64,000 nt of DNA from the IMG/VR virus record IMGVR_UViG_3300035670_000028, positions 1 through 64,000 of that record; one strand, written 5' to 3'. The notes under the pieces were generated by a model. The model did no database searches. It saw only the letters and a list, made by a program, of their open reading frames with translations, and was not told the DNA's origin. Source of the DNA: a virus. Positions 1 through 64,000 of the stretch are shown in pieces. The first letter of the stretch is position 1. The number at the start of each line of letters is the position of its first letter. The position numbers and the translations under genes are program-made.

Positions 1-675
1 ACAGAATCTCAGCTTCGCAGGATCATCCGCCAGGAGGTTGGCAGGCTCACAGAGGTGGCAGCGCCCACCGCAGGAAAGCTTGCCGTCTTTGAGTTTATCT
101 ACCCTGATGAGGTCCTGCCCGATGGGCGGACCGTCCTGGACACGCTCAAGGAGGAGGCAGCCGCCAAGGGGCTCCCTGCACCAATTGGTCCTATTGCGAC
201 ATCGATCGGTAAGTACGTAATCATGGTGGGTCCTCGAAATGCGCTGAAGTCGATTGGGAGCAAGATTGATAGAGCATTTGGTGGCTACATCGTCGACTTT
301 ACGACGAGCAATGTCGAAAAGTACTTGGATGAGCACCAGAAACCCGAGGTCAAGAGGCCTCTCAACGCCGCGCTTAAGAAGCTCGGATGGACTCCTTCCG
401 CCCCTCTCACCGGCATGGCGAAGCTCGAATTCAGCGCGCTGCTCGCGACCGAGGACACGGACATGTCTGTCGAGGAGATGCAGGAGCTCGCCGCGCGTCT
501 GGGTGTGGAGGGCAAGCTGATTCGCGGAAGGAACAAGGGCGGAACATTCTCTGTGACCGGCCCCCGCCCCGCAGTCGAGAAGTTCGCCCTTGAGATGGAG
601 AACGCCTACTACGGCGGCGCGCAGTCTATCGACCAGGAATCGGGTCTCTTCTCGATGATCAAGGACGTCCGATAG
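1..675 (+). CDS. Leader-bearing putative head-internal protein (5' truncated by the window edge)
   Basis: Frame 1 is open from position 1 and reads TESQLRRIIRQEVGRLTEVAAP, continuing into ORF 55..675. The start lies upstream of the window. Confidence 0.75.
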   Translation, partial: TESQLRRIIRQEVGRLTEVAAPTAGKLAVFEFIYPDEVLPDGRTVLDTLKEEAAAKGLPAPIGPIATSIGKYVIMVGPRNALKSIGSKIDRAFGGYIVDFTTSNVEKYLDEHQKPEVKRPLNAALKKLGWTPSAPLTGMAKLEFSALLATEDTDMSVEEMQELAARLGVEGKLIRGRNKGGTFSVTGPRPAVEKFALEMENAYYGGAQSIDQESGLFSMIKDVR

Positions 676-701
676 GTCTAAGCGCTACAGGAAGGGTGGA
701 T

Positions 702-1910
702 ATGAGAATTACTGAGGGACAGCTTCGTACAATCATCCGCCAGGTGCTGTTTCGTCTCACAGAGACGTCAGCACCTAATCCAGATCATCTGTTTGAAGAT
801 CAAGACGTCTTTGGTCAGTCATTTAATGATCCGGATAAGCGTAAGTCCTTTCGAGTAAGTGATCCACCCGAAAAGAATACGTCAGAAGAACAAAAATTCA
901 TCAACAAGCTTAAGAAATGGTTCAACGGTCACTTGGTTGCTGGTAGCTTGAATAGCTTTGCTAGTGACATAACAGAGCTAATGCCAGTTATTAGATCAGG
1001 AATATATCCAGAGCTAACTCCTCCGTCTGGCAATGTCTATAGAGGCATGAAGTTGACACCAGATCAACTTAAGAGTTTCTTAGACTTAGAAGAGTTTACT
1101 ATCAAGGCCGGTAAATACAAAGTCATTGACAAGGGCGGTGTCTTGACACCCCAGCGAATAAAGTTTTACAAGCAAGGCAAGCCAATAAGCTCTTGGTCTA
1201 CTAGTGCCTCTGTGGCCGCAAACTTTTCAGATAAGTCTACAAATCCAAGTGTTGATGAAGCATCTCTTATGAGTGTGGTGTTTGTAGCTGACACTAGCGA
1301 TTCGTCTAACATGTTTTTTCTGAATCCAGACAATCTCGCAAGATCTTATTCGAAGCAGATGTCAAACTACAGCAATGAAAAAGAGGTCATAGCAGTTGGC
1401 CCTGTTAGGTTCAACAGCGTTGTTGTATACAGTAGCAGAGATGTGGTCGAGAGTGGATCTCCTGAATCTGAAAAAATGGAATTTTTGGAGTCTGTATTCA
1501 GAGACATCGTCAGCAGAATTGATGAAGCTATACAAGACAGGAAAACTAAGCTGTCTCAGGCGGCAAGCAAGCTCGGTCTAAAAAAACCATCAGATGGGCG
1601 CAAGATCAAGTACATTGGTAAAGACCGTGCGTTTGTCTCTATAGTAACCACTGCGGCAAATGGCATATCTGATATCATAGAAAGCGTTGCAACAGAATAC
1701 GGCATAAAGAAGCTCGAAAATTCTGGAAGTATTAGGCAGGAACTATTCTTCTTGCATGACTTTAGAGCTTCCGGCGAGTACAGAGATCTGAGCAGTCCTG
1801 CCAATATTACAAAGTTTCTAGGAGAAGAAATTAGAGCTATAATAGGTTTCAAAAGAGGATATGCTCCAAATCTTCAGACACTAGCCAAGAAGGCATCTGC
1901 AAAAAGATAA
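702..1910 (+). CDS. Leader-bearing putative ADP-ribosyltransferase (R-S-E type)
   Basis: MRITEGQLRTIIRQ..RLTE leader; ART-like motifs VYRG, SSWSTS and EKEVI. The gene body is AT-rich compared with its flanks. Confidence 0.7.
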   Translation: MRITEGQLRTIIRQVLFRLTETSAPNPDHLFEDQDVFGQSFNDPDKRKSFRVSDPPEKNTSEEQKFINKLKKWFNGHLVAGSLNSFASDITELMPVIRSGIYPELTPPSGNVYRGMKLTPDQLKSFLDLEEFTIKAGKYKVIDKGGVLTPQRIKFYKQGKPISSWSTSASVAANFSDKSTNPSVDEASLMSVVFVADTSDSSNMFFLNPDNLARSYSKQMSNYSNEKEVIAVGPVRFNSVVVYSSRDVVESGSPESEKMEFLESVFRDIVSRIDEAIQDRKTKLSQAASKLGLKKPSDGRKIKYIGKDRAFVSIVTTAANGISDIIESVATEYGIKKLENSGSIRQELFFLHDFRASGEYRDLSSPANITKFLGEEIRAIIGFKRGYAPNLQTLAKKASAKR

Positions 1911-1923
1911 GAGAGTGTTTTCT

Positions 1924-3063
1924 ATGAGAATCATTGAGAGCATCGGCACTGATTGGGACACCGCCATATCGAACTGGTTCTATGACCACCCCACCGGATT
2001 CTCAGACCGCGTCCTCGCAGTGCTCGAGGACAATGCCATGCACGCCTATAATGAGCTCATGCTGCTGGGATCGTGGGGTCCGAGGAACTGCACAGAGGCC
2101 TCTGAGGTGTGGAGGAAGATCTTCGCTGAGAATGGTATTAGGGCCAAAATTGTGAACGGATTCTTTGAGCCCGCGCACTCACCCGGCCAGGCATTCAGGG
2201 GCAGCTCGGACCACGTGTGGCTGGAGGTCGAGGGCGGCGTCTTCGATCCGACTGCCGCACAGTTCTCAAGCAACATCAGCCTCGCAGACTACTGGCTCGA
2301 TGAGGTGACGCCGGCGTACGACGCTCCTGGAGCGATTGTTGAGAAGGTCGACCCGGACGCGGCATTCGAAAAGTATCTCGATAGTCACTATGGCCTGGAT
2401 CCGTCTGAGATTCGCAAGGCCAAGCGCGACCTTGAGAAGCACGCTGAAGAGCCTCCCAGCGCTCCATTGGGAAGAGTTGCATTCGGTCCTGAGCGCTACC
2501 CACCCATATACGAGCCCAACACGAAGGAGGAGAAAGCCCTCCTCAATGCGCTCTGGCACCACTTTGAGGGCTACGAAATACTCAGCGCGAAGAACGCTGA
2601 GGCGATCAGGGGAATGATGAGGAAGGGGCGATATCCCTCTGTCTTTGTGCCGCCGCGCGTCACAACTGTCTATCGTGGCATGACTGTGAATCTCACCTGG
2701 CTCGCAAAGGCGCTCGGTGTGTCAGTGCGTGACCTCAAGCGCATAGGCAAGACGACGCGTCCGCATCCGGCCGAAATGTTCACCAAGGGAAAGACTGAGG
2801 TCAACTTTAAGTTTGTCCCTAGGAAGGGCGCCGCCTCCTGGTCTAAGTCTCACCGTGTTGCGCGAGGGTTTCTGTCATCCGACTACGACACCGCCCAGAT
2901 CATCTTGCACGCTGATGTGGCCGAGAATGAGGGCAGGCTCATGGACGCAACCGGCCTGTACGGGAAGGTTTCAGGATTCGGCGGATTCAAAGCTGAGAAA
3001 GAGGTCCTCGGCCTAGGCCCCATTCGAGTGCACATGATCGAGTGGGAGATCGAGTGGGAGTAG
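1924..3063 (+). CDS. Transglutaminase/papain-like domain fused to an ADP-ribosyltransferase-like domain
   Basis: N-terminal NC..HVW..FDPT (Cys-His-Asp pattern); C-terminal VYRG, ASWSKS and EKEVL. ATG at 1924 gives MRIIE. Confidence 0.65.
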   Translation: MRIIESIGTDWDTAISNWFYDHPTGFSDRVLAVLEDNAMHAYNELMLLGSWGPRNCTEASEVWRKIFAENGIRAKIVNGFFEPAHSPGQAFRGSSDHVWLEVEGGVFDPTAAQFSSNISLADYWLDEVTPAYDAPGAIVEKVDPDAAFEKYLDSHYGLDPSEIRKAKRDLEKHAEEPPSAPLGRVAFGPERYPPIYEPNTKEEKALLNALWHHFEGYEILSAKNAEAIRGMMRKGRYPSVFVPPRVTTVYRGMTVNLTWLAKALGVSVRDLKRIGKTTRPHPAEMFTKGKTEVNFKFVPRKGAASWSKSHRVARGFLSSDYDTAQIILHADVAENEGRLMDATGLYGKVSGFGGFKAEKEVLGLGPIRVHMIEWEIEWE

Positions 3064-3118
3064 TTTCAATGAGATCAGATCCCATCGTGTTTGGCCGGTC
3101 CTGTAGGCTCACAACTTG

Positions 3119-3125
3119 ATACTTA
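3119..3125 (+). promoter_or_regulatory. ATACTTA putative late promoter
   Basis: Recurrent intergenic heptamer found upstream of structural genes. Confidence 0.55.
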
Positions 3126-3166
3126 CGTCTAGCGCGTTTAGCGCCCCATTGACGTGAGGATTTTTG

Positions 3167-3727
3167 ATGTCGAAGACGGGACGTGAGAGCCTATCCAAGC
3201 TGAGAACTTTGGTCGACGACCTCTGCGACAGGGACGAGGGGATCAAGCGCGACGTCTCCCTGTTTGAGGCTGTTTTTCACAACTTCCCAGTACCAGTTGC
3301 CATATGGCTCAGTGATGAGAAGGGGCACTGTGTGTCACGCAGGGTCTCCGGCAATGGCTCCAGGGGATGGCAGGACCCTGAGGGAACGATCGACAGCGTC
3401 TTCAGCATCTACCGGTGCCCGGAGCTGAGGAAGCAGATCGACAGGCACTTCAAGCGCGCGGTGAAGGGGAAGCAGCTGAGCTTCCTGACCGAGGTTGAGG
3501 GCACCTGCGTGTGGACCCGACTGACGCCTCGATTCACAGGAAGCGAGTGCACCGGCGTGATTGGGATCTCGTGGGACATCACCGCGAACTATAGGATGTA
3601 CCAGATCCTCCGCAGAGTGGAGGCGCTTCAAGTTCCAGGTGTCGACCTCGACAGCCTCAAGACAGAGGCCCAGGGCGCAATTGGCACCAGCATCATCAAG
3701 AAGCTTTTAGAGGAGGCAGAGAAATGA
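3167..3727 (+). CDS. Stand-alone PAS/PAC-domain protein
   Basis: FEAVFHNFPVPVAIW PAS start and GVIGISWDIT PAC end; no output domain. Confidence 0.65.
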   Translation: MSKTGRESLSKLRTLVDDLCDRDEGIKRDVSLFEAVFHNFPVPVAIWLSDEKGHCVSRRVSGNGSRGWQDPEGTIDSVFSIYRCPELRKQIDRHFKRAVKGKQLSFLTEVEGTCVWTRLTPRFTGSECTGVIGISWDITANYRMYQILRRVEALQVPGVDLDSLKTEAQGAIGTSIIKKLLEEAEK

Positions 3728-4074
3728 GCAGTGATTCTCCGTCTGGCGACCGCCGCCAAAATGGATGGAACGAGTATTCCAAGCTCGTCCTCAAGGAACT
3801 GGAGACCCTCGCCGACAGCATCGACAGCCTGCGCACCGAGATCCAGCAGGTGAAGCAGGAGATCGCCAAGATGCAGGTTCGGGAGGACAAGGTGAATGAG
3901 CTCAAGGACTGGAAGGCCAAGATGGACGAGGCCGCCACACCGACCCAGATCAAGGAGGTCGTCAAGCAGGTGGATGACCTCAAGCTCTTTAAGACCAAGG
4001 CGATCACAGTGTTCGCAGTGGTGCAGTTTCTGATGGCAGCTTTTGCGCTGCTGATCAGATTTATCGATAGGTGA
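3724..4074 (+). CDS. Coiled-coil protein with C-terminal transmembrane helix (possibly holin-like)
   Basis: Heptad-rich body, hydrophobic tail AITVFAVVQFLMAAFALLI, ATGA overlap with the PAS gene. Confidence 0.55.
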   Translation: MSSDSPSGDRRQNGWNEYSKLVLKELETLADSIDSLRTEIQQVKQEIAKMQVREDKVNELKDWKAKMDEAATPTQIKEVVKQVDDLKLFKTKAITVFAVVQFLMAAFALLIRFIDR

Positions 4075-4084
4075 GGAGAAATAA

Positions 4085-5254
4085 GTGGCCACATTCATAC
4101 AGACGACCGCGCCCACGCCGTTTGGCTTCTTCGACTCGGACACAACGTTCCAGACCGAGGCGGACGCCATGGTCGTCTTTGTGAAGAGGAAGCTGGGAGA
4201 CGACATCCTCTCCGTTGAGCTCACCAAGAAGCAGATCTGGGCGTGCTTTGAGGAGGCGGTGCTTGAGTACGGCGCGCTGATCAACCAGTACCAGGCAAAG
4301 TCCCAGCTTCTCAACCTCCTCGGTGTTGAGACAGGATCCCTCTCGGGCGCCGAGCAGAAGCTCCCCCGTGAGAACCTGGAGTACGTCCTCCGCCAGGCTG
4401 AGCCGTACGGCATGGAGGCCTCTCTCGGAGGCTCCTACACGTCAATGTCAGGTTCCATTCAGCTATCTCAAGGGCAGCAGGACTACGACATTTACACTGA
4501 CCTCAAGGATGGCAGCGGCAATCTCATCTTCTCTAGCAGCCTCAACACACCGCGCTCCAAGATGAAGATCATGGAGGTGTTCCACTACAACCCGCAGGCC
4601 GCGTATCGCTTCTTTGACACGACATCCGCCATCAACTACCTGAACAATGAGTTCGCGTTCGAGTCCTTCACACCTGAGACTGTGTTCTACATCCTTCCCA
4701 CCTTCGAGGACGTGCTCCGTGGAGGAATGCTCAACATCTCCCAGAGGGTGAGGCGGTCCAACTACTCCTACCGCATTGTGGGAACCAAGCTCAGAATATT
4801 CCCAATGCCGACCGAGGGCGCGCCTAAGAGCCTGTGGGTGAGAGTGCAGTTCGCTGCAAATCCACTCTCCTCACCGTACGGCGACGCATCAATCAACGGA
4901 ACAAGCAACCTCTCTAACGTGCCGTACGGCAACCTCCAGTATGGCAAGCTCAACTCTATCGGTCGACAGTGGATCAGGCAGTACTGCCTTGCCCTGGCGA
5001 AGGAGCTCCTGGGACTCATTCGATCAAAGTTTTCCACTGTTCCTATACCTGGTGCGGATCTCACCCTAAACGGTGCCGATCTGGTGACGCAGGGACGCGA
5101 GGAGCAGACAGAGCTAATGACCCAGCTGAAGGAGATGCTCGACTCCCTCACATACAGCAAGCTCCTCGAGCAGAAGGCAGCGGAGGTCGACAACCTCCAG
5201 AAGATCCTCAGGAATATTCCCATTCCAAACGGCAAAGCAATTCTCATGGGCTGA
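4085..5254 (+). CDS. Neck protein (T4 gp13-like)
   Basis: LSVELTKKQI and WIRQYCLALAKELLGLIRSKF..IPG..LTLNG resemble gp13-type neck proteins; position before the sheath genes fits. Confidence 0.75.
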   Translation: MATFIQTTAPTPFGFFDSDTTFQTEADAMVVFVKRKLGDDILSVELTKKQIWACFEEAVLEYGALINQYQAKSQLLNLLGVETGSLSGAEQKLPRENLEYVLRQAEPYGMEASLGGSYTSMSGSIQLSQGQQDYDIYTDLKDGSGNLIFSSSLNTPRSKMKIMEVFHYNPQAAYRFFDTTSAINYLNNEFAFESFTPETVFYILPTFEDVLRGGMLNISQRVRRSNYSYRIVGTKLRIFPMPTEGAPKSLWVRVQFAANPLSSPYGDASINGTSNLSNVPYGNLQYGKLNSIGRQWIRQYCLALAKELLGLIRSKFSTVPIPGADLTLNGADLVTQGREEQTELMTQLKEMLDSLTYSKLLEQKAAEVDNLQKILRNIPIPNGKAILMG

Positions 5255-5266
5255 TAGGAGCGTCTC

Positions 5267-5926
5267 ATGGCAAGACTTTTCATAACGCCCCGGGAGATAG
5301 ACTTCATAAGCGACATTACGAAGGAGATCACCAAGGACGTCCGCGGCCAGAAGATCTACTACTACGGAGTCCGTGAGGACCTCTCTCAGGTCCACGACGT
5401 CTACGAGGAGTCTCCGGAGAAGGTGTTCAATCCACCTATTGAGCTGGAGGCCTCTGTTGAGTGGGAGCAGCCTGTTATCACTACCAATAAGTTCGGCTCT
5501 GAGACGCTGTCAAAAGTCGTCTTCTATGCCCACACTCGAGATCTGCTCGATCGAGACATTGCGGTGAAGGTGGGAGACTATTTCTCATACGGTCAGGAGT
5601 TCTATGAGATCACATCTGTCATCATTGAGAAGCAGGTCTACGGTCAGATTGAGCACCAGGTGGGTAAGAAGGTGTCGGGTATCCAGGCGCGCCGCGGTCT
5701 TATCGATCGCCCAGCAAACGGTCCCACATCCGAGGAGGATCTCGATGCAGGATCTGTTCAGACGGTGTTCGATCAGCAGAGGGGCTATGAGCAGAATAGC
5801 TTGGGTCCCACTGAGGACAAGCGGCAGCTAGTCGAGGACGGAAAGCTCGATCCAGGATTAACAGGCCCCAAGATAGTTAAGGAGCAGGGCTCAGAGCCCA
5901 CATCCTTCTTCTACGGAGATGAGTGA
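5267..5926 (+). CDS. Neck/head-closure protein (gp14-like)
   Basis: Synteny; VYEES.EKVF and VGDYFSYG..FYEI motifs. Confidence 0.6.
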   Translation: MARLFITPREIDFISDITKEITKDVRGQKIYYYGVREDLSQVHDVYEESPEKVFNPPIELEASVEWEQPVITTNKFGSETLSKVVFYAHTRDLLDRDIAVKVGDYFSYGQEFYEITSVIIEKQVYGQIEHQVGKKVSGIQARRGLIDRPANGPTSEEDLDAGSVQTVFDQQRGYEQNSLGPTEDKRQLVEDGKLDPGLTGPKIVKEQGSEPTSFFYGDE

Positions 5927-7236
5927 TGAGCACTAGAAGAGACATTCCGCCTGGATCCAATAACGTTCCAACAGGATTCGAAGGCAATGATGTCCCTAAC
6001 GACATTGAGATCCCTTCGTGCTCTATAGAGGACGTCGACCGCGCAGTGTTCAATTTATTTGACAAACAGCTCCCTATGCAGGTGCGACAGGGAGGAAATG
6101 GATCGGGAACAGGGACCCGAAAGGTCCCTGTCATCTTTGCAACAGGAGAGAGATTTGCATTTCTCCGAAGAAAAATCCCACTAGGCGATCGCGGCGGAGA
6201 CCACAGCGCGCTCATTATTCCGCTCATATCAATTACACGCTCGGCGATATCACAGGAGCCTGACAACGGAATTAGCGGTGGGCAAACTGAGCCTATTGTG
6301 ATCAAGCGCAGGCTCTCAAAGGACAGCCCCATCTACAAGCGCCTCATCAATGAGTATGAGCTTAAGAATCAGGATGAGGTGTTTGATCAGACACACAATT
6401 TGCCTGGTTTGGGTAGCGGATCAAATCCGGGAACAGCGGGCTCAAGAAGAGCCGGCACTTCCACCCCAGACGATGCTCGACAGGGAAAGCTTCTAAGACC
6501 GCACCTCTCTAACAACATCTACGAGACACTTACAATTCCTCCTGTCAAGTACTACACAGCCACCTACAACATAACGATATGGACCCAATACACGCAGGAG
6601 ATGAACGATCTCCTGATGGTCATAATGAGCCTCTACCAGAATAATCACAAGAGGACATTTAAGCTTGAGACGAGCAAGGGATACTGGTTTGTGGGATACG
6701 TTGGAAGTGACCTAACTGCTGAAAATAACTCTGATGACTTCACTGACGCTGAACGTCTGATCAAATACAATTTTGACATGAAGGTAAATGCATATATTGT
6801 TGCTCCTAAGTACCAGGGATCTCCTGCGTACATCAGAAGATATGTCTCGGCGCCTACTGTCGAGTTCAACACATTTGCGACCCAAGGAAAAATTATTGTT
6901 GGAGGATACACTCCAAGGAGCGGTGATCCCAATAAGTTTGTTCTAGAGGATGTGTACAGTGAGACAAATGAAGACGTGGGCTCAGGTGTCGCTGCAAACA
7001 CAGCTGAGAATGTCGTTCTCTCTCTTGATTCACACACAGACAGGAGCGCAGCCACCGTGGGTGGTTACAACAACAATAACTTTAATACTTCTGCAAGAAC
7101 TGTTGTGACAAGTAGAAACATATTCACCGGTGCAGAGCAGAACAACATTCTAACTGTCAAGTCAGTAAATTCAAGAAAAGGTGAGACGGTGTTTAGAGAG
7201 CAGCAGATATTCAAGATTGATGATTTCGATGTGTAA
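5923..7236 (+). CDS. Tail sheath stabiliser/terminator (gp15-like)
   Basis: IEDVDRAV, VPVIFATGERF, PLISITR and YNITIWTQY motifs; synteny. Confidence 0.65.
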   Translation: MMSTRRDIPPGSNNVPTGFEGNDVPNDIEIPSCSIEDVDRAVFNLFDKQLPMQVRQGGNGSGTGTRKVPVIFATGERFAFLRRKIPLGDRGGDHSALIIPLISITRSAISQEPDNGISGGQTEPIVIKRRLSKDSPIYKRLINEYELKNQDEVFDQTHNLPGLGSGSNPGTAGSRRAGTSTPDDARQGKLLRPHLSNNIYETLTIPPVKYYTATYNITIWTQYTQEMNDLLMVIMSLYQNNHKRTFKLETSKGYWFVGYVGSDLTAENNSDDFTDAERLIKYNFDMKVNAYIVAPKYQGSPAYIRRYVSAPTVEFNTFATQGKIIVGGYTPRSGDPNKFVLEDVYSETNEDVGSGVAANTAENVVLSLDSHTDRSAATVGGYNNNNFNTSARTVVTSRNIFTGAEQNNILTVKSVNSRKGETVFREQQIFKIDDFDV

Positions 7237-7292
7237 TGTTGGACAGAGTTTTACATGTGGCAGTCAGTGATGGAAGTATGAGTTTCGAACTA

Positions 7293-7299
7293 ATACTTA
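7293..7299 (+). promoter_or_regulatory. ATACTTA putative late promoter
   Basis: Upstream of tail sheath 1 and its TAAGGAG RBS. Confidence 0.6.
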
Positions 7300-7329
7300 G
7301 AAGAGAAACGTTCGTAAGGAGTTAACTCG

Positions 7330-10300
7330 ATGCCTGAACAGACATTTAGATCCCCCGGATTCTTTGAGCAGGAGATTGACCTGTCCGCTCGCGCCGGCAG
7401 CACTCTTGGAATACCGGCAGGAGTAATCGGCACATCAAAGAAGGGCCCTGCGTTCGTGCCTGTGACGATTGGAACATTTACTGATTTCGAGAATCGTTTC
7501 GGCACCCTCGATCCCGATCGCTTTGGACCTTATGCAGTCAATGAGTTCCTCAAGCATCGAAATGCTGTGACATTCGTGAGGGTCCTTGGCGCAGGAGCGA
7601 ACAGCACGGAGTCTGATCTCAACAACACGGAGACGATGGGAATCGTAAAGAGCGCAGGATTCGTCCTGTCAGCTTCAGCGACCGACTACTCTCCTGGCGC
7701 AGTTCAGTTCCTCTGCGCAAGCCAGTCACTCCAGTCTGGAGAGCTTGCAGGTTACCCTGTCTTCTCTGACAATCGCTCCTTCAATGAGAGAAGCACGACT
7801 CTCAACGACGCGAACCTCGTCCGCGCTGTGATATTCACAACGACAGGCTCTAGGATTGAGGTGCTTGACTACAATCAGTCTTATTCGGCACCTGCTGCTG
7901 GAGACTCTCTTGCTGATGTAGGAAATGGATCGATTGGTGAGCCCTACTTCAAGCTCGTAATTTCGTCATCTCAGGGCGCGTCCTTCTCCTATGATGAGCT
8001 AAATGCTGGAATAAGGATCCTCACAGCTTCGCTTAATCCATCGAGCAAGCACTACATCGCAAAGATTCTCAATACAAATCCTGACAAGTTCCAGGAGATG
8101 CAGCACCTCCTGTATGTCGACCTTCCTGTTGAGAACGAGCTTGCAACAGTCAAGTCTGTCGCAATCCTCTCAGGAACGAGCGGAACCACGACATCAGGCG
8201 GTGACAAGACGACACCCTACAGAAATCTATTCGGCAAGTTCAATACGCGTTACACGACTCCCAAGACGACTGCCATCATCTCACAGCCGTTCGGAACTGT
8301 TGAGTACGATCTCTTTCACTTTGAGACGATAAGCGATGGAGAAGCGACCAACGAGGAGTACAAGGTGTCGATTGCGAATATTCGCAAGTCGCTCGATCCT
8401 GCAAACGCGTATGGAACTTTCGATGTTCAGATACGTCGCTTCACAGATGTGGACACTCTGCCAGAGATTCTCGAGGTATATCCTGCTTGCAATCTCAATC
8501 CAAAGAGCGAGAATTACATTGCTCGAAAGATTGGAGACAAGAAGGTACACTTCAACTTTGATACGACTTCTGACACAGAGCAGCGCCTCATCGTTACAGG
8601 CAAGTACCCCAATCTGTCAACGAGAATTCGCGTCGTCATGAATCAGGCAGTTGAGAATCAGACGGTTCCCACCGACGCGCTGCCATTCGGTTTCAGAGGA
8701 ATTCCTGTCCTCAAGACATCTAACTCTCTCACAGACGATAGTCTTGTTGTGCTCTCAGACAGATTCGGTGTGAGCCTAGGTGATAGTGCAACATCTCGAC
8801 TCGGAGGCATAACAGCAGCAGTGACTCCGCTCTCTGCGTCCATTCTTCCTCCCCTTCCTCTTCGATTCAAGGTGACAAGAGGCGCTGTGAATGATGGAAC
8901 GTCAACAGCTATCTCTTTCATAGGAGATCCAGGCGACAACGAGCGCGCCGACAATCGTCTATACTGGGGTGTGAAGTTTGAGAGGCTTCCCCTAGAGGCC
9001 ACAGTCACAAATGCCGTGCTGAACTCTAACGTCTCTGATGTCGCCAATCCCCTTGTGAAGGGATATGCGAAGTTCCAGGGAATTGCAAAGCTTGACACAC
9101 TAGTGACAGGCGCAGCAGCAGACGAGTTCAACAACAATAAGTTCACACTGTCTCGTGTCGCTCTCTACAATCAGCTGCAGGGCGGCCAGATAACTGACGT
9201 GACAGGAACAGCGAGAGAGCACATGCTTGAGGCGTCCTACCTCAGAAATGGCACGCCTAGCGCAACTGACTACACCATAAACGACGCAGTTCTTGGTGCG
9301 AACAGAATCACAATGGCGACACTTGTTCACTCCGCGTCCTCTGTGTTCAACAGGTTCCAGGAGTTCAATAAGTTCACCACAATGTTCTACGGTGGTTTTG
9401 ATGGCGTGAACCTCCTTGATAGAGACAATCGTCTCCTCAACGATCGCGCGAGCTCCTCCGACACAGGTGGTAAGGCAGGTGACACGTATGCTGGAGGCCT
9501 AGGCCTTGCAGGAACAGCTGTTGCTGCGATGTCAGGCAAGGGCAAGGACAACAACGTTGTTGCCGCATACCAAGTTGCCACACGACTCATGACTGATGAG
9601 ATCTCTTCCAATGTCAACGTTCTTGCAATTCCAGGCATCAGAGATGTTCTCGTCACAGACTTTGCGCTGGATGCTGTAAAGAAGTATGGCATGGCCATCT
9701 ATCTCATGGATGTCCTAAACTATGACGTGGACTCAAACCGCCTCTTCGATGACTCCTCCGCCAAGCCGGATGTGAGAGAGACATCAGAGCAGTTCGATGC
9801 GAGAGCAATCAATAACAACTACGGCGCATCGTACTTCCCAGATGTCTTCCTTCGCGATAACGTTGCAAATCGTCCTGTGAAGGTACCCGCTTCGGTCGCA
9901 GCTATGGGAGCCCTTGCATTCAATGACAAGATTGCCTACCCATGGTTCGCACCCGCAGGATTCAATCGCGGTGCCCTCGCGGAGGTCTCAAACGTCGCGA
10001 CACGTCTTAATTCTGAGGACAGAGACGTTCTCTATGACAGCAGAATTAATCCCATCGCGACATTCCCAACCGGTGGATTCGTGATCTTTGGTCAGAAGAC
10101 ACTTCAGCAGGCGAAGTCTGCTCTCGATCGAGTCAATGTCCGTCGTCTTCTTCTCGAGGTCAAGCGTCTTGTCGCTGGCGTGGCAAAGCGGTTGCTCTTT
10201 GAGCAGAATGATGCCACAACTCGCGCCAAGTTCCTAAGTCAAGTGACACCTCTTCTTGCTCTAATACAGTCTCAGTCTGGCATTGAGCAGTTCCAGGTTG

Positions 10301-10440
10301 TCTGCGACGATACAAATAACACAACTCTTGACGTAGAGGCCAATAGAATGAATGGAAGAATCGTTCTTGTGCCAACACGTGTTGTAGAGTTCATCTCCAT
10401 CGACTTCATCATCACAAATAGCGGCGTGTCGTTCGAGTGA
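7330..10440 (+). CDS. Tail sheath protein 1
   Basis: SPGFFEQEID..KGPAFVP N-terminus; PWFAPAGFNRG, INPI, FGQKT and RVNVRRLL sheath motifs. Confidence 0.93.
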   Translation: MPEQTFRSPGFFEQEIDLSARAGSTLGIPAGVIGTSKKGPAFVPVTIGTFTDFENRFGTLDPDRFGPYAVNEFLKHRNAVTFVRVLGAGANSTESDLNNTETMGIVKSAGFVLSASATDYSPGAVQFLCASQSLQSGELAGYPVFSDNRSFNERSTTLNDANLVRAVIFTTTGSRIEVLDYNQSYSAPAAGDSLADVGNGSIGEPYFKLVISSSQGASFSYDELNAGIRILTASLNPSSKHYIAKILNTNPDKFQEMQHLLYVDLPVENELATVKSVAILSGTSGTTTSGGDKTTPYRNLFGKFNTRYTTPKTTAIISQPFGTVEYDLFHFETISDGEATNEEYKVSIANIRKSLDPANAYGTFDVQIRRFTDVDTLPEILEVYPACNLNPKSENYIARKIGDKKVHFNFDTTSDTEQRLIVTGKYPNLSTRIRVVMNQAVENQTVPTDALPFGFRGIPVLKTSNSLTDDSLVVLSDRFGVSLGDSATSRLGGITAAVTPLSASILPPLPLRFKVTRGAVNDGTSTAISFIGDPGDNERADNRLYWGVKFERLPLEATVTNAVLNSNVSDVANPLVKGYAKFQGIAKLDTLVTGAAADEFNNNKFTLSRVALYNQLQGGQITDVTGTAREHMLEASYLRNGTPSATDYTINDAVLGANRITMATLVHSASSVFNRFQEFNKFTTMFYGGFDGVNLLDRDNRLLNDRASSSDTGGKAGDTYAGGLGLAGTAVAAMSGKGKDNNVVAAYQVATRLMTDEISSNVNVLAIPGIRDVLVTDFALDAVKKYGMAIYLMDVLNYDVDSNRLFDDSSAKPDVRETSEQFDARAINNNYGASYFPDVFLRDNVANRPVKVPASVAAMGALAFNDKIAYPWFAPAGFNRGALAEVSNVATRLNSEDRDVLYDSRINPIATFPTGGFVIFGQKTLQQAKSALDRVNVRRLLLEVKRLVAGVAKRLLFEQNDATTRAKFLSQVTPLLALIQSQSGIEQFQVVCDDTNNTTLDVEANRMNGRIVLVPTRVVEFISIDFIITNSGVSFE

Positions 10441-10483
10441 TGAATACCTATAGTAAGATCACAGATAATCAGGAGCAAAGATA

Positions 10484-13400
10484 ATGGCTGAGCTGACATT
10501 CAAGAGTCCAGGCGTGAGCACAAGGGAGATCGATCTCAGTGGTCCTGCGAACGTTCTGCCACAGGGAACTCCTGCTGGTGTTATTGGCACCGCGCAGAAG
10601 GGCCGCGCATTCGTTCCGATCACAGTAGCAACATATCAGGACTTCGTCGCTGAGTTCGGTGCTACTGATGGTGAGAAGTTTGGACCACTTGCAATGTATG
10701 AGTGGTTCCAAAACGCCCGGGCAGGAACATATGTGAGGACCCTGGGTGTGGGTGATGGAACAAAGCGGCTAGTTTCAGGAATCAATGCTGGCAAAGTGAA
10801 CTACGCAGGATTCGTTGTAGGCGCTCAGCAGGTTCAAGTAAACGGTCAGATTGGCAGCAATTCGTACGCCGGCATCGATAAAGCAGGTTACAAGGGAGAG
10901 CTTGGAAGGACCTACTTCCTAGGCGCTTTCATGTCAGGAACTTCTGCCTCTCCCATTCTCTCAGACACCAATGTGCAGAAGACATCAGCAGCTGTTCCGA
11001 TTGTTCGCGGCGTTCTAATGGCTGCATCTGGCGTCATTGTCTCACTATCTTCATCCTACTCAACAAATAACGATCCAAGCGACATCTATAAGTCATCTGG
11101 CTCATTCACGTCCAACACTGTGATTGGCGACGCTGGAGCTCACCTAGGCACTGTCAATATCAACAGTGGCAGGTCTGACTTCGTTCTCTTTATGAACGGC
11201 CTCGTTCCCACGGCCCAGTTCTCCAACGTTATAACAGCATCTTTCGATCCCGCCTCCGCTCAGTACTTCCCGAAGGTTCTCAACACTGATCCTTATAGAC
11301 TTGAGTCCGCGGGACACTACCTGTACACAAGCTGGGATGTACATCCATCCTACGCAGTTGTTACCTCGTCGGGCGTTCAGACAGGAACTCCTGCAGGAAC
11401 AGGTCTGGTTGAGGCAGCATTCCTTCTCACGGGAACACAGACATACAACAGCGGTGCCCTCACACTGCCCAATTACGAAGGCTTCGAGTCAAGGTACGCT
11501 ACCGCATTCTCACCCTTCGTAGTTTCTCAGAAGTTTGGTGGCAAGCCTCAGAATCTCTTTAGACTACACTCACTTGATGACGGTTCCTCCGGAAACAGCC
11601 AGTTCAAGATCACAATCGAGAACATCGCTGCCTCCAGAAATGAGAACAGCCCCTACGGTACCTTCGACCTTGTAATTCGGTCCTTTGGCGACACGGATGA
11701 GGATAAGGTCGCGCTGGAGACGTTCCGAGCCCTCTCTCTCGATCCCAACTCCGATCGTTACATCGCACGTGTGGTGGGCGACCAGCACATCTACTACGAC
11801 TTCGATCAGCGGAGAGGCGCTCAGAAGCTTCGCGTCGAGGGGTCCTACCCGAACTCCTCCAAGTACGTGAGAGTGGAAGTGGCGTCCGATGTTGAGAGGC
11901 AGATAATTGACGCGTCAGCGCTTCCAGTCGGATTCCGCGGACCACACTTCCTCCTCACATCCGGAACAAACGCGTCGGGCGCAGCAGCACTCCACGGCTA
12001 TGTGACAGGAACGCTGGATCACGGAGTCGATGTCGCAGACCTTCAGGCCGCGCAGGTCGCACCAATCCCATACCGACTCAACATCGCGAAGGGAACAGGC
12101 CTCAGCAAGAAGGTCAATGCTTCCCTCACGTGGGGCGTTCAGTTTGAGGTTCAGGACAATCTCGCTGATCCGAACGGCACTGTGGGTCCGGACGCATCCC
12201 GTGCATCCTACACCAAGTACTTCCCGATGTACCACACCAACTTCCGCAATGTGATGCTCGGAGACACTGTGGGCCTCGCTGACGACGGTGGCATGGTCCT
12301 TGACTCAGATAAGTTCCAGAACAACCTCTTCTCTCTGGAGAACGTTCAGATTGCGACGGGGTCCACTGATAAGCCCGATGAGAAGGCGTGGGATATTGCC
12401 TCCTACCGAAGGAACGGAGTGAAGCTCACAGCACTCACTGCCTCTGATGGACGCACATTCGACGCAAACAACACGCGCTTCCTCGACCCTATCAAGGACT
12501 TCGACCACGTTCCCTCGAGGAAGTACCTCAAGTTCTCCTTCTTCATGCAGGGAGGATTCGACGGTGTCAACATCTTCGATCGCCAGAAGTCCAAGCTCAC
12601 TGATATCGCGGTTCGCCGTGAGATCGACAATATCGCGCAGGGCGGAATTGAGGGACCCACAGTCAACGCCTACAGGAAGGCGATCGATGTTATGTCCGAG
12701 AAGTCCGACGTCGACATTCAGCTCCTCGCCATCCCAGGAATTCGACACTACAGCGTGATGGACTACGCGGTCGACGCTGTGGAGAGCCGCTTCGACGCCC
12801 TCCTCCTGATGGACGTCGAGGAGCGCGATCAGTTCAACGAGCCCATGACAGGCTCCTCCGTGCAGATGCCCTCCGTCTTCAACACGGTCAACCGCATGGC
12901 GGACCGCAACATGGACACCTCCTTCGCTGCGGCGTACTACCCCGACGTCGTGATGCAGGATCCAGGCACCCTCACAAACATTGTGGTTCCTCCCACGGTC
13001 CCCGTCCTCGGCGCCTTCGCGCTGAACGACACAGTCGCCTACCCCTGGTTCGCTCCCGCTGGCTTCACACGCGGCGCGATGCCACGGGTCCTAGAGACTC
13101 AGGTGAAGCTCAACAGGGCGAACCTCGATGACCTCTACGAGGTGGACATCAACCCGCTCACATCCTTCGCCGACTCCAACGGTGTCGTGGTGTTCGGACA
13201 GAAGACCCTCCTCGCTGCACAGAGCGCGCTTGATCGGGTCAACGTTCGCCGCCTCCTCATTGAGATCCGCCGGCGCGTGCGCCGCGTCGCGAACACGATC
13301 CTCTTCGAGCCTAATCGTGAGTCCACCCTCTCCCGCTTCTCCGCTGCCGTGACACCCATCATGCAGCAGATTCAGGCGCAGCGCGGCCTCGATCGGTACA

Positions 13401-13543
13401 AGGTGCAGATCGACACCACAACGACCACCGCGGCCGACGTGGAGAACAACACGATCCGCGGCAAGATCTACCTCCAGCCCACGCGGTCCCTGGAGTTCGT
13501 CTCCCTCGACTTCGTGGTCACAAATCAGGGCGCGACAGTTTGA
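10484..13543 (+). CDS. Tail sheath protein 2
   Basis: SPGVSTREID; PWFAPAGFTRG, FGQKT and RVNVRRLL motifs; preceded by ATACCTA at 10444. Confidence 0.93.
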   Translation: MAELTFKSPGVSTREIDLSGPANVLPQGTPAGVIGTAQKGRAFVPITVATYQDFVAEFGATDGEKFGPLAMYEWFQNARAGTYVRTLGVGDGTKRLVSGINAGKVNYAGFVVGAQQVQVNGQIGSNSYAGIDKAGYKGELGRTYFLGAFMSGTSASPILSDTNVQKTSAAVPIVRGVLMAASGVIVSLSSSYSTNNDPSDIYKSSGSFTSNTVIGDAGAHLGTVNINSGRSDFVLFMNGLVPTAQFSNVITASFDPASAQYFPKVLNTDPYRLESAGHYLYTSWDVHPSYAVVTSSGVQTGTPAGTGLVEAAFLLTGTQTYNSGALTLPNYEGFESRYATAFSPFVVSQKFGGKPQNLFRLHSLDDGSSGNSQFKITIENIAASRNENSPYGTFDLVIRSFGDTDEDKVALETFRALSLDPNSDRYIARVVGDQHIYYDFDQRRGAQKLRVEGSYPNSSKYVRVEVASDVERQIIDASALPVGFRGPHFLLTSGTNASGAAALHGYVTGTLDHGVDVADLQAAQVAPIPYRLNIAKGTGLSKKVNASLTWGVQFEVQDNLADPNGTVGPDASRASYTKYFPMYHTNFRNVMLGDTVGLADDGGMVLDSDKFQNNLFSLENVQIATGSTDKPDEKAWDIASYRRNGVKLTALTASDGRTFDANNTRFLDPIKDFDHVPSRKYLKFSFFMQGGFDGVNIFDRQKSKLTDIAVRREIDNIAQGGIEGPTVNAYRKAIDVMSEKSDVDIQLLAIPGIRHYSVMDYAVDAVESRFDALLLMDVEERDQFNEPMTGSSVQMPSVFNTVNRMADRNMDTSFAAAYYPDVVMQDPGTLTNIVVPPTVPVLGAFALNDTVAYPWFAPAGFTRGAMPRVLETQVKLNRANLDDLYEVDINPLTSFADSNGVVVFGQKTLLAAQSALDRVNVRRLLIEIRRRVRRVANTILFEPNRESTLSRFSAAVTPIMQQIQAQRGLDRYKVQIDTTTTTAADVENNTIRGKIYLQPTRSLEFVSLDFVVTNQGATV

Positions 13544-13572
13544 TCGCGCGCAGATAAAAGGTAATTGATCGC

Positions 13573-13606
13573 TCAAACGGGGACTTGCGTCCCCGTTTGA
13601 TTTTAT
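13573..13606 (+). terminator. Rho-independent terminator (possibly bidirectional)
   Basis: 12-bp stem TCAAACGGGGAC-TTGC-GTCCCCGTTTGA followed by TTTTAT, between convergent genes. Confidence 0.8.
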
Positions 13607-13621
13607 AGACGCTGATTATCT

Positions 13622-15274
13622 TTAGACATCTAGCGTTAGAAGAAGATTAGGGCATCCCCAGATCTTTACTACGCCGTGCAAGTCTGCGACCTGCTGCTCG
13701 GTGAGATTCTGTTCTGAGTCAGCTCGGATCTTAAACCTATCAATCCTTACGCGCCCATCCGTCCACCAGAATCGGTTTGGAGTCGTGGCCACGTGCTGCC
13801 ATCCTGACTTGATGTATCCATCACCGCTGCCCCACCGAGTGTCGACATATGTCATGAGCTTCGAGGCTCCCACCTCTTTCGCATGCTTTCTTGCAGCGGA
13901 TGTGAGTCGTCCGAGTCCACCCACAACATTGGTCGCGAGCCGTGTGCTGTACCTGGCTATCTCGAGGTGGTCAACAAACTTCTTGTGAAGAGGCCTCCGA
14001 AGGGACATGCACGCCACTAGATTACCGTCTCTATCCTGCAACCCAAAGCATGCAGAGGACTTCACGTCTCCGTCTATGTGAGTCTCGTTGAAGAACGCCC
14101 TCTTCTGCGCAGGATCGACTCTAACAACTGTGCACTCCCTAGCTCCGATTGACCGCCTGGACATACCTGTCTTGTGAGCAATAATCGACTCACATATTGC
14201 CCGCTTATCCCTCCACTCATCCTCGAACACGTGAATGAGCCGCACACCGACCTCCTGACACATCCGTGATTTATTAGAGTGGTAGTTCTTACTCTTGAAC
14301 AGCGCGCTGTGAAAGTAGAGTCCATTGTACTCTATGCCAATCCGTTTCTCAGGAATGATGACGTCTATCTCGTACGGGGAGATGATGGATCTGTCAGACA
14401 TGGAGGTCTTAAGCCCCATGAACCTGATATACCTCTCAACCTCCACCTGCGCCTGGGATCCTGCCGGAGAGCAAGTGCCGCATCGACCGGATGATGCCTC
14501 TATCAGGCTCTTCACAGAAACATTGTCACACTTTACACACCGAAACTTAAGATTCTTGACCCGGTCACGCACGTAGTCTGCTGGATCGCTCTCGAGCACT
14601 AGCGTGCCCTCTGACGCTGACAGACGCTTGAGGATCTCATCAGTAGAGAGACGCTTAAGTGCGTCCAATCGACTGCGCACCTCCTCACGTCTAAGGGTGC
14701 GAGACACTGTCTGACTCATCGACAACACCCTCTCGTCTGTCTCCTTTGTGAGCCCTTTGGCCCACGGCACGTACCGACCGGAAGTGTATCCTTCTATCAG
14801 GTTATTACGGCACTTCTCGATCGTCTCAGACGTCTCGTGCGTGCTGCCCTTATTCCACGCAGACCGCTCTCCTGACTCGAACTGCCGAGACACTGTCTTG
14901 CTCCTCGTCTGCGCTCCGCGAGCGAGAGCCTCAGAAGTCTCTTTATTGAGGCCTCGAGACCATCCCACCCGGCCTGTAAGCTTCGCTCTTCTCTCTGATG
15001 ATATTCTACCCGCCTCATCTTCTCCGTAGGCAGAGTAGATGCTCCCATTATGTCCTAGGACGAACTTTGAGTAGCCCTTGTTCCACCCATAGAATGTAGG
15101 AACCTCATCGCACGCGTTGCACCCGCACCGAGGCTTTAGTCCGTTCAGCTTGAGAGCGACATAGGCTGCCTCCACGCTCTCGAACCCGTGCGCAGACATG
15201 TGCTCCTCAAAAGGCGCCGCCCTTCCAGACGTGTACTCACACATGGGGCACGCAAAACGCTTGCTAGATTTCAT
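13622..15274 (-). CDS. Hef-like/PD-(D/E)XK homing endonuclease with Zn fingers, NUMOD-like repeats and a C-terminal GNAT-like domain
   Basis: EIDV..IGIEYNGLYFHS and IHVFEDEW; WNKG/WAKG repeats; CxxC motifs. The only credible minus-strand gene; MKSSKR start chosen. Confidence 0.7.
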   Translation of the reverse strand: MKSSKRFACPMCEYTSGRAAPFEEHMSAHGFESVEAAYVALKLNGLKPRCGCNACDEVPTFYGWNKGYSKFVLGHNGSIYSAYGEDEAGRISSERRAKLTGRVGWSRGLNKETSEALARGAQTRSKTVSRQFESGERSAWNKGSTHETSETIEKCRNNLIEGYTSGRYVPWAKGLTKETDERVLSMSQTVSRTLRREEVRSRLDALKRLSTDEILKRLSASEGTLVLESDPADYVRDRVKNLKFRCVKCDNVSVKSLIEASSGRCGTCSPAGSQAQVEVERYIRFMGLKTSMSDRSIISPYEIDVIIPEKRIGIEYNGLYFHSALFKSKNYHSNKSRMCQEVGVRLIHVFEDEWRDKRAICESIIAHKTGMSRRSIGARECTVVRVDPAQKRAFFNETHIDGDVKSSACFGLQDRDGNLVACMSLRRPLHKKFVDHLEIARYSTRLATNVVGGLGRLTSAARKHAKEVGASKLMTYVDTRWGSGDGYIKSGWQHVATTPNRFWWTDGRVRIDRFKIRADSEQNLTEQQVADLHGVVKIWGCPNLLLTLDV

Positions 15275-15281
15275 AAACCTA

Positions 15282-15308
15282 ACTATACATGCACCTACCT
15301 CGTTTACA
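15282..15308 (-). promoter_or_regulatory. Sigma70-like promoter (TGTAAA-N15-TATAGT)
   Basis: The -10 box ends 7 nt before the ATG at 15274. Confidence 0.45.
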
Positions 15309-15337
15309 TCATATGGCTGTGACAGGAGGCGCAATAG

Positions 15338-15344
15338 ATATTTA
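15338..15344 (+). promoter_or_regulatory. ATATTTA putative late promoter
   Basis: Variant of the ATACTTA motif, upstream of the tail tube gene. Confidence 0.5.
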
Positions 15345-15409
15345 GATTCACACTGCTAGCCTAGTCAATTAAAGACCGGGCAAGAGATAAACAGTAGAAG
15401 GAGAAACAA

Positions 15410-15898
15410 ATGGCAGATACACTTTCAGTCTCAGAGATGCTACCAAATAAATTCGAACCGAAGCGTAAGTTCCGGTGGGTCTTCGCAATCGAGGGAATCG
15501 ACTCATTCCTCATGAAGACGGCAGCCCGCCCCACGATCAACACCGCGGAGCAGGAGGTTCCCTTCATCAACTCAACGCGCTACCTCGCGGGAAAGACGAA
15601 GTTCGACGCGATCACAGTGACCCTGTACGATCCGATCGCACCGTCAGGCGCGCAGCAGGTGATGGAGTGGGTGCGCACTCACTTCGAGTCAGTCTCAGGC
15701 CGCGCCGGCTACGCCGACTTCTACAAGCGCGACTGCCAGCTCAAGATGCTCGACCCCGTGGGCACGGTCGTTGAGCTCTGGGACCTGAAGGGCTGCTTCC
15801 TCACGGCGGCGCAGTTCGGCGACCTCGACTACGGCGCAGAGGACCCAACCGAGATCTCGCTCACGATCCGGTTTGACAATTGCGTACTTCAGTTTTGA
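15410..15898 (+). CDS. Tail tube protein (gp19-like)
   Basis: FEPKRKFRW, TLYDPIAPSGAQQVMEW, GYADFYK and DPVGTVVELW motifs; strong RBS. Confidence 0.9.
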   Translation: MADTLSVSEMLPNKFEPKRKFRWVFAIEGIDSFLMKTAARPTINTAEQEVPFINSTRYLAGKTKFDAITVTLYDPIAPSGAQQVMEWVRTHFESVSGRAGYADFYKRDCQLKMLDPVGTVVELWDLKGCFLTAAQFGDLDYGAEDPTEISLTIRFDNCVLQF

Positions 15899-15920
15899 CC
15901 TAATACTTCGACAATCGCGT

Positions 15921-15965
15921 TTTACAATCGCTCCTTGGAGGTTACAATTCCTTCAAGGAGCGATT
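15921..15965 (+). promoter_or_regulatory. Sigma70-like promoter embedded in an RBS-sequestering hairpin
   Basis: TTTACA-N16-TACAAT; 16-bp stem AATCGCTCCTTGGAGG / CCTTCAAGGAGCGATT covers the AAGGAG RBS. Confidence 0.65.
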
Positions 15966-15969
15966 CAGT

Positions 15970-16758
15970 ATGCACTGTCCGAAATGCGACTACCATGTCG
16001 AAAGCATCAACTCACTTAGAATCCATGCTGCCAAGCAGCACTGCCTTCCGTCCGAGGAACTGTACCTAGCAGTTGTCTCCGGAGGCATCAAGCCCACGTG
16101 CAAGTGCGGCTGTGGAGAGACAACATCGTTCATCAGTCTTCAGAAGGGCTACAACGAGTTCATTCAGGGGCACGCCGCGCGTGTCAACAACAACTGGGGA
16201 CACAATGCGGCAGCGCGCGAGAAGAGCCTCAAGAAGCGCCGAGACGAGGGTCTGTGGAGCAAGGACCCTTGGAACCGAGGCAAGACAAAGGAGACAGATG
16301 CGAGACTTGCCCGTGCCGGTGAGACAATGAGTCTCAAGAACGGAGAGAGATACGCCAAGCTCATGAGTAAGAATCGAAGAGAGGGCGTCATCCCATCGCT
16401 CAGGGGAGTCAGACACCCTAAGTGGAAAGGCGGCACCTCCGCCCTCGGCGCCATGTGCCACGGCGACAGTCGCCTCTACAAGCAGTGGAAGCTGCCTAAG
16501 CTTCAGGCCGCCGGCTTCAAGTGCACCCGGTGCGGATCGGACAGGCACCTCCACGTCCACCACGACGGTGTACGAATGGCGGTCATCATCGGCTCCTACC
16601 GTGACCAGCTGCCGGAGGGTGAGCTCACTCACGAGCAGAAGTTGTGGGTGGTGGACAGGGTGGTGGAGCACCACGAGAGGGAGGCAGTGTCCGGCGTCGT
16701 CCTATGCGAGCAGTGCCACGAGGCGGAGCACGAGAGTCTCAATTTTAGCTGCGCGTGA
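15970..16758 (+). CDS. HNH homing endonuclease with C2H2 finger and NUMOD3-like repeats
   Basis: CPKC..H..H; KPTCKCGCG; PWNRGKTKE; HPKWKGG; CTRC..LHVHH..LCEQCH. Confidence 0.8.
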   Translation: MHCPKCDYHVESINSLRIHAAKQHCLPSEELYLAVVSGGIKPTCKCGCGETTSFISLQKGYNEFIQGHAARVNNNWGHNAAAREKSLKKRRDEGLWSKDPWNRGKTKETDARLARAGETMSLKNGERYAKLMSKNRREGVIPSLRGVRHPKWKGGTSALGAMCHGDSRLYKQWKLPKLQAAGFKCTRCGSDRHLHVHHDGVRMAVIIGSYRDQLPEGELTHEQKLWVVDRVVEHHEREAVSGVVLCEQCHEAEHESLNFSCA

Positions 16759-16850
16759 CTCCCGGTGACACACGGAGACACTCTCTCACTCGATCCAACC
16801 GTAAACCCATCCCCAATCCCGGTGTCACGTGCAGTCTCCTGCGGAAGCCC

Positions 16851-16857
16851 ATACTTA
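16851..16857 (+). promoter_or_regulatory. ATACTTA putative late promoter
   Basis: Upstream of leader gene 16901. Confidence 0.55.
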
Positions 16858-16900
16858 TTGGCAGCGCCGATTGAGCGTGTAGACCACAGGAGACAACGTC

Positions 16901-17251
16901 ATGAGGATCACAGAGGGACAGCTTCGCAGGATCATTCGCCAGGAGAGGGCGAGGCTTAATGAATCATACGCGTCTGAGGGAACCGGTTCAACGCTCCTCG
17001 ACTTCGCGCATGCGTACGCTTCTCTCGGGCGCGCAGTCTCCGAGCAGGTCGAGTCGGTCGTTAGCGCTCACATCAACAGCAACGGAGACGTCAACGACGT
17101 GGTGTTCCAGGATGCAGTGTACGGCGTCAACCCCAACGCGATGGCAATGGCGCTTGAGAAGCTTGGACCCATCCTCAGGCGTGGCTACCTCGGTGACGAG
17201 GGTGACTACATCCTCGAGGCGCTGGACGCTGCAGCCCACACCGGCGGGTGA
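16901..17251 (+). CDS. Leader-bearing putative head-internal protein
   Basis: MRITEGQLRRIIRQERARLNE leader; AGGAG RBS. Confidence 0.8.
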   Translation: MRITEGQLRRIIRQERARLNESYASEGTGSTLLDFAHAYASLGRAVSEQVESVVSAHINSNGDVNDVVFQDAVYGVNPNAMAMALEKLGPILRRGYLGDEGDYILEALDAAAHTGG

Positions 17252-17733
17252 GACACGTGAGGTCCACGCATCCCATAAAAAAGTATGGTGGATCCCGCGA
17301 GGGCCTCATAATTCCGCGTCGAAAGGATGAGGCGCTACTTCGTCAATTAGTCAGAGAGGTTCTTATTTCTGAGGCGCCGGAATCCAAAGATGAGAAGCCT
17401 CCTCCTCCACAGACGGGCCCTGATGTGAAGGGGAGCCCTGTTGCGCAGGCTGCTGAGAAGCGCCTGGACGCATTTCCGTCCATAAACTCTGTTCTCAAGA
17501 ACATCAGCACTGCCAAGGACCTCCGTGCGCTCGTTCAGAACATCCTCGACAAAGTGGGTGAGAGCGGCAAGATAACACAGGCCGAGATGCAGGGTGCTCT
17601 ATCCAAGACGCTTGCAGCGTCAAGGAAGGCCGCAGTCGAGAAGAAGAAGCAGGAAAAGGAGGCTGCCGACCGCGAGGCAGCTGCTGCTGAAGCCCAATCG
17701 CCATCTGAAACATCTCCTGCAAGGTCATCTTAG
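17248..17733 (+). CDS. Hypothetical protein with leader-like segment (start uncertain)
   Basis: Contains EALLRQLVREVLISE near its N-terminus. Confidence 0.55.
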   Translation: MRHVRSTHPIKKYGGSREGLIIPRRKDEALLRQLVREVLISEAPESKDEKPPPPQTGPDVKGSPVAQAAEKRLDAFPSINSVLKNISTAKDLRALVQNILDKVGESGKITQAEMQGALSKTLAASRKAAVEKKKQEKEAADREAAAAEAQSPSETSPARSS

Positions 17734-17750
17734 CTTTAGAATTCTCCTGT

Positions 17751-17778
17751 TTTACAGTCACATTTACCTCTGTAGATT
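17751..17778 (+). promoter_or_regulatory. Sigma70-like promoter (TTTACA-N16-TAGATT)
   Basis: Same spacing as the other copies; upstream of 17808. Confidence 0.5.
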
Positions 17779-17807
17779 TGTACAACCGCACATCTACAGG
17801 AGCTTAA

Positions 17808-18674
17808 ATGTCAGAAGAGGAATTTACTAGAGCAGAGAGAAACGAAGTTTTCACGGCAGCAGACGCTGCTCGAGCAGGAATTCCTGTTCGAAATGTGATG
17901 AAGGACGACTTCAACTTTGAGGTGCCAGTTGAGTCAGTTCCACTTCCATCGCTTGGTGTCGTGTACGGTACTGACTCACCCCTCTTCAGGCAGGAGACAG
18001 TCGACATCAGGGCAATGACAGCGAAGGAGGAGGACATTCTCACCTCTCGTGCCCTCATCAAGAAGGGCACAGTCATCACACACCTACTGCGGTCCTGTAT
18101 GATCAACAAGCAGGTCGATCCTGATGAGATGCTCACAGGCGATCGTAACGCGATCATGACTGCTGTCCGAATCACAGGCTACGGTTCAGACTACAACGTC
18201 GAGGTTGAGTGTCCTGCGTGCAGTGAGAGGTCCAAGCAGAAGTTTGATCTCGCCTCTCTTCCAATCAAGCGTCTCAATATTCAGCCTGTTGCTGAGGGCG
18301 CGAACCTCTTTGATTTCACACTTCCAGTTTCCAAGAAGCGTGTGCGTTTTAAGTTCCTCACAGGCGCAGATGAGGCTGAGCTCGCTGTCATGCAGGAGCG
18401 CAAGAAGAAGCAGGGATCGTCTGCCGACAATCTCGTGACACAGCGACTCATGTTTGCGATCCAGTCGATCGACAATGTCACGGATAAGTCAAAGATTGCT
18501 ACGTTCTGCCGCAACATGCCTGCACGCGACTCTCTCGAGCTTAGACGCCACATTGACAACAATGAGCCTGGCGTCGAGATGAAGTCTTGGATGGACTGCC
18601 CATCCTGCCTCGAGCACTCGGAAGTGAGGCTGCCAATCGGCGCCGCCTTCTTTTGGCCTGACTCCGACAGATAA
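17808..18674 (+). CDS. Baseplate-hub/tail assembly chaperone (gp26-like)
   Basis: VPLPSLG..Y, MTAKEEDILTS, GDRNAIM..RITGYG, CxxC pairs, ends FFWP; lies just upstream of the tape measure gene. Confidence 0.8.
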   Translation: MSEEEFTRAERNEVFTAADAARAGIPVRNVMKDDFNFEVPVESVPLPSLGVVYGTDSPLFRQETVDIRAMTAKEEDILTSRALIKKGTVITHLLRSCMINKQVDPDEMLTGDRNAIMTAVRITGYGSDYNVEVECPACSERSKQKFDLASLPIKRLNIQPVAEGANLFDFTLPVSKKRVRFKFLTGADEAELAVMQERKKKQGSSADNLVTQRLMFAIQSIDNVTDKSKIATFCRNMPARDSLELRRHIDNNEPGVEMKSWMDCPSCLEHSEVRLPIGAAFFWPDSDR

Positions 18675-18909
18675 AGAGATCTTCCTGGAGGTGATCTTCC
18701 TCCTGATGTACTACACAGGCTTCTCCTACGCCGAGGCATACAATCTGCCAATTTGGCAGAGGACGTGGTTCATCAACAGAATCAACAAGGAGATGAAGGC
18801 ATCCCAGGGCCAGAACTCTAGGGCAGCTCACGCCAACACGCCTGATGCTCGAGCGATGATGTCGCGCGCTCGGGCACAGGTGCCCTCAAAACTGAGGCGC
18901 TTCACGTAA
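18652..18909 (+). CDS. Tail chaperone extension (gp51-like), probably expressed by +1 frameshift
   Basis: The frame is open from TTT at 18652 (FGLTPTDKEIFLEVIFLLMYYTGFSYAEAYNLPIWQR). The GTG at 18691 lacks a properly spaced RBS. Confidence 0.65.
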   Translation, partial: FGLTPTDKEIFLEVIFLLMYYTGFSYAEAYNLPIWQRTWFINRINKEMKASQGQNSRAAHANTPDARAMMSRARAQVPSKLRRFT

Positions 18910-18921
18910 ACTGTGTGGGAC

Positions 18922-18928
18922 ATACTTA
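18922..18928 (+). promoter_or_regulatory. ATACTTA putative late promoter
   Basis: Intergenic, upstream of 18997. Confidence 0.5.
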
Positions 18929-18996
18929 GCTGCTGAGCTATGTCTCTCGATGAACTTTCAATGACAGGACGTTCACGACACACTGAGGAGTGATAA

Positions 18997-19248
18997 ATGA
19001 AGAATGCATCTGATAGAGGACTAATGAGAGCGTGCGCGAGATACATCCTAGGTGAGTCCACAGGCGTAAAGATAAAAGGCTCTCCTGAGAGAAGAGATGC
19101 AATTCATCGTGTCCTGACAGCAAGTAAGGCACTCTACGAGGCGCTTTCATCTAATAGGTCACTCGATGAAGTGAACGTTCTTATTGAGAGAAAGCGCGCC
19201 GCGGCTCAGGAATTTAAGAAGATTGTCGGAATCACCTGGCAGCTCTGA
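18997..19248 (+). CDS. Hypothetical protein
   Basis: GAGGAG RBS; fills the gap before the tape measure gene. Confidence 0.65.
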   Translation: MKNASDRGLMRACARYILGESTGVKIKGSPERRDAIHRVLTASKALYEALSSNRSLDEVNVLIERKRAAAQEFKKIVGITWQL

Positions 19249-19271
19249 TCACGGCACGCTCAAACGTAGAG

Positions 19272-19278
19272 ATACTTA
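19272..19278 (+). promoter_or_regulatory. ATACTTA putative late promoter
   Basis: Upstream of the tape measure gene. Confidence 0.55.
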
Positions 19279-19305
19279 CGTGTGAGGTGACGAGCGCAGG
19301 AAGTC

Positions 19306-22300
19306 ATGGCTGAGAACGAATCAAAAGCATCTAAGGCGGACACTGCTGAGACAAAGGCACAGCTTGACCTGCAAATGCAGATCAATCAGGTGCTGCAGGA
19401 CCGCATGAAGGTCTTCAAGGCCCAGGAGAAGGCACTGTCAGGCCAAGTTCAGATGGCTGTTGACCTGTGCAAGGCCCTCAAGTGCGATGAGCTCGATAAG
19501 ATTGAGGAGAGGCTCAAGACTGCTCGCGATGCGATGCAGGAGGCAGCAGATCAGGCTGCAGAGCTAGGTGACTCCCTTGAGGACGCAGCTGATAAAGGCT
19601 CGGAAGGTGCTGGCAGGACCCAGACCATGTTTGAAAAGCTTAAGGAGAAGCTTACAGCTGTCAACGGTGCCGCGGTTGGCGCCGGACTAGGACTCGCGCA
19701 GGGATTTGGAAGCGCCATTCAGACAGCAACAAACCTCACAACAGGAATCTTTGGCATTGTCGGCTCTCTAGGAAAATTGGGCATCTCAATTGCGACTCTG
19801 CCATTTAAGCTCCTGAGTGGTCTCTTCTCACTCGCTGGCAGCGGAGGAGGAGGTGGCCCCTCGCCAATTCAGCAGGAGCTTGAGAAGATTAGGGGAGAGT
19901 TTGGCTCACTCGCTGTGGGAGCTGGAAAAGTCGCCAAGTCTGCGCTTAGCCAGTTTAGAGGTGAGATGAAAAATCTCGCCGGGACAGGACTGACACTCAG
20001 AAAAGTCTTTGGCGGCGGCAGAGAGGGATTGGCAAAGGCACTCGCTGAGAACGCGGAGCTTCTAAAGGCACTGGGTCCTGCCGCAGAGAATTTCAATGAT
20101 GTGTTAAGCACCGGTGCTGTTGCCCTGTCCATGTACCGCAAGGGTCTCGGCATGACAGTTGAGCAGCAGGCCAAGTTCCTAAAGCTAGCTCAGGCTGCAG
20201 GCAAAGACCCAATGAAGGAGATGACCAAGTTCGCCTCACAGGCCATAAACATGGGTGAGGCATTTGGAATGAGCTCGAAGCTGATTGCAAAGGACATGGC
20301 AGAGATGCAGTCTGACTTTGCACACTTCGGAGGGCTCGGGCCAAAGGTGATGTCCCAGATCTCCGTCTACACGAGAAAGCTCGGAATTGAGATCAAGGAC
20401 CTTACTGGCCTTATTGATGGATTCGATGACTTTGAGAATGCAGCTCAGGGCGCTGCAAAGCTCTCACAGGCGTTCGGAATGAACGTCGATGCCATGAAGA
20501 TGATGCAGGAGCAGGACCCGGCTGCCCGCCTCTCAATGCTGCAGCAGGCTTTCAAGCAGACAGGCAAGTCAATTGAGCAGATGTCCCGTCAGGAGAAGAA
20601 GCTCCTTGCCCAGCAGTCTGGACTATCTGAGGAGGCTGCTGCTCTAGCATTCAGCCAGCGCGGCCTGTCCATGTCGTACGACCAGGTCCAGAAGGCAGGT
20701 GCGAAGTCCGAGAAGAAGCAGCTATCTCAGGCAGAGGCAATGTCCAAGCTCGCAGACTCGATTGAGCGCGTCTTTGGATCCGGCGGCGGCGGCGGCTTTA
20801 AGAGCTTCTTTGAGGCATTCTCGAAGGGATTCCAGTCAGGAATCATGCGCACGGTTGAGTTCCGCCAGGCAATGAAGGCAATTAGGGGCGCCATGCGTGC
20901 CGTCTACATGGGAGGACGTGAAGTAGGAAAAATGTTCGTCCAGATGTTCCCAGGCATCAAGCAAATGCTGGGAGGAATTAAGGACCTGTTCAACCCTGCC
21001 AGATTCAAGCAGATGATGGCGAGCGTCAAGAACATCTTCAAGGACTTCTTCAAGGACCTACAGACAGATCCCAAGGCAGGAGTTGAAAAATTCCTGGATA
21101 GGTTCAAGGATCTCTTCAAGAAGTTCTTCTCAGCGTCTGGCCCAGGCGCCTCATCTATCATGGAGGGCGGCAAGACGTTCCTAAAGACTCTGGGCGCGAT
21201 ATTCAAGGCAGTCTTTCCAATCGTGGTCAGCGGCCTAGTGACCGCAATCAACAAGATCACTGAGATCCTCAAGAATCCTCCGGGAGTTCCGGGTGCCCTC
21301 ACTCAGCTCTTCAAGGACCTCGGCAACGCGATGATGGACCTCCTATCGACGCTGTGGACACGTCTGGCTCCTGCGCTCGGCGATATGTTTAAAACGCTGT
21401 TTGAGAAAGTGGGTCCCTACCTCGCTATGGGCGGCACCGCAATACTCGCGGTCTCCTTCGGCAAGGTGATCCTCAATGCGGTCGTGAAGGGTCTGGCCGG
21501 TGGCCTCGTTGCTGTTGTTGCCAAGAAGATCGCCGACTTCTTTGGTGCTGCATTTGGGCAGGCAAACCAGGGAGCAGGCGACGTTGGAAGGGGCGTCGGC
21601 GAGGGATTCGCTGCTTCTCTCAAGGGATTTTTCCAGGGGCTAGGAGATGTTCTCAAGGAGATCGGCAAGATAACTGCTCCTGATATAGGCAAAGCAGCTC
21701 TGAGCCTATTTCTATTGACAGCAATGCTTATACCACCACTGGTTCTTCTTGCGGGGGGCATAGCAATTATTGCCATGCTGTTTAGCCCCGCCTCAGCGAT
21801 TACTGCTGCCCTAGCAATGGTCGCTCTAGCAGTTGCTGCTGTTGCGATAAAGGTCCTGATGGAGGCTATTAATCTCGTGCAGCCGTCAATGATTGGACAA
21901 GCTCTTATGGGTGCAGCAGCAGCCGCACTCTTTGTGGTGTCAGGTGTGCTGATTCTCGCGTTTTCTCTTAGGCTCATTTCTGGAGTATTTAGAGGTGTGA
22001 ACTGGGAAAATGTTGCCATGGGAATGCTCGGCATGGTTGTTTCGATTATTGCAATTGGTGTGATGGTTCTGGCAGCTGCTGCTCTTGTCGCCGACGGCGG
22101 AATGACTGCAATGCTCGCAATTGCAGGACTAGGCGCTGCAACACTATTCCTCTTTGCACTTTCCATCTTTATGATTCCCCTTATGCTAGTGTCAAATTTG
22201 CTTTCTGCTATTAATATGGATCCGATGCCATTCATTAGCATGGCAGCAATCATGGTGGCAATTGCAGTAATGGCAGGTGCTTCTGTAATACTTGCGCTTG

Positions 22301-24750
22301 TTGCTCAACCCGCTCTAACAGGACTAATTGTGTCCGGCGGTTTCATGCTTGCCCTTGTTTACCTGATAATGCCCATCATGAAGGAGTTGAGCAATCAGGC
22401 AAACGAGATGGATTTTGGAAAGCTAGCGCTAGGAATTCTTAAGATGTCGCTAGTGTTTGTGGGTCTGGCAATAATCGCAGTAGCTGCTGTAGCTGCTGGA
22501 GCTTTCGCAGTGCCTGCAATGATAGGACTCTTGCTCGTGCTCGCCTTTGCATCACTTTTGGCCAGTGATTCAGTGGGTCTCAAAGGAGTGCTAGATAAAC
22601 TAAAGGATGCAGCTAGCACACTCAATGATAAAGGCATCATTGACACAATGAAGAATCTCGTGGGAATTATTCAGGAGATTGCCAGCCTGGCATTTATTGT
22701 TGCAGAGGCAGGTTCAGCAGCATTCATGGCGTACGCTACAATGGGATCTCTTAAGGACTACCTCGAAGAGGCATCGACTGCTCTTCTTCCTGCAATGAGT
22801 TCATTCATCAGAGAGCTTGTTCCAACTCTTCAGCAGCTATCTTCCATCACAGGAAATGTTGAGGAGCTGAGCCAGAAGGTCGAGCTCATTGGCAACATCA
22901 TGGGAATGATCACGGACCTGGGTGAGATTGCAGTGTCGCTGGGTGAGATGGATGTGGGTATGTTCACAACAGGCGATGGAAGCACTCTGAGAGCGGCAAC
23001 AGACTTTGCAGACAAGATGTTTAGTGGCACCAAAGGACTCATAGACAAGATCATTGAGACGGGTGCGGGAATGACTGCGGATCAGATTGCCTCCGCCGTT
23101 GCGCTGGGGTCCGTTCTTGGATCAATAGGCGGCCTAGTGAAGTCTCTTCAGCCTGATCCGGAGATGATGAAGGCACTCAAGGACACCGAGTCGTGGGTCG
23201 GAGATGAGACACCAGAGAGAATGGCAGCGCTCTCCGATCACATGGAGAGAATGTTGAATGTACTCAAGGACAATATTGGCAAAGTCTTTACGGCTGTGAA
23301 GACTGCAGCTGAAGGCATCACAGATCCTGCTGCTCTAGAGCCAAAGATAAAGATTGTGGCAACGTCATTCCAGGTGCTGGGTAACTTCTCCAAGGTGATA
23401 GGAGAGATGATCAAAAATGTCGCAGGCGAAGAGGGAACGTCTGAGGAGCAGATGAAAAAGTTTAGTAACACAGTCACAGGCATAGTTGACGCACTGTTTA
23501 GTACAAATAGCCCTTCTGCTTTCAAGAAAGCTTTCGACGGCATCAATGAGATTGCCAGCCTAGTGTCAGACCCAGCTGCGCTCGAGCCAAAGATCAAGGT
23601 TGTTGCATCGATGTTTGAGGTCCTAGGGAAGTTCGCGGCTGTCATAGGTGACATGTCGAAGCTGATACCTGAGGCAGCTCTAGCCGGCGCCGGCGAGCTC
23701 GTCGGCGCCGGATCATTTGCAAAACGCCTTGCAACACTCACTGGCCCAGAGGGCATGATAAACAGCTTTGTGAACGCGCTCTCAGGTGACTCTGGTGCGC
23801 TCAAGAAGACATTTGACAGTCTCAACACACTTGTTGAAATGATTCCATCAACAAAAAAGGGTGCGCTCAAGGAGTTCCAGACAAAGGTGTCTGCGCTTGT
23901 TGGACTATTTGATATTGTTGGAAAGTTCTCATCTGCAGTGAAGGAAATTGTGGGCCTCACAGCCAACGCTGAGGGAAAGGTCGACGCGAGCAAGCTTCAA
24001 GGTGTTCTTACAACCGTCAATGGGGCTCTCTTCAGCATAGAGGGACAGGGCGGCGCCGGCACAATGAAGTGGATCGCGCAAGGAATCGCCAAGGTGATCA
24101 CTGAAGTGGGCACAGGCCTCGTGGGCAAGGAGAAGGAGATAAAGGCACTCTCTAACACTTTCAAGGCAATAGGTGACTTTGCCAGCGCGATAAGCGCCAT
24201 CAGAGGGCTCGCTGGAGAGAGTGGCGACATGAACGCAGTCGCAACTACTCTTAATGGTATCGCCGATGTTTTTAAGCAAGGAACACTTATACAAAGTATC
24301 ACGACGATAGTTGGAAAAATGGTAGAGCTCCAGGCATTACTTGCTAGAAACCCGCTCAGCACTCGGAACGTCACAAAGCTCACAGACTTTGCGAACGGCT
24401 TAGACACTGCAATTTCAGCGATGGAGAGGATATCGAATCCCAGCACAGACATAACGACGCGCGTCGAGTCTCTGAGCACCGCTTTCACAACACTCTCAAC
24501 AGCATTCTCTCAGCTAGAGAACGACCCCAACCTCCGCCTAGCAGTCAGGGTCGGAGAGAACCTCACAGGCAACGGAACTGTGACTGTCACCCACGAGCCA
24601 GTCAACATTACACTCAATGTCAACATAGAGATGAGCGCTGAGCAGATCGGCCGCGGTGTGATTAGGTGGAACAACACTGTCGCACGTGGCACTCCTGCAA
24701 ATCCGAAGTTTGTTGTGCACAATGGCACAAGCAATGTTCCGGGACCATAA
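19306..24750 (+). CDS. Tape measure protein
   Basis: 1814 aa, helical Ala/Gly-rich sequence with a central hydrophobic block; follows the chaperone genes. Confidence 0.88.
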   Translation: MAENESKASKADTAETKAQLDLQMQINQVLQDRMKVFKAQEKALSGQVQMAVDLCKALKCDELDKIEERLKTARDAMQEAADQAAELGDSLEDAADKGSEGAGRTQTMFEKLKEKLTAVNGAAVGAGLGLAQGFGSAIQTATNLTTGIFGIVGSLGKLGISIATLPFKLLSGLFSLAGSGGGGGPSPIQQELEKIRGEFGSLAVGAGKVAKSALSQFRGEMKNLAGTGLTLRKVFGGGREGLAKALAENAELLKALGPAAENFNDVLSTGAVALSMYRKGLGMTVEQQAKFLKLAQAAGKDPMKEMTKFASQAINMGEAFGMSSKLIAKDMAEMQSDFAHFGGLGPKVMSQISVYTRKLGIEIKDLTGLIDGFDDFENAAQGAAKLSQAFGMNVDAMKMMQEQDPAARLSMLQQAFKQTGKSIEQMSRQEKKLLAQQSGLSEEAAALAFSQRGLSMSYDQVQKAGAKSEKKQLSQAEAMSKLADSIERVFGSGGGGGFKSFFEAFSKGFQSGIMRTVEFRQAMKAIRGAMRAVYMGGREVGKMFVQMFPGIKQMLGGIKDLFNPARFKQMMASVKNIFKDFFKDLQTDPKAGVEKFLDRFKDLFKKFFSASGPGASSIMEGGKTFLKTLGAIFKAVFPIVVSGLVTAINKITEILKNPPGVPGALTQLFKDLGNAMMDLLSTLWTRLAPALGDMFKTLFEKVGPYLAMGGTAILAVSFGKVILNAVVKGLAGGLVAVVAKKIADFFGAAFGQANQGAGDVGRGVGEGFAASLKGFFQGLGDVLKEIGKITAPDIGKAALSLFLLTAMLIPPLVLLAGGIAIIAMLFSPASAITAALAMVALAVAAVAIKVLMEAINLVQPSMIGQALMGAAAAALFVVSGVLILAFSLRLISGVFRGVNWENVAMGMLGMVVSIIAIGVMVLAAAALVADGGMTAMLAIAGLGAATLFLFALSIFMIPLMLVSNLLSAINMDPMPFISMAAIMVAIAVMAGASVILALVAQPALTGLIVSGGFMLALVYLIMPIMKELSNQANEMDFGKLALGILKMSLVFVGLAIIAVAAVAAGAFAVPAMIGLLLVLAFASLLASDSVGLKGVLDKLKDAASTLNDKGIIDTMKNLVGIIQEIASLAFIVAEAGSAAFMAYATMGSLKDYLEEASTALLPAMSSFIRELVPTLQQLSSITGNVEELSQKVELIGNIMGMITDLGEIAVSLGEMDVGMFTTGDGSTLRAATDFADKMFSGTKGLIDKIIETGAGMTADQIASAVALGSVLGSIGGLVKSLQPDPEMMKALKDTESWVGDETPERMAALSDHMERMLNVLKDNIGKVFTAVKTAAEGITDPAALEPKIKIVATSFQVLGNFSKVIGEMIKNVAGEEGTSEEQMKKFSNTVTGIVDALFSTNSPSAFKKAFDGINEIASLVSDPAALEPKIKVVASMFEVLGKFAAVIGDMSKLIPEAALAGAGELVGAGSFAKRLATLTGPEGMINSFVNALSGDSGALKKTFDSLNTLVEMIPSTKKGALKEFQTKVSALVGLFDIVGKFSSAVKEIVGLTANAEGKVDASKLQGVLTTVNGALFSIEGQGGAGTMKWIAQGIAKVITEVGTGLVGKEKEIKALSNTFKAIGDFASAISAIRGLAGESGDMNAVATTLNGIADVFKQGTLIQSITTIVGKMVELQALLARNPLSTRNVTKLTDFANGLDTAISAMERISNPSTDITTRVESLSTAFTTLSTAFSQLENDPNLRLAVRVGENLTGNGTVTVTHEPVNITLNVNIEMSAEQIGRGVIRWNNTVARGTPANPKFVVHNGTSNVPGP

Positions 24751-24765
24751 CAATATTGAGGTGCC

Positions 24766-25041
24766 ATGAGAGACACAGACAGCAAGACAGGCACAAAATC
24801 ACCAGACCCAGCCAAAGCCTTTGAGCAATACAGGGATCTGCCCGGCGTCGAGATGCTCATAGGCTTGATGTCAGGAATGGCACCTGAGGCGCAGGAGGCA
24901 TTTATTGACTCCAACAAGCGTGTCTTCACAATCTTCGACGCGATGAGTCAGGGACTTCAACAGATACTTAGCACGGAAGAGGGCAGGAAGCAGTTCCTCG
25001 AGGAGCTGCAGAAGAGGACAGGTGGAGGCCTTGGGAAATAA
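24766..25041 (+). CDS. Hypothetical protein
   Basis: GAGGT RBS; contains ATACTTA at 24964, upstream of the next gene. Confidence 0.6.
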   Translation: MRDTDSKTGTKSPDPAKAFEQYRDLPGVEMLIGLMSGMAPEAQEAFIDSNKRVFTIFDAMSQGLQQILSTEEGRKQFLEELQKRTGGGLGK

Positions 25042-28000
25042 GGGAAATCAGACAGGATATGACGTAGAGGGTGATATTGATGCCCTCTACAACCCAGGCT
25101 TTGCCGACTCAGGAAATGCAGCTCCTCGTGAGCCATCTGCTGTGCCTTACAGTGGACATGATCTACGCGCCCAGTCAAAGGTGACTCTCGGAAACTACCT
25201 GAGTGCTGTGACGAAGGGAAATGCAGGCGTAGCTCGACCAAACTCCTTCTCAGTCCCTGGCGGATCCTCTGACCTCGGCGGCACAGGACAGTCAGTAGAT
25301 CCCAATGCCTCCTCAAACTTGAGTCCAGGCGAGGCCAAGGAGCAGATGAGGTCCGCCGGCACCACGCTGGGAACATTTCTAGATCTCGCAAAGTCTTATA
25401 GTGCCGAGGCAGGCAGTAGGTTTGAGAGCACAAAGGACTCACAGTACTCAAAGAACATCAATCCGTTTGTGGACACGAACATAAAGAAGGTGGGCAGCGC
25501 TGACAGGACGACCTCACTTCAGGATGGACACTCGCTCTTGACAGGAATTAGTGCGCCTGAGGGTGTTCAAGGTGCACCAACAGACCTGGGTGCACCAAGC
25601 ATAGCACCTCCCCCTGATGACGCGCCTGTTGTACAGAGAAAGATATCCGAGGTCCTCAGGAACAATCGATTTAGCGCTGTTGAGAAGGCGTTCGTCCAGA
25701 ACCACACACGCAGTGTTCCAGGAGGTTACTCCATTCAGCGCAAGATGGGCGCATATGATCCAGACGCGCCTGCTGTTGACGAGGAAAGCCTTAAGACCCT
25801 AGGAAAGCTCCTCGTTGTTCGATCCACAGGCCACGCGTCAGGTGTCGCTGATGTCCTGCAGGCGAACGCCAGCCTCACTGACATTGCAAACATTGTTCCA
25901 TTTGTCCCATCACTCTCTCAGCTCACAGGCCTACCAATTATCGACACAGTCAATCTACAGGCGGGAAATGTCCCACTGAAGGATGCTGCCGGCGCTGAAA
26001 TACCTCTTAGAACAGAGTACATAAATCAGGAGAACGCTGAGTTTAGCCCTTTCTCCGGAAAGTCCTATGGAAATTTAAACTCTCAGTTCGAGCCATTTGA
26101 TGGTGTATTTCCCATTGGAACGCTGACGACAACAGTTGGCAACATTTTTGCAATCCTCGCTTTCGCTGTGGTGATTGGGGGAATCCCGCTCATAATTGGA
26201 GCCGCCGCTCCTGACACAATGATGCGCTCAGACTCAAACCCGAAGGCACCCTGGGAAATGGTGAAGGGAAGGTATCTACTTCGAGCCAACGATAGTGCAG
26301 GTAACTTTATTTCGGAAATGTTGGGAATTCCCCTCACAACACACCCGTGGGGAGAGTGCATGTTCGTGGGATTGGCCAATTTTTTGGGATTCGCTGACAG
26401 TGTGTCCGTAGGAAGCAGCGCGTTCGCCGGTATATCTGAAGACTCACTTTTTAAGGCATGTTTCGACCTTGTCACTGCACCAGGATATTACGCTGCAGTG
26501 CTTAGAAATGCTGTTCGAGACATTCAGCAAGTAGTCCAGTCAATCTCAGATCTAGCAGGAAATTTCTCTGGAGGAGACATTCTAGGTGGCATTGTTGGCA
26601 TCTTTAAGATGATAGAGTCCATAACATCCTCCGCGACTTTTAGATTTCTGATGCAGATGGTTTCCCTGGGTGATAGGGTCTTGGAGGAGTCTAAGTCTGC
26701 GTCTGTTGACTCGAGAATCGGTCCCCGCTCAAGGGCAGTGAAGTCCAGAATCGCACAGATTGATGACATTGGAGCTGATGACATAGGCAGAAGAGACGTC
26801 TCTGCGTTAGTGTGGAAGCACTCAGCGACACCGTCTCAGTATATTTTTCCTGATTCATTTAAAACAAGTAAGTTAAGTGCGAGGTCTCTGACTTCTACAC
26901 AATTCTGGAGCCAAGCATTTAAATGGACAGAAGGCTCAAGAAGAATTAGTGCTGATCAAGTAGAAGAAATTGAGAATAGATTGGACGCCGAGTACGTGCC
27001 CTTCTACTTTCATGATATGAGAACGAACGAGGTGATATCATTCCACGCGTTCCTCTCAGATCTCTCGGATGGATTCACAGCATCCTACACTGAGACAGCG
27101 GGGTACGGAAGAGCCGACAGTGTGATGACGTACAACAGCACGAAGAGGAGCATTAGTTTCACCTTCACAGTTGCTGCCACCTCCCCAGAGGATTTGGACG
27201 TGATGTATTGGAACATTAATAAGCTTGTCTCAATGCTCTACCCACAGTACTCGCGGGGCAGAGCCATGCAGGACAACAATCTCAAGTTTATTCAGCCTTT
27301 CTCGCAGATTCCAACTGCCTCCCCAATGATCAGAATTAGAATTGGTGATGTGATTAAAGGCAACTACTCTAAGTTCGGTCTAGCTAGGCTCTTTGGGCTG
27401 GGCCAAAGTTCCAACGTGTTTAATGCCGACAGAGTAAGTCCGGAGTCGAGTTCAGGTGCGAGTTCCAGTGCGGCGCCACCTACTGTTGATGTAGTGGCTC
27501 AAGCAACTGAACAAATACGCATAGAAGAAGACATAAAGTCATATGACGTTGATCTGGGCTTCAGTGTAGGTGATATTGTCATAATTCAGAACGAGAGACA
27601 CTCGTGGCGCGACCGCGACGGCTCCCCGCCCGCGCCAGGCCGAGGAACGATTCCTCAGAATCGAAGAATTATTACGTACTCAAATCCACCGTACGGAACA
27701 ATTGTGGCTGTCTATAACAGCACACCAGGAATTGCAGGAGCTGCAACACTACAACTAGATAATGCCAGGAGTCGTCGAGCTCGTGAAGATGAATCATTCG
27801 ATCGAGCCATTTCACCGCAGTTCACTTATGTCATCAAAATTGATGAGTCGTTAATTCCTGAAAATCGTCGAAGTGTGATCTCTGATAACTATCGACATCA
27901 TGTTGTGCATCACTCTGACATAACAGGATACACAGACGCCTATAGGCAGCAGAGAATTAACGATGAAATAAGTCAGCGTACTGCTAGCACGCCCGAAGCT

Positions 28001-28438
28001 TCAGCAGCAGCTGCTGCTGAATCTAATTCTGCACCTCAAGATCTTTCGAAACTACAGAGCTTCCTAAATTCTAGCAACAATCCAGTCGTGAGAAGCTTTG
28101 AGTCGACTAGGGGACGCGGTCTAGCAGGATTTATCACTGACCTCAAGATGGACTGGGGTGAATCAACCTGGGAGGTTGATCCCGAGATCGGCAGAGCACC
28201 CACCGTCATGAAGCTGTCGGTCTCATTCTCACCGGTGCATGACATACCCATGGGATTGGACAGTGATGGAATGATGCGGTCTGTCGCTTACAATGTAGGA
28301 AGCTTGTCCAGAGAAATAGGCTCTGACCCTTACACAGAGCTTGGTCCAAATGATTCTGCTGCAGAAACTCGAACAAATTCAGCATCAGCATCAACTGCAG
28401 CAACGTCAGAAGAAAGCTCGACCGCTCCAACAAATTAG
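25022..28438 (+). CDS. Baseplate/tube-initiator-like structural protein
   Basis: PFYFHDMRTNE..FHAFLSDLSD..GYGR..Y..T.RSISFTF and LVSMLYPQY..P.IRIRIGD tube-fold-like motifs; synteny. Confidence 0.6.
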   Translation: MEALGNKGNQTGYDVEGDIDALYNPGFADSGNAAPREPSAVPYSGHDLRAQSKVTLGNYLSAVTKGNAGVARPNSFSVPGGSSDLGGTGQSVDPNASSNLSPGEAKEQMRSAGTTLGTFLDLAKSYSAEAGSRFESTKDSQYSKNINPFVDTNIKKVGSADRTTSLQDGHSLLTGISAPEGVQGAPTDLGAPSIAPPPDDAPVVQRKISEVLRNNRFSAVEKAFVQNHTRSVPGGYSIQRKMGAYDPDAPAVDEESLKTLGKLLVVRSTGHASGVADVLQANASLTDIANIVPFVPSLSQLTGLPIIDTVNLQAGNVPLKDAAGAEIPLRTEYINQENAEFSPFSGKSYGNLNSQFEPFDGVFPIGTLTTTVGNIFAILAFAVVIGGIPLIIGAAAPDTMMRSDSNPKAPWEMVKGRYLLRANDSAGNFISEMLGIPLTTHPWGECMFVGLANFLGFADSVSVGSSAFAGISEDSLFKACFDLVTAPGYYAAVLRNAVRDIQQVVQSISDLAGNFSGGDILGGIVGIFKMIESITSSATFRFLMQMVSLGDRVLEESKSASVDSRIGPRSRAVKSRIAQIDDIGADDIGRRDVSALVWKHSATPSQYIFPDSFKTSKLSARSLTSTQFWSQAFKWTEGSRRISADQVEEIENRLDAEYVPFYFHDMRTNEVISFHAFLSDLSDGFTASYTETAGYGRADSVMTYNSTKRSISFTFTVAATSPEDLDVMYWNINKLVSMLYPQYSRGRAMQDNNLKFIQPFSQIPTASPMIRIRIGDVIKGNYSKFGLARLFGLGQSSNVFNADRVSPESSSGASSSAAPPTVDVVAQATEQIRIEEDIKSYDVDLGFSVGDIVIIQNERHSWRDRDGSPPAPGRGTIPQNRRIITYSNPPYGTIVAVYNSTPGIAGAATLQLDNARSRRAREDESFDRAISPQFTYVIKIDESLIPENRRSVISDNYRHHVVHHSDITGYTDAYRQQRINDEISQRTASTPEASAAAAAESNSAPQDLSKLQSFLNSSNNPVVRSFESTRGRGLAGFITDLKMDWGESTWEVDPEIGRAPTVMKLSVSFSPVHDIPMGLDSDGMMRSVAYNVGSLSREIGSDPYTELGPNDSAAETRTNSASASTAATSEESSTAPTN

Positions 28439-28486
28439 AGCTCCCTCTTGTGTGACTAATACGAAATTATTGATTAGGATACTACT

Positions 28487-28780
28487 ATGACTTACGGTAG
28501 ATATGACAACGTCACGAGAATTGCGGGCGGCAAGGTTATAGGAACCACAACTGGTCATGTCGCTGTGAGAAACGCAGCAACATCAGGCAGGCTGTCAACA
28601 AAAGTCTACGTCCTACAGGAGGGAGAGCGCCTGGATATCCTTGCCGGCAGGGAGTACGGTAACGCTCGCTACTGGTGGGTGATCGCGGCAGCGTCAGGAG
28701 TTGGCTGGGGACTCCAGGTGCCTCCTGGCACACGGCTTATAATTCCTACAGATCTCAACCAGGTTCTAGGTATCGTATAA
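28487..28780 (+). CDS. LysM-like baseplate wedge protein (gp53/tail X-like)
   Basis: GERLDILAGREYGNARYWWVIAAASG..PPGTRLIIP. Confidence 0.8.
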   Translation: MTYGRYDNVTRIAGGKVIGTTTGHVAVRNAATSGRLSTKVYVLQEGERLDILAGREYGNARYWWVIAAASGVGWGLQVPPGTRLIIPTDLNQVLGIV

Positions 28781-31700
28781 TGCCAGGATCCAACAGAGGC
28801 ATTCAGCTCGGCGCCATCGGCAAGTACTACGGAATTGTCGATAGGCATGCTTTTGTGAGCATGTTGAACAACACAGGATCTGCGGGAGATGCGCTTAGTC
28901 CTCCTGAGACAACAGACATTTCTAATACGCTGGCTGATCTTCTTCTAAGCGTGAGTGAGGGTGTTCATAAGACACCGAATCTCATAGCAGAAATCAATAG
29001 GATGACAGAGGGTGCGACTGCCGCCTCAGCTGAAGTAAATGAAATAAAGCGCAAGGTTCGAGTGCTTTATGAGCCTACGGGACCGCACATATCTGATGAT
29101 GCAAAGTCTGTTGTAATGACTTCACAGGACAAGATGCCTATTTTTGGCACACTTGTACAAGGACTTCTGAGAGATGACTCTAACAAGTACTCATTTCGAA
29201 AGGTTGCAGGAATAGACGAGTCTGAGCGCATAAATGAGCCCGGGGTAGGATCTGCAGGCAGCTCCACAGCTTCAATAATTCAGGTGTTTGGTAATCACAT
29301 ATCTCCCTCCAACAGGGACGCAGGATCGCTCTCCTTTTTCATGAACGCGATTCCCACCATTGAGATAAGCAGGGCAGTTCCATTCATAGACATTGTTCTC
29401 ATACAGCAGGGACCGCACATAAACACGCAAAATGTTCTTTCTAGCCTCTCAATGGGCCAGTTTCTATTGGGCAATGTGAAGACAGATGGTATGTCAAGTA
29501 TTGAGAGGGCCTACTTGTCAGCGAATGACAGCGAGATAGTGAACGCTAACTCAGTTGATCCCGAATTCTCAGAGACAAGAACCGATGCCACAACCGGTGA
29601 GACGACATCCACACCGGCGCAAATATCCACTGCTGGAATGGAGCTTTTCACAGCGCCTCAGACGCTAGTCAATGCAGATGAGGTGCACCAGGAGATTGAT
29701 GCTGTTGACGCGTCAGATGAAAATGCTATTCGACGCCGTGCCGCACCGGTGATAGACAGATTTCGCCCTCTAATGACGCTCAAGTCAGTTAACTTTACTG
29801 TCGCGCCCTCGGGCGGAATGATGAGCATGAAGACGGGGAAAATAACTCTCACCGTTCACGATAAGTCTCGTCTCGCTGAGGTGGCAGCCTTTGTTCGTCC
29901 TGCTAGGTTTGGCACAACTCACCTGCAGATAGAGTACGGATGGGCACATCCGGACGCGCAGGCGCAGTCATCCAATAGAACGGAGGAGGCTCTGCTGTTT
30001 GGAAGCTTCATTGGGAGCCTCAGGACAAAAGAGAAGTATCAGATCGTCAACTCATCTTTCAACTTTGATGACACGGGTCAAGTTGAGGTCGATCTATCAA
30101 TATCCATGCTCTCGGAGAGAGCTGTTCAGAACGTCAACATTGGAATAACCGAGAACAGTAGTTCTCAGCTCAACAGCCTCCAGCAAACAATTGAGTTAAT
30201 AAGAACTATACGCTCACGCCTTCCTGAGTCAACAATTACCGCCATAACCGGAGATGAGGACGTAATAGGATCACTCACGAGCCCACAGTCAGCTCTGAGC
30301 TTAAGCGCTGAAGCGTTAACAGAGCTGAGAAGAATTATTGACACGACAAACAGATCTTCCACGTCGTCGCCTGATCTCGTGGCGCTCGGCGACGCGCTGG
30401 AGGAAATGATTGGAACCAGAGGTGGCCGCGGCAGAAACGCTACCGCCGCTTCAACGTCTGAGGTGGGTCGTTTGAGAGCGTCCCTGACAGATGAGATAAG
30501 GGATAAAATTGGAAAGCTCACGACAACGCAGGATCCCTTCTTTAGGCCTCTTCGCACCACCACTAAGTCAATAGGCGCCGAGCGCGGAGGCAGCGGAGTT
30601 AGCGCAGAAAATGTCAACAACTACTTCTCTCTAGGTAAAGCTATTGCAACTTTTGTCGCAGGCCCTATTGCCCGAGCAGGAAACTTCAAGGACACGCAGA
30701 TCATCTTCTACAACTTTAACGATAAGGCCTCCTACATGGGAGGCAGGAATATTGCATCATTTCTTATAAACAAGTCAGACTTTCAAAGTCTTCTTGAGGA
30801 AGAGCTCGAGCAGCTTGTCGATATGAACGTGGGGAGCTTCATTGGATTCATTAACACCTATTTCCTGTCTGATCCTGGGGCAATCTCATACGGATTTAAT
30901 GGCCTGTATGAGAGAAATAGAGATGATGAGGACAATTCCACAAGACAGTTAGTCTCACGATATCGAGAAAATGAGCCGGAGCTATTTAATGCGCAGCAGA
31001 CTATTCTTAGAGATGCTTACGGACCTGCGACTGGTGAGGTGGAGTTTAAGATGCCAACTCTCCAGATGGTCATGGAGACAGTTCCTGTCGCCCGCGCCGA
31101 AGGCACTGCGACAGGCGCAGTTGACGCTGGGAGCGACACAATACTCAGGATTCACATTTTTGACTCACAGTCGACGTCACACTCCACACTGCAGAGCTTT
31201 CTTGAGGCCAGGATGGACAATAGGATAGGAGAGCTCAACTCAGCATCACAGGCGCTCGTAAGGAGTCGAGAGCCCGATGCAGATGGAAACGACAGTGAAT
31301 CTTCCTCTTCAGCCGAGAGATCAAACTTTCAAAGGCAGCTTCAGCTTGCAATGAACGAGGGGCTTATTGAAATATGGCCTCCCACTTCAGCTCCTTCTTC
31401 AACAGACCCAGGTGCGGCTAGAATTTCGCCTAACACTGATGCGAGGTATAGGATGCGAGGAGGATTTGGAAATCTCAAGCGCTTCATAATGAGAAACATG
31501 CCGAGCATTAGGCACGGAGAGGCAAGCTCAGGAATACTATCCGCGAAGATCTCATCAATGAGTGACCCTGCGCTCTCTACGGTGAATATGCTCAGGCAGG
31601 CGAGGTCTCCCGACGCTCCCACAGACTCTAGGGAGAGGGGAATTCCTCTCCAGATAGCGCCTGTTGAGTGTCAGCTGGAGACAATTGGGTGCCCCCTGTG

Positions 31701-31959
31701 GAACTATGGGCAGCAGATCTTCATCGACTTTGGCACGGGCACAACGATCGACGCGATATACGCAGTGGGAGGAGTTGAGCACAGCATAGCGCAGGGAGAG
31801 TACAAGACCAGCGTGAAGCTCATGCCGATCAATTCCTACGCGAGGTACATATCAATGTTCGACCAGATTGACGCCGCTGTCAGCACGATAAGGGGAATTG
31901 AGGAGGGCAGCGCAAGGTCCGGCACTGGTGGGTCAGCAGCGGGCACAACCTCGCGCTGA
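28780..31959 (+). CDS. Baseplate hub-like protein
   Basis: TAATG overlap; IEYGWAHP and C-terminal IGCP..GQQIFIDFGTGT..Y.V..VEHSI..GEYKT hub-like motifs. Confidence 0.6.
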   Translation: MPGSNRGIQLGAIGKYYGIVDRHAFVSMLNNTGSAGDALSPPETTDISNTLADLLLSVSEGVHKTPNLIAEINRMTEGATAASAEVNEIKRKVRVLYEPTGPHISDDAKSVVMTSQDKMPIFGTLVQGLLRDDSNKYSFRKVAGIDESERINEPGVGSAGSSTASIIQVFGNHISPSNRDAGSLSFFMNAIPTIEISRAVPFIDIVLIQQGPHINTQNVLSSLSMGQFLLGNVKTDGMSSIERAYLSANDSEIVNANSVDPEFSETRTDATTGETTSTPAQISTAGMELFTAPQTLVNADEVHQEIDAVDASDENAIRRRAAPVIDRFRPLMTLKSVNFTVAPSGGMMSMKTGKITLTVHDKSRLAEVAAFVRPARFGTTHLQIEYGWAHPDAQAQSSNRTEEALLFGSFIGSLRTKEKYQIVNSSFNFDDTGQVEVDLSISMLSERAVQNVNIGITENSSSQLNSLQQTIELIRTIRSRLPESTITAITGDEDVIGSLTSPQSALSLSAEALTELRRIIDTTNRSSTSSPDLVALGDALEEMIGTRGGRGRNATAASTSEVGRLRASLTDEIRDKIGKLTTTQDPFFRPLRTTTKSIGAERGGSGVSAENVNNYFSLGKAIATFVAGPIARAGNFKDTQIIFYNFNDKASYMGGRNIASFLINKSDFQSLLEEELEQLVDMNVGSFIGFINTYFLSDPGAISYGFNGLYERNRDDEDNSTRQLVSRYRENEPELFNAQQTILRDAYGPATGEVEFKMPTLQMVMETVPVARAEGTATGAVDAGSDTILRIHIFDSQSTSHSTLQSFLEARMDNRIGELNSASQALVRSREPDADGNDSESSSSAERSNFQRQLQLAMNEGLIEIWPPTSAPSSTDPGAARISPNTDARYRMRGGFGNLKRFIMRNMPSIRHGEASSGILSAKISSMSDPALSTVNMLRQARSPDAPTDSRERGIPLQIAPVECQLETIGCPLWNYGQQIFIDFGTGTTIDAIYAVGGVEHSIAQGEYKTSVKLMPINSYARYISMFDQIDAAVSTIRGIEEGSARSGTGGSAAGTTSR

Positions 31960-31967
31960 TCAGTGCT

Positions 31968-31995
31968 TGTACACTGTGACACTCGAGTGTAAATT
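31968..31995 (+). promoter_or_regulatory. Sigma70-like promoter (TGTACA-N16-TAAATT), apparently leaderless
   Basis: ATG at 32002 lies 6 nt after the -10 box. Confidence 0.55.
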
Positions 31996-32001
31996 TAAGA
32001 C

Positions 32002-33207
32002 ATGCGTGTATGCATTGATCGGACAGCGCTCGGGACACCTGCGTCCCTGATCATCAACGACGATGGCACCTTCGAGTGGGGAAACGGTGACTCGTGCGAG
32101 GTGTGCCTCTTCGACAGGGACAGGTGCGACGCCCCGCTCGAGGATCTCGCCCGCATCGCGGGGCTAACCATACATGACCTGAGCGTCGCGCCAGCGCCCC
32201 AGACAAAGGCTTTCGCTTCACTCGGCGTCGAAGCGTCATCTGTGCCGTGGTTCATGGCGATGAGCAAGGAGCAGTTCACGGATCGAATCCGTGTGATATC
32301 CCAGACGATCCAGGATGTCTTTAGGGACACTCTCTTGGGCTCATATGTGAAAACATACGGACAGTGTCGGAAGTTCCTCAGAGGCCTCTCTAGGCCCACC
32401 GTTGATGTCGCTCTACTGCGCCAGCACGTCGCAGAGTGTGACTCAGGCCTGTCAGTCATCAAGTCAATCAAGAGCTTCACGCCAGGGCCCGACGGCCTCG
32501 CTCCGCGCGTGGTGTACGACCAGTTCAGCTCTGCCACAGGACGGCTCACAGTCGAGCAGGGTCCCTCCATTCTCACACTCCCAAAGTCGTGCAGGGACAT
32601 GATCAAGTCCACGACCGGAGGCAGCATCTATGAGGTGGACTTTGTCTCACTGGAGCCCCGCTTCGTGCTGCACGTGATGGGAAAGAAGCCGCCGCGAGAC
32701 ATCTACGAGAGAATTCGGCAGGATGTCTTTGGAGGTGATCTCACACGCAAGATTGTGAAGACTGCGACAATAAGCGCCCTCTACGGCTCCTCAGCAGGCC
32801 TCATATCAGAGCTCACAGGCGCCTCGGTCTCTGCCAGGTCTGTTGTTCGTCGCGTGAAGGAGTACTTTGGCGCCGAGGAGCTTGGAGCGAGGCTCGCGTT
32901 CGAGGTCGAACAAGGAGCTCTGCACAACCACTACGGCAGACCACTAATTGAGATGCGCCGAGGTGAGTCCGAGGCAAAGCTCATCAGCTACTTCGTTCAG
33001 TCCTCCTGTGTGGACACTGCTCTGTTGGGATTTTCCAAGCTGAGTGATTCATTCAAGTCTCTAGGCGCACGTCCTATTTACGTCATACACGATGCTGTGC
33101 TTGTTGATGTTCCTCCGGGTGCTGACAGTGAGTTTCTTGAATTATGTAGTGCAGGCTTGGACTTGAGTGTGGGTCACTTTGATCTCGGCGTCAACAAGGT
33201 CTCCTAG
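32002..33207 (+). CDS. Short family A DNA polymerase (polymerase domain only)
   Basis: TGRL; motif A DFVSLEPR; motif B RKIVKTATISALYG; motif C IHDAVL. Confidence 0.8.
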   Translation: MRVCIDRTALGTPASLIINDDGTFEWGNGDSCEVCLFDRDRCDAPLEDLARIAGLTIHDLSVAPAPQTKAFASLGVEASSVPWFMAMSKEQFTDRIRVISQTIQDVFRDTLLGSYVKTYGQCRKFLRGLSRPTVDVALLRQHVAECDSGLSVIKSIKSFTPGPDGLAPRVVYDQFSSATGRLTVEQGPSILTLPKSCRDMIKSTTGGSIYEVDFVSLEPRFVLHVMGKKPPRDIYERIRQDVFGGDLTRKIVKTATISALYGSSAGLISELTGASVSARSVVRRVKEYFGAEELGARLAFEVEQGALHNHYGRPLIEMRRGESEAKLISYFVQSSCVDTALLGFSKLSDSFKSLGARPIYVIHDAVLVDVPPGADSEFLELCSAGLDLSVGHFDLGVNKVS

Positions 33208-33215
33208 GTGAAATC

Positions 33216-33749
33216 ATGGCAAATGAAGAGTTTATAAGACAGCAGATACGAAGAATACTTCTTGAAGCTAACGCTGAAAGTGATGACAGCGAGTCTCCTC
33301 CTGCGCCTAAATCAAAGGCAGAGCCAGCGCCTCAAAGAGGCCAGGTCCAGAAGGGAAAGGTTGGACGCGGGAGAGTTTCAGGTGGTGTAAAGGAAGCTGA
33401 GGCCCTCGCAAATAGCAATCCCGGTGAGCTCATGAGAAAGCTGAAAATATCAGCGGTGACAGGATCAGACGAGGAGAAAGTCGAAAAGATTATGAAACAG
33501 GCTGTGAGCACGCTTAAGTCCACCAAGGGCCTCGAGCAGGCCTACAGCGGAGTCTCACTCGTCAGAGAGCAAGACACGGGCAGTGTCTACGTCAAAATTA
33601 GCCCAAACAAGTTGTCAGCAAGAAATGCTCTCATCTACATGAAGCATGTTCTAGTTGGCGCTTTCAATGCGGGTGTGCTCTCACTTGACAATGATGTGAT
33701 TCCCACCTATGAGGACGACAAGGCACTTATAAAATTTGCCAGTTCATGA
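33216..33749 (+). CDS. Protein with leader variant
   Basis: MANEEFIRQQIRRILLE N-terminus. Confidence 0.65.
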   Translation: MANEEFIRQQIRRILLEANAESDDSESPPAPKSKAEPAPQRGQVQKGKVGRGRVSGGVKEAEALANSNPGELMRKLKISAVTGSDEEKVEKIMKQAVSTLKSTKGLEQAYSGVSLVREQDTGSVYVKISPNKLSARNALIYMKHVLVGAFNAGVLSLDNDVIPTYEDDKALIKFASS

Positions 33750-33761
33750 TAGTATTGTTGC

Positions 33762-34319
33762 ATGGACGCAGAAACTATTGAGATCAACTGGAACAAGTAC
33801 GAGTCTCTCTGCAAGAGATTCAACGATGAAGGCATCAACTCGCTTCTTGAGGCGCTTGGTGAGAGGATGGCAGCATGCCCCTCTGCCATCAAGACAGAGT
33901 ACACTGGCTGCTACCCGGGTGGACTCATCGACACGACGCTGAAGATCACAGCCGCCATGAGGAAGATCAACGACACGCTCGATGACAAGCTGCCTACGTC
34001 CTCCGTTCTAAAAGTGGGCCTCTTGCACGACATCGGCAAGGTGGGTGATGAGAGCGCCGACCACTTCCTTGACCAGGACTCGGACTGGCACCGTGAGAAG
34101 CTGGGCCAGCTCTACAAGTATAATGACGAGCTTCCCAAGATGACGTACGCGCACAGGACGCTACACCTCCTTCAGCACTTTGGTGTGAAGCTCACCCGTG
34201 AGGAGTGGGAGGCAGTTGCCACCTCCGGAGGCTACCACCTCGAGGAGAATCGATTCTACGTGGGGACGAAGAACACCCTGGGTAAGGTTTTGTGCTCCGC
34301 CCGCCTTCTTGTGCTTTGA
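33762..34319 (+). CDS. HD-domain protein
   Basis: CPSA..YPGGL and LLHDIGKVG motifs. Confidence 0.75.
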   Translation: MDAETIEINWNKYESLCKRFNDEGINSLLEALGERMAACPSAIKTEYTGCYPGGLIDTTLKITAAMRKINDTLDDKLPTSSVLKVGLLHDIGKVGDESADHFLDQDSDWHREKLGQLYKYNDELPKMTYAHRTLHLLQHFGVKLTREEWEAVATSGGYHLEENRFYVGTKNTLGKVLCSARLLVL

Positions 34320-34338
34320 TCGCTCCATATTTACTAGC

Positions 34339-34638
34339 ATGAACGAGACGCAGCTTCGGGAAGCCATCAGAGCAATACTTGAGAGCGACGAGGACAAGAA
34401 AAAGTCAAAGAAGAAGAAAAATCTTCTTGTTGAGCCTGACAAGGTGGAGAAGTCCAAGAAGGACGCCGAGGCCAGCCATGAAGTTTCTGCAGGCGGAGTG
34501 CAAGGTGTTGCAGTTCCCCTCGGCGCAGGACCTCACTATCCCGCACCTGACTCTCCTGCTGTGAAGAGAATTAGAAAGCAGATCGACGTTGTCGGTCGTG
34601 CTTTTGGTGGCGCAAAACCCACCAAGAAGAAGAAGTAA
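34339..34638 (+). CDS. Small basic protein with leader variant
   Basis: MNETQLREAIRAILE, Lys-rich; ATATTTA (34327) ends 5 nt before the ATG. Confidence 0.65.
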   Translation: MNETQLREAIRAILESDEDKKKSKKKKNLLVEPDKVEKSKKDAEASHEVSAGGVQGVAVPLGAGPHYPAPDSPAVKRIRKQIDVVGRAFGGAKPTKKKK

Positions 34639-34662
34639 CACATTTGAAGATTTGGCGTTTCT

Positions 34663-34690
34663 TGAACATTTGACAACCGAAGGCTAGTCT
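34663..34690 (+). promoter_or_regulatory. Sigma70-like promoter (TGAACA-N16-TAGTCT)
   Basis: Upstream of the SSB gene. Confidence 0.45.
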
Positions 34691-34740
34691 TTATTGGCTA
34701 ATGTCAAGAACATTTGATCATTAGAAATTGAGGTAATAAC

Positions 34741-35562
34741 ATGGCAATTAATTTTGATGCAATTCGTAAGAAGTTGAACAAGCTCTCCGGCCAGAACTCC
34801 AAGCGCGACATCATGTGGCGCCCGCAGGAGGGCGAGGAGGCAACAGTGAGGCTCGTTGCGTTCCCCGACAACGACGGCCAGCCCTTCAAGGAGCGCTGGT
34901 TCTACTACAACATCGGCAACAACCCAGGCCTTCTCGCGCCGTACCAGTTCAATCGACCCGATCCCATCCAGGAGCTCATCAACAAGCTCCGCGATGATGA
35001 GAACAAGGAGTCGTACGAGCTCGCCAAGAAGCTCTATCCGAAGATGCGCGCGTATGCCGCAGTCGTCGTGCGCGGTGAGGAGGACAAGGGAGTCCGACTC
35101 TGGGCGTTCGGCAAGCAGGTGTATCAGTCGCTTCTGAACATCATGCTCGATGAGGACTACGGCGACATCACCGATCCGAAGACTGGACGCGACGTGAAGG
35201 TAACCTGCTCGAAGGCGAACGGCAAGACCTACGCCTCAACAGACGTCATGCCTCGTGGCAAGTCCTCTCCTCTCTCAGAGAGTCCGGACAAGGCGAAGCA
35301 GTGGCTCTCCAGCATTCCCAGTCTCGATGATCTCTTCACTGAGAAGTCCTACGAGGAGCTCGAGAAGATCGTCAATGACTGGATCAACGGCGATATGTCG
35401 ACCTCGTCATCTGAGATGGGAACGTCCCGCGGCGCCCCCGCTGCGGCAGCTCCCGCTGCAGCCTCCTCTGACGAGGACGATGATGCTCCCAAGCAGAAGG
35501 CATCCGGAAAGGGAGGCAAGTTCAAGAGCCTCGAGGACGCCTTCGCCGATCTCGAGGACTGA
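34741..35562 (+). CDS. ssDNA-binding protein (gp32-like)
   Basis: VRLWAFGK.VY..L, DYGDITDP..GRD motifs; acidic C-terminus. Confidence 0.85.
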   Translation: MAINFDAIRKKLNKLSGQNSKRDIMWRPQEGEEATVRLVAFPDNDGQPFKERWFYYNIGNNPGLLAPYQFNRPDPIQELINKLRDDENKESYELAKKLYPKMRAYAAVVVRGEEDKGVRLWAFGKQVYQSLLNIMLDEDYGDITDPKTGRDVKVTCSKANGKTYASTDVMPRGKSSPLSESPDKAKQWLSSIPSLDDLFTEKSYEELEKIVNDWINGDMSTSSSEMGTSRGAPAAAAPAAASSDEDDDAPKQKASGKGGKFKSLEDAFADLED

Positions 35563-35582
35563 ACTAACTAGAGTGTGAGCCA

Positions 35583-35612
35583 GCGAGCGCGCCCCGCCAG
35601 GGGTGCGTTTGC
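35583..35612 (+). terminator. GC-rich hairpin after the SSB gene (terminator or processing site)
   Basis: GCGAGCGCGCCCC-GCCA-GGGGTGCGTTTGC with G-U pairs; weak U tail. Confidence 0.4.
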
Positions 35613-35628
35613 ATTTAACGAGGGCACC

Positions 35629-36810
35629 ATGGCAAAGAACACAGAGCAAGACAGCTTCACAGATGATCTGATCAAGTCACTCAATAAGTCGCACGGATCC
35701 CGTGTGGCCTATAACCTCGCATTCGATGAGTCACCCACACACGTCAAGCGGTGGATCAGCACGGGCTCCAAGCAGCTCGACTACATCATCTCTAACCGCC
35801 GCAACGGTGGCCTTCCTGAGGGACGGATCGTCGAGATCTTCGGCCCACCCTCTATCGGTAAGTCACACATCGCCATTCAGATCGCGCGCTCCACTCAGAA
35901 GATGGGTGGAATTGTGGTCTACATCGACACGGAGAATGCCACCTCAGTCGAGAACCTTGGACTCCTCGGGGTCGACGTCAAGAAGCGCTTCGTCTATGTT
36001 GACACCCACTGCACAGAGGAGGTCCTCTCGATCGCGGAGGAGACGATCCTCAAGGCGAAGGCGATGGACAAGGACGTGCCTGTCACCATCATCTGGGACT
36101 CAGTGGCTGCAACATCACCCAAGGCTGAGCTCACAGGTGACTACGACAAGGACTCGATCGGCCTGCAGGCCCGTGCAATCTCCAAGGGCATGCGCAAGAT
36201 CACAGGCGTCATCGCCAACCAGAACGTGCTTCTCGTCTGCCTGAACCAGATTCGCACGAAGGTGGGTGTCATGTACGGCGATCCCACCACAACACCTGGC
36301 GGTATGGCGATCCCCTTCCACGCATCAGTCCGAATCAAGCTCGGTGCAGGTCAACACATCCTCAACAAGGACAAGGAGGTCATTGGCATCAATGTCTCCG
36401 CAAAGACTGTCAAGAACAAGGTGACAGCGCCCTTCAGGACCGCTGACTTTGAGATTCACTTTGGCGTCGGAATCAAGGAGCACGAGCAGCTGTTCGACAT
36501 CCTTCGGCGCCACGGTCCTGAGACCGTTAACGGCCGCACGATCGAGATAGGTGGAACCGGCGCATGGAAGACACTGACGGTGCACAACGCATCGACAGGT
36601 GAGATCATTGTCGACAAGAAGTTCTACAAGGCTGAGTTCGACAAGATTCTCTCGGACCCTGAGTACGCTGACTACCTCGATGACCTCCTCGAGGCGGCGA
36701 TGTCCAAGAAGAAGGCGACTGAGGCTGCCGACGTGGATCCGGAGTCGTACGAGGAAGTGCGTGCCATTGCGATGGATGTAGATGTGTCAGACGTCTCTCC
36801 TGAGGACTGA
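35629..36810 (+). CDS. recA: RecA/UvsX recombinase
   Basis: ISTGS..LD, GRIVEIFGPPSIGKS, YIDTE, WDSVAA, NQIR, TTPGG. Confidence 0.93.
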   Translation: MAKNTEQDSFTDDLIKSLNKSHGSRVAYNLAFDESPTHVKRWISTGSKQLDYIISNRRNGGLPEGRIVEIFGPPSIGKSHIAIQIARSTQKMGGIVVYIDTENATSVENLGLLGVDVKKRFVYVDTHCTEEVLSIAEETILKAKAMDKDVPVTIIWDSVAATSPKAELTGDYDKDSIGLQARAISKGMRKITGVIANQNVLLVCLNQIRTKVGVMYGDPTTTPGGMAIPFHASVRIKLGAGQHILNKDKEVIGINVSAKTVKNKVTAPFRTADFEIHFGVGIKEHEQLFDILRRHGPETVNGRTIEIGGTGAWKTLTVHNASTGEIIVDKKFYKAEFDKILSDPEYADYLDDLLEAAMSKKKATEAADVDPESYEEVRAIAMDVDVSDVSPED

Positions 36811-37769
36811 TGCGGCACCCGATCATCATAATTGACTCGCTGAACGTTTTCACTCGACATTTTATTGCAAATCCCACTATGAGCCGCCAGGGTCAGCAGA
36901 TCGGCGGATTTGTGGGTTTCCTCAAGGGCCTCAAGCTTCTAACGGAGAAGCTCAGGCCCAAGAGGGTGATAGTGGTGTGGGAGGGTGGTGGATCCGCTCG
37001 TCGAAGGGCAATCTTTCCTGACTACAAGCAGGGAAGCAGGCCACAGAAGCTTAACCGCTACTACGATGATGACATTCCCGACACGTACGAGAACAGGGAC
37101 TTTCAGATCAAGATGACGATTGAGGCACTGAAGCACGTTCCAGTGCAGCAGATCTACGTCTCGGACTGCGAGGCCGACGATGTGATAGGCTACATGTGCC
37201 GTCACCTCTTTCCAGAGGATCCGCTTGTTGTCGTGTCGTCTGACAAGGACCTGTACCAGCTCATCGATGACAGGGTCACGCAGTGGTCGCCTGGCCAGAA
37301 GAAGTTCATCACACCTGAGGAAGTGCACGAAAAGTTTGGTGTGTGGCCCGTGAACATGTGTGTCGTGCGAAGCTTCGTGGGAGATCCCTCTGACAGCATT
37401 CCAGGGGTCGCAGGAGCTGGCTTCAAGACAATGACCAAGAGATTCCCATTGTTGTCCGAGAAATCATCCCTGATGATCCAGGATGTCCTAGACGAGGCTT
37501 CCAGACTGTCAGCGACAAAGTCCGGCGCTAAAGTTCAGGTCCTTAAAAACATCCTTGAGGAGCAGGATATAGTGATGCGTAACTGGAAGCTCATGCACCT
37601 GGACATTTCGAACCTCTCAGGTGACCAGATTAAGAGAATAAACGACTCCGTGTCGAACTACTCGCCGAAGAAGAACAAGTTGGAGCTTATGCGCCTATTT
37701 GTAAGGCAGGGAATCCAGGACTTTGACGTGGACTCCTTCTTCATGTCTCTGAGCGCTTCAATAACTTGA
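36810..37769 (+). CDS. 5'-3' exonuclease (PolI N-terminal/T4 RNase H-like)
   Basis: IIDSLN, YKQGR-like, EADDVI, SSDKDL.QL, GDPSDSIPGV. Confidence 0.9.
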   Translation: MRHPIIIIDSLNVFTRHFIANPTMSRQGQQIGGFVGFLKGLKLLTEKLRPKRVIVVWEGGGSARRRAIFPDYKQGSRPQKLNRYYDDDIPDTYENRDFQIKMTIEALKHVPVQQIYVSDCEADDVIGYMCRHLFPEDPLVVVSSDKDLYQLIDDRVTQWSPGQKKFITPEEVHEKFGVWPVNMCVVRSFVGDPSDSIPGVAGAGFKTMTKRFPLLSEKSSLMIQDVLDEASRLSATKSGAKVQVLKNILEEQDIVMRNWKLMHLDISNLSGDQIKRINDSVSNYSPKKNKLELMRLFVRQGIQDFDVDSFFMSLSASIT

Positions 37770-37776
37770 GGAAATA

Positions 37777-39177
37777 ATGGAAGAAAAAGAGTCACAGATC
37801 GAGCTCGCGCTGAATGGTTCGTTCTCGAAGTACGGCAAGCAGTTTCAGGAGGGCATCTTTCACGGCCTGCTGACAGACCACCCATGGGCTGCTCAGATGA
37901 TGGAGGTCATGAAGCCCACCTTCTTCGACGTGAAGTACCTCGAGTTCCTGTGCGAGAAGTACTTCCTGTACCACAACAAGTACAAGTGCTTCCCATCCAT
38001 GGGCCTGCTCATTCCTCTCATCAAGGAGGACCTCGCCGAGTCGAACGACAAGATCCTCCTCGACCAGACGGTTGAGTACCTGCACAGGCTGAAGACCAAC
38101 CCCAACATGGGTGACCTCCAGTACATCAAGGACAAGTCCCTCGACTTCTGCAAGCGGCAGGTCTTCAGGGACGCGCTCGAGAAGGCTGTCGAGCTCATCT
38201 CCACGGACAAGTTCGAGTCTGTCGTCGGCCTCATGAAGGAGGCAGTCGGTGTCGGCCTTCCGAGCTCAGTTGGCCACGACTTCTTCGAGGACTTTGAGGC
38301 GAGATTCGTCAAGTCTCGGCGCCAGTGCTGCCCAACAGGCATTGCCCGCCTCGATGAGAAGGACATCCTGCAGGGTGGACTCGGTCGCGGCGAGATTGGA
38401 GTCATCACTGCGAACACTGGCGTAGGTAAGAGCCACTTCCTGGTTGCCCTTGGTGCCAATGCAATGCGTGTCGGCAAGAATGTCGTGCACTACACGTTCG
38501 AGCTCACAGAGACCGCTGTCGGCATTCGATACGACTCCAACCTCTGCGACGTCGCGTCAAATGAGGTGCCTGACAGCAAGGAGCTCATCAAGAAGCGCTA
38601 CAGCGACCTCGAGCTAGGCCGACTCATCATCAAGGAGTATCCAACAGGATCCGCATCCGTCATGACGATCAGGAACCACCTCGAGAAGCTGATGATGAAG
38701 AACTTCATTCCCAGCCTCGTTGTGATCGACTACGCGGACGTCATGAGGTCCACACGGCAGTATGACTCTCTCAGGCACGAGCTCAAGCTTATCTACGAGG
38801 AGCTTCGCAACCTGTCGATGGACATGAACATTCCAGTCTGGACAGCCTCACAGGCAAACAGGGCGTCCTCAACAGCAGAGGTTGTCGGCCTCGAGAACAT
38901 GTCAGAGGCCTACGGCAAGGCCATGGTCGCCGACGTCGTTTTGTCACTTTCTAGAAAGCCTTTGGAGAAGGATAAGGGCACCGGACGGATATTTATTGCA
39001 AAGAACCGAGCAGGTAGAGATGGAGTCGTTTTTCCTGTACACATTGACACAGCAAGGTCCAAGATTGACATCCTGGACCCCAATGAGCTCTCACTGAATG
39101 AGGCCGTGATGCAGGATGAGTCGACAATGAAGGACTTGCTTAAGCAAAAGTGGAAGGAAGTCAGCAACGCATCTTGA
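37777..39177 (+). CDS. DnaB-like replicative helicase (gp41-like)
   Basis: ANTGVGKS Walker A, IIKEYPT, VIDYAD, WTASQANR, KNRAG. Confidence 0.9.
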   Translation: MEEKESQIELALNGSFSKYGKQFQEGIFHGLLTDHPWAAQMMEVMKPTFFDVKYLEFLCEKYFLYHNKYKCFPSMGLLIPLIKEDLAESNDKILLDQTVEYLHRLKTNPNMGDLQYIKDKSLDFCKRQVFRDALEKAVELISTDKFESVVGLMKEAVGVGLPSSVGHDFFEDFEARFVKSRRQCCPTGIARLDEKDILQGGLGRGEIGVITANTGVGKSHFLVALGANAMRVGKNVVHYTFELTETAVGIRYDSNLCDVASNEVPDSKELIKKRYSDLELGRLIIKEYPTGSASVMTIRNHLEKLMMKNFIPSLVVIDYADVMRSTRQYDSLRHELKLIYEELRNLSMDMNIPVWTASQANRASSTAEVVGLENMSEAYGKAMVADVVLSLSRKPLEKDKGTGRIFIAKNRAGRDGVVFPVHIDTARSKIDILDPNELSLNEAVMQDESTMKDLLKQKWKEVSNAS

Positions 39178-39210
39178 TGCTGCGTCGGTGCTTTTGAAGC
39201 AGGAGAGTCT

Positions 39211-40176
39211 ATGGAGCCAATACTTCGTCCGAACCCAGAGAGATTTGTCATCTATCCAATCGTTCACTCTGACCTTTGGCAGGAATTTAAACGGCAGGAG
39301 GCCTCCTTCTGGACTGCCGAGGAGATCGACCTGACTGAGGATCGACGCGACTGGGAGAGGCTCAAGGAGGATGAGCGGCACTTCATCAAGCACGTGCTAG
39401 CATTCTTCGCCGCCTCAGACGGCATCGTCAATGAGAATCTCTGCTATCGATTCGCGAACGAGGTGCAGTACCCTGAGGCCCGGGCCGCATACACATTCCA
39501 GGCAGCCATGGAGACCATCCACAGTGAGACTTACTCGCTGCTCATCGACTCCTATGTGACCGATCCCGCTGAGAAGACACACCTCCTGCGCGCAATCGAG
39601 ACGATTCCCGCTGTCAAGAAGAAGGCTGAGTGGGCCCTCAAGTGGATGAGCAATGACTCACCTTTCGTCCAGCGGCTCCTAGCCTTCGCCTGCGTCGAGG
39701 GGATATTCTTCAGCGGCTCATTCTGCGCCATCTTCTGGCTCAAGCACCGCGGATTGGGAATGAAGGGTCTCACGTTCTCCAACGAGCTCATAAGCAGGGA
39801 CGAGAATGCACACACGGACTTCGCCTTGAAGATCCTCAAGAATCACATCGTCAACAAGCCTGACGTCAAGACTGTCCACAGCATTGTGTCAGATGCTGTC
39901 AGCATTGAGAAGGAATTTGTTTGCGACGCGCTTCCTGTTTCTCTCATTGGAATGAACGCGGATGCAATGTCTGCGTATATTGAGTTCGTGGCCGATCGAT
40001 TGCTCACAGACCTGGGATATCCGAAGCTCTACAACGCCAAGAACCCATTTCCCTGGATGGAGATGCTCGGCCTCGAGGGCAAGACCAACTTTTTTGAGCG
40101 TCGGGTGAGCGAGTACGCAAAGGCCGGCGTCAAGAGCGGTACAACACAGTCACTCACATGGGATGGAGACTTCTGA
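39211..40176 (+). CDS. nrdB: Ribonucleotide reductase class Ia beta subunit
   Basis: [45 protein letters not shown]. Confidence 0.95.
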
Positions 40177-42533
40177 TGCGTTCATTTGTAGTCAAGAGCA
40201 GCGGCAAGAGAGAAGAGATCAAGTTCGACAAGATCACACAGCGCATCAAGCGCCAGTGCAAGGGCTTAAACGAGGAGTATGTGAGTCCCATCGCTGTCAC
40301 TCGTGAGGTCGCGGAGTCCGTTGTCGACGGCATCACGACAGGTGAGATCGACGCGCTGATCGCCCAGGAGGCAGCTCGAATGGTGACGATTCACCCAGAC
40401 TACTCGCTCCTGGCCGCACGCATCCTTGTCACGAGGTGGCAGAAGTCAATCCCTGTCAACTTCTCAGAGAACGTTGGTAGGCTCTACGACAACGTCGATC
40501 CTGTCACTGGAAAGCACGCGCCCCTCGTCAGCAAGGAGCTCGTTGAGCTCATGTCCGACAAGAAGCACTCAGAGCTCGTCGACCGCGCGATCGTCCACGA
40601 GCGTGACAAGAACTTTGACTACTTTGGCCTGGCAACTCTACAGCACGGGTACCTAAAGTCCATCGACGGTCAGCCGGCTGAGACGCCCCAGTTCATGTGG
40701 ATGCGTGTGTCACTAGGCATCCACGGCGACGACATCGAGTCCTCCATCAGGTGCTACGAGGGCCTGAGCACAGGCAGGTACATCCACGCTACACCAACCC
40801 TGTTCAACGCAGGCACACCTCGCGCCCAGATGGCCAGCTGCTTCCTGCAGAGTCTCGCTGATGACTCCATCGATGGAATATTCAGCACCTATAAGCAGAC
40901 GGCTCACATCTCCAAGTGGGCAGGCGGCATCGGTCTACATGTCCACAACCTTCGGGCGAAGGGAAGCCTAATCGCTGGAACAGGTGGCCAGTCTGAGGGC
41001 ATCGTTCCGATGCTCAAGGTCCTCAATGAGATCGCACGATACGTGAACCAGGGCGGCAAGCGCAAGGGCGCTTTCGCGGTCTATCTCGAGCCCTGGCACT
41101 CCGACATTGAGGAGTTCCTTGAGATGAAGAAGAACCACGGCAAGGAGGAGCTTCGCGCTCGTGATCTCTTCTACGCACTGTGGGTGCCAGACCTCTTTAT
41201 GCGCCGCGTGAAGGAGGACGGTGTGTGGTCGCTCATGTGCCCACAGGCCTCACCGGGTCTCGCAGATGTACACGGAGATGACTTCGTCAAGCTCTATGAG
41301 AAGTATGAGGAGGCCGGAAAGTTCGTCCGCCAGGTGAAGGCACGAGACCTCTGGATCAAGGTGATCACTGCGCAGATCGAGACAGGAGTGCCGTACATCC
41401 TCTACAAGGATGCTGCCAACAATAAGTCAAACCAGAAGAACCTAGGCACAATTAAGTCATCAAATCTCTGCACAGAGATCATCGAGCACAGCACACCTGA
41501 GGAGACTGCAGTGTGCAACCTCGCGTCCATTGCACTAAGTCGATTTGTGCACGATGGAAAGTATGACTTTGAGGGCCTCCGACAGACTGCCGCAGAGGTC
41601 ACCTTTAACCTCAACCGTGTGATCGACCGAAACTACTACCCTGTGCCTGAGACTGAGGTCTCCAACATGAAGCACAGGCCCATCGGCATCGGTGTTCAGG
41701 GCCTCGCTGACACGTACGCGATGCTCAAGATGGACTTCACCTCTCCCGAGGCTGTTGAGCTGAACAAGCGGATCTTTGCGACCATATACTACGGGGCACT
41801 TGACGCGTCCTGTGAGCTCGCAAAGGAGGAGGGAACTTACTCATCCTACGAGGGTTCGCCGGCGTCGAAGGGGCAGCTGCAGTTCGACATGTGGGGTATT
41901 GAGCCACATCCCTCTCTGAACTGGAAGTCCCTGAAGGCGAGGATCGCAAAGCACGGTCTGAGGAATAGCTTGCTCCTCGCGCCCATGCCTACCGCTTCCA
42001 CGTCCCAGATCCTAGGCAACAACGAGTGTTTCGAGCCTTTCACGTCAAACATCTACGTGAGGAGAGTCCTCTCGGGTGAGTTCGTGATTGTCAACAAGCA
42101 CCTCGTCAATGACCTTATCGAGGTGGGTCTCTGGGGTGAGGATATGAAGAACGAGATCGTGCGCAATGCAGGATCCATTCAGGAGATCTCCAAGATTCCA
42201 GAGGAAATTCGCAGTAGATACAGGACAGTGTGGGAGATGTCGATGAGGCCGATCATCGATCAGGCAGCCGACAGAGGCGCCTATATCTGCCAGTCACAGT
42301 CGATGAACCTGTTTATCGCTAGCCCTAACATTGGCGCCGTCAACTCAATGCACTTCTACGCCTGGGAGAAGGGCCTGAAGACTGGCATGTACTACCTGCG
42401 CTCCAAGCCCGCGTCAACAGCGAAGGCGATCACCGTCGAGGAGAAGCAGGAGAAGCCAGACACAGAGATGGATGAGGCCGCTCTCGTGTGCTCCCTGGAG
42501 AACCCAGAGGCGTGCGAGATGTGCGGATCCTGA
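40176..42533 (+). CDS. nrdA: Ribonucleotide reductase class Ia alpha subunit with ATP cone
   Basis: TPTLFNAG, SCF, SNLCTEI, VCNL, APMPTASTSQ, KTGMYY and C-terminal CxxC; TGATG overlap with nrdB. Confidence 0.95.
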   Translation: MRSFVVKSSGKREEIKFDKITQRIKRQCKGLNEEYVSPIAVTREVAESVVDGITTGEIDALIAQEAARMVTIHPDYSLLAARILVTRWQKSIPVNFSENVGRLYDNVDPVTGKHAPLVSKELVELMSDKKHSELVDRAIVHERDKNFDYFGLATLQHGYLKSIDGQPAETPQFMWMRVSLGIHGDDIESSIRCYEGLSTGRYIHATPTLFNAGTPRAQMASCFLQSLADDSIDGIFSTYKQTAHISKWAGGIGLHVHNLRAKGSLIAGTGGQSEGIVPMLKVLNEIARYVNQGGKRKGAFAVYLEPWHSDIEEFLEMKKNHGKEELRARDLFYALWVPDLFMRRVKEDGVWSLMCPQASPGLADVHGDDFVKLYEKYEEAGKFVRQVKARDLWIKVITAQIETGVPYILYKDAANNKSNQKNLGTIKSSNLCTEIIEHSTPEETAVCNLASIALSRFVHDGKYDFEGLRQTAAEVTFNLNRVIDRNYYPVPETEVSNMKHRPIGIGVQGLADTYAMLKMDFTSPEAVELNKRIFATIYYGALDASCELAKEEGTYSSYEGSPASKGQLQFDMWGIEPHPSLNWKSLKARIAKHGLRNSLLLAPMPTASTSQILGNNECFEPFTSNIYVRRVLSGEFVIVNKHLVNDLIEVGLWGEDMKNEIVRNAGSIQEISKIPEEIRSRYRTVWEMSMRPIIDQAADRGAYICQSQSMNLFIASPNIGAVNSMHFYAWEKGLKTGMYYLRSKPASTAKAITVEEKQEKPDTEMDEAALVCSLENPEACEMCGS

Positions 42534-42548
42534 CAAAACGGAGGAAAG

Positions 42549-43151
42549 ATGAAGTGGACAACAAAGGTATCGCCGCTGATCAAGGAAATTGAGCTCAGGA
42601 AGAGCCCAGTCATCATTCGAGTCAACAAGTTCGATGAGGAGTCTGCCCTCAAGTTCGATCAAGAGGTGGCACAGGCCCACAATACCGGTCAGAAGGTGAT
42701 TCCTGTGGTCATTGATTCATACGGAGGGCAGGTGTACTCCCTCATGTCGATGATCTCAGCCATCAAGCACGCTGAGCTTCCTGTGGCCACGATCGTCGAG
42801 GGTAAGGCGATGAGCTGCGGAGCTGTCCTGCTCACCTTCGGCGCAGACGGCATGAGGTTCGCTGATCCTAATTCCACGATAATGGTGCACGATGTCTCCT
42901 CCATGGAGCTCGGCAAGGTCGAGGAAGTGAAGGCAGGCGCAGCAGAGGCCGATCGACTGAATGAGAAGATCTACACCATGATGGCCAGGAACTGCGGTAA
43001 GCCAGACGATTACTTCCTCAAGATCGTCGATGGTAAGAAGCACGCTGACTGGTTCTTCGACGCCGAGGAGGCCCTCAAGCATGGGTTCGTCAATCACCTG
43101 AGGGTGCCAAAGCTGAACGTCGAGGTCGCTGTCACAATCGATTTCGAGTGA
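42549..43151 (+). CDS. ClpP-family protease
   Basis: IDSYGG, AMSCG (Ser), MVHD (His), DWFFDAEEALKHG. Confidence 0.85.
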   Translation: MKWTTKVSPLIKEIELRKSPVIIRVNKFDEESALKFDQEVAQAHNTGQKVIPVVIDSYGGQVYSLMSMISAIKHAELPVATIVEGKAMSCGAVLLTFGADGMRFADPNSTIMVHDVSSMELGKVEEVKAGAAEADRLNEKIYTMMARNCGKPDDYFLKIVDGKKHADWFFDAEEALKHGFVNHLRVPKLNVEVAVTIDFE

Positions 43152-43187
43152 GTCACATGGGTCCTAATCCTCCGCAGGCTGCGTGTT

Positions 43188-43194
43188 ATACTTA
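43188..43194 (+). promoter_or_regulatory. ATACTTA putative late promoter
   Basis: Marks the switch from the replication block to the fibre genes. Confidence 0.55.
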
Positions 43195-43222
43195 GACCCA
43201 GAGATTTGACCCACCGTGAACT

Positions 43223-44863
43223 GTGACAGCGTATAGAGTAGTAGAGTCTTCAGGATCTAACGGCACTATTCAGTTTGCCGCTGATGGAGATTTCAGCTCC
43301 AGTGGCAATTTTGTATTCGTCACAGGCTCTGAGCGTGTAGGCATTGGCACTCCTGCACCTCTCGCAAAACTGCACGTCTCAGGAGGCACCCTCTTCGGTG
43401 CCTCAGAGACAGACCTACACCAGTTCACAGGCAGCGCGCAGTTCTACTCAGGACTATCCGGATCCCTCACGAGACTGCCCGATGGCCGCTCCTACCTCGT
43501 CGCCGGCGCGAATGTAACGATCACGTCCGAGTCCAACGGACAGGTGACAATATCGTCGACGGGAGGCGGCGGTGGGAGCGGAGACAGCTACTGGACCTCG
43601 ACCCAGCCCGGCAAGATCTTCACAACGGGCTCAGCTGAGGCGCAGGGCGGTCTCACGGGCTCTCTGCAGGAGGTCTCTGCCGGCGTCCCATATCTTGTTG
43701 CCGGTGCGAATGTCTCAATAAGCACTGGGACAAACGGGCAGATAACGATATCTTCTACAGGCGGTACACCTCCGGGGTGCGGAGTGTACTGGGAGTCTGT
43801 TGTCTCTGGCACAGTGCAGACAACTGGGTCTGTTGCCGTCGGCACGCAGGGAGATCCCTCACAGCTTTGGATCAATGACATCAACATCACACCAATTGCA
43901 AGCGGTGTGATAGTTCCAGGATCCACGCTCACAGACACAGTCCTACTAAATCTCTCGGGGGCGCTGTCTGGCAATCAGTACGGCAGCTTCAACATCGATG
44001 TGATTGGCACCACAAAAGGCATCACGTCCATAAGCAGTCTAGCCACTGCGAAGTGGAACCTCTCGGTGTCCATGCTGCAGTCAAGCGGCTCATTCCAGGT
44101 GGTGGGCGTAACCGAGGTTGACGCGCAGCGGTTCAAGGGACCCACATCTATAGACGCACCGGCGCTCTGGGACGTTAACTTCAACGCCTCAGGGTCTCTC
44201 TATGTCAACACTGCGGGCACACCCACGGACACATCCTGGGGTGCGATCGTCACGAACCAGACGATCATCGATGTTGAGTCAGGCCTCCTCTTCAGCGGCA
44301 AGACTCTCGTGTCCGGATCACTATCGTCTGCGTGCAGCTGCTGCCACGATCCCTACTGGATCTCGAACAGCCCAGACGTCATATTCACAACAGGCTCCGT
44401 CGTCATCGGCGCAGGAAGCACGGGCGACCTAATCGTCAACGGAATCAATCTCACACCGATCAGCGGATCCGCTGTCGTCCCAGGTGGAACCTCGACAAGC
44501 TACAACATCCTCAGCCTCTCTGGCACAATGAGCAACAATCAGTTTGCCACATTCAACATCGATGTGATCGGCAGCACAAAGGGCGTCACAAACATCTCGA
44601 ACGTCTCCACCGCCAAGCGGCTTCTCACTGTCTCCATGGTGAAGTCCGGAGGGCAGTTCGCTGTCGTGGGCATCACAGAGCTCGATGCACAGAACTACAC
44701 CGGACCCACGTCTTCCGACAACGCGTCCCTCTGGGACATTAACGTCGACGTCTCAGGCACCCTTTACGTCAATACAAACACCACACCGACTGATACGGCA
44801 TGGGGTGTTATCGTCACGAAACAGTCAGTGATGGATGTAAACTCAGGTGTACTAATTGGGTAA
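43223..44863 (+). CDS. Tail-fibre-like protein with internal domain duplication
   Basis: RVGIGT..P.AKLHV; GS/TGS-rich; two GLSGSL..YLVAG modules; duplicated C-terminal domain. Confidence 0.7.
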   Translation: MTAYRVVESSGSNGTIQFAADGDFSSSGNFVFVTGSERVGIGTPAPLAKLHVSGGTLFGASETDLHQFTGSAQFYSGLSGSLTRLPDGRSYLVAGANVTITSESNGQVTISSTGGGGGSGDSYWTSTQPGKIFTTGSAEAQGGLTGSLQEVSAGVPYLVAGANVSISTGTNGQITISSTGGTPPGCGVYWESVVSGTVQTTGSVAVGTQGDPSQLWINDINITPIASGVIVPGSTLTDTVLLNLSGALSGNQYGSFNIDVIGTTKGITSISSLATAKWNLSVSMLQSSGSFQVVGVTEVDAQRFKGPTSIDAPALWDVNFNASGSLYVNTAGTPTDTSWGAIVTNQTIIDVESGLLFSGKTLVSGSLSSACSCCHDPYWISNSPDVIFTTGSVVIGAGSTGDLIVNGINLTPISGSAVVPGGTSTSYNILSLSGTMSNNQFATFNIDVIGSTKGVTNISNVSTAKRLLTVSMVKSGGQFAVVGITELDAQNYTGPTSSDNASLWDINVDVSGTLYVNTNTTPTDTAWGVIVTKQSVMDVNSGVLIG

Positions 44864-44972
44864 AAAATGTTTGTGATCGAGGTGACCTAAAGCTTATTTC
44901 ATTCTTCCATCGTGATATTTAGTGTTGGACTCGAACGAAGACTTGTAGACGCTTTAACGGGAGAACACTAAG

Positions 44973-46298
44973 ATGGCGATTTTGAAGAGATATACGCAGC
45001 TGAACAGGTCAGGATCTAATCACAGCATCCTTGACGCTGAGACCGGTTATATCACCGGATCTTTCGAGGTAGACGGAATTACGCGCCTCGACGGCGCAGT
45101 AACAGCCTCTGTAGGACTCGAGCTCACAGGCTCGTCGACGTTCGCAGCGGGCAGCACATTCACCTTCAACGGCAACGGCGTGTTCACGTCCGGCCTCTCT
45201 GGATCACTTCAGAGGACATCGAACGGCGATGCTTATTTGGTCGCCGGCCCGAATGTAACAATTACAACGAATTCGCTGGGTCAGGTCGAGATAAGCGGCT
45301 CTGATCCGAACACACTAATTCCAACATTCTGGTTCTCGACTCAGAACCTCGCAGTGTACACCACAGGATCTGTGCTCCTCCGCGGTCCTGCAGGCACAGC
45401 AGACTCCCCTGCTGACCTAGGCACTGACCTCTTCTTCTTCTCATCCGGATCGATAGGAAGCAAAGACACTGCAGTCACTGGAACAGCTGCATTCGGTGGT
45501 GATCTCGTCGTCTCCGGCGGCCTATACGTTGAGACAGGGCTTCAGGTGACAGGTGCAGCTTCCTTTGCGGGAAGCGTTACACTCGGTGACTCTGCTGCTG
45601 ACCTGATCGCAGTGTCTGGTTCGATGGACTTCCTCAATCCAGCCACATTCCAGGCCGGCCTCTCCGGCTCTCTCACACACCTCGAGGACGGCACCTCCTA
45701 CCTGATCGCAGGACCAGGCATCACTATCGTGACTGGAACGAACGGTGCGGTCACAATCTCCTCCACGGGCGAGATTGAGACACCCCCTGAGCTATACTAC
45801 GACGGTGTCGACACGGCGGCCACAAGCGGCTCGCTGGCAGTCACAGGATCGATCACACTGGCAACAGCAGGCACAGGACGCGGTCTCCTGGTGTTCGGTG
45901 GTCTAGACATCGGACCAATCACAGGCTCGATGCAGACCATTGGCGCAGGACCTGGAATAATGAGCGGAAGCCTCCTCTCAGCGTCACTAGGTGTCTGGGA
46001 TGGAACTAACGCAGCAGCACTCCGCCACGAGTTCCACGTCGTTGGAATTAGCACAGACGCCTCGGCGATGTTCGCAGGCTCCTACCTGGTCTCATCTTTC
46101 GTGAACGCAGCTGGAGCTCAGACCGCGACAGGCGCAACTGAAACCTCACGCGAGGTGACAGGCGTGGCCAGTGCATGGGACGTCAACATCAACTCCAACG
46201 TGGACATCACAGTGACAGGCTCCGCAGGCCTCACGGTGAACTGGTACGCCCAGCGCACGAAGGAGATGTCGATCAGCGCTGACGGTAACAGGACCTGA
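44973..46298 (+). CDS. Tail-fibre-like protein
   Basis: Same repeat module, TGS-rich; ATATTTA at 44915. Confidence 0.7.
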   Translation: MAILKRYTQLNRSGSNHSILDAETGYITGSFEVDGITRLDGAVTASVGLELTGSSTFAAGSTFTFNGNGVFTSGLSGSLQRTSNGDAYLVAGPNVTITTNSLGQVEISGSDPNTLIPTFWFSTQNLAVYTTGSVLLRGPAGTADSPADLGTDLFFFSSGSIGSKDTAVTGTAAFGGDLVVSGGLYVETGLQVTGAASFAGSVTLGDSAADLIAVSGSMDFLNPATFQAGLSGSLTHLEDGTSYLIAGPGITIVTGTNGAVTISSTGEIETPPELYYDGVDTAATSGSLAVTGSITLATAGTGRGLLVFGGLDIGPITGSMQTIGAGPGIMSGSLLSASLGVWDGTNAAALRHEFHVVGISTDASAMFAGSYLVSSFVNAAGAQTATGATETSREVTGVASAWDVNINSNVDITVTGSAGLTVNWYAQRTKEMSISADGNRT

Positions 46299-46320
46299 TA
46301 GCTAATTCCTTAGCTTGAGT

Positions 46321-46355
46321 GAGGCGCCGGTCGAGAGGCCGGCGCTTTACTTTTT
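46321..46355 (+). terminator. Rho-independent terminator
   Basis: GGCGCCGGTC-GAGA-GGCCGGCGCT followed by TTACTTTTT. Confidence 0.75.
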
Positions 46356-46399
46356 ACCTGTCCCGACACAGCGTGATAATTACACGTGTAGGAGTGTGA

Positions 46400-47293
46400 A
46401 TGGCATTGAATGAGAAGAAGCCCCTTTTCGTGAGGATTGCGGGCGAGCGGCAGCCAAACCTGTTGCCTGTCACTGCATCGGCAGTAGGGTTCGATTTCAA
46501 TCGCGATCGCTTCGTGTTCTATCACACGGCATCAGACGATTGGGCCGACATCTCACCTGATGGAGTCGACTTCGTTGGTAGCATATACGCAGACAATTTC
46601 TTCTCCGCAGGAGTTGTGACCGCATCGCTGGGTCTCTCAGGCTCGCTCACACAGCTGGCTGACGGCACCTCATACCTGATCGCAGGAACGAACATAACGA
46701 TCACCTCTGAGTCCAACGGCGCTGTCACAATTTCATCAACAGGAGGTGGGAGTGGCACTCCAGGAGGCCTAAACACCTACGTCCAGTTTAATGATGGTGG
46801 CACATTCGGCGGTGATGCAGGACTAACTTACGATAAGAATGCTGACACTCTGCGAGGAACAGTAATAACTGCCTCTCTAGGATTTAGCGGCTCTCTCACC
46901 CGCTTGTCCGATGGCACATCATACCTGATCGCTGGAAACAACATCAACATCACATCACAGTCGAACGGTCCTGTCACGGTGACCGGCATACACGACTCTC
47001 TGAGGGATCTAATCCACTTCATCGATCAGGGTCCTGCGTGTGGATTTGGCGTAGGAGCCTACAAGGAACAAGGTCCCGCAGGCGCATTCCCCACGCAGTC
47101 TGTGTGGTATACTGATATCACGAAGGTGAATAAGATTGTTGAGCTAATCATGACGTGGTCAGGAGCCGTGCCATCATCCCAGACATGGAGATCATACGCA
47201 GCAGACGGTGTCACCGTGAACTGCACTGTGACTGACTCCTACACTTACGCCAACAGCATATTCGAGACATCTAGGAACAGAACTATTACATGA
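46400..47293 (+). CDS. Tail-fibre-like protein
   Basis: Repeat module plus PGG..VQFNDGGTFGG; ATAATTA at 46376. Confidence 0.7.
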   Translation: MALNEKKPLFVRIAGERQPNLLPVTASAVGFDFNRDRFVFYHTASDDWADISPDGVDFVGSIYADNFFSAGVVTASLGLSGSLTQLADGTSYLIAGTNITITSESNGAVTISSTGGGSGTPGGLNTYVQFNDGGTFGGDAGLTYDKNADTLRGTVITASLGFSGSLTRLSDGTSYLIAGNNINITSQSNGPVTVTGIHDSLRDLIHFIDQGPACGFGVGAYKEQGPAGAFPTQSVWYTDITKVNKIVELIMTWSGAVPSSQTWRSYAADGVTVNCTVTDSYTYANSIFETSRNRTIT

Positions 47294-47712
47294 GCATTCA
47301 GCTAGTAAAGAATGTGAACTTTGGCCGCTCGAAGAGGGGCCTGGCCACCGTGGGGTACACGCTGATCAACTCTGCCGGCGGTGTGGCGCAGGTCCGGACC
47401 ACTGCGGGTGTGTACGAGGTGGGAACCCTAACAGGCATCTACGCTGCGCTGATCACATTCGCGACGGGATTCAAGGGAAGCATCCTCTGGGATACAGGTG
47501 AGGTTGTTCCTGTGCACGCCACAGAGGACTACAGCCCGATCGATGAGCAGACGCAGTTCAACTACGACATCTCAGGCGGCCGATGGAAGATCGTGGGCAA
47601 CCAGATGATCTTCTACCAGGAAGACAACGTTACCGAGATCAGACGCTTCAACCTGTTCGACGACCTGGGCAGCCCATCGATGGACTCCGTCTTTGAGCGT
47701 GTCAAGGTCTGA
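47290..47712 (+). CDS. Hypothetical structural protein
   Basis: ATGA overlap with the upstream gene; GRWKI..NQMIFY motif. Confidence 0.65.
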   Translation: MSIQLVKNVNFGRSKRGLATVGYTLINSAGGVAQVRTTAGVYEVGTLTGIYAALITFATGFKGSILWDTGEVVPVHATEDYSPIDEQTQFNYDISGGRWKIVGNQMIFYQEDNVTEIRRFNLFDDLGSPSMDSVFERVKV

Positions 47713-48089
47713 TGCCGCCCGTCAATAAGCTCGTCACCCGTGGAATGGGACCCTCACGGGGTGTGCCAGGCCGCGCAGGAATGGTGACGCAGGGATACGG
47801 TGGAATATTCAGGGCAGTTGTTGAAGCGGTCTCTGCGGTCATCCAGGGTGGCTCCAAGGCCTTGCGGCGCCTGCCCGAGATCCTCTGGACAGTCTACGCG
47901 CGGCTTGCTGCTGTCAACGATCGGGAGCTGCTCGAGGATGTGTCAGGCGTCGACAAGAAGGTGGTCGATCCGAACCTCGAAGAGCCTGAGATTAAGGCAG
48001 ATCTTGGATCCGCAAAGATAAGTAAACGTGATACAGGCATAGTTATTAGGGCCGAGAGAGTGCGCTCGGGCAAGAAGGAAGGCGACTAA
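47712..48089 (+). CDS. Hypothetical protein
   Basis: TGATG coupling to the upstream gene. Confidence 0.6.
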   Translation: MPPVNKLVTRGMGPSRGVPGRAGMVTQGYGGIFRAVVEAVSAVIQGGSKALRRLPEILWTVYARLAAVNDRELLEDVSGVDKKVVDPNLEEPEIKADLGSAKISKRDTGIVIRAERVRSGKKEGD

Positions 48090-48090
48090 A

Positions 48091-48639
48091 GTGAGCGATT
48101 TCGACATTTTTCTAGACACAGACAATGAGCTGGCCTTCACAGTCGCGATCGAAGGCGCCAATGAGGCAGCAGTGAGAAGCCAGTTTATCCTTGAGGGGCC
48201 ACGTGGAATCAGCCTGTGCTTCGAGGGCCGGGCATCTGGCGCTGAGATCACAGTTGGAGTTCCGACGCTCAAGGGAATCATACGAGAGGGCCTGTACAAC
48301 ACGCGGCTAGAAGTGATCGTTGACGACCGCGTCTTTACACCGCTCCAGATGCAGGCAAACGTGAAGCCGGCGATCAAGGTCGAGGCTGTTGTTAGGACTG
48401 CAGCAAAGGTGGGAGGACCGGTCGTCACAGCTGCTGTTGTCAATAGGACGAAGCCGCTTGTTGAGACCGCCGTCGAGAAGCCAGCAGCTCCTCCGCCGGC
48501 TCCAATACCAAGAGCAGCCACTGTGCCAGTGACGCAGGTAAAGCCGCCTGTCGCACCTGTTCGACCAGTTGCGAAAGACCCTCCGATGAGACCCACATCT
48601 GAACTTGACAGCTTATTGGATAGTTTAGAGAGTGAATGA
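48091..48639 (+). CDS. Hypothetical protein with Pro-rich C-terminus
   Basis: AAGGAAGG RBS; ATAGTTA at 48039. Confidence 0.65.
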   Translation: MSDFDIFLDTDNELAFTVAIEGANEAAVRSQFILEGPRGISLCFEGRASGAEITVGVPTLKGIIREGLYNTRLEVIVDDRVFTPLQMQANVKPAIKVEAVVRTAAKVGGPVVTAAVVNRTKPLVETAVEKPAAPPPAPIPRAATVPVTQVKPPVAPVRPVAKDPPMRPTSELDSLLDSLESE

Positions 48640-48685
48640 CACTTTACTCGGCTAGGATCCTGCCTATATTAAGACACGAGAATAA

Positions 48686-51235
48686 ATGATCAAGTCGCCC
48701 GCATCGATACTGTTCGACATCAACGGCATTGCGACAGCAGTGTCCGCCTCGGACCAGCCAACGTCAGGCGCCCTGGGGCATGTGATGGCAGGCTTCGACG
48801 AGACGAAGTCGGTCAGGTACGCCTCATTCATCGGTGATGCCCTCAAGGTCGATGGCCTCGTGAATATCGCCTCGAGCGATTCGTTCTCGAGCGCAATCGT
48901 GGGCAGCAGGTACAACCAGCTGGAGATCGCCTACGATTCCACCGATCCTGACAGCATCGATAAGATAACTGTCACGAAATCGAACGGCGGCGATGCCATC
49001 AACTCAGGTGGCCAGGCTGTTTTCAGTACCTCAGTGGCCACGAACGGCGGGATCAAGGCAGTAACTGATGCCACCGTATCCTACCGCCCGCACGCTGAGG
49101 TGTACGCTGCCTTCACCTGCATATTCACGGCAGGGGTTGCTGATAGCTACCAGCGGATCGGCATCTACGATAGCAACAACGGATTCTTCATCGGATACGA
49201 GGGCACCTCGTTCGGAGTAACGATCCGCAAGGCAGGCTCCGATACAACCACCGCCCGCGCCTCCTTCAACCTGGATACTCTCACCGGCGCCTCGGACTCG
49301 AAGTACACCCGCGCTGGAGTTCCTGAAACCCTGGATCCCACGAAGGATAACCTCTACCGGATCAGGTACGGGTGGCTGGGCGCAGCACCGATCGTATTCG
49401 AGGTGCTATCACCGGATGGCGGCTGGGTGCCATTCCACATCATCAGGCACCCGAACACCAACGCTGCAACCACGATCAACGATCCTGACCTCCCGATCAC
49501 CCTGGATGCGCAGAAAACTGCAGGCGCCACCAACATCACAATGTCGACCGCCTGCTGGGCTGCTGGCACCACGAGCGATCTTGACCGAGTAACTGCCACG
49601 ATATCTGATGATACTCTGGCGAAGCTGACCAGATCTGTTATAGCCGGCCAAACAACCGGCGGCGGTGGCGGATACGTGAACGTGAAGGTTACGCCGAGCG
49701 GTGCCCTCACGGTAGAGATCGATGATGGCGGCGGCAGCATCACCGTGGATGGCGTGATCACTGGATCAGGTGATGTTGGCATCCTCAGGCAGGCGGCCAC
49801 CCGCGATCTCTTCATCACCGGCTCAGTGGGTATCACGGAGGCACACGGGGTATTCAGCGGCACCCTCCCATCCACCGGAATGCCGGCAGGGTTCTCCGAT
49901 GGCACCCTCATGCAGGCTGCACGGGTGTACGATCTGAACACCTCCACGGGATCGGCGAACGAGGAGCACGTGCTCGGTGTGAGCCTGCGCTCGAGCAGCG
50001 TTTCAGGATCCCAGGAGCTGGGCACGATCTCGAACCCGCTCATCACCTCACCCGGCCCATACGGGAAAACGGTTTTCGGTGAGGAGAGGGTTGCCCTCCC
50101 ATTCGCCCTCGCTGATCTTATCAACAAGTACGAGATCACTCCCACCGAGTACTCCACGCTAACGAGCTCGGTTGGCACTCCCACGATCCTGCACGTTCCG
50201 GATGAATCTGCCATCCGGCTAACTGTGGATGGCACATCCGGGAGCTTCGGCAGGCTCCGCACGAACACCTTCTACCGGTACCAATCCGGCAAGGGGCAGA
50301 ACATCAAGATGACCCTGTACCACGGTGATACAGGCGAATCTGATCAGGTGAGGCGGTGGGGCTACTTCGATGAGGGTGATGGCCTCTTCTTCCAGCTATC
50401 GGGCTCGAACCTGGGCGTAGTGGAGAGGAAATCCACCACTGGATCCCCCACCGAGCTGTTCTACTCCCAATCTGCCTGGAACGTGGATCCCCTAGATGGC
50501 ACCGGCCCGAGCGGGATCACCCTCGATATCACGAAGAGCCAGATATACGAGATCAGGTTCCAGTGGCTGGGCGTAGGATTCGTTGATTATTACATCAACG
50601 GATATCGGATCCACAATATCCAGCACGCGAACCTCGTTTCCGGCCCCTACATGAAAACAGGCCAGCTTCCACTATCCTGGGAGGTGGAGAACAACCTCTC
50701 ATCATCAGCAGGGAGCATGACAACAGTGTGCTCATCCGTTCTTTCTGAGAACGGAGAGCCACCCCCAGAGTTCAGCTTCGCCGCCTTCAACTCCACCCCT
50801 GTGAGCGTAACCACAACCGAGGTTCCGGTCCTGAGCATCCGCCCGAAGGCAACCTACAATGGGATAACGAACAGGATCATCACCCTCCCGAAGAAATCCG
50901 TGGTTTCCACTGAGGGCTCGCGCATATCCTACCGGATCCTGTACAATGCAACCCTCACCGGCGCCTCATGGGCATCCGTGGCATCCACATCCGGAACCGA
51001 GTTCGATGTATCTGCCTCTGCATTCACGGGCGGCGAAACACTGTTCTACGGGTTCCTTCCCAACAGCAATGATGCCGAGGGCGCTGAGCTGGAGAAGTAC
51101 TTCAGCATCCTGGCCAGGAAGCTGCGCCAGAACGCATTCGCCACAGGTGTTGATACCCTCACGATCGTGGCGAGGAACGAGGCTGCAGGTTCAACCTCAG
51201 TGCGCGCAGCACTGGTATTCACAGAGGTGCGGTGA
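48686..51235 (+). CDS. Large beta-rich virion protein with two related domains (fibre/receptor-binding-like)
   Basis: Duplicated R.G..D...G.F, .N.D.L.G and Y.I...WLG motifs. Confidence 0.65.
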   Translation: MIKSPASILFDINGIATAVSASDQPTSGALGHVMAGFDETKSVRYASFIGDALKVDGLVNIASSDSFSSAIVGSRYNQLEIAYDSTDPDSIDKITVTKSNGGDAINSGGQAVFSTSVATNGGIKAVTDATVSYRPHAEVYAAFTCIFTAGVADSYQRIGIYDSNNGFFIGYEGTSFGVTIRKAGSDTTTARASFNLDTLTGASDSKYTRAGVPETLDPTKDNLYRIRYGWLGAAPIVFEVLSPDGGWVPFHIIRHPNTNAATTINDPDLPITLDAQKTAGATNITMSTACWAAGTTSDLDRVTATISDDTLAKLTRSVIAGQTTGGGGGYVNVKVTPSGALTVEIDDGGGSITVDGVITGSGDVGILRQAATRDLFITGSVGITEAHGVFSGTLPSTGMPAGFSDGTLMQAARVYDLNTSTGSANEEHVLGVSLRSSSVSGSQELGTISNPLITSPGPYGKTVFGEERVALPFALADLINKYEITPTEYSTLTSSVGTPTILHVPDESAIRLTVDGTSGSFGRLRTNTFYRYQSGKGQNIKMTLYHGDTGESDQVRRWGYFDEGDGLFFQLSGSNLGVVERKSTTGSPTELFYSQSAWNVDPLDGTGPSGITLDITKSQIYEIRFQWLGVGFVDYYINGYRIHNIQHANLVSGPYMKTGQLPLSWEVENNLSSSAGSMTTVCSSVLSENGEPPPEFSFAAFNSTPVSVTTTEVPVLSIRPKATYNGITNRIITLPKKSVVSTEGSRISYRILYNATLTGASWASVASTSGTEFDVSASAFTGGETLFYGFLPNSNDAEGAELEKYFSILARKLRQNAFATGVDTLTIVARNEAAGSTSVRAALVFTEVR

Positions 51236-51648
51236 TGGCCACATTCGATACAGATAGGATAACCACAACCCGCCTCGATTCCTGGGCCGAGATCAGGAAG
51301 TACCTCGATGGCACGATCGCCTCACTCGCCTTCCAGTTCGATGATCGCGGGGATTTCTACACGATCATCACCGAGCCGTACGCAGGGATCACCCTGCAGT
51401 ACTCGATCAAGAAGGATGATGGGCCCGAGCAGAGCGATTTCGAGAACAACTACAAGGATCTGGCACCCCGCCGAACTGGAACCTTCGATGGGAACAGTAA
51501 TGCAACTCTGGTTACCAGCAATGGGCAGAGCGTGCAGATCGTTAACTCGCTCCGCCTCGAGCAGCTCCTATCCCAGGTGCTGCAGGAGCTGAAGAGGATG
51601 AATTCTCAGCTGCAGATAATTACAGATGAGGAAAACGATCTACTATAG
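51232..51648 (+). CDS. Hypothetical protein
   Basis: GTGA overlap; C-terminal coiled coil. Confidence 0.65.
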   Translation: MMATFDTDRITTTRLDSWAEIRKYLDGTIASLAFQFDDRGDFYTIITEPYAGITLQYSIKKDDGPEQSDFENNYKDLAPRRTGTFDGNSNATLVTSNGQSVQIVNSLRLEQLLSQVLQELKRMNSQLQIITDEENDLL

Positions 51649-51666
51649 AGCACTGGAGATGAACCG

Positions 51667-52242
51667 ATGAACTACATTCAGGATGGAACCGGCAAGGGCT
51701 ATCTCGCCGAGGTAACAGAGCACAATCAGCTTTCGATCGCAGGAATCGCAGATACGAGCTATGATGCTGCCTCCCAAACGGGGGAGAGCTTCAACGTGAA
51801 CACGGAGTTCGTTTCGATCACAGTTGGCACAGAAACCCCCCTGTTCTACTTCAAGAACAATGAATCGAATCCAGCAGTGATCGTGGGTTGGTTCATCGGA
51901 ATTGGGCTAGCCGGCGGCGCTGCCACCGAGAACGCGATCCTTCGAACGTATGCGAATCCCACTTCAGTTTCCGGTGGAGTTAGCCTAACAACCGTGAACA
52001 GAACGATCGGATCAGGCAGAACCTTCTCCTTCGATGCGAAGAAGCAGGATAGCGGAACTCCACTCACCGGCACACTGCCATCAACTCCGGTCCTGTACCA
52101 AACGCAAACGGCATCATCCCGCGTGTTCGGAAACGTGTACCTCACCGTTCCAAAGGGCAACTCGCTGATCGTTACGTGCCAGCTGAACGGTGCACAAACA
52201 GCGAACATTTACACAGGCTTCACCGGCTTCGTGGCAGGATGA
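51667..52242 (+). CDS. Virion-protein-like paralog 1
   Basis: N-terminal IQDGTGKGYLAEVTEHNQL. Confidence 0.65.
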   Translation: MNYIQDGTGKGYLAEVTEHNQLSIAGIADTSYDAASQTGESFNVNTEFVSITVGTETPLFYFKNNESNPAVIVGWFIGIGLAGGAATENAILRTYANPTSVSGGVSLTTVNRTIGSGRTFSFDAKKQDSGTPLTGTLPSTPVLYQTQTASSRVFGNVYLTVPKGNSLIVTCQLNGAQTANIYTGFTGFVAG

Positions 52243-52258
52243 GGAGAAGGAGCACACC

Positions 52259-52846
52259 ATGGCAAGAATAGAGGATGGCAGGGGCAAGGGATTCCAGGTA
52301 GCTGTTGATTCCACCAACCGGTTGGAGGTTCACGCTGCCACTGTTGATGAGGAGAGAGTTGCAACCATCGATGGTGAGGCATGGCAGTTTGGCAGTGCCA
52401 CGGTTGCCTTCACGGCAGCAACAGCATCCGCGATCCTGTTCGTGAAGAACACCGATACAAGAGATATGGTTATCGATCGCCTCCGCCTGCACCTAGGCAC
52501 GGTCACGGGAGGCACCGGAGATTGGACACTGGGAATCGTTAGGAATCCCACCGCGGGAACCCTAGTTTCTGCCGGCACTGTGATCACGCCCACGAACATC
52601 AACCACGGATCATCGAAGGAGCCAACCGGCACGTTCCTCCGCGGAGTGCAGGGCTCAACCCTCACTGATGGCACCACCTCATCATTCCCGATCAAGTCAT
52701 CGGGAGATGGAATCATCATCTTCCCGTTCGGCAGGATCCTGCCAACAGGTGCCTCGATCGGGATCAGCGTGACCCCACCAACAGGCACCACCGCAGCGAA
52801 CGCGGTGGCAGTTCTGAGGGGCTACTACCCAGCTGCAGATGTGTGA
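52259..52846 (+). CDS. Virion-protein-like paralog 2
   Basis: IEDGRGKGFQVAVDSTNRL; AAGGAG RBS. Confidence 0.65.
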   Translation: MARIEDGRGKGFQVAVDSTNRLEVHAATVDEERVATIDGEAWQFGSATVAFTAATASAILFVKNTDTRDMVIDRLRLHLGTVTGGTGDWTLGIVRNPTAGTLVSAGTVITPTNINHGSSKEPTGTFLRGVQGSTLTDGTTSSFPIKSSGDGIIIFPFGRILPTGASIGISVTPPTGTTAANAVAVLRGYYPAADV

Positions 52847-52860
52847 GGGCGTGAGGGCAG

Positions 52861-53490
52861 ATGATTAAGAACCTCATAGTAGATGGAGAGGGCTCCGGGA
52901 GGATCGCCGCTGTAACCCCCCAGAATGCCCTCAAGGTCCTGCCCCTGCCCACCACATCCCGCGGATTCACGGCGCGCGAGCTCGCCAGCCTGCGCATATA
53001 CCGAGAGTTCCTCAGCAACACAGCCGGCTCCACCGAGATGGCAGTGGATGGCTCGGTCACGAACGTGGAGTTCAGAATTGTTGCTGCCAGCACCCAAACG
53101 AAGTGGATCAAGCAGCTCAGGTTCACCCTCGAGGATGCGAACATGGAGCTCACCACATCAGATTTCCGTAGGTTCGGAGCAGCAACTGCAACGAACACGC
53201 CCCTCACCAATGGGATCCAGATCGAGGCAGTGCAGGGAGGAATACTCACCAATATTGCTGCCGAGCCGATCACCGTTCTCGGAGACTTCCTCAACTACGC
53301 GGATGCCTACCTCAACTTCTCGAACGCGATCTCCACGAACGAGGATTTCGTGCTCTTCGACTTCGACTTCATGACTCCAGTTGTGCTCGTGCCAGGAAGC
53401 AACGATTACATAGCAGTTCGCATAAGGGACAACCTCACCGCAGTGAACACGTTCAGGTGCCTCGGAAGGGGGATCGCGGAGATTCTATGA
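52861..53490 (+). CDS. Virion-protein-like paralog 3
   Basis: IVDGEGSGRIAAVTPQNAL. Confidence 0.65.
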   Translation: MIKNLIVDGEGSGRIAAVTPQNALKVLPLPTTSRGFTARELASLRIYREFLSNTAGSTEMAVDGSVTNVEFRIVAASTQTKWIKQLRFTLEDANMELTTSDFRRFGAATATNTPLTNGIQIEAVQGGILTNIAAEPITVLGDFLNYADAYLNFSNAISTNEDFVLFDFDFMTPVVLVPGSNDYIAVRIRDNLTAVNTFRCLGRGIAEIL

Positions 53491-53930
53491 TAACAGGAAC
53501 GATCGTAAGCGGCCCCAGGGCAGCAGATGGCTCACAGGTGGTCACCACCACACCCTACGCGTACTCCAACGAGAGGACGAAGTTCTCCGGGCACTTCTAC
53601 ACCTGCCCACCTGGAACATCACAGCACTCAACAGCCACACCGGGAGTGATCCGGCTCCAGGGAGGAACCTACTGGGCCCGGGGCGCCACAGCGGGAGACA
53701 GGGTTACATTCGAGGTGGTGGATGCCGACAATGTCCTGGGCGGAGGGGCGGGAGCTGTTGTCAGCCAGTACGTGAGCGAGCTTCCTGTTGCCCCCTGGGA
53801 CCACCACATCGAGGTGTCATCGCCGAACGCCGGCACGGTTCCCGCTGGCCTCTACCTGCGGATCACGTACGTGAACACCGGCGCGAGTGACGTCCAGTTC
53901 GGTGTGACTTATCGCTGGTATCAGCAGTGA
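53487..53930 (+). CDS. Hypothetical protein
   Basis: ATGA overlap; beta-rich. Confidence 0.6.
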   Translation: MITGTIVSGPRAADGSQVVTTTPYAYSNERTKFSGHFYTCPPGTSQHSTATPGVIRLQGGTYWARGATAGDRVTFEVVDADNVLGGGAGAVVSQYVSELPVAPWDHHIEVSSPNAGTVPAGLYLRITYVNTGASDVQFGVTYRWYQQ

Positions 53931-53938
53931 GGCCTGCT

Positions 53939-53966
53939 TGAACATTCACTGCCCCGCGTCTATACA
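53939..53966 (+). promoter_or_regulatory. Sigma70-like promoter (TGAACA-N16-TATACA), apparently leaderless
   Basis: ATG at 53973 lies 6 nt after the -10 box. Confidence 0.5.
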
Positions 53967-53972
53967 TGGGGC

Positions 53973-54434
53973 ATGGACCAACCCAGCAGTTGGACTCCGC
54001 CTCGCTCACCGCACGGCCTCCTCCAGGAGGACCTGTGGCCCAATGAGTGGCGGATCCTCGTTGCATGCCTCATGCTCAACCTCACCACCCGCAAGCAGGT
54101 CGACGGTGTGATCCACGAGTTCTTTCGGCGGTGGCCCGATCCGGGATCCCTGGCGGCCGCAGATTTGAACGAGCTCGAGGGGCTGATCAAACCCCTAGGG
54201 ATGTGGCGAAAGCGGTCACAGACGCTGCTCAGATTCAACCGGGAGTATATGGCAGGAGGCTGGTCGACCGCCCGGGACCTCCACGGCTGCGGAAAGTACG
54301 CCGATGACTGCTGGCGGATATTCTGCCGCGGTGACTGGCGCGCCGTGCAGCCCCAGGACCACATGCTCAACAAGTACCACGATCACCTCGCCAGGACCCT
54401 TGGCGAGACCAATAACAACGCAACAATGGAGTAG
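53973..54434 (+). CDS. MBD4-like HhH mismatch DNA glycosylase
   Basis: WTPPRSP..L.QE, LN.T, KPLG, LHG.GKY..D..RIFC...W..V.P.DH.LNKYHD match the MBD4 glycosylase domain; catalytic Asp retained. Confidence 0.9.
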   Translation: MDQPSSWTPPRSPHGLLQEDLWPNEWRILVACLMLNLTTRKQVDGVIHEFFRRWPDPGSLAAADLNELEGLIKPLGMWRKRSQTLLRFNREYMAGGWSTARDLHGCGKYADDCWRIFCRGDWRAVQPQDHMLNKYHDHLARTLGETNNNATME

Positions 54435-54438
54435 ACGA

Positions 54439-54909
54439 ATGATTGCATTTCTCAAGTGGCTCAACAAGTACGAGATGCCTGTTCACTTTCTTGTGATGAT
54501 CTCTGTTTTCTATGGCATCTCTCTAGGCATCACAGCTGCAACAGCTCCCTCAGCCGTGGAGGCGCTCGTTGTCTCCTTCACTGCAGGAATGCTGCTTGTC
54601 GTGATCGGCGCTCTGTCGTTTAAGGTCGCGACCCTTTTCACCGACGCGATCAAGAATGCCGTCGCCCGAGCCACGCTGGAGCAGATGAGGGAGAGCCTTC
54701 CTCCGGCGGAGCTGCTCACAAAGGAGAAGATTGTGGACTACACAAGCAGCAATGTGATGATTGTCAAGAACGTGCCCGACGAGCTGAAGGAGGCTGTGGC
54801 AAACCTCAACGCGGCAGCCTCTGCTGATGCAACCGAGGTCGCACCGATCCCGCCCGTTGAGAAGAAGAAGCGCGCGCCCCGTTCCAAGTCCATCAAGAAG
54901 GAGGGCTGA
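54439..54909 (+). CDS. Membrane protein (two TM helices, basic tail)
   Basis: Two hydrophobic stretches at the N-terminus. Confidence 0.65.
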   Translation: MIAFLKWLNKYEMPVHFLVMISVFYGISLGITAATAPSAVEALVVSFTAGMLLVVIGALSFKVATLFTDAIKNAVARATLEQMRESLPPAELLTKEKIVDYTSSNVMIVKNVPDELKEAVANLNAAASADATEVAPIPPVEKKKRAPRSKSIKKEG

Positions 54910-54910
54910 G

Positions 54911-55717
54911 GTGCCCGAAGGCAGCGAAGTCAAGCTGTTCGGAGAGTCCCTCGCGAAGGTTGTGTCTGGAAAGGACATTACTTCTGTTGATGTGATCTCC
55001 GGGCGGTACGCGAAGAGCGATGTTGAGGGTCTGGACCTGCTTAAGGCTCGACTTCCGACGAAGGTGGTGGGAATTGGAGTGCACGGCAAGTTCCTGTACT
55101 GGATTGTCACCAACGACGTCTTCATCTACAACACGCTGGGCATGACTGGCAGCTGGTCGACCCAGGAGACGAAGCACTCGCGCGTGGTGTTCCAGCTGAG
55201 TGACGGCGTGAGCGTCTACTTCAACGATCAGAGGAACTTTGGCACGCTCAAGATGGTTCCAGGACGAGACGAGCTCGTGAAGAAGCTGAAGTCGCTGGGC
55301 CCTGATATGCTCTCTGAGGCCGTTTCGGACGCGAGGTTCACAGAGAGCCTCATGAAGCGCCCAGAGTGGACGCTGGCAGAGGCAGTGATGGACCAGAGCC
55401 TGATCTCCGGCGTGGGCAACTACGTCAAGGCGGAGTCCCTCTACAGAGCACAGCTCTCTCCGCACAGGCAGGTGCAGTCGCTCTCGCCCACTGACATGTC
55501 CCGACTGCGCCAGAGCATTCAGCTCGTCCTCAACGAGGCGTACAGGAGGGGAGGTGCCTCGATTCAGACCTACCGTGACTTCGAGGGCAATGAGGGCGAA
55601 TACACCCAGAGGTTCCTCGTCTATAATAGGGACCAAGATCCAAACGGCAATAGTGTCGTGCGTGAGAAGACAGCAGACGGCAGGACCACGCACTGGGTTC
55701 CTGCAGTTCAAAAGTGA
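54911..55717 (+). CDS. Fpg/Nei-family DNA glycosylase (zincless finger type)
   Basis: N-terminal PEGSEV, HGKF, LGMTG, DQRNFG, LGPD, H2TH SGVGNY; C-terminal GRTTHWVPAVQ without Cys4. Confidence 0.9.
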   Translation: MPEGSEVKLFGESLAKVVSGKDITSVDVISGRYAKSDVEGLDLLKARLPTKVVGIGVHGKFLYWIVTNDVFIYNTLGMTGSWSTQETKHSRVVFQLSDGVSVYFNDQRNFGTLKMVPGRDELVKKLKSLGPDMLSEAVSDARFTESLMKRPEWTLAEAVMDQSLISGVGNYVKAESLYRAQLSPHRQVQSLSPTDMSRLRQSIQLVLNEAYRRGGASIQTYRDFEGNEGEYTQRFLVYNRDQDPNGNSVVREKTADGRTTHWVPAVQK

Positions 55718-55723
55718 GGCAAT

Positions 55724-55987
55724 ATGGAAAACGAGACCACATACACATTCTCCCCCGAGCTGCTCGCCACTGTGGCACAGCTCCTTCAGCTGGCGATCCT
55801 CACAGGCACTGACCTGTATGATCACCTCCAGACCCTACAGATGGTTGTCCAGGACGGAAAGCTGCACGTGAGCGCGGAGTTCAAGCAGAAGCTGGCCGAA
55901 GAGATCACTCGTCTCACGTCCCAGGCTGAGTCCTTGGCAACGCAGCAGCTCTCCTTTGGCTTCAAGCTCGACCAGAGCGGCAACTGA
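55724..55987 (+). CDS. Hypothetical protein
   Basis: GAGG RBS; located within the operon. Confidence 0.65.
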   Translation: MENETTYTFSPELLATVAQLLQLAILTGTDLYDHLQTLQMVVQDGKLHVSAEFKQKLAEEITRLTSQAESLATQQLSFGFKLDQSGN

Positions 55988-55995
55988 GGCGACAA

Positions 55996-56376
55996 ATGGA
56001 GTCGGATGATAAGCTTCGACACATGTTTGAGCTGCGTGAGCAGTTCATGCGTGCACTAAAGTCTCAGAAGTCGAGCATCTACCCAAAGTGGCCTGTCGAC
56101 CTCGCCGACAAGAAGTCACAGCAGGCCATTCGGGACACCGCGCTGAAGGGCGTCGAGGAGGTGTTCGAGGCGATGCAGCACTGCAAGAACTGGAAGCCCC
56201 ACCGGGTGACCGAGGATCGATCATTCGATCGTGAGAAGTTCCTCGAGGAGATGGTGGACGCCTTCAACTACTTCTTCTCCGTGCTCGTTCTCACTGGAGT
56301 GACCGCAGATGAGCTCCACGAGGCCTACGTCGAGAAGGATAGGATCATCCACGAGCGCCTGAAGTCGGGGTACTGA
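55996..56376 (+). CDS. All-alpha NTP pyrophosphatase (dimeric dUTPase/MazG-like)
   Basis: EEVFEA..NWKPH..FLEEMVDAFNY. Confidence 0.75.
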   Translation: MESDDKLRHMFELREQFMRALKSQKSSIYPKWPVDLADKKSQQAIRDTALKGVEEVFEAMQHCKNWKPHRVTEDRSFDREKFLEEMVDAFNYFFSVLVLTGVTADELHEAYVEKDRIIHERLKSGY

Positions 56377-57329
56377 TGTCGTTCGAGACAATCTCAGGTG
56401 CCCTCACGCGCCAGAGGGCCTACTCTGACAAATTCTTCGAGCCCGGAGGCCTCTCTGTCAAGGAGAAGGAGGAGATCACAAAGACCTTCGCCCTCTCCTT
56501 GCACACCGAGGTCTCCGAGATCGCATCCGCGGTCAATTTTAAGGACCACCGGCGCGTCCAGGAGCCTGTCGACCACAATAAACTGCTGTACAAGTCTGTG
56601 GACGCCTTCAGGTACGTGCTCGCCCTGCTCAACCTGTGGGAAATTGACTCCCAGACCTTCATTCAGGCCTGCGAGGACAAGGACCTGTACCTCAACCGAC
56701 GCCACCTTGAGTCGGAGAGGACCCGCGGCGACCGTCCTGTTGTCATTTTTGACGCCGACGACGTGATCGCTGAGTTCCGGGCAGCATTTTTCGAGTGGCT
56801 GGACCAAAAGTGGGGCATTAAGGCTGACATTAACGACAAGCAGTACTACAGCGCAGCTGAGATGCAGAAGGGCGGAGTCGACTCTGAGACCGCGTTCAGC
56901 ACTTTCATCGCAGACGGGGGCTTTAGGACGCTCGGAGTCAATGGCCACGCCTTCGAGGCGATGCGAATGTGTCAGGAGGCGGGATTTTGGGTCCAGATTC
57001 TCACCGCGAGGCCCTCTGGGAACCTGAAGTGCTTCTACGACACTCACCGATGGCTCCACGAGGCCAAAATTCCCTACGACAGCGTCGCTTTCTCACCAGA
57101 GAAGTACTTGTGGCTCGTCGGACAGGACTTTTACTCAAAAAAGCAGCTCGTCTGCGTCGTGGATGACTCCTCCAAGCACGCGTCTGAGTTCGCCAAGCAC
57201 GGAGTGCCCGTAATTGTGCCCGTTAAGTCCTACAATGAGGACACGCAGGGCATTAAGGGCATCACTCGAGTGGACTTCTCACACGTCGGTGGCCGCGGGC
57301 TGTTCGACCTGATCAGAAGTCACGCCTGA
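56376..57329 (+). CDS. Degenerate MazG-like domain fused to a HAD 5'-nucleotidase-like domain
   Basis: N-terminal EVSEI..NFKDH..VDAFRY; HAD motifs FDADDV, LTARP, K, VVDDS. Confidence 0.7.
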   Translation: MSFETISGALTRQRAYSDKFFEPGGLSVKEKEEITKTFALSLHTEVSEIASAVNFKDHRRVQEPVDHNKLLYKSVDAFRYVLALLNLWEIDSQTFIQACEDKDLYLNRRHLESERTRGDRPVVIFDADDVIAEFRAAFFEWLDQKWGIKADINDKQYYSAAEMQKGGVDSETAFSTFIADGGFRTLGVNGHAFEAMRMCQEAGFWVQILTARPSGNLKCFYDTHRWLHEAKIPYDSVAFSPEKYLWLVGQDFYSKKQLVCVVDDSSKHASEFAKHGVPVIVPVKSYNEDTQGIKGITRVDFSHVGGRGLFDLIRSHA

Positions 57330-57341
57330 GTCCCGTTTCAC

Positions 57342-57369
57342 TGTACATTGTCGCCTAGATTGTTAGATT
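57342..57369 (+). promoter_or_regulatory. Sigma70-like promoter (TGTACA-N16-TAGATT)
   Basis: Upstream of the thyX-like gene. Confidence 0.5.
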
Positions 57370-57400
57370 TGACTGCCTCTCACGAAGGAAGGAATGTAGA

Positions 57401-58381
57401 ATGCCGCTGAATAAGGATTTGGAGCCCATTGAGCTTCCGATGGAGCTCAAGTTTGGTAGACCTGTCAAGACTGAGTACCTCAATGCCCTCGACGCGCTCA
57501 AGGTCGAGCTCGTGGACCACCCCACACGTCAACAGGCGTGGAATGTCGCGTGGCACTACGTCAAGGCGACGTGGGCCGATCGCCCGGACATCGATCCGTC
57601 TCGTGCGACAGAGCACGAGCTCTCCAAGAACCTCGAGGACGTGTTCGGCGGCAGGACCCTGCCCGCTCCGATGGAGTGCCTAGGCTTCACGTTCCGCCTC
57701 AGTGGCCTCTCCTTCCAGGATGTGACCCACATCATTCGCCACCGAGCTGGAACGTTCGCCGCGCAGTGCACAGGTGATCGCGACCTCCGCGACGATGCAG
57801 CAGTCATTCCTGAGCCCGTCCAGAACTCCCCCGAGTTCCTCGAGCGCTGGAAGCAGATCGTGGACGACGCGAAGGAGCTCTACGCCGACATGACCGACTC
57901 CAAGGTCGTCTCGATGATGGACGCTCGCCTCATCCTGCCGAAGTGCATGACCTCGTTCTACTACATGCGCCTGCCCCTCAAGGACCTCGTCGGGTTCATC
58001 TATCAGCGTAAAGATGTTGCAATCCAAACCGCCAGTGACAATATTCTTGCCGTTAAAATGGCTGTTGAAGTTGCAAAGGTCATTCCTGAGTTCACTTCTA
58101 TGATTGATTTTGATAAGCCTGACATGCATTTTGTAAAGACATTTAGAGTCAAGGACGGTGATAAGTGGGTTTCTAGAGGAACAAACTTGTATTGGCCTGC
58201 ACAGAAGAACGATATTTTCGAATATCACCCGAATGACACGATTTATCAGTCGACCAGAGAAGATCTCAATGGCACTGATGGTGTGGGTCCACAGAAGAAG
58301 TTCACAGAGCATTGGAACGCAGGCCTCGCTGAGTTCAATCAGATCAAGTCTGATTATAATGCCTGGCGTTCTCAAAAGTGA
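57401..58381 (+). CDS. thyX: Divergent flavin-dependent thymidylate synthase-like protein
   Basis: PMEC.GFTF, RHR-X7-C in place of RHR-X7-S, DARLILP. Confidence 0.7.
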   Translation: MPLNKDLEPIELPMELKFGRPVKTEYLNALDALKVELVDHPTRQQAWNVAWHYVKATWADRPDIDPSRATEHELSKNLEDVFGGRTLPAPMECLGFTFRLSGLSFQDVTHIIRHRAGTFAAQCTGDRDLRDDAAVIPEPVQNSPEFLERWKQIVDDAKELYADMTDSKVVSMMDARLILPKCMTSFYYMRLPLKDLVGFIYQRKDVAIQTASDNILAVKMAVEVAKVIPEFTSMIDFDKPDMHFVKTFRVKDGDKWVSRGTNLYWPAQKNDIFEYHPNDTIYQSTREDLNGTDGVGPQKKFTEHWNAGLAEFNQIKSDYNAWRSQK

Positions 58382-58389
58382 TTAGTACT

Positions 58390-58403
58390 TTCTAGTACTA
58401 GAA
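58390..58403. promoter_or_regulatory. 14-bp palindrome TTCTAGTACTAGAA, candidate operator
   Basis: Perfect palindrome directly before ATAGTTA (58406) and the RHH gene. Confidence 0.45.
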
Positions 58404-58417
58404 GCATAGTTATCCTC

Positions 58418-58600
58418 ATGAAGCAAGAAAAGATCTCAATTGATATGGACACACATCGTCTTCTCAAAGTCTACTGTGCTGAGAGAGATTTAAAGATGGG
58501 TGCCTTTGTCGCGAGACTGATTCGAGAGAGGATTAGCGATGAACGAGAAAATTTGCGCCCAGTGCAAGACAAGATTTTTGCCAAAGAATCGATTAAGTAA
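58418..58600 (+). CDS. Ribbon-helix-helix DNA-binding protein
   Basis: KISIDMDTHRLLKVYCAERDLKMGAFVARLI strand-helix-helix pattern. Confidence 0.65.
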   Translation: MKQEKISIDMDTHRLLKVYCAERDLKMGAFVARLIRERISDERENLRPVQDKIFAKESIK

Positions 58601-59435
58601 TAAGTCTGGTTTCTTCTTCTGTTCAAAAGAGTGCATTTATCTTGCACAAAAGAAGAACGGTGTCACGTATGAGCTTCGTCGAAAGAGATCGTTAGAAAAG
58701 TACGGTAAAGACTTTCCAATCTCTTGTGATGAGATCAAAGAAAAGCGCAAGAAGAATAATATTGAAAAGTATGGTGTTGCTAATACGTTTGAGCTTGATG
58801 CTGTTAAAGAGAAGACAAAGAAGACCACACGTGAGCGATATGGTGTCGATGTCTACTCACAAACCATAGAATTCAAGTCTAAAATTGAGGAAACAAATCT
58901 AAAGAGATTTGGGTACAAGTCTCCAATAGAAAATCCTGATATTCTCGCACAGCGCCGTCAAACAATGACAGACCGATATGGTGGACCATCAACTTTAGAG
59001 TCGCCTATTCTACGTGAAAAAATGGAAGCGACTTGTCGTGATTTGTTTGGAACATCGAATATAGTCATGTCACCGCAGTTTATTTCATCATCTATGGATA
59101 AGAAATTGCTAAAGACACACGGCAAGACATGGCAGCAGTACATAGATGATCTACCAGCTCTTCAGGATTATCGTCGTAAAGTTGAACACATTACACGGCA
59201 GCAAGCAGTTGAAACTTTGCCCTACTATGATAAATGGGGTGAATATCATCTTGATCACAAATTTTCTATTGCTGAAGGATTTAGGCAAGGGTTATCACCA
59301 GAAATCATTGGAAATATTGCAAATTTGGAATTTATTCCTGCCCACGAAAATATGAGTAAGCAGGATGATTGTTCAATTGACAAGCATAGTCTACTATTAG
59401 AAATTGAGAGGATGAAAGGTCATAACAATGAGTGA
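58539..59435 (+). CDS. Putative HNH homing endonuclease with (E/K)KYG repeats
   Basis: CAQC..FCSKEC; repeated EKYG/ERYG; YHLDHKFSI..GNIANL..IPAHENMSK; AT-rich. Confidence 0.75.
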   Translation: MNEKICAQCKTRFLPKNRLSNKSGFFFCSKECIYLAQKKNGVTYELRRKRSLEKYGKDFPISCDEIKEKRKKNNIEKYGVANTFELDAVKEKTKKTTRERYGVDVYSQTIEFKSKIEETNLKRFGYKSPIENPDILAQRRQTMTDRYGGPSTLESPILREKMEATCRDLFGTSNIVMSPQFISSSMDKKLLKTHGKTWQQYIDDLPALQDYRRKVEHITRQQAVETLPYYDKWGEYHLDHKFSIAEGFRQGLSPEIIGNIANLEFIPAHENMSKQDDCSIDKHSLLLEIERMKGHNNE

Positions 59436-59901
59436 AAATAAGTTTGGACGTACTTTGAAGATGTATCTTGCCGCAGGCTGGTTCAATCCCGTTCAGGATG
59501 CTGAACTCACTAGACTTGAACAGATCATGGAGGCACGTAAGGACTGGATTGAGATGGCGTCTCCTCGTCGTATCTTCATCTGTCCGCCAAATGCTTCGCG
59601 CGAGGTTCAAGATGCGACATATCAGGGCAATCTGAAGCACATTCGAGAAGCAGATTTTCTTGTAGTCAATACGCGCGACAAGGATCTAGGGACTATTATG
59701 GAGTGTGGATATGCCACTGCTTTCGACAAGCACATCATCTACTTCTGTGCTGGACTTCCTGCCGGCGCAAAGTTCAACCTGATGTTGAGCAGGTCAGGTG
59801 CGCGTGTGTGCACGACCTTCGAGCAGCTTGAGGACTACCTGGATCGCTGCAAGGCGGCAGGCGAGATGCTGTACGAGCCCTACGACAAGGAAATTGAGTG
59901 A
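59428..59901 (+). CDS. Nucleoside 2-deoxyribosyltransferase/N-glycosidase family protein
   Basis: YLAAGWF, ADFLVV..D.GTIMECGYA, FNLML. Confidence 0.8.
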   Translation: MSENKFGRTLKMYLAAGWFNPVQDAELTRLEQIMEARKDWIEMASPRRIFICPPNASREVQDATYQGNLKHIREADFLVVNTRDKDLGTIMECGYATAFDKHIIYFCAGLPAGAKFNLMLSRSGARVCTTFEQLEDYLDRCKAAGEMLYEPYDKEIE

Positions 59902-60062
59902 GAAGGCTCCTGCTCGAGGATGTCCTCCTGATTGCTGCTCTCCAATCCTCTAGACCGAGTGACTGGCGGCACGCACTTCAGGAGGTGCCTCGGGAGGATG
60001 CCCTTTTGATTGCCAGGAAGAATGTCCTGGACTGGGTACCAAGCAAGGAGGAGGCGTCGTGA
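59898..60062 (+). CDS. Small hypothetical protein (54 aa, below the ORF-track cutoff)
   Basis: GTGA overlaps at both ends fill the gap exactly. Confidence 0.45.
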   Translation: MRRLLLEDVLLIAALQSSRPSDWRHALQEVPREDALLIARKNVLDWVPSKEEAS

Positions 60063-61036
60063 GAGTTCTAGTGACAGGCCACGCGGGTTTCATCGCCCGA
60101 AATCTGGTTGGAGCGTTCGGTCGACTGGGCCACACTGTGGTCGACGTCGCCTCCCGGACACTTGTTCGAAATAACAAGGGTGAGCCCTGCGTCCACAGGA
60201 ACAGCGAGTTCGCCTGGTGGTCGTACCTCGTCGACGAGCGGATCGACCTGGTGGTGCACAACGCTGCTGTGGTTGGCACCGATGTCGTTGCGCTCAGTCC
60301 TGAGGAGTCCACGCTGAGCAACGTGATGGGCACACACACTATTTGCCGTGCAGCGCGCAAGGCAAAGATCCCAGTGTGCTACATGGGCACGTCAGTCATC
60401 TACAACACGCCCAAGTATCAGCGTGAGCCGATCACCGAGCGCAGCGAGCAGCTTCCGGGCACCTTCTATGGCGCGCAGAAGCTCGCGTCGGAGCACATCG
60501 TCATGTCGACTGTTCCCGAGTGGCTCATCATGCGGCCGCTCTTCGCCTACGGTGGTGTCGGTGACATGAACTCCCTCGTCGCAAAGGGATTCTACGCCCT
60601 GCACAACGACCGAACAGGTGTGGACATGTTCCTCGATCCCCGCAAGAGCAAGGACTACATGCATGTGGAGGACTTCTGCGACGCCGTCGCTCTCGCCTGC
60701 GACAGGGGCCTGTGGTGCCAGGACTTCAACGTGTCCGCAGAGGAGCCGCTGGAGACAGGTCACATCGTGGACCTCATGTCGGAGGTCGCCGGCGATGACA
60801 TCGGACGGAGGCTCGTGTGGCGCCCGGAGACAGACTACCTCGGAAATCACCTCCTGTCATCCCAGAAGTTCCGAGATGCGACCGGGTGGAAACCTAGGTT
60901 GCCGTTCAGGGAGGGTCTCCGTCAGTCTTGGAGAAGCATCTGCAGTGGCTCTGGGGGCTATGATCCCCTCCAGCACCTGGACTCCGCCCGTGCTCGTGGT
61001 ACCGATCTCGTGGACTACTTCCCAAAGGCGAAGTGA
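60059..61036 (+). CDS. NAD-dependent epimerase/dehydratase (extended SDR)
   Basis: VLVTGHAGFIA, VHNAA, YGAQK, DYMHVED. Confidence 0.88.
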   Translation: MRVLVTGHAGFIARNLVGAFGRLGHTVVDVASRTLVRNNKGEPCVHRNSEFAWWSYLVDERIDLVVHNAAVVGTDVVALSPEESTLSNVMGTHTICRAARKAKIPVCYMGTSVIYNTPKYQREPITERSEQLPGTFYGAQKLASEHIVMSTVPEWLIMRPLFAYGGVGDMNSLVAKGFYALHNDRTGVDMFLDPRKSKDYMHVEDFCDAVALACDRGLWCQDFNVSAEEPLETGHIVDLMSEVAGDDIGRRLVWRPETDYLGNHLLSSQKFRDATGWKPRLPFREGLRQSWRSICSGSGGYDPLQHLDSARARGTDLVDYFPKAK

Positions 61037-61076
61037 GTTTTTTTTATGCCCAGCACGCTCTTTTGAACGAAAGCTA

Positions 61077-61083
61077 ATACTTA
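61077..61083 (+). promoter_or_regulatory. ATACTTA putative late promoter
   Basis: Upstream of leader gene 61141. Confidence 0.55.
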
Positions 61084-61140
61084 TAAGCATCTCCAGCGCG
61101 AGAAGTCAAACTAAACCGCTAATTTTGTAAGGAGCAAGCT

Positions 61141-61503
61141 ATGAGGATCACAGAGGGACAGCTTCGTAGGATTATTCGACAGGAAGTGAAACGGCTTCAC
61201 GAAATGCCAGCTCGCCGCGGCGGTTCAACGTTGCGCGGCTTTAACAAAGTTTTTCTTGACGGCGACCCAGAATTTGCTGATTTTACAATGTCAGTTGCAA
61301 AAATGCTTGGTAAGCCTGTAACAGCGGTCAAGATGGTTTCTACTGAGGACGACAGCGACTATTATGATATGTACATTGAACAAATACAGGGTGAAACGCC
61401 TATAAGCGTGCCAGGATTTCCGGGTCAAGCTTCACAAGGGACACTTCAAGGAATGCCTGTAGTATTAACAAATGACATGGGTGCTGGCTTCATTTTCATG
61501 TGA
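61141..61503 (+). CDS. Leader-bearing putative head-internal protein
   Basis: MRITEGQLRRIIRQEVKRLHE; TAAGGAG RBS; AT-rich body. Confidence 0.8.
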   Translation: MRITEGQLRRIIRQEVKRLHEMPARRGGSTLRGFNKVFLDGDPEFADFTMSVAKMLGKPVTAVKMVSTEDDSDYYDMYIEQIQGETPISVPGFPGQASQGTLQGMPVVLTNDMGAGFIFM

Positions 61504-61532
61504 TTCTCTAGTCTCCACAAGTAAAATTGCAG

Positions 61533-61561
61533 TGTAAATCTGACCGCACGCAGCCTATAAT
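61533..61561 (+). promoter_or_regulatory. Sigma70-like promoter (TGTAAA-N17-TATAAT), apparently leaderless
   Basis: ATG at 61568 lies 6 nt after the -10 box. Confidence 0.55.
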
Positions 61562-61567
61562 GGTTGT

Positions 61568-61870
61568 ATGCGGTCAGACTGTTTAACAGACTTACCGAAG
61601 ACAGGTGACCTCGTTCGCGGCACTCGAGAGTTTGGGTCCTGCATCGAGGCCCAATTGTGGAACGAGAACTTTGTGATGTCGTACCCAGACGAGCCTTGGG
61701 ACACTGCGACTATTGCAGTGTATATTGAGCCGGTCTCCCGAGAGGAGCTTGGTGAGATTAGTCCAAGGGTTCCTCACAGTGGCCTTGGTCCGTTCCACCG
61801 GATCTTCTACAAGAATCGGGTGTGGCTTGTGTACGGCGATGATTCACTGGAAGCTGTGAAAGGAGAGTGA
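61568..61870 (+). CDS. Small GDLV-motif (KOW/SH3-like) protein
   Basis: PKTGDLVRG. Confidence 0.55.
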   Translation: MRSDCLTDLPKTGDLVRGTREFGSCIEAQLWNENFVMSYPDEPWDTATIAVYIEPVSREELGEISPRVPHSGLGPFHRIFYKNRVWLVYGDDSLEAVKGE

Positions 61871-62217
61871 GCGAGATGAGCGAGATTGAGAGTGCTGAGG
61901 CACCGGTGGAGAAGAGAATTACACAGGCCCTGATCGATAATGCCTTCAGCTGCCTCGATGGCCACGGGCGGCTAACCTATGCTAGGGATGAGTGCTGCAC
62001 GATCCAGCAGGTTCTGCGGGAGGCCCACGGTGTGCACCTCTCCCTGAACGAGTGCCGGCGCTTCTGGGAGTGGAGATCGGGGCTGTGGGATGCTTCCTTC
62101 CTCACGCTGGGAGGGGCGGATGAACCGGGCACCCGGAAGGAGATCCTCGAGTTCTTCACCGAGTGGCTGGATGAGCTGGATATCTGGGAGTGGAACACTG
62201 CGGAAGAGGAGGATTGA
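61867..62217 (+). CDS. Hypothetical protein
   Basis: AAGGAG RBS; GTGA overlap. Confidence 0.6.
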   Translation: MSEMSEIESAEAPVEKRITQALIDNAFSCLDGHGRLTYARDECCTIQQVLREAHGVHLSLNECRRFWEWRSGLWDASFLTLGGADEPGTRKEILEFFTEWLDELDIWEWNTAEEED

Positions 62218-62218
62218 G

Positions 62219-62677
62219 ATGATCAAGAAGAGGAAGGGCTGGTTCAGGCACATTAAGCCGAGCTCCCCGGTGTGCCCGAGGAAGCCGGAGAGGATGCTGA
62301 AGCGCGAGAGGCTAACGATCCTGTATGAACACTGCGGGAGCAGGATGAACCTATCAGAGATTCCCCTCCCCGAGGGGAAGGGCCTGGCTGATATCCAGCT
62401 GAGCGCTAGCGGGGATGAGGATGGTGATATCACCCTCGAGTTCTACACCCGGGAGGAGTACGAGGAGGAGAACCCCCACTACGAGCGCGAGATGAAGCAC
62501 TACAAGGCAGTGTACGCCAAGTACGAGCAGCTGAGGGATGAGTTCAAGGCCGAGCTAGCTGAGTGGAAGGCGTGGAATGCCGAGCAGGATGCTGCTGATG
62601 TGAAGGAGCGCCTCGAGGCTGCAGAGAGGCTGCTCCGCCAGCACGGCCGGCTCCCTGGAGGCCCGAGTGTGGGCTGA
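62219..62677 (+). CDS. Hypothetical coiled-coil protein
   Basis: GAGGAGG RBS before MIKKRK. Confidence 0.6.
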   Translation: MIKKRKGWFRHIKPSSPVCPRKPERMLKRERLTILYEHCGSRMNLSEIPLPEGKGLADIQLSASGDEDGDITLEFYTREEYEEENPHYEREMKHYKAVYAKYEQLRDEFKAELAEWKAWNAEQDAADVKERLEAAERLLRQHGRLPGGPSVG

Positions 62678-62969
62678 TCCTGATCGGGCCATCCTAACCT
62701 ACCCACTCTTTGCGGGAGGCACCCTGGAGTTCGGGTGGGCCCGCTCCGGTGGCGGCATGAGCGTGGGCACGAATCCCCTCATGGCCCGCGTGCTAGTGCC
62801 ACCCTCTGGCGGCGAGTATCCCTCCGGCTGGTTCGTGGTGCAGGGCAAGCGCTCGCTCATCAAGGTGAAGGCCGAGTTCGATACCTACGGTGGTTTCATC
62901 CCAGATTGGCTCCGCGCAGATATGTTCGAGCACCACTACAACCTCCTCAGGATAGGCACCAGTGCGTGA
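62667..62969 (+). CDS. Hypothetical protein
   Basis: GGAGG RBS before the GTG start. Confidence 0.5.
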   Translation: MWADPDRAILTYPLFAGGTLEFGWARSGGGMSVGTNPLMARVLVPPSGGEYPSGWFVVQGKRSLIKVKAEFDTYGGFIPDWLRADMFEHHYNLLRIGTSA

Positions 62970-63051
62970 TCTGGCTCGCGAGCTGAGGAGGGGAGATCTC
63001 GTGCGGATCACGCGGTGCATGGTTAAGTTGCAGCGTGGGGATTCAACCTAA
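62962..63051 (+). pseudogene. Truncated copy of the GDLV gene start
   Basis: VRDLARELRRGDLVRITR... stops after 29 codons; matches the start of 63422..63712. Confidence 0.5.
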
Positions 63052-63057
63052 TACTTA
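63051..63057 (+). promoter_or_regulatory. ATACTTA putative late promoter, apparently leaderless
   Basis: Ends 5 nt before the ATG at 63063; no RBS. Confidence 0.55.
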
Positions 63058-63062
63058 TCACC

Positions 63063-63332
63063 ATGCGAATCACACTCAACGAGCTCCGCCTGATCATCAG
63101 GGAGGCGCTGGCTCAGCCCATGGAGTTCAAGCAGGCCGAGGAGCTCTACTCTGAACTGATCATGGGTGCCATGAGGGATAACCGCGGGAATGTTTCCGCC
63201 ATGCAGGCCGCCATGCGTGCCATCCCCGATCAGGTGCTCAAGCTCACCGGGTGGAGTGTGGAGGAGATCCAGGCAGGAACCGAGCGGGAAACCCGCGAGA
63301 GGATCGCGGCCATGAAGCAGGGCCGGCCCTGA
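63063..63332 (+). CDS. Leader-bearing small protein
   Basis: MRITLNELRLIIREAL. Confidence 0.7.
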   Translation: MRITLNELRLIIREALAQPMEFKQAEELYSELIMGAMRDNRGNVSAMQAAMRAIPDQVLKLTGWSVEEIQAGTERETRERIAAMKQGRP

Positions 63333-63357
63333 ACATTCCCGCCCACCCGGCTACAAT
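63330..63357 (+). promoter_or_regulatory. Sigma70-like promoter (TGAACA-N16-TACAAT)
   Basis: Matches the recurrent early-type motif. Confidence 0.5.
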
Positions 63358-63421
63358 TAGGCCAGGATGAGCAAGATTATAATTCCAGAGGATTACTCGG
63401 CCCCAACCCGGATGAGCACCA

Positions 63422-63712
63422 GTGCGTGATCTGCAGGCAGGAGATCTCGTGCGGATCACCCGGCAGCCAACTGATGATCCCCGCGCTGGGTGCTCCCACT
63501 TCTGGTGCGAGGAGGCTGGGCTATCCCTCCCCATCCCCTGGGGCACCGGCTGCCTGGTGGTTGATGTTGATGGCAGGAGCTCGCTGGGTAACGAGCTCAT
63601 TCACTTCATACATGAGGAGCGCGTGTTCGCGATCACCAAGTACCAGGTTGACTACTCGCACCCAGCGGGCCGAGTGGTGAGGCACCTGTGGTGCGAGCTG
63701 GTGGGAGGCTGA
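63422..63712 (+). CDS. Small GDLV-motif protein
   Basis: LQAGDLVRIT..G.GCLVV. Confidence 0.55.
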   Translation: MRDLQAGDLVRITRQPTDDPRAGCSHFWCEEAGLSLPIPWGTGCLVVDVDGRSSLGNELIHFIHEERVFAITKYQVDYSHPAGRVVRHLWCELVGG

Positions 63713-63715
63713 GAG

Positions 63716-63952
63716 GTGAAAGAATTCAGCAGCACCATCAGGCCCGGCGATCTCGTTCGCCCGAACCACTCGCGCGAGCACAATAAGAACAATGTGGGGA
63801 TCGTTCTCGAGATCTGCCAGCATCCACTTGCTGAGAGCGAGTTCATGGCACTCGTAATGTGGCCAGCGAATCCACCGGTGGAGCCAGCCTGGTTCCGGGC
63901 AGGTGGGCTGGAGAGGGTATCCCGTGCAAATGGGATGGGAGATGGGGTATAG
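63716..63952 (+). CDS. Small GDLV-motif protein
   Basis: IRPGDLVRP..VGIVLEI..VMW..LERVS. Confidence 0.6.
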   Translation: MKEFSSTIRPGDLVRPNHSREHNKNNVGIVLEICQHPLAESEFMALVMWPANPPVEPAWFRAGGLERVSRANGMGDGV

Positions 63953-63953
63953 T
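63925..63953 (+). promoter_or_regulatory. Sigma70-like promoter (TGCAAA-N17-TATAGT)
   Basis: ATG at 63960 lies 6 nt after the -10 box; that ORF runs off the window end. Confidence 0.45.
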
Positions 63954-64000
63954 GGTACCATGGAGGAAGTGATGGCTGAGCCCAAGTGGAAGAAGTGCAG

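What the first reader, a model, noticed from the sequence alone, without database searches (positions are those of the whole stretch)
61791..64000. Tract B: 2.2 kb with a single GWC site
Seen: an independent second tract, over unrelated small genes, has one GAC (63650) and no GTC (about 69 expected at uniform base use). It shows the same junction avoidance (CTA ACC, CTA TCA, GAA ACC, GTA TCC). It carries the same leader and promoter motifs as the rest of the genome, so the donor was probably a related phage. Inference: the genome is a mosaic of GWC-rich and GWC-free lineages. Tract B is less eroded than tract A and may be a more recent acquisition.
Basis: partly seen in the sequence, partly recalled or inferred. 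Interest (0 to 1): 0.8.

Follow-up and report, generated by a model that had tools for sequence, protein, structure and literature searches.

The report
GAC/GTC-free gene cassette shared between phages
A giant freshwater phage carries kilobase-long blocks of small genes from which the three-letter DNA words GAC and GTC have been almost wholly removed without changing the proteins; related phages swap these blocks, so something not yet identified reads this very short word.

Summary
Positions 61791-64000 hold one GAC/GTC (63650) against about 78 expected (P about 7e-33). The tract runs on to about 68.9 kb of the 147-kb contig, with 5 sites against 245 expected, and is one of five such islands.

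The purge acts on the nucleotide sequence, not on codon choice. It affects all three codon phases and the intergenic DNA, and the proteins are kept.

The mosaic reading is largely supported by new comparative evidence:
- Homologous GWC-free DNA sits in four other metagenomic phage contigs, each between GWC-rich flanks.
- GWC-free segments are about 92% identical between phages, while the backbones are about 73% identical.
- The jump in identity falls at 61873, the start of the first tract gene.
- Genes that are half GWC-rich and half GWC-free exist.
- 182 substitutions separate two copies of the cassette, yet neither has gained a site (21 expected), so selection against GWC is still acting or acted until very recently.

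No wholly GWC-free donor genome was found. "Recent acquisition" therefore cannot be told apart from continuing selection on the cassette. What reads the word is unknown; I favour a DNA-level nuclease over an RNase.

This scan has noted similar GWC-free blocks in other giant freshwater phages (e1-5337455, e1-5337450).

The parts
61789..64000 (.). Window part of GWC-free island B. The island continues to about 68875-69000 of the contig.
   Evidence: 1 GWC against 78 expected. The whole island has 5 against 245.
61867..61876 (+). Recombination junction. Identity to relative L054 switches here from about 70% to about 93-95%, at the ribosome-binding site and start of the first cassette gene.
   Evidence: Pairwise alignment.
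61568..61870 (+). GWC-rich GDLV microgene flanking the island (13 GWC). It uses GGTGACCTCGTT where tract copies use GGTGATCTCGTG.
61876..62217 (+). First cassette gene (113 aa, no family). It has 0 GWC. A GWC-rich copy at about 70% identity lies elsewhere in L051.
62219..62677 (+). Cassette gene of 152 aa, with a basic N-terminus and an acidic coiled-coil C-terminus. It has 0 GWC. Homologs at 50-91% led to the related GWC-free contigs.
62667..62969 (+). Cassette gene of 100 aa with 0 GWC.
63051..63057 (+). ATACTTA promoter-like word. The contig has 34 copies on the + strand and 3 on the - strand, mostly just upstream of genes, structural genes included.
63063..63332 (+). 89-aa gene with the shared N-terminal leader MRITLNELRLIIRE. 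It has 0 GWC. The identical protein occurs in three other assemblies.
63422..63712 (+). GDLV microgene holding the only GWC of the interval (GAC at 63650, an in-frame Asp codon).
63716..63952 (+). GDLV microgene with 0 GWC.
48972..53283 (+). Island A: structural-gene module with 16 GWC against 151 expected. Its left edge lies inside the 849-aa virion protein gene (48686-51235).

Best explanation
Tract B is the first 2.2 kb of a cassette of about 7.2 kb holding some 25 small genes. They include GDLV microgenes, leader-tagged putative capsid cargo and orphan genes. The cassette is inserted between a sugar-epimerase-like gene and dnaE of a giant myovirus.

Shown:
- The cassette, and four other islands in the contig, have been cleared of GAC/GTC in all codon phases and in intergenic DNA, while the protein sequences are kept.
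- This DNA belongs to a gene pool exchanged horizontally among related phages by recombination. Junctions fall at gene starts and also inside genes.
- The pool has gone on diverging without ever creating the word, so purifying selection against GWC is real and long-lasting.

Inferred:
- The word is read as DNA. A reader of the single asymmetric word GAC on double-stranded DNA forbids GAC and GTC on both strands automatically. Virus-encoded nickases with 3-base sites (Nt.CviPII, Nt.CviQII) are a precedent. An RNase would need a G[A/U]C specificity.
- Because this genome still holds about 4,900 sites, the selection most likely acts on the cassette DNA in another setting. That could be carrier phages not yet sampled, or the moment of transfer between co-infecting phages.
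- I think it less likely that the purge protects this genome as a whole.
For: - Depletion: 1 against 78 in the interval; 5 against 245 in the island; 33 against 632 over all five islands. GWC is the only strongly depleted word.
- Nucleotide-level selection: 2 out-of-frame sites against 57.5 expected. Asp is GAT in 94-98% of codons although the other two-fold codon families prefer C. A codon alignment with the GWC-rich allele L048 shows synonymous removal in phases 0, 1 and 2.
- Insertion: in relatives, dnaE is flanked directly by the homologs of 60059-61036 and 75692-76663.
- Exchange: contigs L051-L055 carry homologous GWC-free DNA between GWC-rich flanks. The identity jump falls at 61873. 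In 90-nt windows, identity is 0.92 where both are GWC-free, 0.73 where both are GWC-rich, and 0.71-0.73 where they are mixed. L051 has a chimeric gene.
- Distinct signature: the tetranucleotide correlation is 0.69-0.91 between tracts and 0.47-0.72 between tract and backbone. A simulated purge of backbone DNA does not close the gap.
- Low-GC relative G003: it has GWC-free patches in a GDLV array, and that array is richer in GC than its backbone.
- Maintained avoidance: 182 substitutions, 21 expected gains, 0 seen.
- Not an artefact: L049 is 100% identical across the junction, and Logan contigs show the same gene order.
Against: - No wholly GWC-free genome or long contig was found. That covers about 45 related loci, a 309-kb relative and a 200-kb relative, so the supposed outside setting is hypothetical.
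- Zero gains in both diverged copies fits continuing selection inside the present genomes at least as well.
- No nuclease, RNase or modification enzyme with GWC specificity is known to me or was found in the literature searches.
- The specificity of the contig's one DNA methyltransferase (76669-77460) is unknown.
- The simulated purge is crude, so part of the shared signature may be a side effect of avoidance.
Confidence: 0.55

Rival explanations
1. Selection acts in place, in this phage, and at the RNA level. Island genes must be translated while an endoribonuclease that cuts G[A/U]C is active, either a host toxin or a virion-delivered phage enzyme. Their messages have lost every site, in the way that GhoT mRNA lacks the GCU sites cut by MqsR. 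Exchange between phages only moves the modules around.
For: - Avoidance persists through 182 substitutions in two resident copies.
- Every instance seen is an island inside a GWC-rich genome.
- In L056 the pattern alternates on a gene-sized scale, free and rich stretches of about 200-530 nt side by side.
- Islands are made mostly of small accessory genes, with large genes such as dnaE left GWC-rich between them.
- Earlier scan notes report conserved GWC-free blocks of small genes in other giant phages (not checked here).
Against: - Orthologs are not consistently free. The 191-aa gene is GWC-rich in L048 and L045-47. The 113-aa gene has a GWC-rich copy in L051. GDLV genes occur in both states within this contig.
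- Chimeric genes carry 10-12 sites in their 5' part and none downstream, which gives no protection to the message.
- The islands mix gene classes: virion structural genes (A) and genes behind the promoter word that also precedes structural genes.
- An RNase would need a degenerate G[A/U]C specificity, whereas a single DNA word explains both strands.
Confidence: 0.25
2. Leading-region protection at the DNA level, as in the phage T5 first-step-transfer region. The islands enter or are exposed first and must stay uncut until anti-restriction functions are made.
For: - Island E runs off the contig end, and the island in G003 lies at a contig end.
- Earlier scan notes named T5 first-step-transfer DNA as the closest known case.
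- T5 and BF23 biology is described in PMC10644984.
Against: - There are five separate islands spread over 100 kb.
- dnaE, which has one of the highest GWC densities among the large genes (47.6 per kb), sits between islands B and C.
- The islands include structural genes and genes behind the structural-gene promoter word.
- The contig ends are assembly ends, not shown to be genome ends.
Confidence: 0.07
3. Mutational decay rather than selection. Methylated or deaminated cytosines in a GWC context are lost, as CpG is lost in vertebrates.
For: GAT/ATC and AAC/GTT are enriched in the tracts.
Against: - Every one-step neighbour of GWC is enriched, including CAC/GTG, GTA/TAC and GAA/TTC, not only the deamination products.
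- GC3 in the tracts is higher than in the backbone.
- Runs of up to 2.1 kb with no site and sharp edges cannot come from mutational bias.
- No C5 methyltransferase is found in the contig.
Confidence: 0.03
4. Assembly chimera of two co-occurring strains, or another sequencing artefact.
For: Several related phages occur in the same samples.
Against: - A separate JGI contig, L049, is 100% identical over 60640-64679, which covers the junction.
- Logan contigs from two runs show the same gene order. The exact 849-aa protein that spans the edge of island A is also in a Logan assembly.
- Relatives show the same architecture.
Confidence: 0.02

Closest known systems
Restriction-site avoidance in phage genomes (Rusinov et al. 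2018, PMC6286503; Rusinov et al. 2015, PMC4687349)
   Same: A short word is selectively lost on both strands, by synonymous change, with the proteins kept. A DNA-cutting defence is the presumed cause.
   Different: Here the word has only 3 bases, and no restriction enzyme with that site is known to me. The loss is nearly total, but it is confined to kilobase islands in a genome that keeps about 4,900 sites. It therefore cannot protect the present genome from cutting.
Hyperplastic regions and modular shuffling in T4-type phages (Arbiol et al. 2010, PMC2839356; Comeau et al. 2014, PMC4122927)
   Same: Arrays of small genes of unknown function, variable between lineages, lie between conserved core genes. 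They are exchanged between related phages, with junctions at gene boundaries and short conserved motifs at each gene start.
   Different: No word-free composition has been described for those regions, to my knowledge. The promoter/stem-loop cassettes (PeSLs) were not identified here. The repeated element here is a 24-nt coding motif, the GDLV gene start.
First-step-transfer (pre-early) DNA of T5/BF23 (PMC10644984; Davison and Brunel 1979, cited there)
   Same: A local part of a phage genome whose restriction-site content is examined separately because it enters the cell first. That the T5 first-step-transfer DNA lacks EcoRI sites is from my own memory of Davison and Brunel 1979.
   Different: That is a single terminal block of pre-early genes. 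Here there are five scattered islands of mixed gene classes, with a site-rich dnaE in between.
Interferase-immune messages: GhoT mRNA and MqsR (GCU) (PMC4905990)
   Same: A three-base word is absent from particular messages, which makes them immune to a nuclease that cuts nearly everything else.
   Different: That case acts on RNA and concerns single genes. Here intergenic DNA is cleared too, orthologs vary in state, and half-cleared genes exist.
Virus-encoded frequent-cutting nickases Nt.CviPII (CCD) and Nt.CviQII (RAG) of chlorella viruses (PMC3017599)
   Same: They show that nucleases reading only three bases exist in giant viruses.
   Different: According to my own memory, not checked in the papers read here, those viruses use the nickases against host DNA. 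They protect themselves by methylation, not by losing the sites. The word also differs, and no such gene was found here.

Membership tests
Restriction-site avoidance | Significant under-representation of one short word on both strands, beyond what composition explains | tested here: met
   Observed/expected = 0.06 in the tracts and 0.94 in the rest. It is the only such word.
Restriction-site avoidance | The word is the recognition site of a restriction system of the host | not testable with these tools
   The host is unknown. No enzyme with a GWC site was found in the literature searches.
Restriction-site avoidance | The depletion covers the genome that has to survive restriction | tested here: not met
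   16.8 kb of 147 kb is depleted. The rest carries 37.6 sites per kb.
T5-type first-step-transfer region | One contiguous block at a genome end | tested here: not met
   There are five islands, and dnaE (47.6 GWC per kb) lies between B and C.
T5-type first-step-transfer region | Contains only pre-early host-takeover genes | tested here: not met
   Island A holds virion structural genes (phrog_1645). Island B holds genes behind the ATAYTTA word that also precedes sheath and other structural genes.
T4-type hyperplastic region with modular shuffling | Arrays of small, lineage-variable ORFs inserted between conserved core genes | tested here: met
   In relatives dnaE abuts the homologs of 60059-61036 and 75692-76663. 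Islands B and C fill those gaps here.
T4-type hyperplastic region with modular shuffling | Recent exchange between related phages, with junctions at module borders | tested here: met
   Identity jumps from 70% to 93% at 61873. Window identity is 0.92 against 0.73.
T4-type hyperplastic region with modular shuffling | Promoter/stem-loop (PeSL) cassettes at the junctions | tested here: inconclusive
   None was recognised. A 24-nt gene-start motif in 11 copies and the ATAYTTA word are the repeated elements. No dedicated terminator scan was made.
Interferase-immune transcripts (MqsR/GhoT type) | Complete messages free of the word | tested here: inconclusive
   Many island genes have 0 sites. However, the 849-aa gene here and the 152-aa gene in L051 carry 10-12 sites in their 5' part.
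Interferase-immune transcripts (MqsR/GhoT type) | A cognate RNase with that specificity | not testable with these tools
   No candidate was identified. The island proteins have no family hits.
Methylation/deamination decay | Loss balanced by an excess of deamination products only, with falling GC | tested here: not met
   All one-step neighbours are enriched. GC3 is 0.61-0.69 in the tracts against 0.58-0.60 in backbone structural and small genes. There is no C5 methyltransferase.

The most novel reading that the evidence does not exclude
Giant freshwater phages or their hosts have an undescribed nuclease that reads only G-W-C (equivalently, GAC on either strand). A pool of phage gene cassettes has adapted by losing every site.

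One concrete form: during mixed infection the winning phage shreds the loser's DNA at GWC. Only GWC-free cassettes then survive as kilobase fragments and are rescued by recombination at short conserved gene-start motifs.

That would explain three things at once: why the cleared DNA is found as islands, why it is far more alike between phages than their backbones, and why avoidance is kept up wherever the cassette resides.
Probability: 0.2. Interest if true: 0.85.

Novelty: new variant of a known kind. Interest (0 to 1): 0.72.

Why it matters
Near-total removal of a three-base word over kilobases needs strong selection at many sites, sustained over a long time. It is therefore a footprint of a molecular reader that nobody has described.

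Because the footprint sits in islands that move between phages, it is also a natural marker for gene flow among giant phages.
- sequence the methylome;
- map DNA and RNA ends in infected cells;
- determine the motif of the nearby orphan methyltransferase.

It would also be a potentially useful frequent-cutting enzyme.

Tried and rejected
Independent contigs were used instead.
- Search for a GWC-free donor, all negative for a wholly GWC-free genome:
  - 25 dnaE loci;
  - 15 loci of the 849-aa protein in viral and metagenome collections;
  - L045-L048;
  - a 20-nt tract word in viral contigs;
  - the island C/E family and the 152-aa family in viral contigs;
  - the 152-aa family in bacterial genomes;
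  - GenBank phages by DNA and protein;
  - the whole 309-kb relative G001, which has no island.
- Several of the closest contigs could not be read because the sample files are too large.
- Family searches of island proteins in Pfam, PHROGs and the Atlas gave nothing apart from the structural protein of island A.
- Breakpoint inside the 849-aa protein: its 97%-identical relative P0092 differs evenly along its length, so this test was uninformative.
- Avoidance of palindromic 4-mers as a sign of a different restriction regime: none in either compartment.
- Codon or translation-level explanation, including queuosine-read NAC/NAU codons: rejected. Out-of-frame and intergenic sites are also gone, and His, Asn and Tyr keep their C-ending codons.
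- CRISPR PAM avoidance: considered and set aside. Only GTC/GAC is lost, not the other GTN words, and local PAM loss gives no protection. PAM depletion in general is weak (PMC4246573).
- Trinucleotide sites of primases (T7 gp4 reads 5'-GTC-3', from my own knowledge): considered. No DnaG-type zinc ribbon is found in the contig, and I see no benefit in DNA that cannot be primed.
- Met-Thr and Trp-Thr dipeptides, which cannot be encoded without GAC: 0 in island B against 3.1 expected, too few to be significant. Three of the residual sites in island A are of this unavoidable kind.
Full report
**1. Observation**

The window is the first 64 kb of a 147,186-bp viral contig. CheckV estimates it as 44% complete. 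It belongs to a giant myovirus with two sheath paralogs of about 1,000 aa, ribonucleotide reductase, a DnaB-type helicase and a DnaE polymerase.

Between 61791 and 64000 there is one GAC (63650) and no GTC. Local base composition predicts 78.4 sites and the backbone density of the window predicts 82.9. Poisson P(<=1) = 7e-33.

With the whole contig in hand, the tract runs from 61789 to about 68875-69000, with 5 sites in 7,086 bp against 245 expected. The contig holds five such islands:

| Island | Contig coordinates | GWC sites |
|---|---|---|
| A | 48972-53283 | 16 |
| B | 61789-68874 | 5 |
| C | 73356-75326 | 11 |
| D | 138398-139927 | 0 |
| E | 145245-147186 (contig end) | 1 |

Together they hold 33 sites, where the rest of the contig (37.6 per kb) predicts 632. 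GWC is the only strongly depleted word for k = 2 to 4. Neither compartment avoids palindromic 4-mers.

**2. The purge is selection on the nucleotide word**

- *Codon phase.* Backbone genes carry GWC in all three phases (20.1, 4.8 and 12.6 per kb). Island-B genes carry 0.4, 0.2 and 0.2 per kb.
- *Junctions.* Re-dealing synonymous codons among the same proteins gives 57.5 out-of-frame sites (range 45-71) for island B, against 2 observed. The figures are 73 against 8 for A and 30 against 3 for C, D and E together.
- *Intergenic DNA.* The intergenic DNA within island B holds none of the island's five sites.
- *Codon usage.* Asp is GAT in 94-98% of island codons. Yet the other two-fold families there prefer C even more than the backbone does: in island A, His CAC is 1.00, Phe TTC 0.98 and Ile ATC 0.79.
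- *Direct comparison.* Contig L048 carries a GWC-rich allele of the 191-aa gene of island A, 80% identical in protein. A codon alignment shows GAC>GAT; GTC>GTG, GTT or GTA; GAG ACG>GAA ACC; CAG ACG>CAA ACG; and TGT CAG>TGC CAG.
- *Substitutes.* All one-step neighbours of GWC are enriched, not only deamination products, and GC3 stays high. This excludes a mutational origin.
- *Residual sites.* Some are unavoidable: ATG ACN (Met-Thr) and TGG ACN (Trp-Thr) cannot be written without GAC.

**3. What the tract contains**

In relatives, dnaE is flanked directly by the homologs of 60059-61036 (a sugar-epimerase-like gene) and 75692-76663. Here those gaps are filled by arrays of small genes, and islands B and C are the GWC-free part of those arrays.

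Island B holds about 25 + strand genes of 55-152 aa:
- A conserved leading trio of 113, 152 and 100 aa.
- Genes with the N-terminal leader MRIT..QL..IIRE, at 63063, 65362 and 65670.
- Many microgenes that begin (V/M)K.GDLV. Their 24-nt start motif occurs 11 times in the 16 kb searched (contig 60001-76000).
- None matches Pfam or PHROGs.

The word ATAYTTA occurs 34 times on the + strand and 3 times on the - strand. It sits just upstream of sheath and other structural genes, and also at 63051, 65330 and 68627 inside island B. The island is therefore not a distinct expression class by this criterion.

The same microgene family has GWC-rich members right beside islands B and D (61568-61870 and 137096-137516). 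They write the motif with GAC where the island copies write GAT.

Island A is different in kind. It is a syntenic structural module: an 849-aa virion protein (phrog_1645) and four small structural-like genes. Its left edge lies about 95 codons inside the 849-aa gene.

**4. It is not an assembly artefact**

- A separate JGI contig (L049, 4,040 bp, sample 3300036770) is 100% identical to 60640-64679 and spans the left edge of island B.
- Logan assemblies of two runs show the same gene order across that edge.
- The exact 849-aa protein that spans the edge of island A is in a Logan contig.

**5. Comparative evidence: the key result**

*Where GWC-free DNA turned up.* Homologs of the 152-aa protein led to contigs L051/L052, L053, L054 and L055. 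Each carries a GWC-free stretch homologous to island B, next to GWC-rich DNA. L054, for example, has no site in its last 2,676 bp.

*The junction.* Against L054, identity is about 70% in the GWC-rich GDLV gene. It switches to 93-95% at 61873, which is the ribosome-binding site and start of the first cassette gene.

*All alignable DNA.* In 90-nt windows:

| State of the two sequences | Median identity | Windows |
|---|---|---|
| Both GWC-free | 0.92 | 47 |
| Both GWC-rich | 0.73 | 30 |
| Mixed | 0.73 (mean 0.71) | 8 |

*Chimeras and patchworks.*
- In L051 the 152-aa gene is a chimera. Its first 200 nt carry 10 sites and are 63-80% identical to ours. The rest has almost none and is 88-98% identical.
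- L051 also has a GWC-rich copy, about 70% identical, of the 113-aa gene elsewhere.
- L056, syntenic with our 128-144 kb, shows a gene-sized patchwork of free and rich stretches where island D lies (44 sites against 95 expected).
- The 200-kb relative G003 (39.5% GC) has GWC-free patches (4 sites against 47 expected, and 0 against 23). They lie in a GDLV-type microgene array that is richer in GC (0.45-0.50) than its backbone. They have no nucleotide similarity to our islands.

*Where it did not turn up.* The distant 309-kb relative G001 has no island at all; its longest gap between sites is 216 nt. None of about 45 other related loci has one.

*Signature.* The islands of this contig share a tetranucleotide signature, with GWC-containing words excluded. 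The correlation is 0.69-0.91 among islands and 0.47-0.72 between island and backbone. A simulated purge of backbone DNA raises this only to 0.55-0.76.

**6. What follows**

GWC state goes with ancestry, not with position or gene identity. The same gene families exist in both states. Half-and-half genes exist. GWC-free DNA of different phages is much more closely related than the genomes it sits in.

Two further points limit that reading.
- Across 2,274 aligned GWC-free bases, our cassette and that of L054 differ by 182 substitutions. About 11-12% of random substitutions would create a GWC, so 21 gains are expected. None is present in either copy (P about 1.5e-8). Avoidance was therefore enforced throughout that divergence. 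The low site count of island B may reflect continuing selection rather than a recent arrival.
- A genome that is GWC-free throughout was never seen. The donor lineage remains an inference.

**7. Mechanism**

*What can be said.* A reader of the word G-W-C imposes strong purifying selection on this DNA pool.

*Why I favour a DNA-level reader (about 0.6 against 0.3 for RNA).* Any protein that reads the single asymmetric word GAC on duplex DNA forbids both GAC and GTC on both strands, which is exactly what is seen. An RNase would need the degenerate specificity G[A/U]C. Nucleases with 3-base sites are known from giant viruses: Nt.CviPII (CCD) and Nt.CviQII (RAG) (PMC3017599).

*Where the selection acts.* This genome retains about 4,900 sites, so the islands cannot protect it from cutting. 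The selection must act on the cassette DNA in another context. That could be unsampled carriers, or transfer between co-infecting phages, where site-free DNA would survive degradation and be rescued by recombination. That last idea is speculative.

*The RNA-level rival.* Messages immune to an interferase, as GhoT mRNA is to MqsR (PMC4905990), fit the island-only distribution and the gene-by-gene patchwork. They are weakened by inconsistent ortholog states, by chimeric genes with many 5' sites, and by the mixture of gene classes.

*The T5-like leading-region model.* Five scattered islands, with a site-rich dnaE between two of them, argue against it.

*A candidate for backbone protection.* An orphan beta-class N6-adenine methyltransferase lies 1.3 kb beyond island C (contig 76669-77460). 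Its best matches are M.RsrI, M.MboIIA and CcrM, and its specificity is unknown. It is worth testing for a GAC motif.

**8. Relation to known things and novelty**

The finding combines two known kinds: motif avoidance (PMC6286503, PMC4687349) and modular shuffling of small-gene arrays in T4-type phages (PMC2839356, PMC4122927). I found no published description of this form: a 3-base word, almost total loss, and confinement to mobile kilobase islands.

Earlier notes of this scan report GWC-free blocks of 16-20 kb of small genes in other giant freshwater phages (e1-5337455, e1-5337450). I could not check them. My data add three things: the identity discontinuity at the island edge, the chimeric genes, and the quantified lack of site gains.

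I class the finding as a new variant of a known kind, with an unidentified reader.

Noticed in passing
window 58001-60000: A low-GC segment (0.40-0.46 against 0.54 for the contig). Its genes are 76-94% identical in protein to locus L015, from a 42%-GC relative. It looks like a separate mosaic import, this time from a low-GC lineage, and it has normal GWC content.
   Followed up: partly
window 54827-59901: A nucleotide-metabolism and repair cluster lies just upstream of island B and is conserved in relatives L053 and L054. By position it comprises: an Fpg/Nei-type DNA glycosylase (54827-55717); a MazG/dUTPase_2-like gene, a faint hit only (55996-56376); a 317-aa unknown; ThyX (57401-58381); and a nucleoside 2-deoxyribosyltransferase-like gene (59428-59901). 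It might point to non-canonical DNA chemistry in the backbone.
   Followed up: no
contig 76669-77460 (beyond the window; L003:16669-17460): An orphan beta-class N6-adenine DNA methyltransferase (PF01555, 148 bits; nearest solved structures M.RsrI, M.MboIIA and CcrM). It lies 1.3 kb downstream of island C and is absent from the dnaE neighbourhoods of relatives.
   Followed up: partly
window 702, 16901, 61141, 63063; contig 65362, 65670: A shared N-terminal leader, MRIT..QL..IIR.E, heads otherwise unrelated small proteins. It resembles a T4-type capsid-targeting and prohead-protease signal. It occurs in both GWC-rich and GWC-free genes.
   Followed up: partly
whole contig, e.g. window 7293, 19272, 43188, 44915, 61077, 63051: The word ATAYTTA occurs 34 times on the + strand against 3 on the - strand, typically 10-40 nt upstream of start codons, including those of sheath and other structural genes. 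It is probably the phage's own (late-type) promoter element.
   Followed up: partly
contig 64380-65084: Four tandem GDLV microgenes with a period of 175-181 nt. Each stop overlaps the next GTG start by about 14 nt.
   Followed up: no
window 7330-13543: Two adjacent tail-sheath paralogs of 1,036 and 1,019 aa, 33% identical over their full length.
   Followed up: no
window 48686-51235: In database relatives of the 849-aa virion protein, only about a third of the protein (roughly residues 60-350) is conserved, at 60-75% identity, while their overall lengths range from about 470 to 1,180 aa. That is the pattern of a fibre or host-range protein with swapped distal domains.
   Followed up: partly
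L076:1-4447 (start of the 200-kb contig G003): A distant relative with 39.5% GC has its own GWC-free patches (4 sites against 47 expected in 1-1616; 0 against 23 in 2922-3763). They lie in a GDLV-type microgene array of raised GC and are unrelated in nucleotide sequence to the islands studied here.
   Followed up: partly
contig 73869-74466 and 146083-146373: A three-member paralog family (VGKLYSCSKYFLLLYPD...), 61-64% identical in protein, is shared between islands C and E. All copies are GWC-poor, and no relatives were found in viral contigs or GenBank phages.
   Followed up: partly
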